Source: Candidatus Woesearchaeota archaeon
Lineage (GTDB): Archaea > Nanobdellota > Nanobdellia > Woesearchaeales > JABIAG01
Reading direction: 5' to 3'
DNA: 24,000 nt
Assembly (NCBI GenBank): GCA_018653365.1
Contig: JABIAG010000001.1
Coordinates: forward strand, 210,526-234,525
Shown here: positions 1-24,000 of the stretch, piece by piece
Numbering within the stretch: the stretch's first letter is position 1
How the letters are laid out: the number at the start of each line of letters is the position of its first letter
Program-made: the position numbers and the translations under genes
Notes under the pieces: model-generated
The model's database searches: none
What the model saw: the letters and a program-made list of their open reading frames with translations, nothing else
What the model was told of the DNA's origin: nothing

Positions 1-575
1 AGCAAAAACCCGTTTGTAGTATGATCATGAGTGTTCACGATCAAGTCAGGGGGGATGTAATATGATGAATACAGGTTATCTTTCACTAATTGCTTAGAGA
101 GTTGATCTGGGGCGATCTTCTCATATTGAATACTTCGTAAAATAATTCGTAACGAATTTAAGATTTCTTCTTGACCATCATAATTAAGACATAAATTTAG
201 AAAATACTGATCATGATCTGCGGTCTTATCTACAACTGTTTTAATAGCGTCTACGACTTTAGAGGGGAGATCATACCATTTACCCAAAACAGAAACTTTT
301 ATCCGCTTATCATGAACTAAAGGATTGTCAGCAAGATTATTTAACAAGTCAACAATTGAATCCATGTTCTGAGCAAAGTTTTCAATATGAAACTGAGATA
401 AGTTAAATGTGAAGATTAGAATTTTATTCTTAATACAAAAATCTACTGACTCAATTAATCTCTTATTTCTTGATTCTAATGCTGATTCCACCGAAACTGA
501 ATTAATATCAGCCCAATATCCTGCATCTTTAACATTAAAAGCAATATGTTTTGGTCTAAGGGAGGTTTTAAACAT
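1..575 (-). CDS. cis-prenyltransferase (UppS / undecaprenyl-diphosphate synthase family) protein, divergent; 3' end cut by window edge
   Basis: Absent from the ORF track because it runs off the window. My translation from ATG 575..573 gives MFKTSLRPKHIAFNVKDAGYWA...LIFTFNLSQFHIEN...LNLCLNYDGQEEI...PPDLIVNTHDHTTNGFLL. This is colinear with the UppS motifs (HxAIIMDGNxRWA, AFSxENWxR, NYGGRxEI, DLxIRTxGExRxSNFLLWQ). There is an in-frame stop upstream at 629..627. Confidence 0.7.
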   Translation of the reverse strand, partial: MFKTSLRPKHIAFNVKDAGYWADINSVSVESALESRNKRLIESVDFCIKNKILIFTFNLSQFHIENFAQNMDSIVDLLNNLADNPLVHDKRIKVSVLGKWYDLPSKVVDAIKTVVDKTADHDQYFLNLCLNYDGQEEILNSLRIILRSIQYEKIAPDQLSKQLVKDNLYSSYYIPPDLIVNTHDHTTNGFL

Positions 576-647
576 GATTAAAGGGAATGTCAAGGCAAAT
601 ATAAAGATAATGGATATATTTAAATATCAAAAGAATAGAGACAAAAA

Positions 648-1472
648 ATGCTATTTGAGATAATTGCGGTAATTGTGTTAACAATTGCAACTTATACAGA
701 TATAAAAGAAAGAGAGGTATCAGACTGGTTAAGCTGGGGATTTGTAATCTTTGCATTAGTACTAAGAGGGGTGATGTCTATAACACAAAATTCATACTTG
801 CCTATCTTAAAAGGTTTAGTTGGATTTGGATTGTTCTTTGGAGTAGGATATTTGCTGTATAGATTAAACCAGTGGGGTGGAGCAGATGCAAAAATTCTGG
901 GGGGATTGGGTGCATTGTTTGGAATTTGGATTGTTGGAGGCTTCATGATAAATTTTGTAGTTAATTTATTACTTGTTGGAGCAGCCTACGGATTAATTTA
1001 TGGCCTAATTTTAGTATGGAAAAACCGAGCACAAGTAAAACTTGTGAAATTAAAATACACTAAGTTACTAACCTTTACGGTACTTATTTTGATAATTATC
1101 GGAATGTTCTTTTTACCTGATGTGCAACTTAAAATAATGTTCTTAATCTTAATTCTATTAGTATATGCTATGCCTTATGCAATGGTTGTTTTGACCGCAC
1201 TACAAACACAAGTACTAAAAAAATGGGTTTCACCCTCAGTATTAACAGAGGGAGACTGGATATCAAAAGATGTAATTGTAAAAGGGAAAGTAATCTGTGC
1301 AAGAAAAGATAATGGAGTTAGTTTAGCACAAATTAGAAAGTTAAAACGGTTAAAAGTAAAAAAAGTATTAGTAATGGAAGGGATACCCTTCTTACCAAGT
1401 TTTTTGATTGCATTTATTCTAACTTGGTTAGGTGGAAACTTTATAGTTTTTGTAATAAACATATTAAGGTAA
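648..1472 (+). CDS. A24-family prepilin/preflagellin peptidase (FlaK/PibD-like), polytopic membrane protein with C-terminal extension
   Basis: 274-aa ORF with multiple hydrophobic helices. Both catalytic Asp motifs are present: TYTD(18)IKEREV and WGGADAKILGG (the GxGDxK type). Divergent from the UppS-like gene across a 72-bp spacer. Confidence 0.8.
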   Translation: MLFEIIAVIVLTIATYTDIKEREVSDWLSWGFVIFALVLRGVMSITQNSYLPILKGLVGFGLFFGVGYLLYRLNQWGGADAKILGGLGALFGIWIVGGFMINFVVNLLLVGAAYGLIYGLILVWKNRAQVKLVKLKYTKLLTFTVLILIIIGMFFLPDVQLKIMFLILILLVYAMPYAMVVLTALQTQVLKKWVSPSVLTEGDWISKDVIVKGKVICARKDNGVSLAQIRKLKRLKVKKVLVMEGIPFLPSFLIAFILTWLGGNFIVFVINILR

Positions 1473-1970
1473 TCGGGTAATAACGCTCTTAACCCAAGAA
1501 GAATCTTTTATTTCTTGTTTTTCCTCTTTAACTTCTTCTACTTCTTCAGCAGGAGCTTCTTTGCCTAAAACTATTTTGTTACAAGCATTTTTCAACTTAA
1601 GCTCAATCACTCCAAATTCTTCTTTGTCTAATTGTTTTGGTTGCCACTCAAAATTCAAAGAATCATTTTGTTTTCGCGGAATTATATTAACCGCAAGATG
1701 AGGAATCTTCTGGCCTGCGCCTGTTCCATTCTGAATTAAAGTATTTGTTCCTTCAGCACCAAATGCCTCAAATAAAGCAGATGAAAGAACATTAGCAGTA
1801 TCAAAAAGTTTTCCTGCAAGTTCTTCAGGAACTTGCTCAAGAATAGTATAATGTTCTTTAGTTGTAAGAATTATGTGCCCAGGTACTGCAGGAGTATCAC
1901 TAAGAAAAGCAACAAGGTTTTCATCTTCATAAACCTTTCTTTCAATGTTCTCACAATATTTGCATGTCAT
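1464..1970 (-). CDS. HIT-fold (histidine triad family) protein with degenerate triad (HLAVNII)
   Basis: N-terminal CxxC (CKYCENI), YEDENLVAFLSDTPAVPGHIILTTKEH, and GQKIPHLAVNIIPRK where canonical HIT proteins have HxHxHxxPR. Its ATG overlaps the stop of the upstream HIT gene (TAATG). Confidence 0.75.
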   Translation of the reverse strand: MTCKYCENIERKVYEDENLVAFLSDTPAVPGHIILTTKEHYTILEQVPEELAGKLFDTANVLSSALFEAFGAEGTNTLIQNGTGAGQKIPHLAVNIIPRKQNDSLNFEWQPKQLDKEEFGVIELKLKNACNKIVLGKEAPAEEVEEVKEEKQEIKDSSWVKSVITRLP

Positions 1971-2980
1971 TAAGTAAATAAGCTAGCAATATCATCTAAA
2001 CTAGCAGCCTCTTTTGGTTTTTCTTTTTCTGGTTCGGGTTGTTTTCCCGGTTTTTCTTTTGGTTTGTCTTTGGTTTCTTTTGTCTTTTTTCCTTTTGACT
2101 TTCTTCCCCTATTCATTGGTGAAGACTGAATTTCTAAATTAGCATCAACATAGTATAAACGATTCTTTTCTCTTGTGATCCCAACAACTTTAACCTTTTC
2201 TTTAGGTTGTTTACCTTTCTTTCTACCCCTAACCATCTTAACTCTAGAAATATCCCCTTCCTTATCAACAAAGTAAAGAAAACCTTTTTCTTTTTTTGAT
2301 TCTGATACTTCGGGTTCAGGAGGTACGGGTGTTGTCTCTTCAGGTGTTGGTGGAACCGGAGTTGTTTCCTCAGGAGTTGGGGGGAGAGGTTCTGGTTGTT
2401 GTTCTTCAGGTTCTTCTTTAACTTCTTCTGCGGGTTTGGGTTCATCATCCGCAATTTCAATTCCTAACTTCTTAGAAATGAATGCCTTTAAATCAGAAGC
2501 AAGAGATTCAAGTTGAGTAGTATCAATCTTATTTTCTTGAAGGTCAAAACAGGTTAAACCATCCTTATCTTTTCTTGGTACAATATGAATCATAAAGTGT
2601 TGAGCTCTTTGACCTGCAGGAAGACCATTAGCAATAAAAATACTAGTTCCTTCACATTTTAATGATTGTAAACAACAATTAGAAAGTGCTTTAGTAATCT
2701 TGCCCATCCGTTCCATTACATCTTGAGGTACTTGAGGACCAACCTGGAGATGCTTCTTAGGCATAAGTAAAATATGGCCAGGATTAGCAGGATTAATATC
2801 TAATATTGCTAAACAATCATCATCTTCGTAGATACGAGTGGATTCGATCTTTCCATCAATAATCTGACAAAAAATACACTGTTGTCTAAAGAATGCTTCA
2901 CGCTCCTCAGGAGACATCTTAGCTAATTTTTCTTGAAATTCTTTTATTTGTTCTTCAGTAGGTTGTTCTTGTTCAGGCAT
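1970..2980 (-). CDS. HIT-fold domain protein (triad HFMIHIV) with a long Pro/Glu-rich and Lys-rich C-terminal extension
   Basis: CIFCQIIDGKI...IYEDDDCLAILDINPANPGHILLMPKKH...GQRAQHFMIHIVPRK is a HIT domain in aa ~30-140. The rest is low complexity: PPTPEETTPV x2, two LY[FY]VD...RGRKxKGK modules and a KPKEK tail. Confidence 0.8.
   Translation of the reverse strand: MPEQEQPTEEQIKEFQEKLAKMSPEEREAFFRQQCIFCQIIDGKIESTRIYEDDDCLAILDINPANPGHILLMPKKHLQVGPQVPQDVMERMGKITKALSNCCLQSLKCEGTSIFIANGLPAGQRAQHFMIHIVPRKDKDGLTCFDLQENKIDTTQLESLASDLKAFISKKLGIEIADDEPKPAEEVKEEPEEQQPEPLPPTPEETTPVPPTPEETTPVPPEPEVSESKKEKGFLYFVDKEGDISRVKMVRGRKKGKQPKEKVKVVGITREKNRLYYVDANLEIQSSPMNRGRKSKGKKTKETKDKPKEKPGKQPEPEKEKPKEAASLDDIASLFT
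2324..2383 (-). repeat. 2 x 30-nt tandem coding repeat encoding identical PPTPEETTPV decapeptides with synonymous differences
   Basis: Minus-strand units are CCCCCAACTCCTGAGGAAACAACTCCGGTT and CCACCAACACCTGAAGAGACAACACCCGTA. The peptide is the same, and 7 of 10 codons differ only at the third position. Confidence 0.9.
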
Positions 2981-3026
2981 AATAGAATGATTGGGTTGAG
3001 GTATTTAAATGTTATTTGTTTTGAGG

Positions 3027-3575
3027 TTAGGCCAACTCTTTTTTTAGAATTTTATGTGCAACATTTATTTGTTTAAACTTTTCTGTGTTTCCATTAGCCA
3101 TATCTGGATGATGTTCTTTTGAAAGTTTCTTATAATTTTGATGCATTTCTTCGAAATCTGTTGAATCTTCATCTACTCCCATAGTTTTTCTGGCTTCTTT
3201 TCTTTGTTTAATAATGTCATTATCTTCTTTAAACAAGTTTGAAAATTCTTCGGGAGTTAGTTCTTCATTAACTAAACTTTGAAGAAAGTGTTCAATGACT
3301 TGTGCAACCATGGCCAGATTCTCAACAAATTTTGAGGCATGATTATAACTGAAAAATAAATGTTCATCCCACATATACCAAGAAATTAAAGCTTGTGCTT
3401 TTTTCATCGCAACACGTTCTAACGGAACGTCAATATCATCTTCAGTTAACCCAAATTTTCTTAGATTGCTAATTATCTTATTCTTGTATTGCAAAGCCTT
3501 TCTATCATATGAGTCCCGAATAAATACTTGTTTGAACTCATGTCCTTTAATTTCAGTCATAAGTCTGATATTCAC
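3027..3575 (-). CDS. J-domain (DnaJ-like) protein with C-terminal J domain and uncharacterised N-terminal region
   Basis: The C-terminus reads DFEEMHQNYKKLSKEHHPDMANGNTEKFKQINVAHKILKKE, with the HPD tripeptide in a J-domain helix II/III context. I recognised nothing in the N-terminal ~120 aa. Confidence 0.7.
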   Translation of the reverse strand: MNIRLMTEIKGHEFKQVFIRDSYDRKALQYKNKIISNLRKFGLTEDDIDVPLERVAMKKAQALISWYMWDEHLFFSYNHASKFVENLAMVAQVIEHFLQSLVNEELTPEEFSNLFKEDNDIIKQRKEARKTMGVDEDSTDFEEMHQNYKKLSKEHHPDMANGNTEKFKQINVAHKILKKELA

Positions 3576-3617
3576 GGTTTGTTTATAATGTTAACTGTAT
3601 ATTGAAGAATATAAGAT

Positions 3618-5318
3618 TTATTTATGAGTAAACCAAAATTTGTATTTGTTGTTTTCTATGCTATCTAATCTACAAAAACCAAAACGTTCAAATTGACATA
3701 CGGCATTAACTTTTAATTTAGTTAGGGCGTTTTCAGAAAGACCGTGAATTGTTGTGTTGTCTGGCATAAGAATTTCGGTTTCAATAAGTTTTTCTTTAGG
3801 AAGCCAATGAATAATCGCGTTGCCATCCTTTTTATAATCTTCAAGATTTGTGCTTACAAATTCAAGTTGGTTGTCTTGTTTTTTAAAATTAAGACAATCC
3901 ATAAGTCTGATTAGGTTTCCATTTTCTATCTTATTGAAGTCTTCTGGTGCGAGGTAAAATTCTGTGTTGGTGTTGAACTTCCTTCCCCCTTTTTTATTAT
4001 CTGGATGAAGATCTAACTCAACTGTTTGATTTGGTGCATTGTTGATTGTAATTGCTTTTGGATCTTGAATGAAAAAGAATCTTTCTGCTTGGTTATCTAA
4101 AATTTTTCTACTCTCAGCAGCGATAACATCAAAATCTAAATTCGAATTAGCCTTAGACATACCAATTATCTTGGCAAGCTCATAATATGCTTCTTTTGGA
4201 ATTCCTCTTCTTTTTAGTGCTCTTAATGTAACTAATCTAATATCATCCCAACCATTATAGTTTCCAGATTCAATTAATTGCCTTATTTCTCTACCTTGAG
4301 TAACTGCGTTTTCTATCTTGAAACGAGCATACTGCTTGACTTCAGGATTGGGTAGTTGGAATAAATCTCTAATATGGTCTTGTAGTTCTATTCTAGAATC
4401 AAACTCGTTACTTCTCAAAACATGAGTTATATTGAGTAAACCCTCTTCAATAGCATTTTCAAAATCATACATGGGCCAAACTTTGTACTTAATTCCTTGT
4501 TTGTAATGTTTAGCATAAGCGAGTCTAAAAATAACTGGATCTCGCATTACCGCATTCTTATGTTGCATGTCAATTTTTAACCGCAAAGTTATAGAACCCT
4601 CTTCAGGAGTGCCTTTTTTCATCTCTTCCCAATCCGCTTTGGTTTGAGCATTATCTTTACTTCTGCAAGCACAATCTTCCATTGCACGTCTACCTTTAGA
4701 AATGCCTTCACTCTTACAAGAACAAGTATATGCTTGATCCTTATTTATTAATTGTTCAGCCATGTCATAATATTGATTCATGTGATCAGAAACAAAAACA
4801 GTTTTAGAAGGTTTAATATCAAGATACTCTAAAACATCTTCTTTCATAGCATCAACAAATTCTTCTGTAGATTTTTCGGGATTGGTATCCTCAAATCTCA
4901 AAACACATTTACCTTTGTATTTTAGAGAGTACATATAGTTTAGTAAAAAACTAATTGCATGACCAAAATGATTATACTTAGAAGGTTCAGGACTGATTCT
5001 AGTTATTACTTTGCCCTCAACTGCATTTTTTAACTCAGGTAGTTCATGACGTGACTCTTTACGCTTATCTTTTTGTTCTTTTTGTTCCTCAAAATAGTTT
5101 GGATCAATCTTGAGAAGTTCTGCTTTTTGATCTTCAACAGAAAGTTGGTTAATCTCACCAACAATTTCATTAATTTTTGGCATGATCTCACCCATCTTAG
5201 CTTTTCTACTAGGGTCTTCACCTAAAAGCTTACCAACTAGGGCTCCAGGGTTACACTTACCCTTGAATTTTAGGGCGTTTTCTAATGCATATTTTCGAAT
5301 TGAATCTTCTAAAGACAT
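3618..5318 (-). CDS. gltX: glutamyl-tRNA synthetase, archaeal/eukaryotic (GlxRS) type
   Basis: Class I motifs are present: PEPSKYNHFGHAISF (HIGH-like), VLRFEDTNPEK and IIGMSKAN (KMSKS-like). The N-terminus is the archaeal-type IRKYALENALKFKGKCNPGALVGKLL. I moved the start to Met18 of the track ORF (ATG 5318..5316), because the longer ORF overlaps the tRNA-Ala gene and a TATA-like element lies just upstream. Confidence 0.9.
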   Translation of the reverse strand: MSLEDSIRKYALENALKFKGKCNPGALVGKLLGEDPSRKAKMGEIMPKINEIVGEINQLSVEDQKAELLKIDPNYFEEQKEQKDKRKESRHELPELKNAVEGKVITRISPEPSKYNHFGHAISFLLNYMYSLKYKGKCVLRFEDTNPEKSTEEFVDAMKEDVLEYLDIKPSKTVFVSDHMNQYYDMAEQLINKDQAYTCSCKSEGISKGRRAMEDCACRSKDNAQTKADWEEMKKGTPEEGSITLRLKIDMQHKNAVMRDPVIFRLAYAKHYKQGIKYKVWPMYDFENAIEEGLLNITHVLRSNEFDSRIELQDHIRDLFQLPNPEVKQYARFKIENAVTQGREIRQLIESGNYNGWDDIRLVTLRALKRRGIPKEAYYELAKIIGMSKANSNLDFDVIAAESRKILDNQAERFFFIQDPKAITINNAPNQTVELDLHPDNKKGGRKFNTNTEFYLAPEDFNKIENGNLIRLMDCLNFKKQDNQLEFVSTNLEDYKKDGNAIIHWLPKEKLIETEILMPDNTTIHGLSENALTKLKVNAVCQFERFGFCRLDSIENNKYKFWFTHK

Positions 5319-5324
5319 AGAAAG

Positions 5325-5349
5325 TTTTAAATTATAAACATATATAAAG
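5325..5349. promoter_or_regulatory. back-to-back TATA-like elements for divergent gltX and tRNA-Ala
   Basis: TTTTAAATTATAAACATATATAAAG fills most of the 40-bp spacer. ATTATAAAC is about 27 bp upstream of the tRNA 5' end (5359). ATATATAAAG is about 27 bp upstream of the gltX ATG on the other strand, which would give a leaderless-type mRNA. Confidence 0.4.
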
Positions 5350-5358
5350 TTTTGTAAA

Positions 5359-5430
5359 GGGCCCTTCATATAGTAGCTATTATTCCCGGCTGGCAGTCGG
5401 GCAACTCGGGTGCAAGTCCCGGAGGGTCCA
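5359..5430 (+). tRNA. tRNA-Ala (anticodon GGC), no intron, atypical D- and T-loops
   Basis: Hand fold: acceptor GGGCCCT/AGGGTCC with a G3:U70 wobble (the Ala identity pair) and discriminator A. Anticodon stem CCCGG/TCGGG with loop CTGGCAG. T stem TCGGG/CCCGG with loop TGCAAGT. D stem ATA(T)/(T)TAT with loop AGTAGCTA. Total 72 nt; CCA is not encoded. Confidence 0.65.
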
Positions 5431-5566
5431 CTTTAATGTTCTAATAACATATCACAAAATGTGAAATACATTTTGAATGTATGGTCAACAAGTTAACTCC
5501 AACATATCACAAGATTTAAATAGATTGATATCGAAAATATATAAAACTATTTTCGGGGGTGAAAAT

Positions 5567-5971
5567 ATGGCATTAGGAATATTATCTCCAGGAGTACAAA
5601 TACTCTCAAATGTGATTGCACTATTAGTAACAATCTTCATTGGGGCATGGATACTACAACTGGCAGGAAAGATATTTAAAGAAAAAATAAGTTATAAAAA
5701 AGGATTGGGCCCAGCAACCATTATTGGAATTGTGGGTTTCTTAATTGCATTGCCAGGAGTGTTTGTTTCAGGACTAGCAATAGCATTTGGAATAGTAAAC
5801 TTTGTAGTAGTATTGTTACTATACTTGTTCCTACCAAAAATGATGCTTGGAATTAAGAAGGGCGTTGTACTAGGACTAGTTTGGTGGGTATTCATGCTGA
5901 TTGTTGGCTTGATTATCGCATTAATCGTGGGATTAATACTTGCTGCAATATTTATGGCTAGTGTGCTATAA
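5567..5971 (+). CDS. small integral membrane protein (about 4 TM helices), unknown function
   Basis: Start chosen at the internal ATG 5567, which is preceded by GGGGGTGA (5555-5562, SD-like). The sequence is almost entirely hydrophobic helices (GIVGFLIALPGVFVSGLAIAFGIVNFVVVLLLYLF...). Confidence 0.55.
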   Translation: MALGILSPGVQILSNVIALLVTIFIGAWILQLAGKIFKEKISYKKGLGPATIIGIVGFLIALPGVFVSGLAIAFGIVNFVVVLLLYLFLPKMMLGIKKGVVLGLVWWVFMLIVGLIIALIVGLILAAIFMASVL

Positions 5972-5987
5972 TTTTTTTTATTTTTTT
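5972..5987 (+). terminator. oligo-T tract (T8-A-T7), candidate archaeal terminator
   Basis: It starts immediately after the TAA stop at 5969-5971. Confidence 0.4.
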
Positions 5988-6239
5988 ATATTCTTCTTCC
6001 GAACAATTAACAGAAATAATGTTTAACTTAGTTATGACAAACCAGGCAAACTTGTCTTTAAATATTTCTTCATTTAATGTGTTAATGTCACTAATTTGCC
6101 GCTTAGAAAGCGGTTTTTCAAGTTTAATAATCACTTAAATGCACCCCATTTAATTAAGTCAACTACAAATGCAGAAATAAGACAAAATCCAATTATAAAA
6201 TAAATTAAAAGGAGTTGCATTTTTGAATACTTGGTGGTT

Positions 6240-6740
6240 TTAGCAAGACAAATCATTTTTGCCTCCGGTTGTACAAAATATTTTATTGTTGATTATATCA
6301 TATGAATTTATTTCTGGTAAGTCAACTTTAGATTTGCAACAAATGTTGTGAGCAGAATTTACTATGATTGCTTCAGTTGAGCTGTCATGTTCCCTTAAGG
6401 TTAGTTCAAGTTCTTTCTTCATCTCTTTTAATATTTCTAATTCTTTCTGAAGGCTGGCCAATCTACTGGTTGAATTTTTGAGATTTTGTTTAATCTTAGA
6501 AATTTCTGTTGACAGGTGTTCATTAGTATCGCTTGTTTCAACTGCGGTTTTTTGGGTGTGGTCTAGCTGTTTGTTGAGTTGATCTAAATTATAATTGTAA
6601 TCTTCTAGTGTGGTGTCGGTATTTTTTATATTGTTATAAATTACAAATCCTGTGGCTGCGGGTTTGATAATGAAAAGGAAAAGCAATATGCTTAACGGGA
6701 CCAGTGCAAGTGCATAATATCCTGTGTTGTTTTTTTTCAT
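6240..6740 (-). CDS. membrane-anchored coiled-coil protein with Cys-rich C-terminus, unknown function
   Basis: N-terminal hydrophobic helix (YYALALVPLSILLFLFII), a heptad-like central region (LQKELEILKEMKKELELTL) and 5 Cys in the last ~40 aa. GAGGT lies upstream of the ATG on the minus strand. Confidence 0.55.
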   Translation of the reverse strand: MKKNNTGYYALALVPLSILLFLFIIKPAATGFVIYNNIKNTDTTLEDYNYNLDQLNKQLDHTQKTAVETSDTNEHLSTEISKIKQNLKNSTSRLASLQKELEILKEMKKELELTLREHDSSTEAIIVNSAHNICCKSKVDLPEINSYDIINNKIFCTTGGKNDLSC

Positions 6741-6862
6741 TAGGTTACCTCTAAAAGTTGAGAACTAAAACTACCTCTTTTCAGATTATTTAAAATACTT
6801 TCGGTTTTGGTATATGTAATATATATCGACTGTTTTTAAACTAAAAGCTATCATGAGAGGGT

Positions 6863-8200
6863 ATGATTGACATATTCTTGGTTGTTGGTTATTTTATAAT
6901 TGTATTATTTATTGGAATATATGCCTCTAGAAAAGAGAGTAAAGAGGGATTTCTTATTGGGGAACGGAAGATGGGAACCCTATCTTTGTCCTCATCAATT
7001 TCAGCAAGTCTACTAGGGGGAGGAATATTAGTAGCATATGCAGCCTATGTTTACCAGTATGGAATGTCAGCAATGTGGTTATTTCTTGGATTAGCAGTGG
7101 GACTTGTAATGTTGTTATTATACGGGAAGAAGATAAAACATTTCGCTGACAGAAAACAACTCTACACAATTTCTGATTATTTTAAAGAATTATACGGGAA
7201 ATCAACAGGGTTAGTAACAACTTTAGTGATTATCTTGGTTTTTATCTTCATGGTGGTTATAGAATTTATTGCAGGTGGAAAAATGCTAAGTAGCCTGTTC
7301 GGAACTTCATATGCATTTGCAGTTTTGATAATGGCAATAATAATTTTAGTCTATTTAATTCTGGGCGGATTTAAATCTGTAGTTAAAACAGATGCATTTC
7401 AGTACTTAATTGCGTTATTGTTCGGAATTATTATAACTTTTGTACTCTTTGGAAAAACTACCTTGCCATTAAAAGAATTCAGTCTGGGGACAATGGGTTG
7501 GGGTAATTCAATAGCCTTTGTGATTATTGGGGCATTTGCAGTTTTTGCTGCAGCCGATATGTGGCAAAGGATATATGCAGCTAAAAGTGTAAAAGTTGCT
7601 AAAAAGTCTATGGGTTGGGCAATACTTCTTGTTTTGATATTCGGGTTTATAATTGCAATAGTTGGAATTGCTGCCAAGGTTAACTTTTCAGGATTAAATC
7701 CCCAAGATGCGATGGTTTATGGACTTTCAAATTTATTACCTACTGGAATTTTAGGATTAGGTCTGGTGCTGTTGTTTGCAGCAATAATGTCATCAATAGA
7801 TACGGGATTATTTATTTTGGGAATGGGAATCTCAAAAGATATCACTGGATCTTTTAAAACAATAACAAAAGAAAAACTTGTAAGAATTACAAGATACTCC
7901 ATATTCTGCTTTGTTGTACTTACGGTCTTGATCTCATTATTCTTTCAAAATGTGGTTTCAATAGCACTTGTTTTCGCAAGCATTAATCTAGCATTAATTC
8001 CCGCACTAATTGGAAGTTTTCACTTCAACTTGAAGGGAAAAGCAGTATTTTGGAGCATTCTTATTGGGTTGATATCAGTTCCAATCGCATTGCCCTTTTT
8101 AGGTGTAACCCCTGAAAGTGCAGTAATTTCTTTGCCTGTGGCTTTGATTGTGTTGTTAGTTGGACAAGCAATATTTAAAAAGAATAAAACTCTAATTTAA
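6863..8200 (+). CDS. sodium:solute symporter family (SSF) transporter
   Basis: 445-aa polytopic protein. The N-terminal pattern YFIIVLFIGIYASRK...FLIGERKMGTLSLSSSISASLLGGG is typical of SSF (PutP/PanF-like) carriers. GAGGG precedes the ATG. Confidence 0.8.
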   Translation: MIDIFLVVGYFIIVLFIGIYASRKESKEGFLIGERKMGTLSLSSSISASLLGGGILVAYAAYVYQYGMSAMWLFLGLAVGLVMLLLYGKKIKHFADRKQLYTISDYFKELYGKSTGLVTTLVIILVFIFMVVIEFIAGGKMLSSLFGTSYAFAVLIMAIIILVYLILGGFKSVVKTDAFQYLIALLFGIIITFVLFGKTTLPLKEFSLGTMGWGNSIAFVIIGAFAVFAAADMWQRIYAAKSVKVAKKSMGWAILLVLIFGFIIAIVGIAAKVNFSGLNPQDAMVYGLSNLLPTGILGLGLVLLFAAIMSSIDTGLFILGMGISKDITGSFKTITKEKLVRITRYSIFCFVVLTVLISLFFQNVVSIALVFASINLALIPALIGSFHFNLKGKAVFWSILIGLISVPIALPFLGVTPESAVISLPVALIVLLVGQAIFKKNKTLI

Positions 8201-8203
8201 GAA

Positions 8204-9019
8204 ATGTTCAAAAATATACTGTTTTGGTGCGAGTTTCCTGAACGGATAAACTGGCAAAAATTAAATACGTTCTTTAAGAATCAGGATTTTGTTGCAGATA
8301 TTGGTATTGTATGCACAAGTAAACAAGACTACTTAGGTAAAGCAAAAAATATTAGTAAACTAAGTAATGTTAAACTAAAACGTGCCTGGCCGGTTTTGTC
8401 GAAGCTAGAGGGTTACTGGTTCTCATCACAAACATCACGAAAATCAATTGATAGTTTAGATCAGTACAAAGGAATGAAAATTAAGCTTGATATTGAACCC
8501 CCTCTTCCTACAATAAACTCATATAAACGAAATAAATTTGTGATGGATGCTTGGTTAGCAAGTCAAATGTTTAAAAAAGGAAAAAATCAAAAATATTTGT
8601 GGAAAAAAGTTCACGAATTGATAAAATCTGGTGATGTGATGTTATCTACTTTTTCATTTCCAAGATTCATAGCTAAAAGAATGGGGGTGTTGTATGATAA
8701 AAAATTAAGTTACAATTATATTTACTATTCTTCTTTTATCCCTAAATTTTTAAGAGGGTTGTATAATGCGTACATGTCACGATTCATTAAACAAAAATTG
8801 AAGTTTGATTCAGAAACTTATTTTGCTGTGGGGTTGTTGACCCCTGGAATATTTAATGACGAACCTTGTTATAAACTTATTTCTGAACTTGATCATGATT
8901 TGAAATTTTTACTTAAACGAGGAGTTAAGAATTGTGTGGTGTTTAGGTTAGGAAGTTTCTTGGAGCTTAAGGATTCTGCGCGTTGGTTAAAAGTTATAAA
9001 AAAGTATTCTCAACATTGA
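8204..9019 (+). CDS. hypothetical protein, probably co-transcribed with the symporter
   Basis: 271-aa ORF starting 3 nt after the symporter stop. I recognised no motif. Confidence 0.55.
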   Translation: MFKNILFWCEFPERINWQKLNTFFKNQDFVADIGIVCTSKQDYLGKAKNISKLSNVKLKRAWPVLSKLEGYWFSSQTSRKSIDSLDQYKGMKIKLDIEPPLPTINSYKRNKFVMDAWLASQMFKKGKNQKYLWKKVHELIKSGDVMLSTFSFPRFIAKRMGVLYDKKLSYNYIYYSSFIPKFLRGLYNAYMSRFIKQKLKFDSETYFAVGLLTPGIFNDEPCYKLISELDHDLKFLLKRGVKNCVVFRLGSFLELKDSARWLKVIKKYSQH

Positions 9020-9077
9020 AAAACTTTTTATATGATTAGTTGGCACATTTTATTATACTTATTGGAGGTAAGAAAAA

Positions 9078-9455
9078 ATGGAAGAAGAAATGAATAATCA
9101 AGAAACAACTGAAGAGGAACAAACAGAAGCTCCTGTAGAAGAAACAACTGAAGAAGCACCTGCTGAGGAAGCAAGTGAAGATGCAGCTGAAGAACCTGCT
9201 GAAGAGGCGAGTGAAGAAGCTGCTGAAGAGGAATCATCCGAAGCTGAAGAAGAACCTGCTGAAGAGGCTACAGAAGAAGCACCTGCTGAGGAAGCAAGTG
9301 AAGAAGCTGCTGAAGAACCTGCTGAAGAGGCTACAGAAGAAGCACCTGCTGAGGAAGCAAGTGAAGAAGCTGCTGAAGAACCATCAACAGAATCTGATGA
9401 GTTTGATGTTGGCGAAGAAAAATCAGAAGAATCTTCAGAAGATTCAGAACTATAA
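9078..9455 (+). CDS. highly acidic Glu/Ala/Pro-rich repeat protein (predicted disordered)
   Basis: GGAGGT lies 8-13 nt upstream of the ATG. The ORF encodes repeated EEAPAEEASEEAAEEPAEEAT units. The other frames of the repeat (9175..9462 +, 9028..9237 -) are by-products. Confidence 0.6.
   Translation: MEEEMNNQETTEEEQTEAPVEETTEEAPAEEASEDAAEEPAEEASEEAAEEESSEAEEEPAEEATEEAPAEEASEEAAEEPAEEATEEAPAEEASEEAAEEPSTESDEFDVGEEKSEESSEDSEL
9249..9374 (+). repeat. 2 identical 63-nt tandem repeats, with degenerate copies upstream from ~9130, inside the acidic protein gene
   Basis: GAAGAACCTGCTGAAGAGGCTACAGAAGAAGCACCTGCTGAGGAAGCAAGTGAAGAAGCTGCT occurs at 9249-9311 and again at 9312-9374. Confidence 0.85.
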
Positions 9456-9480
9456 ATTCTGATTATTTTTTTTATTTTTT

Positions 9481-10041
9481 TTAAAATTCTTGATCTTTTT
9501 TATCTAAAATTGCAATAGTTGTTGAAACATCCTGTTCTTTTATTTTATATTTAATTAGTTGACTTAGTTCAGATAATGTTTGAATGTTATTTCGTATTTT
9601 CACATCATTATGTAAAATATAAATTAACCTTCCAGTAGGATTTAAATTAGCTAAACATTTTGTTAATAACCCTTCAATGTCAAATTCAGACACTTTCTTT
9701 TCATAAAAGTCATTACAAATTATTATGTCAAAGCTTTCTTTGAAGGTATAGTTAACAACATCTTCCGAAGAAAAATTGTGAGTAAATTTTGAAAGATTTC
9801 GTTTTGCTTCATCAATAACTTCAGTTTTTTTATCAATTCCAAAAGGAATTAAGTCAAATTCGCTGAATTCACAAATAAATTTGAGTAACATACCATTACC
9901 ACAACCTAAATCCAAAATTTTGCCTGATTGGTTAATGAATTTAAGAAGAGCATGATATTCTACGTACGGCGGACTTAAATGCCCATTAAGTTTAGCTGAA
10001 AATGCGTTTTCATGAATTTTAAACCATTCAATATACTGCAT
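9481..10041 (-). CDS. class I SAM-dependent methyltransferase
   Basis: Motif I ILDLGCGNGML, followed by an acidic post-I residue and a DIIICND-type motif. 186 aa. Confidence 0.75.
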   Translation of the reverse strand: MQYIEWFKIHENAFSAKLNGHLSPPYVEYHALLKFINQSGKILDLGCGNGMLLKFICEFSEFDLIPFGIDKKTEVIDEAKRNLSKFTHNFSSEDVVNYTFKESFDIIICNDFYEKKVSEFDIEGLLTKCLANLNPTGRLIYILHNDVKIRNNIQTLSELSQLIKYKIKEQDVSTTIAILDKKDQEF

Positions 10042-10105
10042 ATTTGTTATTAAACCGAATACTTTTTAAATGTATTTCGACTCTTAATAACTGCTATGCA
10101 GGTAT

Positions 10106-10229
10106 GGCGGTGTAGCATAGTCTGGTCTATTGCGCTGGACTCATATCAATGAGTGATGAGCATTTATGCGATGAAATAACTTTTGCGTAAGAAATCCAGA
10201 GGTCGGGCGTTCAAATCCCCTCACCGCCA
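10106..10229 (+). tRNA. tRNA-Met(CAT), elongator-type (or Ile2-CAU), with a 48-nt intron at the canonical 37/38 position (10146-10193)
   Basis: Acceptor GGCGGTG/CACCGCC plus A. D arm GCAT-AGTCTGGTCTA-TTGC. Anticodon stem CTGGA/TCCAG with loop CT-CAT-A...A. T arm GGGCG-TTCAAAT-CCCCT (one C:C mismatch). The intron's ATGAGT pairs with ACTCAT of the anticodon loop. The G1:C72 pair argues against an initiator. Confidence 0.8.
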
Positions 10230-10239
10230 TTTTTTTAAA

Positions 10240-10722
10240 ATGACCAAAATTTATTCTCAACAAGAACTGGCTGAAGTAATAGCTAAATTAAAACAAGAAG
10301 GGAAAAAAGTAGTAACGACAAACGGAACATTTGACATTCTTCATCTCGCACATGTAAAAATTTTAGAAAAAGCTAACGAGTTAGGTGATGTTTTAGTTGT
10401 ATTAGTGAATTCTGACAGCTCGGTTAGAGAGAATAAGGGACCAAATAGGCCAATCGTTCCACAAGAAGAAAGAATGCAAATGTTGGCCTCCTTAGAATGT
10501 GTTGATTATGTAACCTGGTTCGATGAACAAGAAGTGGTTGAACCTCTAGCGAGATTAAAACCCTCTATCCATGCAAAGGGAGGGACATATATTCAGGAAA
10601 GAGTTGCGAAAGAACAAGAAGTAATGAAAGAAAATAAGGGTGAGTGGATAAACTTTGAGGTAGTTGAGGGGTATTCTACAACGAACGTTATTGAAAAAGT
10701 ATTGGATGTTTATAAAAAATAA
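10240..10722 (+). CDS. cytidylyltransferase-fold nucleotidyltransferase, most like RfaE/HldE domain II (D-beta-D-heptose 1-phosphate adenylyltransferase); RibL-type FAD synthase is the alternative
   Basis: VVTTNGTFDILHLAHVKILEKANELGDVLVVLVNSDSSVRENKGPNRPIVPQEERMQMLASLECVDYV...KPSIHAKGGTY matches the GxFDxxHxGH motif and the SDxSVxxxKGxxRPxxxxxxR pattern. I moved the start to ATG 10240 because the longer track ORF overlaps the tRNA-Met. Confidence 0.8.
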   Translation: MTKIYSQQELAEVIAKLKQEGKKVVTTNGTFDILHLAHVKILEKANELGDVLVVLVNSDSSVRENKGPNRPIVPQEERMQMLASLECVDYVTWFDEQEVVEPLARLKPSIHAKGGTYIQERVAKEQEVMKENKGEWINFEVVEGYSTTNVIEKVLDVYKK

Positions 10723-10760
10723 TAGAAAATTTTAAAAATCAATTCTGACTTGCGAGTTTA

Positions 10761-11651
10761 ATGAATGGGGTTCAATATGTTTCACTTTTATCCTCGAGCC
10801 ATTCCGGGTCTACTTTGTTAAGTATGTTAATGGCAGCTAATCCTAAAATTAGAAGTTTCGGAGATACATATCACAATTCAAATAAAGTAGTGTGCAGTTG
10901 TAATACTACTGTTAATAGGTGCAAATTTAGAAATGAAATTAATGAAAAATTAAAAAAGAAAGGTTTCAAGTTTGATTGGAAAAACCCCCTATATCCTCAC
11001 TTACTTTTTGATAAATTTAAACCCGCTTTTGTTAGAAAAACAAAACTGTTTAGGCTATATGTTAACTTGCCAAACTTTCTTAAAAAAATAATATATAATA
11101 AGAAAATAAAATTAGAATGCAACTTTGTAGATTCTTTAAAAGAAATAAACGATTTTTCATTATATTTTGATGGAAGCAAAAGCATAGTTCGTTTTGAAAC
11201 ACTAAAACAATTTGATAAAAACATTAAACTAATACATCTAATCAAGAGTCCGTATTCTTTCATTAATTCCTGTATCAAACACAAAAAAACAAATCTTTCG
11301 AGATGTCTTGAGGGTTGGCTAACTTATAACAATACGGTTAGAGAGTACAAAAAAGAATTAAAACATAATTATTTATTAATTAAATATGAAGAACTCGCAT
11401 CTAATCCAACAAAAGTTCTTAAAAAAATCTATAAGTTTATTGACATACCTGCATTTATACCTGATAATATAGAAAAAGAAAAAATGCATGTTTTAGGGAG
11501 CGAAATCAGATTTAAGTTAAATGATATATCTGACATCCAAAATAAGAATAAAGACCCTAAAAAAGTTTTAACTCCTAATATGATACGTTATGTTAATAAT
11601 AAGATTAAAGATATATTTTGGATTAAACAACTTTTCCCAAAAGTAGAATAA
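10761..11651 (+). CDS. sulfotransferase family protein
   Basis: The N-terminal LSSSHSGSTLLSMLMA resembles the 5'-PSB (PAPS-binding) loop xxRSGSTLL of Stf0-like sulfotransferases. The size (296 aa) fits. Confidence 0.6.
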   Translation: MNGVQYVSLLSSSHSGSTLLSMLMAANPKIRSFGDTYHNSNKVVCSCNTTVNRCKFRNEINEKLKKKGFKFDWKNPLYPHLLFDKFKPAFVRKTKLFRLYVNLPNFLKKIIYNKKIKLECNFVDSLKEINDFSLYFDGSKSIVRFETLKQFDKNIKLIHLIKSPYSFINSCIKHKKTNLSRCLEGWLTYNNTVREYKKELKHNYLLIKYEELASNPTKVLKKIYKFIDIPAFIPDNIEKEKMHVLGSEIRFKLNDISDIQNKNKDPKKVLTPNMIRYVNNKIKDIFWIKQLFPKVE

Positions 11652-11712
11652 GTTTTTCCTGAATTCTACTTGTTAAAATGATGTTGGTTGAGGTTATAAA
11701 AAATAAAATGCT

Positions 11713-11734
11713 CAGAAAACAAGTATGTTTTCTG
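11713..11734. terminator. 8-bp stem hairpin between convergent genes, flanked by T/A runs
   Basis: CAGAAAAC-AAGTAT-GTTTTCTG. Oligo-T runs lie on both strands nearby (minus-strand TTTTTTTATTT right after the 11765 stop). Confidence 0.3.
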
Positions 11735-11764
11735 GCACGACTAAAGTCAAATAAAAAAATTCCC

Positions 11765-12475
11765 TTAATAAGGGAATGGAGGTATTACTGGAGTGCTGGT
11801 TTCTAGAGTGGGTTCAAACTCATCCCAATATTTGATTAATACAGGGTAAGCTGCGAAATCATCTTCAGTTTCTTCCCAATCAAGAAAATCTCCATAAATA
11901 TTTTCCCATTCTTTAGAATATGAGTCCCACATATACATGCTTTCCATGTATGATGTGCCATCACGTTCATGAATGTTGAAATGAGCTCCAGGATAATTTT
12001 TTTGCATCTGAGGAAGAAGCACATAAAAGTTCCAACCATCAGCAAATTCAATACGGGTTTCTTGAATGGTTTCTAAGACCTCATCAGATTCAACTCTAAG
12101 AACCATGTTAGTATCTTCTTCCATGTAAACCCAAATTGAGGTAAATCCCATCACATCTACAACATACTCCAGTTCGTCATCATCTTCCATGATATCATAG
12201 AAAACTCGGTCATAAGGGTGGTAAATGTAGGCTGCCAGGAGATTTTCTTCAAAATCTCGGGAATAATCCATTTCAACACCATCTCCGTATGGAAGTAGGT
12301 TCCAACCCTCAGAAAGATATATGTTGCGCGTATTGTAATCCTCATCATAACCTTGAACTGCATAGTCAACATCAGTTACTTGTTCAATGTTATTAACTTC
12401 TAAAATGCTATCTGCACTAACTAAAGCAGTACTGCAAAGCATAAGAAGCATTAACATAAAAAATAGTTTTTTCAT
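11765..12475 (-). CDS. secreted acidic protein, unknown function
   Basis: Sec-type signal peptide MKKLFFMLMLLMLCSTALVSA/DS. The mature part is rich in D/E/Y/W. A 4-nt overlap (ATGA type) links it to the upstream small membrane ORF. Confidence 0.6.
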   Translation of the reverse strand: MKKLFFMLMLLMLCSTALVSADSILEVNNIEQVTDVDYAVQGYDEDYNTRNIYLSEGWNLLPYGDGVEMDYSRDFEENLLAAYIYHPYDRVFYDIMEDDDELEYVVDVMGFTSIWVYMEEDTNMVLRVESDEVLETIQETRIEFADGWNFYVLLPQMQKNYPGAHFNIHERDGTSYMESMYMWDSYSKEWENIYGDFLDWEETEDDFAAYPVLIKYWDEFEPTLETSTPVIPPFPY

Positions 12476-12687
12476 TTTATTGCCTCCGGTATTGTTGGTG
12501 GTGGTACAAGACTTTCATTCTTGTCCGCTAGTATTTGAGAAAAACTTTTATTATTATCACTAACCTTCTCTGAAGTATTAACAGAATCAACTTCTTGCAG
12601 GCCGGATGTAGTGTAATAAAACATTCCAACTAACAATAAAATTAATGTAATCAATACGCCCATTGTTATTAATAATGTTTTTCTCAT
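12472..12687 (-). CDS. small single-pass membrane protein
   Basis: 71 aa with an N-terminal TM helix (LLITMGVLITLILLLVGMFYY). It appears translationally coupled to the downstream secreted protein. Confidence 0.45.
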   Translation of the reverse strand: MRKTLLITMGVLITLILLLVGMFYYTTSGLQEVDSVNTSEKVSDNNKSFSQILADKNESLVPPPTIPEAIK

Positions 12688-12721
12688 AAGGTTGGTTAAT
12701 TGGGGTGTATGTAAGAAGGCA

Positions 12722-12742
12722 TGTTGTCTAAAACCGACAACA
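12722..12742. promoter_or_regulatory. perfect 7-bp inverted repeat TGTTGTC-N7-GACAACA, candidate operator
   Basis: It lies in the 96-bp divergent intergenic region, just upstream of the TATA-like box of the TrmB gene. Confidence 0.35.
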
Positions 12743-12746
12743 AAGC

Positions 12747-12761
12747 AAAAAGTATAAAAAG
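12747..12761 (+). promoter_or_regulatory. TATA-like box AAAAGTATAAAAAGA for the TrmB-family gene
   Basis: It is centred about 29 bp upstream of ATG 12784, which fits a leaderless or short-leader archaeal mRNA. Confidence 0.4.
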
Positions 12762-12783
12762 AGATTCATGTTATCTATAGAAA

Positions 12784-13515
12784 ATGGAATTAATCAAAGA
12801 ATTAGAGGAATTGGGATTGGATGACAATGAGATAAAAGTCTATCAATCTTGCTTGAGACTGGGAGACTCAAAAGTACACGACGTATCAAAAGAGAGCCAA
12901 CTAATTAGAACAACTACTTATGGTGTGTTGAAATCACTTATCGAGAAAGGAATTGTTTCGTCAATAAATAAAGAGGGAGTTAACTTTTTTCAGGCAGTAA
13001 ACCCCGAACAACTAATATATATCCTGGATCGTAAAAAAGAAAAAATTCAGGGAATCATACCAAAATTAAAAGAAATAGCAAATACTTCTTCACCCTTCCC
13101 TAAAGTTCGTTTCTTTGAGGGAGAAAGTGGAGTAAAAGCAATATTTGACGATTTACTAAAACAAAAAAATGCAGAAGTTAAACACATTGGAATAGTAAAA
13201 GAATGGTTTGAGTTAGCAAGAGTGGCAGCAATAATATTTTACAGAAAGAAAAAAGAACAAGGAGTAAAAACTCGTTCTATCGTACCCGATTTAAAAAAAC
13301 AACGAGAGGCATGTAAAAATAAACTAGTTAAAAATGCAGACTTTCGATTTTTCCCAGGATTAGAAATGAAAGGTTCTATGTTTATCTCACCAACAAACGT
13401 AGCTTTTGTAAGTAATCAGGGAGGTAACATAAGAGGATTTGAGATTGAAGACGCTGAATATGTCAAATTACAAAACTTCTTATTTGAAGAATTATGGGAA
13501 AAAGGAAAAAAATGA
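12784..13515 (+). CDS. TrmB-family transcriptional regulator
   Basis: The N-terminal wHTH LEELGLDDNEIKVYQSCLRLGDSKVHDVSKESQLIRTTTYGVLKSLIEKGIVS is typical of TrmB. A C-terminal effector-like domain follows. Confidence 0.8.
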   Translation: MELIKELEELGLDDNEIKVYQSCLRLGDSKVHDVSKESQLIRTTTYGVLKSLIEKGIVSSINKEGVNFFQAVNPEQLIYILDRKKEKIQGIIPKLKEIANTSSPFPKVRFFEGESGVKAIFDDLLKQKNAEVKHIGIVKEWFELARVAAIIFYRKKKEQGVKTRSIVPDLKKQREACKNKLVKNADFRFFPGLEMKGSMFISPTNVAFVSNQGGNIRGFEIEDAEYVKLQNFLFEELWEKGKK

Positions 13516-14375
13516 AGCAAAAAAACAAAAAATGGTTAGTTATTGGAATAATAATTCTGTTGGGAATACTTTATCTAAACTATGATTATACGTCAACTAA
13601 AATAAAAAACAAAATAATTGCGAAAGAGGTAGATCAAGCACCAGGAGTCGCTCCTGCCGGAACAAGACCATTAATACTTCTACACGGATTTAATCCACTC
13701 TCAAGTTCAAGAATAGCAGAATTATCATTTAAAGAAATGCAAAAAGATATTGAAGAAGATCTAGGGTATGTAAACAAAGGACTGCTAACAGATACAACTA
13801 CCTGTGCAGAACTAAGATACTCACAAGAACCAATAGTAATAAGGGCATCATACTTCGAAAAAATGGAACTAGCAGAAGTAGAAGAGTATACACAGAATTT
13901 AAACGAAATTATTAACGTAGTATTGAATTGTACTGGAGCAGAACAGGTAGATGTTATAACCCATTCAATGGGGGGGATAGTTGTACGACAGTATCTAAAA
14001 ACAATTAATAATAAAACAATCAATACCGTTGTGATGCTGGGAACGCCTAATAAAGGGGGATTGTACAATGTTGGAAAATCAACAAACTGGTTTATTAAAG
14101 AGGGAGAATCAAAAATAAATGTTGATGTATTACAATTATCTGAGAATCATGAATTTATGCAGGAACTGAATTCAGAAAATGAAACCTTTCCTCATATAAA
14201 CTATTACACTATTGCTGGAAACTTTGACGGAAAAGGGGATGGAATAGTATTAGAAGAATCTGTGAAATTAAATGGCGTTCCACACTTGACAGTAAAGTGC
14301 GAACACATAAGTTTAAAACATCCTTCTTTGTGTCCTGAAGCGTATGAACTTGTGAAAATAGTGTTTAAAAAGTAA
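13494..14375 (+). CDS. alpha/beta-hydrolase, lipase/esterase-like (Bacillus LipA / PGAP1-like), N-terminally membrane-anchored
   Basis: Oxyanion region PLILLHGFN, nucleophile elbow VITHSMGG (GxSxG) and TM helix WLVIGIIILLGILYL. The alternative start ATG 13512 forms an ATGA overlap with the TrmB stop and may be the true start. Confidence 0.75.
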   Translation: MGKRKKMKQKNKKWLVIGIIILLGILYLNYDYTSTKIKNKIIAKEVDQAPGVAPAGTRPLILLHGFNPLSSSRIAELSFKEMQKDIEEDLGYVNKGLLTDTTTCAELRYSQEPIVIRASYFEKMELAEVEEYTQNLNEIINVVLNCTGAEQVDVITHSMGGIVVRQYLKTINNKTINTVVMLGTPNKGGLYNVGKSTNWFIKEGESKINVDVLQLSENHEFMQELNSENETFPHINYYTIAGNFDGKGDGIVLEESVKLNGVPHLTVKCEHISLKHPSLCPEAYELVKIVFKK

Positions 14376-14450
14376 AAATGATATGTTTTTAATTTTAGAA
14401 AAATTTAAATACTTATTAATAAGATTTTATAAAAATTAGGAGGGATATTT

Positions 14451-14717
14451 ATGGGAAAAGAAGAATGGTGGGTAATTGATACCGAAGGAGATGAAGGTGC
14501 TCGTACGTTTGAGGTGACAATAAAACACTCCAGAGGCGCACTTGATGGCGAAACAGTAACTTTAGGTGTGATGCAAATTTTGGAATTTAATGCAAGGAAA
14601 GTGGAAGTTATATTTACAAGTAATCTGCACTTTTTACCGCTTGAAGATGAAATGACTGAAAGAGCATATACAAAATTCGTAAAACGAATTTCATTAAGGA
14701 CTGGTGAGCGACCTTAA
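14451..14717 (+). CDS. hypothetical small protein
   Basis: 88-aa ORF with a strong SD-like AGGAGGG 6-12 nt upstream of the ATG. I recognised no motif. Confidence 0.5.
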   Translation: MGKEEWWVIDTEGDEGARTFEVTIKHSRGALDGETVTLGVMQILEFNARKVEVIFTSNLHFLPLEDEMTERAYTKFVKRISLRTGERP

Positions 14718-14740
14718 TTTTTTCTTTTTTATATTTTTTT
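14718..14740 (+). terminator. oligo-T tracts (T6, T6, T7), candidate archaeal terminator
   Basis: They start immediately after the TAA at 14715-14717. Confidence 0.4.
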
Positions 14741-14751
14741 ATAATTAAAAA

Positions 14752-14825
14752 CGCCCCTGCGGAGATTTGAACTCCGGTCTTTAGCTCCGCAAGCTAATAT
14801 TCTATCCAAGCTATACTACAAGGGC
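14752..14825 (-). tRNA. tRNA-Arg (anticodon GCG), no intron
   Basis: Minus strand: acceptor GCCCTTG/CAGGGGC plus G. D loop contains TTGGATAGA. Anticodon stem TTAGC/GCTAA with loop TT-GCG-GA. T arm CGGAG-TTCAAAT-CTCCG. 74 nt. Confidence 0.85.
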
Positions 14826-14879
14826 AAAGTTTAAATAAGATTAGTCCTGATGTTTATATTGTTTTTGGAGGTAATTAAG

Positions 14880-15752
14880 ATGAGCAAAAACTTTTATAAA
14901 AGTCATAAACAAATAATTTGGACTGTAGTAATCATGTTAATTCTATTTGCAGCAGTAAGTGGGTTTAATAAAACCACATCCTTTGGACAAATGGATTCTA
15001 GTGTCCGGATGGAAGAATCTTATTATAAAGGGGCAGGATTCGCAGAAACAAGCTCACTTAGAATGGATGATTCCGCTAGCGCTCCAACAGAGGGAGAAAG
15101 AAAAATTCGTCATACTGCAAACGTAAACTTAGAAATTAAAAAAAGTAAATATGAAGAAACTAAATCTGCAGTACTTACTGTTCCTGAACAATTTAAGGGA
15201 TTTTATACCAGTCAAAGTGAAAATAAAAGAACATACAAAGAAAATGATTACAAAACATATAGATTAACATTCAAAGTACCTGTAGAAAGCTTTGATATGG
15301 CTATAGCTGCAGTGAAAGAGCTTGCAGATGTAAAATCATTAAATGTGTATGCTGACGATTTAACAACTTCTTATGCAGACGCAAAAGCATATCTGGAAAG
15401 TTACAAAAAAGAAAAAGCAAGAATAGAACAATTGTTGAATAAAGCTAATAAGATACCTGAAATAATCCAGATAGAAGAGAAACTAATGCAATTACAACGA
15501 ACAATAGACAGATACCAACAACAAATAACAAACATTGATAGACAAACTGATTACTCACAAATTAGTGTAGTACTAGAAGAAAAACAACCTTTATCAGAAT
15601 CATTCTACCGATGGACAGGAATAAGAGAACACTTACGAAATATTGTTCGAGGATTTGATAGCGTGCTGGTTGTAATAACTAATCTGATTGGATGGGTTAT
15701 AGCAATAGGAATAATTTGGTGGATAGTAAAAATAATAAGAAAAAAAGTTTAA
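14880..15752 (+). CDS. DUF4349-like membrane protein (N- and C-terminal TM helices flanking a coiled-coil ectodomain)
   Basis: YRLTFKVPVESFDMAIAAVKELADVKSLNVYADDLTTSYADAKAYLESYKKEKARIEQLL...IEEKLMQLQRTIDRYQQQI...YSQISVVLEEK follows the DUF4349 architecture. Start set at ATG 14880, which is preceded by GGAGGT (14866-14871). Confidence 0.7.
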   Translation: MSKNFYKSHKQIIWTVVIMLILFAAVSGFNKTTSFGQMDSSVRMEESYYKGAGFAETSSLRMDDSASAPTEGERKIRHTANVNLEIKKSKYEETKSAVLTVPEQFKGFYTSQSENKRTYKENDYKTYRLTFKVPVESFDMAIAAVKELADVKSLNVYADDLTTSYADAKAYLESYKKEKARIEQLLNKANKIPEIIQIEEKLMQLQRTIDRYQQQITNIDRQTDYSQISVVLEEKQPLSESFYRWTGIREHLRNIVRGFDSVLVVITNLIGWVIAIGIIWWIVKIIRKKV

Positions 15753-15781
15753 AACATTTTTTTAAAGTTTAAAACATTTTT
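15744..15781. repeat. 18-nt perfect direct repeat with a 20-nt period (AAAGTTTAAAACATTTTT x2)
   Basis: Copies lie at 15744-15761 and 15764-15781. The first copy holds the stop codons of both convergent genes (TAA 15750-15752 on the plus strand, TAA 15751..15749 on the minus strand). Confidence 0.85.
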
Positions 15782-16186
15782 CTCCTTTTTTTTAATTAAA
15801 AAGATGTCTTTTTTAATTTTTTTTAATTTTTTTTGAAAAAATTTAATTTTTATTTTTGCAATTTTTTTGTTTTGAGGTTTTTTGTAAGATTTACTTTTAT
15901 ATTTTTTTATTAATTTCAGTAAGACTTCTTTTTTTACTTGTTTTTTTTCGAGATGATGTTTTGAAAACTTCTGTGTTAATCGAGTATAAATTAACATTAA
16001 GAAATAAAGAATGATTAGTACAGTAGTAACAATTTCTAAATAATTAATTTGAGCTTTCTTTAGATCTCTCAAAATTTTTAGAGTATTAATGAATGTTATT
16101 GAAATAATTAAACCAAAGGTTAATGTAATTAAAATGAGTTTAACCCTACTTAACAAAATTTGTTTTTTATTGGATTTCATTTTCAA
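15749..16186 (-). CDS. Lys-rich membrane protein (two TM helices plus a poly-K tail), last gene of the ParA operon
   Basis: 145-aa ORF overlapping the ParA stop by 20 nt, with TM helices LILITLTFGLIISITFI and IVTTVLIILYFLMLIY. The C-terminal half is low-complexity K-rich sequence read from poly-T DNA, so coding status is uncertain. Confidence 0.4.
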   Translation of the reverse strand: MKMKSNKKQILLSRVKLILITLTFGLIISITFINTLKILRDLKKAQINYLEIVTTVLIILYFLMLIYTRLTQKFSKHHLEKKQVKKEVLLKLIKKYKSKSYKKPQNKKIAKIKIKFFQKKLKKIKKDIFLIKKKEKNVLNFKKMF

Positions 16187-16970
16187 TTAATAATTTTTTA
16201 ACATCTTCTTGTGTTATCTTCTTTTTGAATAATTGTCTTATTCTATGTTTAAATGGATCTTTTTTAAGATTAGTTTCTGTAATTTTAGCAGCTAGGTTGG
16301 TGTAAAGCTTAGTAATACAAGACTTTGGATTGTGAAAGACAACTGAAGATGTATTCACTATAGCTTTGCTAAACTGGGGGCTTGTTGGAATTGTCGAAAT
16401 AACCCTGATTTTAGTTGCGTTTTCAATATCTTCTTTAGTTAATTCCGAAGATTTTTTACTAATATTGTTTAATACAATCCCTTTAATAGGAATTCTTTTT
16501 TGATTAATTAAACTAATTGCTTTCAATGTAGAACTTAATCCTAGGTAATCCGCATTACTAACAATTAAAACCTCGTCAGAGGCAGAAATTGCAGAAGTAG
16601 TAGAAGAATTTAATGAAGGTGAAGTATCTAAAATAACATAATCATAAAATTGTCTTAACTCATTAAGCTTATGTTTAAGTGTGAACATATTGACTTTTTT
16701 TGATAAGACCGCAGAAGGTAAGATATATAACCCTGTATTAATTTTATAAACCGCATTATTGGTAGAAGTTTTTCCTTTTAAAATATCTTGAAACGTGTTA
16801 TCTGGATTAATAATGCCAAAATGTAGTCCCACACTTGGTGAAGAAAAATTTGAATCTACAATCAAAACTTTCTTATTAAGATCTTTAGATAATGCACTAC
16901 CCAGATTAAGTGCGGTAGTGGTTTTACCAACCCCTCCTTTGAATGAAACAACACTTATAATTTTAGACAT
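16167..16970 (-). CDS. ParA/MinD-family P-loop ATPase (deviant Walker A)
   Basis: MSKIISVVSFKGGVGKTTTALNLGSAL carries the KGGxGKT deviant Walker A with its signature Lys. Walker B is YVILDTSP. VLIVSNADYLGLSSTLKAI is also typical. Start set at Met10 of the track ORF (ATG 16970). Confidence 0.85.
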   Translation of the reverse strand: MSKIISVVSFKGGVGKTTTALNLGSALSKDLNKKVLIVDSNFSSPSVGLHFGIINPDNTFQDILKGKTSTNNAVYKINTGLYILPSAVLSKKVNMFTLKHKLNELRQFYDYVILDTSPSLNSSTTSAISASDEVLIVSNADYLGLSSTLKAISLINQKRIPIKGIVLNNISKKSSELTKEDIENATKIRVISTIPTSPQFSKAIVNTSSVVFHNPKSCITKLYTNLAAKITETNLKKDPFKHRIRQLFKKKITQEDVKKLLIENEIQ

Positions 16971-17640
16971 TTTTATATACCTCGCATAGACAATCAATAA
17001 TTTTATTTTTTTTATTGATGGTAATGACTTTTTTTGTTTTAAATTCTTTTAATGTTTTTTTTGCATTTGCAACAGGTTTTTTGGTTTTAATGGGTTCTCT
17101 TAAATTAAAAATTTGAATTAATTTATTAATTATTTTTTTCTTTTGCGGATATTTTGTTGAGTTGTGACGTTCTTTTGCTTTTTTAATTGTTTCTTTAATT
17201 TTTATTTGTTGATTATTAATAGTAATTCTTGTTTTTATACCTAAGTTTTTTATGTTTGGGAGGTGATTGCCCTGTGCAGAACGAATTGCATTACGAATTT
17301 CTTGTTCTGCTGAAATTTTCCGCTTAAATTTATGCTTAGCTTTATTTAACGAATTTTTAGTTTTATACTTGAAAATTTTACTGTGTTTTTTAATATTTAA
17401 TCTACGTTTTTCTTTGGGCCAAAGGGCGTTGGAATTTAGAATTAAAAAGTGAAATTTTTTCGTTTTTAATAAGTTACGTTTGTTCTTAAAGGTATTGCGT
17501 TTTGTTTCTTTAGGAAGACGGAGTTTATTTTTAAATTTGTGCCAGGCAAGTCTATTAGCGAGTCTGAATTCTTTCTTCGCTTTTTTTTCTTCAAGTCTTT
17601 CAAGTTTATTTTTCATTGTGAAATTTATTTGTTGCTCCAT
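16963..17640 (-). CDS. very basic Lys/Arg-rich protein (putative nucleic-acid-binding adaptor), no recognisable domain
   Basis: 225-aa ORF in ~20% GC DNA. It overlaps the wHTH gene stop (16 nt) and the ParA start (8 nt). Sequence example: KKAKKEFRLANRLAWHKFKNKLRLPKETKRNTFKNKRN... An alternative start is ATG 17616. Confidence 0.5.
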   Translation of the reverse strand: MEQQINFTMKNKLERLEEKKAKKEFRLANRLAWHKFKNKLRLPKETKRNTFKNKRNLLKTKKFHFLILNSNALWPKEKRRLNIKKHSKIFKYKTKNSLNKAKHKFKRKISAEQEIRNAIRSAQGNHLPNIKNLGIKTRITINNQQIKIKETIKKAKERHNSTKYPQKKKIINKLIQIFNLREPIKTKKPVANAKKTLKEFKTKKVITINKKNKIIDCLCEVYKNV

Positions 17641-17837
17641 ACATTGATATTTGAGACGTTAAACCCGTGAACCCTTCCACGAATCTGTAATTTAAGACAG
17701 TGAGTTTGAACAGCGTGCCAAGAACGGTTAATTGTGAGCGCAATATCTCGAGTAGATTTGGGATTTGGGGAATTTTTTAGAACTTTCAGTATATCTTTAT
17801 CTATTCTTTCGCCTAATTTGGCTTTCCTGGTAACCAT
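17625..17837 (-). CDS. small winged-helix DNA-binding protein, first gene of the ParA operon
   Basis: MVTRKAKLGERIDKDILKVLKNSPNPKSTRDIALTINRSWHAVQTHCLKLQIRGRVHGF fits the wHTH pattern (helix, turn, recognition helix, beta wing). The track ORF extends to 17882; ATG 17837 is preferred. Confidence 0.6.
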   Translation of the reverse strand: MVTRKAKLGERIDKDILKVLKNSPNPKSTRDIALTINRSWHAVQTHCLKLQIRGRVHGFNVSNINVWSNK

Positions 17838-17892
17838 TATTTGTTTAATTATTTGGTTAAGTATATAAACCTTTGTCACCACTAGTAAGTGT

Positions 17893-17935
17893 GAAGGTTA
17901 AGTTGAAGGTTTTATCAACTGTTGAACCGAAGGTT
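17893..17935. promoter_or_regulatory. three GAAGGTT direct repeats plus a GAACC-N3-GGTTC hairpin upstream of the wHTH/ParA operon, a candidate operator or centromere-like site
   Basis: GAAGGTT occurs at 17893-17899, 17905-17911 and 17929-17935. GTTGAAGGTT and GTTGAACCGAAGGTT are related. On the minus strand the hairpin reads GAAC-C(UUCG)G-GUUC. Confidence 0.4.
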
Positions 17936-18036
17936 CGCACTTAGAGAATGTATATTTTATCATATCATAAAATTTAAAAAAGAAAAACGACTAAACAACA
18001 TAAAAAGAGGCGTATAATAGCATACGAGGTACGAAA

Positions 18037-18564
18037 ATGAATAAAGGACCTGCTGTAGCAGACTTCTGGAACAGCGCAGAACTAACTTCGGGATGTATCT
18101 CTTGTGGAAAACATTACTTCTACATAGATTGGGATGGAAACATAATGCCTTGCGTATTTATTCCATACTACCAAGATAATCTTAAAGACCTGTACGCTAA
18201 CGGCAAAAGCATAATGGATGCAATGTTCTCTGACCTATTTACCAAAGGAAGAGCCTGGCAAAAAGACAATTTTACTAAAAAAGATGGTAAAGTAAGAAAT
18301 TTAATGATGCCCTGTCTTGTTAGAGATAATCACAAAGACTTTGTATCAATTGTAAAATCTTGTGAGGGTGTGAAAGGAGAAGATCAAGCAGCAACAGATG
18401 CACTAAATTCTGACGAATACCACGCAGACCTAGAACAGTTTGATGAAGATCTCAAAAAAATAGAAGATCCATACTGGGAAGAGCACTACGAAATGAAAGA
18501 TTCAGAAGAAAACTCTTCTGAAGCTGAAAAATCTGCGGAAAAAGGTACAATGGAAGAAGAATAA
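18037..18564 (+). CDS. radical-SAM C-terminal auxiliary-cluster (SPASM/twitch-like) domain ORF lacking the radical-SAM core; probable gene fragment, with an acidic tail
   Basis: SGCISCGKHYFYIDWDGNIMPCVFIPY...MMPCLVRDNH resembles the C-terminal Cys motif (CxxC...GxxxPC) of radical SAM maturases. There is no CxxxCxxC motif. An in-frame stop at 18001-18003 limits the ORF to 175 aa. Confidence 0.55.
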   Translation: MNKGPAVADFWNSAELTSGCISCGKHYFYIDWDGNIMPCVFIPYYQDNLKDLYANGKSIMDAMFSDLFTKGRAWQKDNFTKKDGKVRNLMMPCLVRDNHKDFVSIVKSCEGVKGEDQAATDALNSDEYHADLEQFDEDLKKIEDPYWEEHYEMKDSEENSSEAEKSAEKGTMEEE

Positions 18565-18570
18565 ACTTCT

Positions 18571-18587
18571 TTATTTTTTTATTTTTT
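18571..18587 (+). terminator. oligo-T tracts after the radical-SAM fragment ORF
   Basis: TTATTTTTTTATTTTTT follows the TAA at 18562-18564 by 6 nt. It overlaps the stop of the convergent gene. Confidence 0.35.
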
Positions 18588-19469
18588 ATACCAACACTTT
18601 TCTTGAGTATCCCATGCTAAATTAATGTTTGAGGGGAGTGAGGGTTCAACTTGATCTAATTTAATATCTTCATTTAATAAAAACGCTAAATCTTCTGCAG
18701 TTGGTTCCGCATCTGGATCAAACTCATTAGTCCAACACTCAATAAAATCTCCTGTTCGAGTCGTTCGCCAAACAGGATCAAAAAATATTTTACCCTCTGA
18801 TTCTAATTGATATATTTCCTGCCAGTCAATAACCCTGTTGTTTGCAGCCTCTTCTTCACTTTCAGGATGAGGAACATACCCTTCTGTTGATTGAGCTTCA
18901 TTTGGATCACCAAAAGGATTTGTAGGATTGAGCCAGGGCATTGTCCCTTTATGATTTTCAGTTACATTAACTCCATGCAACGCTCCATACTCTGCAATTC
19001 TCTTTCGAATATTTGAACGATCAGGATCTTCAACAGGTGGATGATCCTCGATTGCTTTTTCTAAGACTTCTGCATCTGAAGTTTGTTCTTTAGTTCGTAA
19101 TAATTCCGGATTGGCAATTATGTCTCGATATTTGAGTTCAAGATGGGATGAGTTAAGCCAATGGACTTTAGTAACCCATTTATCCCATACCCGTCCATCT
19201 CTAAGCAAACTATATGTACGAATTTTAACACTTTTGTTAACTCCTCTTGCTTCAATACGTTTTGGACTGTCCTTAACCACTTTATGTTCAAAATACTCAT
19301 CAAAAATCCAAACACTAGAAAGTTGATACTCAATTGGTCCTGCACTAATTTGACCTGTTTTAACAACTAATTCAACAAGCCCATCTCTCATAATTCGATC
19401 ACCTGGCTTAAGACCTTTTAATAATTCAACATCCGGAGAAAACTCAACAGTTTGATACCAATCACTCAT
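18579..19469 (-). CDS. hypothetical Trp-rich acidic protein (orphan)
   Basis: 296-aa ORF. I recognised no motif. A hand-counted sample is ~42% G+C, higher than neighbouring genes. Confidence 0.6.
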   Translation of the reverse strand: MSDWYQTVEFSPDVELLKGLKPGDRIMRDGLVELVVKTGQISAGPIEYQLSSVWIFDEYFEHKVVKDSPKRIEARGVNKSVKIRTYSLLRDGRVWDKWVTKVHWLNSSHLELKYRDIIANPELLRTKEQTSDAEVLEKAIEDHPPVEDPDRSNIRKRIAEYGALHGVNVTENHKGTMPWLNPTNPFGDPNEAQSTEGYVPHPESEEEAANNRVIDWQEIYQLESEGKIFFDPVWRTTRTGDFIECWTNEFDPDAEPTAEDLAFLLNEDIKLDQVEPSLPSNINLAWDTQEKCWYKK

Positions 19470-19523
19470 GACTATAAAGTAAGTTTAATGTGTTTAAAAA
19501 AACTATTGTGATAAAAGAAAATA

Positions 19524-19600
19524 CGCCGCAGCCCAGATTTGTGTCATCACTTCGCTAACGCTACGTTCTGGACGAATCCATTCTTTGCGTAAAGAAATTA
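19524..19600 (-). pseudogene. orphan tRNA-Ser 3'-portion remnant directly downstream of the intact tRNA-Ser
   Basis: Minus strand: the 3' end CAAATCTGGGCTGCGGCG parallels the intact gene's CGAATCCGAGCTGCGGCG. TCTTTACGCAAAGAAT parallels the variable arm TCTTTCCGCAAGGATAT. TGGATTCGTCCAG parallels the T arm. There is no 5' acceptor strand, D arm or anticodon arm. Confidence 0.55.
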
Positions 19601-19713
19601 CGCCGCAGCTCGGATTCGAACCGAGATATCCTTGCGGAAAGACGCTATCTTCATTGCGTTTGTGTGAACGCAAGATTCGAGGCGACCGGAGTACCAGATT
19701 GTCCCACTGCGGC
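19601..19713 (-). tRNA. tRNA-Ser (anticodon CGA), class II, with a 29-nt intron at 37/38 (19647-19675)
   Basis: Minus strand: acceptor GCCGCAG/CTGCGGC plus G. D arm GGA(C)-AATCTGGTA-(C)TCC. Anticodon stem GTCGC/GCGTC (one U:U) with loop CT-CGA-A[intron]A. Long variable arm TTTCCGCAAGGATAT (GCAA loop). T arm CTCGG-TTCGAAT-CCGAG. The intron holds the hairpin TTGCGT/ACGCAA. Confidence 0.8.
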
Positions 19714-19726
19714 AAATGTATGAGAA

Positions 19727-21520
19727 CTATTTCGAGGGTTCTTGAGTTTCTTTCTTTTTAAGAGCTTCTTTAGCAACTGCATCTAATTCGATGTGTAAAT
19801 CTTTTAATTGTTTATCCTCAATTGGGGAGGGACTCTCATCCATTGGACATTCAGCTGCTTTATTCTTAGGAAAGGCAATCACTTCACGAATATCATTAGT
19901 ACCATTCATTAAAGCAATAAGTCTATCTGCACCCAAACCCATTCCACCATGAGAGGGCGCACCATAATTATATGCATTAAGTAAAAACCCAAACTTAGTT
20001 TGAGCCTCTTCTTCACTTAAACCAATGAATTTCATAACTCTTTTTTGCACTTCAGGATTAGTAACTCTAATTGAACCAGAACCTAATTCTGTTCCATTAA
20101 GAACAAGATCCCACAAGTCACCCTTGACTTTTTCTGGGCAGGTTTCAAAATTATCAACAAATTCAGGATTTGGCATAGAGAACATATGATGTTCAGGTTC
20201 CCAACGTTTATCTTCTTCGTTCCAAGCAAATAAAGGGAAATCTTTAACCCAACAAAATTTGAAGTCATCTTTATTGTATAATTCAAGATCTTCAGCAAGT
20301 TTATTTCTAAGTCTAGATAAAATGTCATTACATTTTTTTTCTTTATCTGCTATAAACATTAAAATCGAACCTGGTTTAGCTCCAACTTTTGCAATAAGTT
20401 CTTTTTGAACATCTTCAGAAAAGTATTTAGCAATATTACTTTCTAATCCGTTTTCAGTAACACGCATCCAGGCCATACCTTTAGCACCGCTTTTCTGACA
20501 GAAATCAATATATGCATCAATTTCTTTTCTTCCTAACTCTTTTTGAGGATTGATACATTTAACAATTCCACCTGCCGCTTTAATGTCCTTGAAAACACCA
20601 AAATCAGATTTAATAACAATGTCAGTAACTTCAGTTAAGAAAAGATCAAATCTAATGTCTGGCTTGTCATTACCATATTTTTCCATGGATTCTTTATATG
20701 AAAAGACCTTAAACTCAGTTATTTCTTTATTTAGTACCTCTTTGAAAATGTGTTTGAAAAGTTTTTCAACCATATTTCTAATATCATCACTTGTAACAAA
20801 ACTCATTTCTAAATCAAGTTGCATGTGCTCAGGTTGACGATCTGCTCGTAAATCTTCATCCCGCAAACAGATTGCAGTTTGATAATATCTGTCACAACCA
20901 GAAATCATAAGAATCTGTTTGTATAATTGTGGTGATTGAGGTAGGGCGTAAAATCCGCCAGCATTAACTCTGGAAGGAACAACATAATCTCTAGCACCCT
21001 CAGGAGTAGACTTAACTAACATAGGGGTTGTAATTTCTAAAAAGTCATTTTTGTTAAAAAAATCTCTAGCAGCAGAAATGATTTTATGCCGACTTAACAA
21101 TCTCTTTTGCATTAAAGGTCTACGTAAGTCTAAGTAACGATATTTTAGTCTAAGTTCTTCACCTGCTTCAACTCGATCATCAACTTCAATAGGCGGAACA
21201 GCAGATTTATTAATAATATTAAGTGTATCAGCAAAAACTTCAACCTCTCCAGTAGGAAGCTTTTTGTTAGTCATACCCTCTTTTCGAGCCCTAACTTCGC
21301 CCTTAATTTCAATACAAAACTCTCGTCGTAAAGATTCTGCAGCCTCCATAACTGTAGAATTAAATTCGGGATCAAAAACTACTTGAGTTAAACCATATCT
21401 ATCTCTTAAATCAACAAAAATAATTCCACCATGATCTCTTCGAGTGTGAACCCAACCAACTAAATTAACCTTATCTCCAATATTTTCTTTCTTTAGTTCG
21501 TTGTTCTTATGAGTTCTCAT
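19727..21520 (-). CDS. aspS: aspartyl-tRNA synthetase, bacterial type (with GAD insertion domain)
   Basis: The 597-aa protein is colinear with E. coli AspRS along its whole length as I recall it: GWVHTRRDHGGIIFVDLRDRYG, LKYRYLDLRR, TPEGARDYVVPSR, FYALPQSPQLYKQ, RDEDLRADRQPE, the ~130-aa insertion, GGGSIR-like GSGSIR, and GGMGLGADRLIALM...IREVIAFPK. Confidence 0.95.
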   Translation of the reverse strand: MRTHKNNELKKENIGDKVNLVGWVHTRRDHGGIIFVDLRDRYGLTQVVFDPEFNSTVMEAAESLRREFCIEIKGEVRARKEGMTNKKLPTGEVEVFADTLNIINKSAVPPIEVDDRVEAGEELRLKYRYLDLRRPLMQKRLLSRHKIISAARDFFNKNDFLEITTPMLVKSTPEGARDYVVPSRVNAGGFYALPQSPQLYKQILMISGCDRYYQTAICLRDEDLRADRQPEHMQLDLEMSFVTSDDIRNMVEKLFKHIFKEVLNKEITEFKVFSYKESMEKYGNDKPDIRFDLFLTEVTDIVIKSDFGVFKDIKAAGGIVKCINPQKELGRKEIDAYIDFCQKSGAKGMAWMRVTENGLESNIAKYFSEDVQKELIAKVGAKPGSILMFIADKEKKCNDILSRLRNKLAEDLELYNKDDFKFCWVKDFPLFAWNEEDKRWEPEHHMFSMPNPEFVDNFETCPEKVKGDLWDLVLNGTELGSGSIRVTNPEVQKRVMKFIGLSEEEAQTKFGFLLNAYNYGAPSHGGMGLGADRLIALMNGTNDIREVIAFPKNKAAECPMDESPSPIEDKQLKDLHIELDAVAKEALKKKETQEPSK

Positions 21521-21551
21521 ACTTTCTGGAATGAACCGGCCTTATTTAAAG

Positions 21552-21574
21552 TTTTTGTGATTCAAACACAAAAA
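21552..21574. promoter_or_regulatory. perfect 8-bp inverted repeat TTTTTGTG-N7-CACAAAAA in the aspS/response-regulator divergent intergenic region
   Basis: Read directly from the sequence. It sits between the TATA-like CCTTATTTAAAG and CCTTTATAAACC elements. Confidence 0.3.
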
Positions 21575-21636
21575 TTGCTAACCTTTATAAACCGATTCGG
21601 GTCTCAACAAAAATAAACAAATAAGAGGTAGTGATA

Positions 21637-22101
21637 ATGACTGATAGATATGTGTGTGGACAAAGAAAAATACCTGAACAAATGCCGGTGAGACCTTTAC
21701 GAAGTAAAAGAGCGCTGGTTGTAGATGATGATAGTTCTGTTGCAAGAGTAATAAAACAATTATTAGAAAGAGAGCATTACAGTGTTACTTTACGAACTTC
21801 AGTAGGGAGTGGCATTGCTGCCATAAAAATGGGATTAATACCTGATTTGGCAGTAATTGATGTTTTGTTTCCTAATGCTAGTGGAAGAGAATATCCCGGA
21901 GGAGTTGATGTTTATCGAGCATTAAGAGAACGAAGTCATAACACCCCTGTTGTATTTATGACTGGTGCTTATGATGAAGAGCGCTTTGCTGATGTTGATG
22001 ACGCGATAACTACAAATTGTGCAGTACTTGTACAAAAACCATTAATACAATTAGGTCTTCACAGAGCAATAAGAAATGCTTATGCTAAAGCCGGAAAATA
22101 A
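21637..22101 (+). CDS. stand-alone response-regulator receiver (CheY-like REC) domain protein
   Basis: RALVVDDD (acidic pocket), DLAVIDVLFP (phospho-acceptor Asp), VVFMTG (Thr) and LVQKP (Lys). AGAGGT lies upstream. The track ORF starts at GTG 21631; ATG 21637 is preferred. Confidence 0.75.
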   Translation: MTDRYVCGQRKIPEQMPVRPLRSKRALVVDDDSSVARVIKQLLEREHYSVTLRTSVGSGIAAIKMGLIPDLAVIDVLFPNASGREYPGGVDVYRALRERSHNTPVVFMTGAYDEERFADVDDAITTNCAVLVQKPLIQLGLHRAIRNAYAKAGK

Positions 22102-22120
22102 TTTCTTTTTTTTTCTTAAA

Positions 22121-22130
22121 CTTTATATAG
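22121..22130 (+). promoter_or_regulatory. TATA-like box CTTTATATAG for tRNA-Arg(TCG)
   Basis: It is centred about 28 bp upstream of the tRNA 5' end at 22154. Confidence 0.45.
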
Positions 22131-22153
22131 AGTTATGGATTAGTTTTGTTTAT

Positions 22154-22243
22154 GGGCCTGTAGCATAATCTGGATAGTGCGGCTGGCTTCGGTTTTTTCC
22201 GAGATGAAACCAGTTGATCGGGGTTCAAATCCTCGCAGGCTCA
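22154..22243 (+). tRNA. tRNA-Arg (anticodon TCG) with a 16-nt intron at 37/38 (22193-22208)
   Basis: Acceptor GGGCCTG/CAGGCTC plus A. D arm GCAT-AATCTGGATA-GTGC. Anticodon stem GCTGG/CCAGT with loop CT-TCG-G[intron]A. T arm CGGGG-TTCAAAT-CCTCG. The intron's CCGAG pairs with the anticodon-loop CTTCGG. Confidence 0.85.
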
Positions 22244-22287
22244 TATTCTAATTATCTTTATAAATGAACTAATATTATTAGTTAAAT

Positions 22288-22581
22288 ATGGCTGATAAAC
22301 GAAGATTGTTAATGACTTTGGATAGAATGGCTGTTTTGTCTCATTCTTTAGCTAATGGTGGATTTGGAGAAGCAATATCTGAATTAGAAGACGAAGTACT
22401 TCCTAAACTATGGGGGTTAGCAGCAAAACAAGGTGAAACTTTTGACTTTTTTGTTGACGGACCATCTGTGACTGCATTCGCATTAGAATATAAAACAGCA
22501 GTGAATGCTGGAGATTTTGCTGGTGCACAAGCTTCTGTAATAGATTACAAAGAATTTGCAGAGCGCGCTGCTATCGAGTAA
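22288..22581 (+). CDS. hypothetical protein
   Basis: 97-aa ORF, Ala/Gly-rich and Lys-poor compared with its neighbours. I recognised no motif. Confidence 0.5.
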   Translation: MADKRRLLMTLDRMAVLSHSLANGGFGEAISELEDEVLPKLWGLAAKQGETFDFFVDGPSVTAFALEYKTAVNAGDFAGAQASVIDYKEFAERAAIE

Positions 22582-22660
22582 TAGAATAATGCATTTCCGA
22601 AAGCTTTATAAATATGTTACTACTTTTTAACTGTATAACCTGATTCTAAAGGTGGACTAA

Positions 22661-23299
22661 ATGGACGAAAATCAATTAAAAACTGGAACTACCACAGTGG
22701 CTTTAGTTTGTTCGGATGGTATTGTAATGGGAGCAGACCGAAGAGCAACAACTGGTAATTATATTGCCATAAAGCACGCAGATAAAGTATTTCAGGTATC
22801 AGATAATATGGCGCTAACCTTAGCAGGAAGCGTAGCAGACGCACAATTATTAGTAAAACTAATCAAGGCTGAAATTCAGCTAAAAAAATTAAGAACACAC
22901 CGAGACGTAACTGTAAAAGAGGGTGCAAATTTATTGGGAGGACTAGTTTATAGAAATATAAGACAACCCTCAATGTTACCTGGAGTAACACACTTCTTAC
23001 TAGGTGGAAAAGATAAAGAAGGATTTCATTTATACGATTTATTCGCAGACGGTTCTGTAGACGAAATAAAAGATTTTGTTTGTTCAGGAAGCGGAAGCGT
23101 AATTACCTGGGGAGTACTAGAAACAATGTACAAACCAGACATTAATGTTGAAGACGCAAAAAAATTAGTAGCGAAATCAATAAATGCAGCAATACAAAGA
23201 GATTCTGCATCCGGTGGAGGAATAACAATATTCTCAATAACCGAGAAAGGAGTAGAAAAAGTAGTTGACAAAAATTCAAGTATTGATGTAAATCTTTAA
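22661..23299 (+). CDS. psmB: proteasome subunit beta (20S core, with propeptide)
   Basis: MDENQLKTG/TTTVALVCSDGIVMGADRRAT carries the Thr1 active-site context after a short propeptide. The GSGS motif is present. AAGGTGG lies upstream of the ATG. Confidence 0.9.
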   Translation: MDENQLKTGTTTVALVCSDGIVMGADRRATTGNYIAIKHADKVFQVSDNMALTLAGSVADAQLLVKLIKAEIQLKKLRTHRDVTVKEGANLLGGLVYRNIRQPSMLPGVTHFLLGGKDKEGFHLYDLFADGSVDEIKDFVCSGSGSVITWGVLETMYKPDINVEDAKKLVAKSINAAIQRDSASGGGITIFSITEKGVEKVVDKNSSIDVNL

Positions 23300-23366
23300 A
23301 GTTTTATTTTCAAATCTAAAAAAGCTCAGAAGTAAAACTTCTAGCACAACTAACTCATCGTTAAAA

Positions 23367-24000
23367 ATGGATATATTAAAGGAAATACTGAAATTAATAC
23401 CAAATTCTGAAAGATTAATCTCAGACGCAGGATTCGAGGGAGCCAACATAGTGCTCTACACGAAAGATAAAGACTTTTTTCTAGATAATGGAGGAGTAAT
23501 TAAGGACTTAGTTAACGAATTTAAAAAACGAATTGAGCTACGCTATGATCCTTCAATGGTTCTAGATATGGAAAAAGCAGAAATCGAAATAAATAAAATA
23601 TTACCTGAAGAAGCAAAAGCAGATCAAGTAACATTCGATCCACAAAGATCACAAGTAATAATTGAAACAGAAAAACCAGGAACAGCAATAGGAAAACAAG
23701 GAATGCTTTTAAAAGAAATTAAAAAAGCAACCGGTTGGACTCCACTAATAAAAAGAACACCCACTATTCGATGCGAATTAATCGAAAATGTACGAGGAGT
23801 ATTATACCAAAATTCTGATTATCGTCGAAAATTTTTAGACAAAGTAGGTCATAGAGTATATGACGGCTGGGTTCGAGGTAAAAAAGAGGAATGGATTAGA
23901 ATTAGTCAATTAGGAGCAGGAAGACAGGTAGGACGAAGCTGTTTATTCTTACAAACTCCTGAATCAAGAGTATTATTAGATTGTGGGATAGACCCTGCAG
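23367..24000 (+). CDS. aCPSF1-type KH-domain / metallo-beta-lactamase beta-CASP ribonuclease, 3' end cut by window edge
   Basis: Absent from the ORF track because it runs off the window. My translation gives MDILKEILKLIPNSERLISDAGFEGANIVLYTKDKDFF...ETEKPGTAIGKQGMLLKEIKKATGWTP (two KH-like modules), then ISQLGAGRQVGRSCLFLQTPESRVLLDCGIDPA (start of the MBL domain). Confidence 0.85.
   Translation, partial: MDILKEILKLIPNSERLISDAGFEGANIVLYTKDKDFFLDNGGVIKDLVNEFKKRIELRYDPSMVLDMEKAEIEINKILPEEAKADQVTFDPQRSQVIIETEKPGTAIGKQGMLLKEIKKATGWTPLIKRTPTIRCELIENVRGVLYQNSDYRRKFLDKVGHRVYDGWVRGKKEEWIRISQLGAGRQVGRSCLFLQTPESRVLLDCGIDPA

Follow-up and report, generated by a model that had tools for sequence, protein, structure and literature searches.

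What does a compact cassette of four minus-strand genes, arranged around a ParA/MinD-family ATPase, do in the chromosome of a Candidatus Woesearchaeota archaeon? In a preliminary description of the window (the whole 24,000-nt stretch of DNA analyzed here) the cassette was read as an AspA-ParB-ParA-like segregation system or plasmid remnant, composed of a winged-helix (wHTH) protein, a basic adaptor, ParA, and a Lys-rich membrane protein.

The four ORFs were found at the places described (Table 1), and they are conserved, real genes of the Candidatus Woesearchaeota chromosome. A codon model trained on the window scored each of them positively in the frame it occupies and negatively in the five remaining frames, none contains a frameshift or internal stop, and homologues outside the window exist for all four, including the basic and membrane ORFs that might have been suspected of being spurious and unconserved. 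The locus is single and chromosomal: it adjoins AspRS and is syntenic in three related genomes, on contigs of up to 1.1 Mb, and the cassette sequence is essentially invariant over 30-40 independently assembled contigs. Its AT-richness, pointed out earlier, is evident from a GC content of 0.245-0.285 compared with 0.31-0.38 over most of the remaining window, where a second dip (0.278-0.290) is located at 10501-12000. The tight, translationally coupled operon proposed around the ATPase and its partner proteins was upheld. The basic ORF overlaps the ATPase gene by exactly 8 nt, as is also the case in the related loci L001, L102, L103, and L003. The 20-nt overlap between the ATPase and membrane genes holds from the TTG start and shrinks to 14 nt from ATG 16180, the length that recurs in L001, L006, L090, and L102. 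The 16-nt overlap between the wHTH and basic genes exists only if the latter starts at ATG 17640; the NCBI records use ATG 17616, which leaves an 8-nt gap to the wHTH gene and corresponds to the start codon position of the giant gene found in relatives (see below).

Table 1 Features of the cassette and its surroundings, in window coordinates.
Feature	Position	Strand	Remarks
Radical-SAM/SPASM gene, divergent	18037..18564	+	175 aa; in-frame internal deletion
12-bp direct-repeat array, four units	17888..17935	-	core AACCTTC; putative wHTH binding site
TATA box TTTATATA	17862..17869	-	24 nt upstream of ATG 17837
wHTH gene	17625-17882 (GTG start) or 17625..17837 (ATG start)	-	70 aa from ATG; first gene of the operon
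Basic protein gene	16963-17640	-	225 aa; 217 aa from ATG 17616
C-terminal motif IIDCLCEVY	16975..17001	-	form ΦΦxxL[KR]x[VA][YHF]; end of basic protein
MinD-type ATPase gene	16167-16970	-	267 aa; KGGVGKT
Predicted amphipathic helix FKHRIRQLFKK	16221..16253	-	residues 240-250 of the ATPase
Two-TM Lys-rich gene	15749-16180 (ATG start) or 15749-16186 (TTG start)	-	143 aa from ATG

The ATPase has Pfam matches to AAA_31, CbiA, and ParA. With the NCBIfam model of archaeal MinD (TIGR01969, minD_arch) it scores 160 bits (4.8e-47), which is below the curated cutoff of 201.75 bits, compared with 71 bits for ParA_partition. Its best PDB relatives are the archaeal MinD structures 1g3q, 1hyq, and 1ion from Pyrococcus/Archaeoglobus with 92-105 bits, as compared to about 50 bits for Soj/ParA and only 40 bits for the Sulfolobus SegA-like chain 7dut. 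All catalytic residues are intact, including the deviant Walker A motif, and K11, K16, D39, and D115 are invariant in the alignment of the ATPase clade; the identical protein is found on 38 contigs named Ca. Woesearchaeota. The predicted C-terminal amphipathic helix has a hydrophobic moment of 0.65, versus 0.38 for the E. coli MinD membrane-targeting sequence (MTS) on the same scale, and its pattern [KR]ΦxxΦKxΦF[KR] is kept across the clade, a predicted resemblance to the MTS of MinD. Judged from these family and structure matches the ATPase is nearest to archaeal MinD, not to ParA, and it clusters with the MinD-type positioning ATPases, an outcome that the preliminary description itself had named as speaking against its segregation reading.

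The basic protein consists of 25% Lys, with a net charge of +19 over the last 80 aa. It gave no match in Pfam, NCBIfam, or PDB and has no ParB-like domain, and the AF2 model contains long helices without a globular fold (pTM 0.22). The earlier remark that no domain can be recognized holds, but instead of an adaptor the protein is a surface protein's tail. The surface protein of L001 (>1,151 aa) ends in a stretch to which residues 73-225 align with 61% identity (E 2e-47), the upstream fragment in L006 is homologous as well, and in the close relative L097 an intact giant gene occupies the position of the basic gene. By alignment, then, what the basic protein keeps of a giant surface protein (1,000-2,000 aa) are the ~220 residues at the end of the cytoplasmic tail; the signal peptide, ectodomain, TM helix, and coiled-coil repeats were lost here by deletion. 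The extreme basicity is limited to the subclade of the window, L001, and L006; the other net charges range from -4 to +9. Omega is ~0.09 for the wHTH (0.085 against L097) and for the C-terminal region of the basic protein, equal to the AspRS value, but since these values are pairwise, with dS saturated against L001, they provide no date for the deletions.

The two-TM protein tells a similar story. TM2 and the tail could be aligned with L001 (33% over 100 aa, E 7e-12, or 2e-5 with composition correction) and also with L090 and L094, which identifies the 143-aa protein, as far as the alignments go, as the two-TM partner of relatives (310-354 aa, ~330) minus an ectodomain of ~200 aa. The gene is annotated in public records, and one sample carries a truncated 115-aa variant.

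The full order of the operon in DPANN archaea is a 12-bp array, a TATA box, and the genes for the wHTH, a giant type-I surface protein, the MinD-type ATPase, a two-TM protein, and a multi-TM protein. Operons of this kind invariably begin with the array and the wHTH gene. In L090/L010 the proteins have 71, 1440, 269, 328, and 185 aa, respectively, and L102 has the same gene order. L093 and L001, which come from one sample, are counted among the full operons, while L103 contains the wHTH, a giant protein of 1054 aa, and the ATPase, and L031 contains a wHTH-like ORF, a giant protein of 877 aa, and the ATPase. L097 is syntenic with the window at 80-85% nucleotide identity and has both the giant gene and the neighbouring rSAM gene intact. 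Four losses are local to the window. The giant gene lacks ~2.8 kb of its 5' part and the two-TM protein its ectodomain, the 185-aa multi-TM gene is missing, and the neighbour is without its rSAM domain. The three internal deletions that could be mapped all preserve the reading frame, and neither the start-stop overlaps nor the Shine-Dalgarno sequence has been lost. The truncated gene previously seen at the border of the cassette is this neighbour, a SPASM ORF of 175 aa compared with 494 aa for the L097 orthologue; it keeps the start (MNKG..) and the last ~168 aa, and Pfam finds only the SPASM domain. The SPASM gene lies outside the system, yet it is part of the same local erosion. The supposed tRNA remnant nearby, on the other hand, is a complete tRNA-Ser(CGA) gene with a 29-nt intron (19600-19714, minus strand), and its T-arm shows compensatory changes relative to L097.

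The first gene encodes a 70-aa minimal winged-helix member of an unannotated DPANN family. ATG 17837 is the preferred start, because the N-termini of homologues line up there and the promoter geometry agrees. One search returned 65 homologues at E<=1e-3 and another 164, and neither set contained a Pfam domain. The gene is left uncalled in many public records. The AF2 model (pLDDT 92.4) has the layout H-H-H-hairpin, and Foldseek produced only generic wHTH matches (E about 1e-3), with TubR at rank 20. In all loci examined a surface-protein gene, large or signal-peptide-bearing, lies directly downstream of the wHTH homologue whether or not an ATPase is present, and giant genes without any ATPase are preceded by the family in L094, L095, L096, and the P0234 locus. 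Since the family heads such loci even in the absence of the ATPase, the wHTH is not a dedicated ParA partner.

Earlier the wHTH had been linked to the repeats upstream of it; both are real and they belong together. Three exact copies of AACCTTC lie within 43 bp (17893-17935) at spacings of 12 and 24, with a fourth, degenerate unit (AACAGTT) between exact copies, and the first unit is also the inverted repeat GAACC-TTC-GGTTC. Over the whole window AACCTTC is not enriched (7 found, 4.5 expected). Homologous arrays of four 12-bp units in L093 (reached by 0/200 shuffles) and of 5 units in L097 (read from the sequence) were found, L090 has 5-6 units with another core, ATACCAATA, and the same 12-bp period (0/200 shuffles), and L102 likewise carries 12-bp units. 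The architecture is kept among relatives, but the unit sequence is altered. The array, a putative wHTH binding site, stops ~18 bp short of the TATA box, and the spacing from TATA box to ATG is 23-25 nt also in L093, L097, L090, L094, and L102. The promoter role of TTTATATA is suggested by archaeal promoter geometry, and because the box is so close to ATG 17837 a leaderless or nearly leaderless operon transcript is predicted.

The C-terminal motif is common to every protein encoded just upstream of this ATPase clade (junctions at 13 loci). Of 833 ORFs, 9 match it within their last 25 aa, and all nine are the ones upstream of the ATPase, with a pattern that was derived from these same sequences; the ATPase-less giant protein of L094 does not have it. 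The same motif ends small soluble partners in L011 (80 aa), L012 (66 aa), and L016 (89 aa). The GAGGT codons of the motif double as the Shine-Dalgarno sequence of the ATPase gene, and since AAGAGGTG, which encodes the KEV part, is that sequence, the conservation is partly at the nucleotide level. In L031 and L016 the motif is kept in spite of non-overlapping genes and of codons that form no Shine-Dalgarno sequence; these are the only two loci that separate the two levels of conservation. We regard the motif as a candidate peptide for docking to or activating the ATPase.

With moderate confidence we read the cassette as a reduced form of the conserved DPANN operon, in which the wHTH regulates the operon and the MinD-type ATPase organizes the giant surface protein via its tail. 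ATPases of the ParA/MinD family bind membranes through a C-terminal amphipathic helix and are activated by a short peptide of their partner (PMC11407121). The wHTH would bind the repeats beside the TATA box and control the leaderless transcript, and the ATP-bound ATPase dimer would sit on the membrane via its helix and dock on the ΦΦxxLKEVY peptide that forms the very C-terminal end of the upstream-encoded protein. In intact systems docking would tether the ATPase to the giant protein by way of the cytoplasmic tail, so that within the envelope it could pattern or position this protein together with the two-TM partner, much as other ParA/MinD ATPases do with membrane cargo. These steps are proposed from the anatomy of the genes. 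Known partners usually present the peptide N-terminally, not C-terminally (PMC11407121), which counts against the docking step. In the present genome the cargo ectodomains are lost; the ATPase remains together with a partner peptide in soluble form and a mini membrane protein, and this set may still cycle on the membrane because it resembles the natural pairs of small partner and ATPase in other DPANN archaea.

With the cargo ectodomains, multi-TM gene, and rSAM domain gone, the cassette may also simply be decaying, the tail ORF, ATPase, and mini membrane ORF being purposeless after the loss of the giant protein and awaiting deletion. The four local losses fit such a remnant, as do the long poly-A runs, the lowest GC of the window, and the 115-aa membrane-protein variant. 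We find it doubtful, however, given the absence of frameshifts and internal stops, the preserved frames, overlaps, and Shine-Dalgarno sequence, the intact catalytic residues, the invariance over 30-40 contigs, and the natural pairs of this ATPase with small soluble partners elsewhere; the in-frame deletions, intact ORFs, and omega of ~0.09 look like signs of continued constraint. Less probable still is a role in biogenesis instead of positioning, in which the giant protein would be exported, inserted, or assembled with the help of the ATPase and of the two-TM and multi-TM proteins, in analogy to a MinD-related BY-kinase with its two-TM co-polymerase or to assembly control of the FlhG type. The two-TM partner, with a helical ectodomain between TM helices and a cytoplasmic C-terminal tail, encoded beside an A/D-like ATPase, has the layout of PCP/BY-kinase pairs, and the ATPase matches tyrosine-autokinase families weakly (TIGR03018, 4.9e-18; TIGR01007, 5.8e-15). 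The MinD match is far stronger, though, the ATPase has no C-terminal tyrosine cluster, its clade pairs with small soluble partners too, and it is not needed for export since giant-protein operons without any ATPase exist.

A role in DNA segregation, with the wHTH as centromere binder, the basic protein as DNA-binding adaptor, the ATPase as ParA motor, and the membrane protein as anchor, is in our opinion highly improbable. The partition sites of TubR/tubC and ParR/parC are tandem direct repeats, which the wHTH gene and 12-bp array at the operon head resemble; TubR is among the Foldseek matches, the middle protein is extremely basic, and PHROGs labels the ATPase a 'ParA-like partition protein'. 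Yet those Foldseek matches are generic, the basicity is confined to one subclade, and no similarity to ParB, SegB, or AspA was found for the wHTH and basic proteins in Pfam/NCBIfam, PDB, or Foldseek. Four observations leave the segregation or plasmid-remnant reading unsupported: an ATPase of the MinD type that is predicted to carry a membrane helix, a basic protein that comes from the tail of a membrane-anchored surface protein, a wHTH family that heads giant-protein operons also where the ATPase is missing, and a locus that is chromosomal, syntenic, and single.

Among known systems, pNOB8 AspA-ParB-ParA and Sulfolobus SegAB share with the cassette the order of small wHTH, middle protein, and A/D ATPase as well as upstream repeats. 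They differ from it in the type of ATPase, in the middle protein, which here is a surface-protein tail without a ParB domain, in the wHTH, which here is tied to giant genes and not to the ATPase, and in the setting, here chromosomal with membrane components. TubR/tubC, ParR/parC, and omega of pSM19035 are small repeat-binding proteins that autoregulate their own operons. Also in these the gene of the DNA-binding protein comes first, tandem short repeats abut the promoter (with a 12-bp period in our case), and repeat and protein change together between lineages. The fold match to TubR is generic and binding of the wHTH to the repeats is presumed; in place of a cytomotive partner of the TubZ/ParM type, surface and membrane proteins are encoded downstream.

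The best family and structure matches of the ATPase are to archaeal MinD (1g3q, 1ion, 1hyq; Haloferax volcanii MinD4 and MinD2), with which it has the deviant Walker A in common. MinD4 needs a C-terminal MTS (10.1101/2020.04.03.021790), where our ATPase has its predicted helix, and positions membrane-associated machinery rather than the divisome, similar to the role proposed here. That study found MinD-like genes only in Euryarchaeota (10.1101/2020.04.03.021790), whereas the present ATPase is from DPANN. It also differs in scoring under the TIGR01969 cutoff, in its overlapping operon with a dedicated upstream partner carrying a C-terminal motif, and in its membrane-protein neighbours, which are not reported for haloarchaeal MinDs. 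MinD-MinE, ParC/PpfA with chemoreceptor arrays, McdA-McdB, and FlhG (PMC11407121) likewise combine an A/D ATPase having a matrix-binding C-terminus with a partner from the adjacent gene that presents a short peptide, as it would here, and the cargo proposed here is likewise a membrane protein assembly. MinC and MinE homologues of the bacterial system are absent. In contrast to these pairs the partner peptide is extreme C-terminal instead of N-terminal, and the partner itself would be a giant surface protein's cytoplasmic tail, of which a free remnant of 217-225 aa is left in this genome.

The four minus-strand ORFs that the preliminary description placed in the cassette, encoding a winged-helix (wHTH) protein, a basic protein, an ATPase and a Lys-rich two-TM membrane protein, are present where it had put them. 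Under a codon model that was trained on 18 confident genes from the window, each of them scored above zero in its own frame and below zero in the five others. The overlaps of 16, 8 and 20 nt that had been claimed hold in part. The stop of the basic gene overlaps the ATPase start by exactly 8 nt, an overlap that recurs in relatives; an overlap of 16 nt between the wHTH and basic genes results only with ATG 17640, and ATG 17616, where NCBI records start the basic gene, leaves a gap of 8 nt; the ATPase and two-TM genes overlap by 14 nt from ATG 16180, the same length as in the related DPANN loci L001, L006, L090 and L102. The cassette is indeed the most AT-rich part of the window (GC 0.245-0.285), in keeping with two products that consist of 25% lysine. 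A horizontal island as the source of the low GC was rejected, since synteny is kept in three genomes and the Lys (AAA) codons in the tails account for the AT-richness.

Features of the window, and surface-protein genes following the wHTH gene in related DPANN loci
Feature	Position	Strand	Remark
wHTH gene	17625-17837	-	70 aa
Basic protein gene	16963-17640	-	start at ATG 17640
ATPase gene	16167-16970	-	267 aa
Two-TM protein gene	15749-16180	-	143 aa
Four 12-bp units, GTGCG-AACCTTCggttc-AACAGTTgataa-AACCTTCaactt-AACCTTCacact (coding strand)	17888-17935	-	sequence
TATA box, TTTATATA	17862-17869	-	about 18 bp past array; ATG 17837 another 24 nt on
Radical-SAM/SPASM gene	18037-18564	+	175 aa; divergent neighbour of cassette; L097 orthologue 494 aa
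ORF without Pfam match	18579-19469	-	296 aa; between tRNA-Ser and SPASM gene
tRNA-Ser(CGA), 29-nt intron	19600-19714	-	aragorn -i; missed by default ARAGORN and Rfam
Second tRNA-Ser(CGA), 48-nt intron	10105-10230	+	aragorn; Rfam gives only tRNA
tRNA typed 'SeC(tca)', 16-nt intron	22153-22244	+	type from aragorn; Rfam gives only tRNA
Giant protein after wHTH, L090			1440 aa
Giant protein after wHTH, L094			1956 aa
Giant protein after wHTH, L095			>3836 aa; 74-aa ORF in between
Giant protein after wHTH, L096			2322 aa
Giant protein after wHTH, P0234 locus			1690 aa
Surface-protein gene after wHTH, L093, L097, L102, L103
Gene after wHTH, L099, L100, L101			short contigs; readable only at signal-peptide start

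A database search with the basic protein recovered only the protein itself, and its homology came solely from the neighbour genes of ATPase homologues. In L001, where the ATPase is 72% identical to that of the window, residues 73-225 of the basic protein align with the C-terminus of a protein of >1,151 aa (61% identical, E 2e-47), and the protein encoded upstream of the L006 ATPase (59% identical) is likewise homologous to the basic protein. In the large L001 protein, an ectodomain that is N-glycosylation-rich and contains Ig-like/NEW3 domains is joined through one TM helix to a long cytoplasmic tail; the first ~70 residues of the basic protein align weakly to the part of this tail just ahead of the conserved block. 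Locus L097, with 80-85% nucleotide identity to the window (AspRS 89% and wHTH 90% at the protein level), is collinear with it from the AspRS gene through the end of the wHTH gene, and beyond that point has an intact giant gene (>886 aa) that encodes a signal peptide. This collinearity, together with the intact gene, indicates that the lineage of the window has deleted the gene from about the fifth codon onwards, sparing roughly the last 220 codons. The dN/dS values against L001 are saturated (dS above 2) and of no use for dating the deletions. By homology, the basic "adaptor" is the stump, i.e. the C-terminal tail, of a giant surface protein.

As the preliminary description had it, the middle protein is devoid of a ParB-like motif: neither a ParB N-terminal nor a DNA-binding domain was found with Pfam, NCBIfam or PDB sequence searches (no PDB match below E 0.4). 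With this lack of a ParB domain and the homology to a surface-protein tail, the role of partition adaptor suggested for it is not borne out. The AF2 model consists of extended helices (pTM 0.22), and the single-sequence model was too poor for a fold search. The net charge of the last 80 residues is +17 to +19 in the window/L001/L006 subclade only and -4 to +9 elsewhere, and since strong basicity is limited to one subclade, DNA binding based on charge would not be a property of the family. At the tail/ATPase junction of L001 (3451-3606) and L002 (839-994) an insertion of ~148 nt gives a 51-aa ORF, the start of which (MSK..) copies the ATPase start and the end of which (..TEVQNV and stop) copies the tail end; it looks like a duplicated junction.

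TM2 and the tail of the two-TM protein align with two-TM proteins of 310-354 aa from L001, L090, L102 and L094, described as encoded after the ATPase (though L094 is elsewhere given as ATPase-less); the window protein lacks the helical ectodomain of ~200 aa that these have between their TM helices. Judged from this alignment, the window protein is a reduced form. The window also lacks the 185-aa multi-TM gene that comes next in L001, L090 and L102. The full order of wHTH, giant protein, ATPase, two-TM and multi-TM protein is found in L090 and L102, and variants of the operon in L103, L031 and L093+L001 (one sample).

The proteins encoded upstream of the clade ATPases are giant surface proteins, charged soluble proteins of 66-89 aa (L011, L012, L016) or DUF5752-like (L013), and despite their differing type they all end in ΦΦxxL[KR]x[VA][YHF], where Φ is a hydrophobic position; examples are IIDCLCEVY (window), VIDKLKEAY, VLNKLKDVY and LLKELRKAY, and the candidate docking peptide from the window has the synthetic form KIIDCLCEVYKNV. 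The motif was found in the last 25 residues of 9 of the 833 ORFs from the DPANN loci, all nine being ATPase-upstream ORFs, with a pattern that was written from the same sequences. The giant protein of L094, an ATPase-less locus, does not carry it. In overlapping arrangements the codons for K-E-V, AAGAGGTG, double as the Shine-Dalgarno sequence of the ATPase; a real peptide motif is favoured by the hydrophobic positions and by the two loci without overlap (L031, L016), in what is a small sample. Some marine DPANN loci have small DUF5752-like "NDFANW" proteins flanking the ATPase (L003 661-978 and 1728-2060; L013 3883-4992), and L003 has a weak ScpA-like gene just upstream.

The ATPase itself carries the deviant Walker A motif SFKGGVGKTT of the ParA/MinD (SIMIBI) superfamily, and K11, K16, D39 and D115 (Walker A, A' and B) are invariant in the alignment of its clade (35 sequences). 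It matches AAA_31 (2.3e-27), CbiA and ParA in Pfam. The best NCBIfam model by a wide margin is TIGR01969 minD_arch at 160.2 bits, a score below the curated cutoff of 201.75, with lower scores for minD_bact (88 bits) and NF041546 ParA_partition (70.6 bits, cutoff 180); the PDB relatives are MinD from Pyrococcus/Archaeoglobus (92-105 bits), Soj/ParA (~50) and a Sulfolobus SegA-like chain (40). On these scores the cassette ATPase is MinD-type, and not the partition ParA that had been proposed. In the ParA/MinD family a C-terminal amphipathic helix distinguishes membrane-matrix ATPases, and a basic surface DNA-matrix ATPases (PMC11407121). The C-terminal segment FKHRIRQLFKK is predicted to be amphipathic, with a hydrophobic moment of 0.65 compared to 0.38 for the membrane-targeting sequence of E. 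coli MinD on the same scale, and the pattern [KR]ΦxxΦKxΦF[KR] is found clade-wide near the C-terminus. Pfam scans detected MinC/MinE domains neither in the cassette proteins nor in 19 further ORFs of the window. A BY-kinase/PCP pair was rejected, because the C-terminal tyrosine cluster that marks BY-kinases is absent from the ATPase tail DPFKHRIRQLFKKKITQEDVKKLLIENEIQ and the scores are weak and under cutoff (TIGR03018 65 bits, cutoff 230; TIGR01007 55, cutoff 108). Tail-anchor insertion of the Get3/ArsA type was rejected because ArsA matches only at the level of the P-loop and because the signal of the giant protein is N-terminal.

The small winged-helix protein of the preliminary description was confirmed by AF2 as a confident minimal winged helix (pLDDT 92.4; helices 4-22, 29-36 and 40-52, strands 56-61 and 64-69). 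Foldseek returned generic wHTH proteins only (Zα, ArsR, MarR, BlaI; TubR at rank 20), with TM-scores of 0.7-0.8 and E about 1e-3, and no Pfam family was over threshold (HTH_24, E 0.05). An exhaustive HMMER scan gave 65 homologues at E<=1e-3 and a profile search 164, all from DPANN lineages and none with a Pfam domain; the alignments held no block conserved enough for a locus search, where a single-protein query succeeded. The N-termini of the homologues align at ATG 17837, and omega against L097 is 0.085, the same as for AspRS; the window gene is overlooked by many gene callers. In every homologue locus that could be read, the wHTH gene is directly 5' of a large or signal-peptide-bearing surface-protein gene, usually overlapping it by 1-4 nt, and at L094, L095, L096 and the P0234 locus the ATPase is absent, though the wHTH operon is present. 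By this association the wHTH goes with the giant gene. In two loci that are unrelated, L090 (10529-11530, minus strand) and L094 (5823-6812, plus strand), a KaiC/RecA-like ATPase gene (PF06745, DUF7125) adjoins the wHTH/giant operon.

In five other loci 23-25 nt separate the TATA box from the ATG, from which we infer the geometry of a leaderless archaeal transcript. L093 and L097 share the AACCTT core of the window, in arrays of four and five units respectively, the 12-bp units of L090, five or six in number, are built on another core, ATACCAATA, and the units of L102 are related; the L093 and L090 arrays were reproduced in 0 of 200 shuffles. The architecture of the array is kept and its unit sequence shifts along with the wHTH, as would be expected if the wHTH binds the array. 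Regarding the centromere-type pair previously seen in the wHTH and the upstream repeats, the fold and the 12-bp array stand, although the wHTH family also heads operons devoid of the ATPase. A sigma-70 promoter scan gave fewer sites than shuffles, the sigma-70 model being irrelevant for an archaeon. Short hairpin runs centred on CCGAAGG are located 5' of the wHTH genes in L095 (6700-6850) and L096 (5850-5960), and a separate element, TGCGATAYATCGTAC, is conserved between these two loci; the CCGAAGG core also lies within the inverted repeat GAACC-GAA-GGTTC of the window (plus strand, 17924-17936).

The window belongs to a Candidatus Woesearchaeota chromosome. An identical ATPase protein is encoded on 38 contigs, the longest of 1.11 Mb, the genes on the flanks have housekeeping functions (AspRS, GluRS, tRNAs, HIT), and the AspRS synteny is kept in L093 and L097; with such neighbours, synteny and contigs to 1.1 Mb, a plasmid or mobile-element location is not indicated, and the suggestion of a plasmid remnant had to be abandoned. 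PADLOC gave no defence-system matches of note in the window, and the sole phage-family match in PHROGs, a generic ParA-like family, is uninformative. The supposed tRNA remnant beside the cassette is instead a complete, functional tRNA-Ser(CGA) that contains an intron. It is 88% identical to its L097 counterpart with compensatory changes in the T-arm (CTCGG/CCGAG vs CTCAG/CTGAG). Default ARAGORN misses three intron-containing tRNAs of the window, and Rfam gave no match in 17400-20000 even at E<=1; the "SeC(tca)" type is probably a mis-typing. The AspRS (19727-21520, minus strand; 597 aa) is of bacterial type with a GAD insertion domain, though the genome is archaeal. The truncated gene reported to border the cassette was recovered as the radical-SAM/SPASM gene, shortened by an in-frame internal deletion that left the original N-terminus (MNKG..) and the SPASM end in place; the full orthologue is at 3673-5157 in L097, and omega against it is 0.09 despite the shortening. 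The 299-aa ORF that the otherwise collinear L097 has at this place and in this orientation (2768-3667) is not similar to the 296-aa ORF, and this looks like a variable gene slot. Divergence is much faster in the operon than among housekeeping genes, with AspRS ~90% identical to both relatives (L093/L001 and L097), the wHTH 90% identical to L097 and only 72% to L093, and the ATPase 72% to L001, which suggests that the surface-protein operon evolves rapidly or has undergone allelic replacement.

The wHTH on the repeat array beside the TATA box would set operon expression. With ATP bound, the MinD-type dimer would reach the membrane through the predicted amphipathic helix, and the ATPase would engage the C-terminal peptide of the upstream product; in intact systems it would thereby be linked to the tail of the giant protein and organise that protein, along with its two-TM partner, in the envelope. 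In the window, the peptide-bearing tail would be kept as a soluble protein together with the ATPase and a mini membrane protein. We tentatively propose a DPANN surface-organising system, where a MinD-type ATPase is tethered via a conserved C-terminal peptide to the tails of giant, fast-evolving and probably host-attaching proteins and the wHTH on the 12-bp array controls the operon, the window being a minimal derivative with a free soluble peptide protein that may still drive the ATPase cycle on the membrane. The rival view, that the cassette is decaying and on the way out, we hold to be unlikely; all its products are intact, in frame and still coupled.

A DNA segregation system, as in the preliminary description, is disfavoured by the MinD-type class of the ATPase, the origin of the "adaptor" from a surface-protein tail, the tie between wHTH and giant genes independently of the ATPase, and the chromosomal synteny. 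A function in biogenesis of the giant protein rather than in its positioning is disfavoured as well, since some giant-protein operons lack the ATPase and the clade ATPase also pairs with small soluble partners. In the searchable literature we found no description of the operon, the wHTH family or the motif; a preprint on the Dip oscillator was set aside, as it concerns an unrelated GTPase.

Giant DPANN surface proteins are thought to mediate attachment to host cells, and the operon bears on how these archaea build and place such proteins. If the surface-organising system is true, a concrete, testable handle comes from an operon in which a MinD-type positioning ATPase is wired to a giant protein's tail. 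MinD-like ATPases would then also reach beyond the Euryarchaeota, the only group where archaeal MinD-like genes were found in an earlier survey (10.1101/2020.04.03.021790). The unannotated wHTH family and the partner-peptide motif could be used for finding the cargo of orphan ParA/MinD ATPases, and for annotation the lesson is that a giant gene can leave a stump that passes for a "basic protein of no known domain". The trimmed cassette of the window resembles the natural pairs of a small partner and an ATPase, and compared with the cargo positioning known from ParA/MinD proteins the operon appears as a variant of the theme, of which the window holds a degenerate example.
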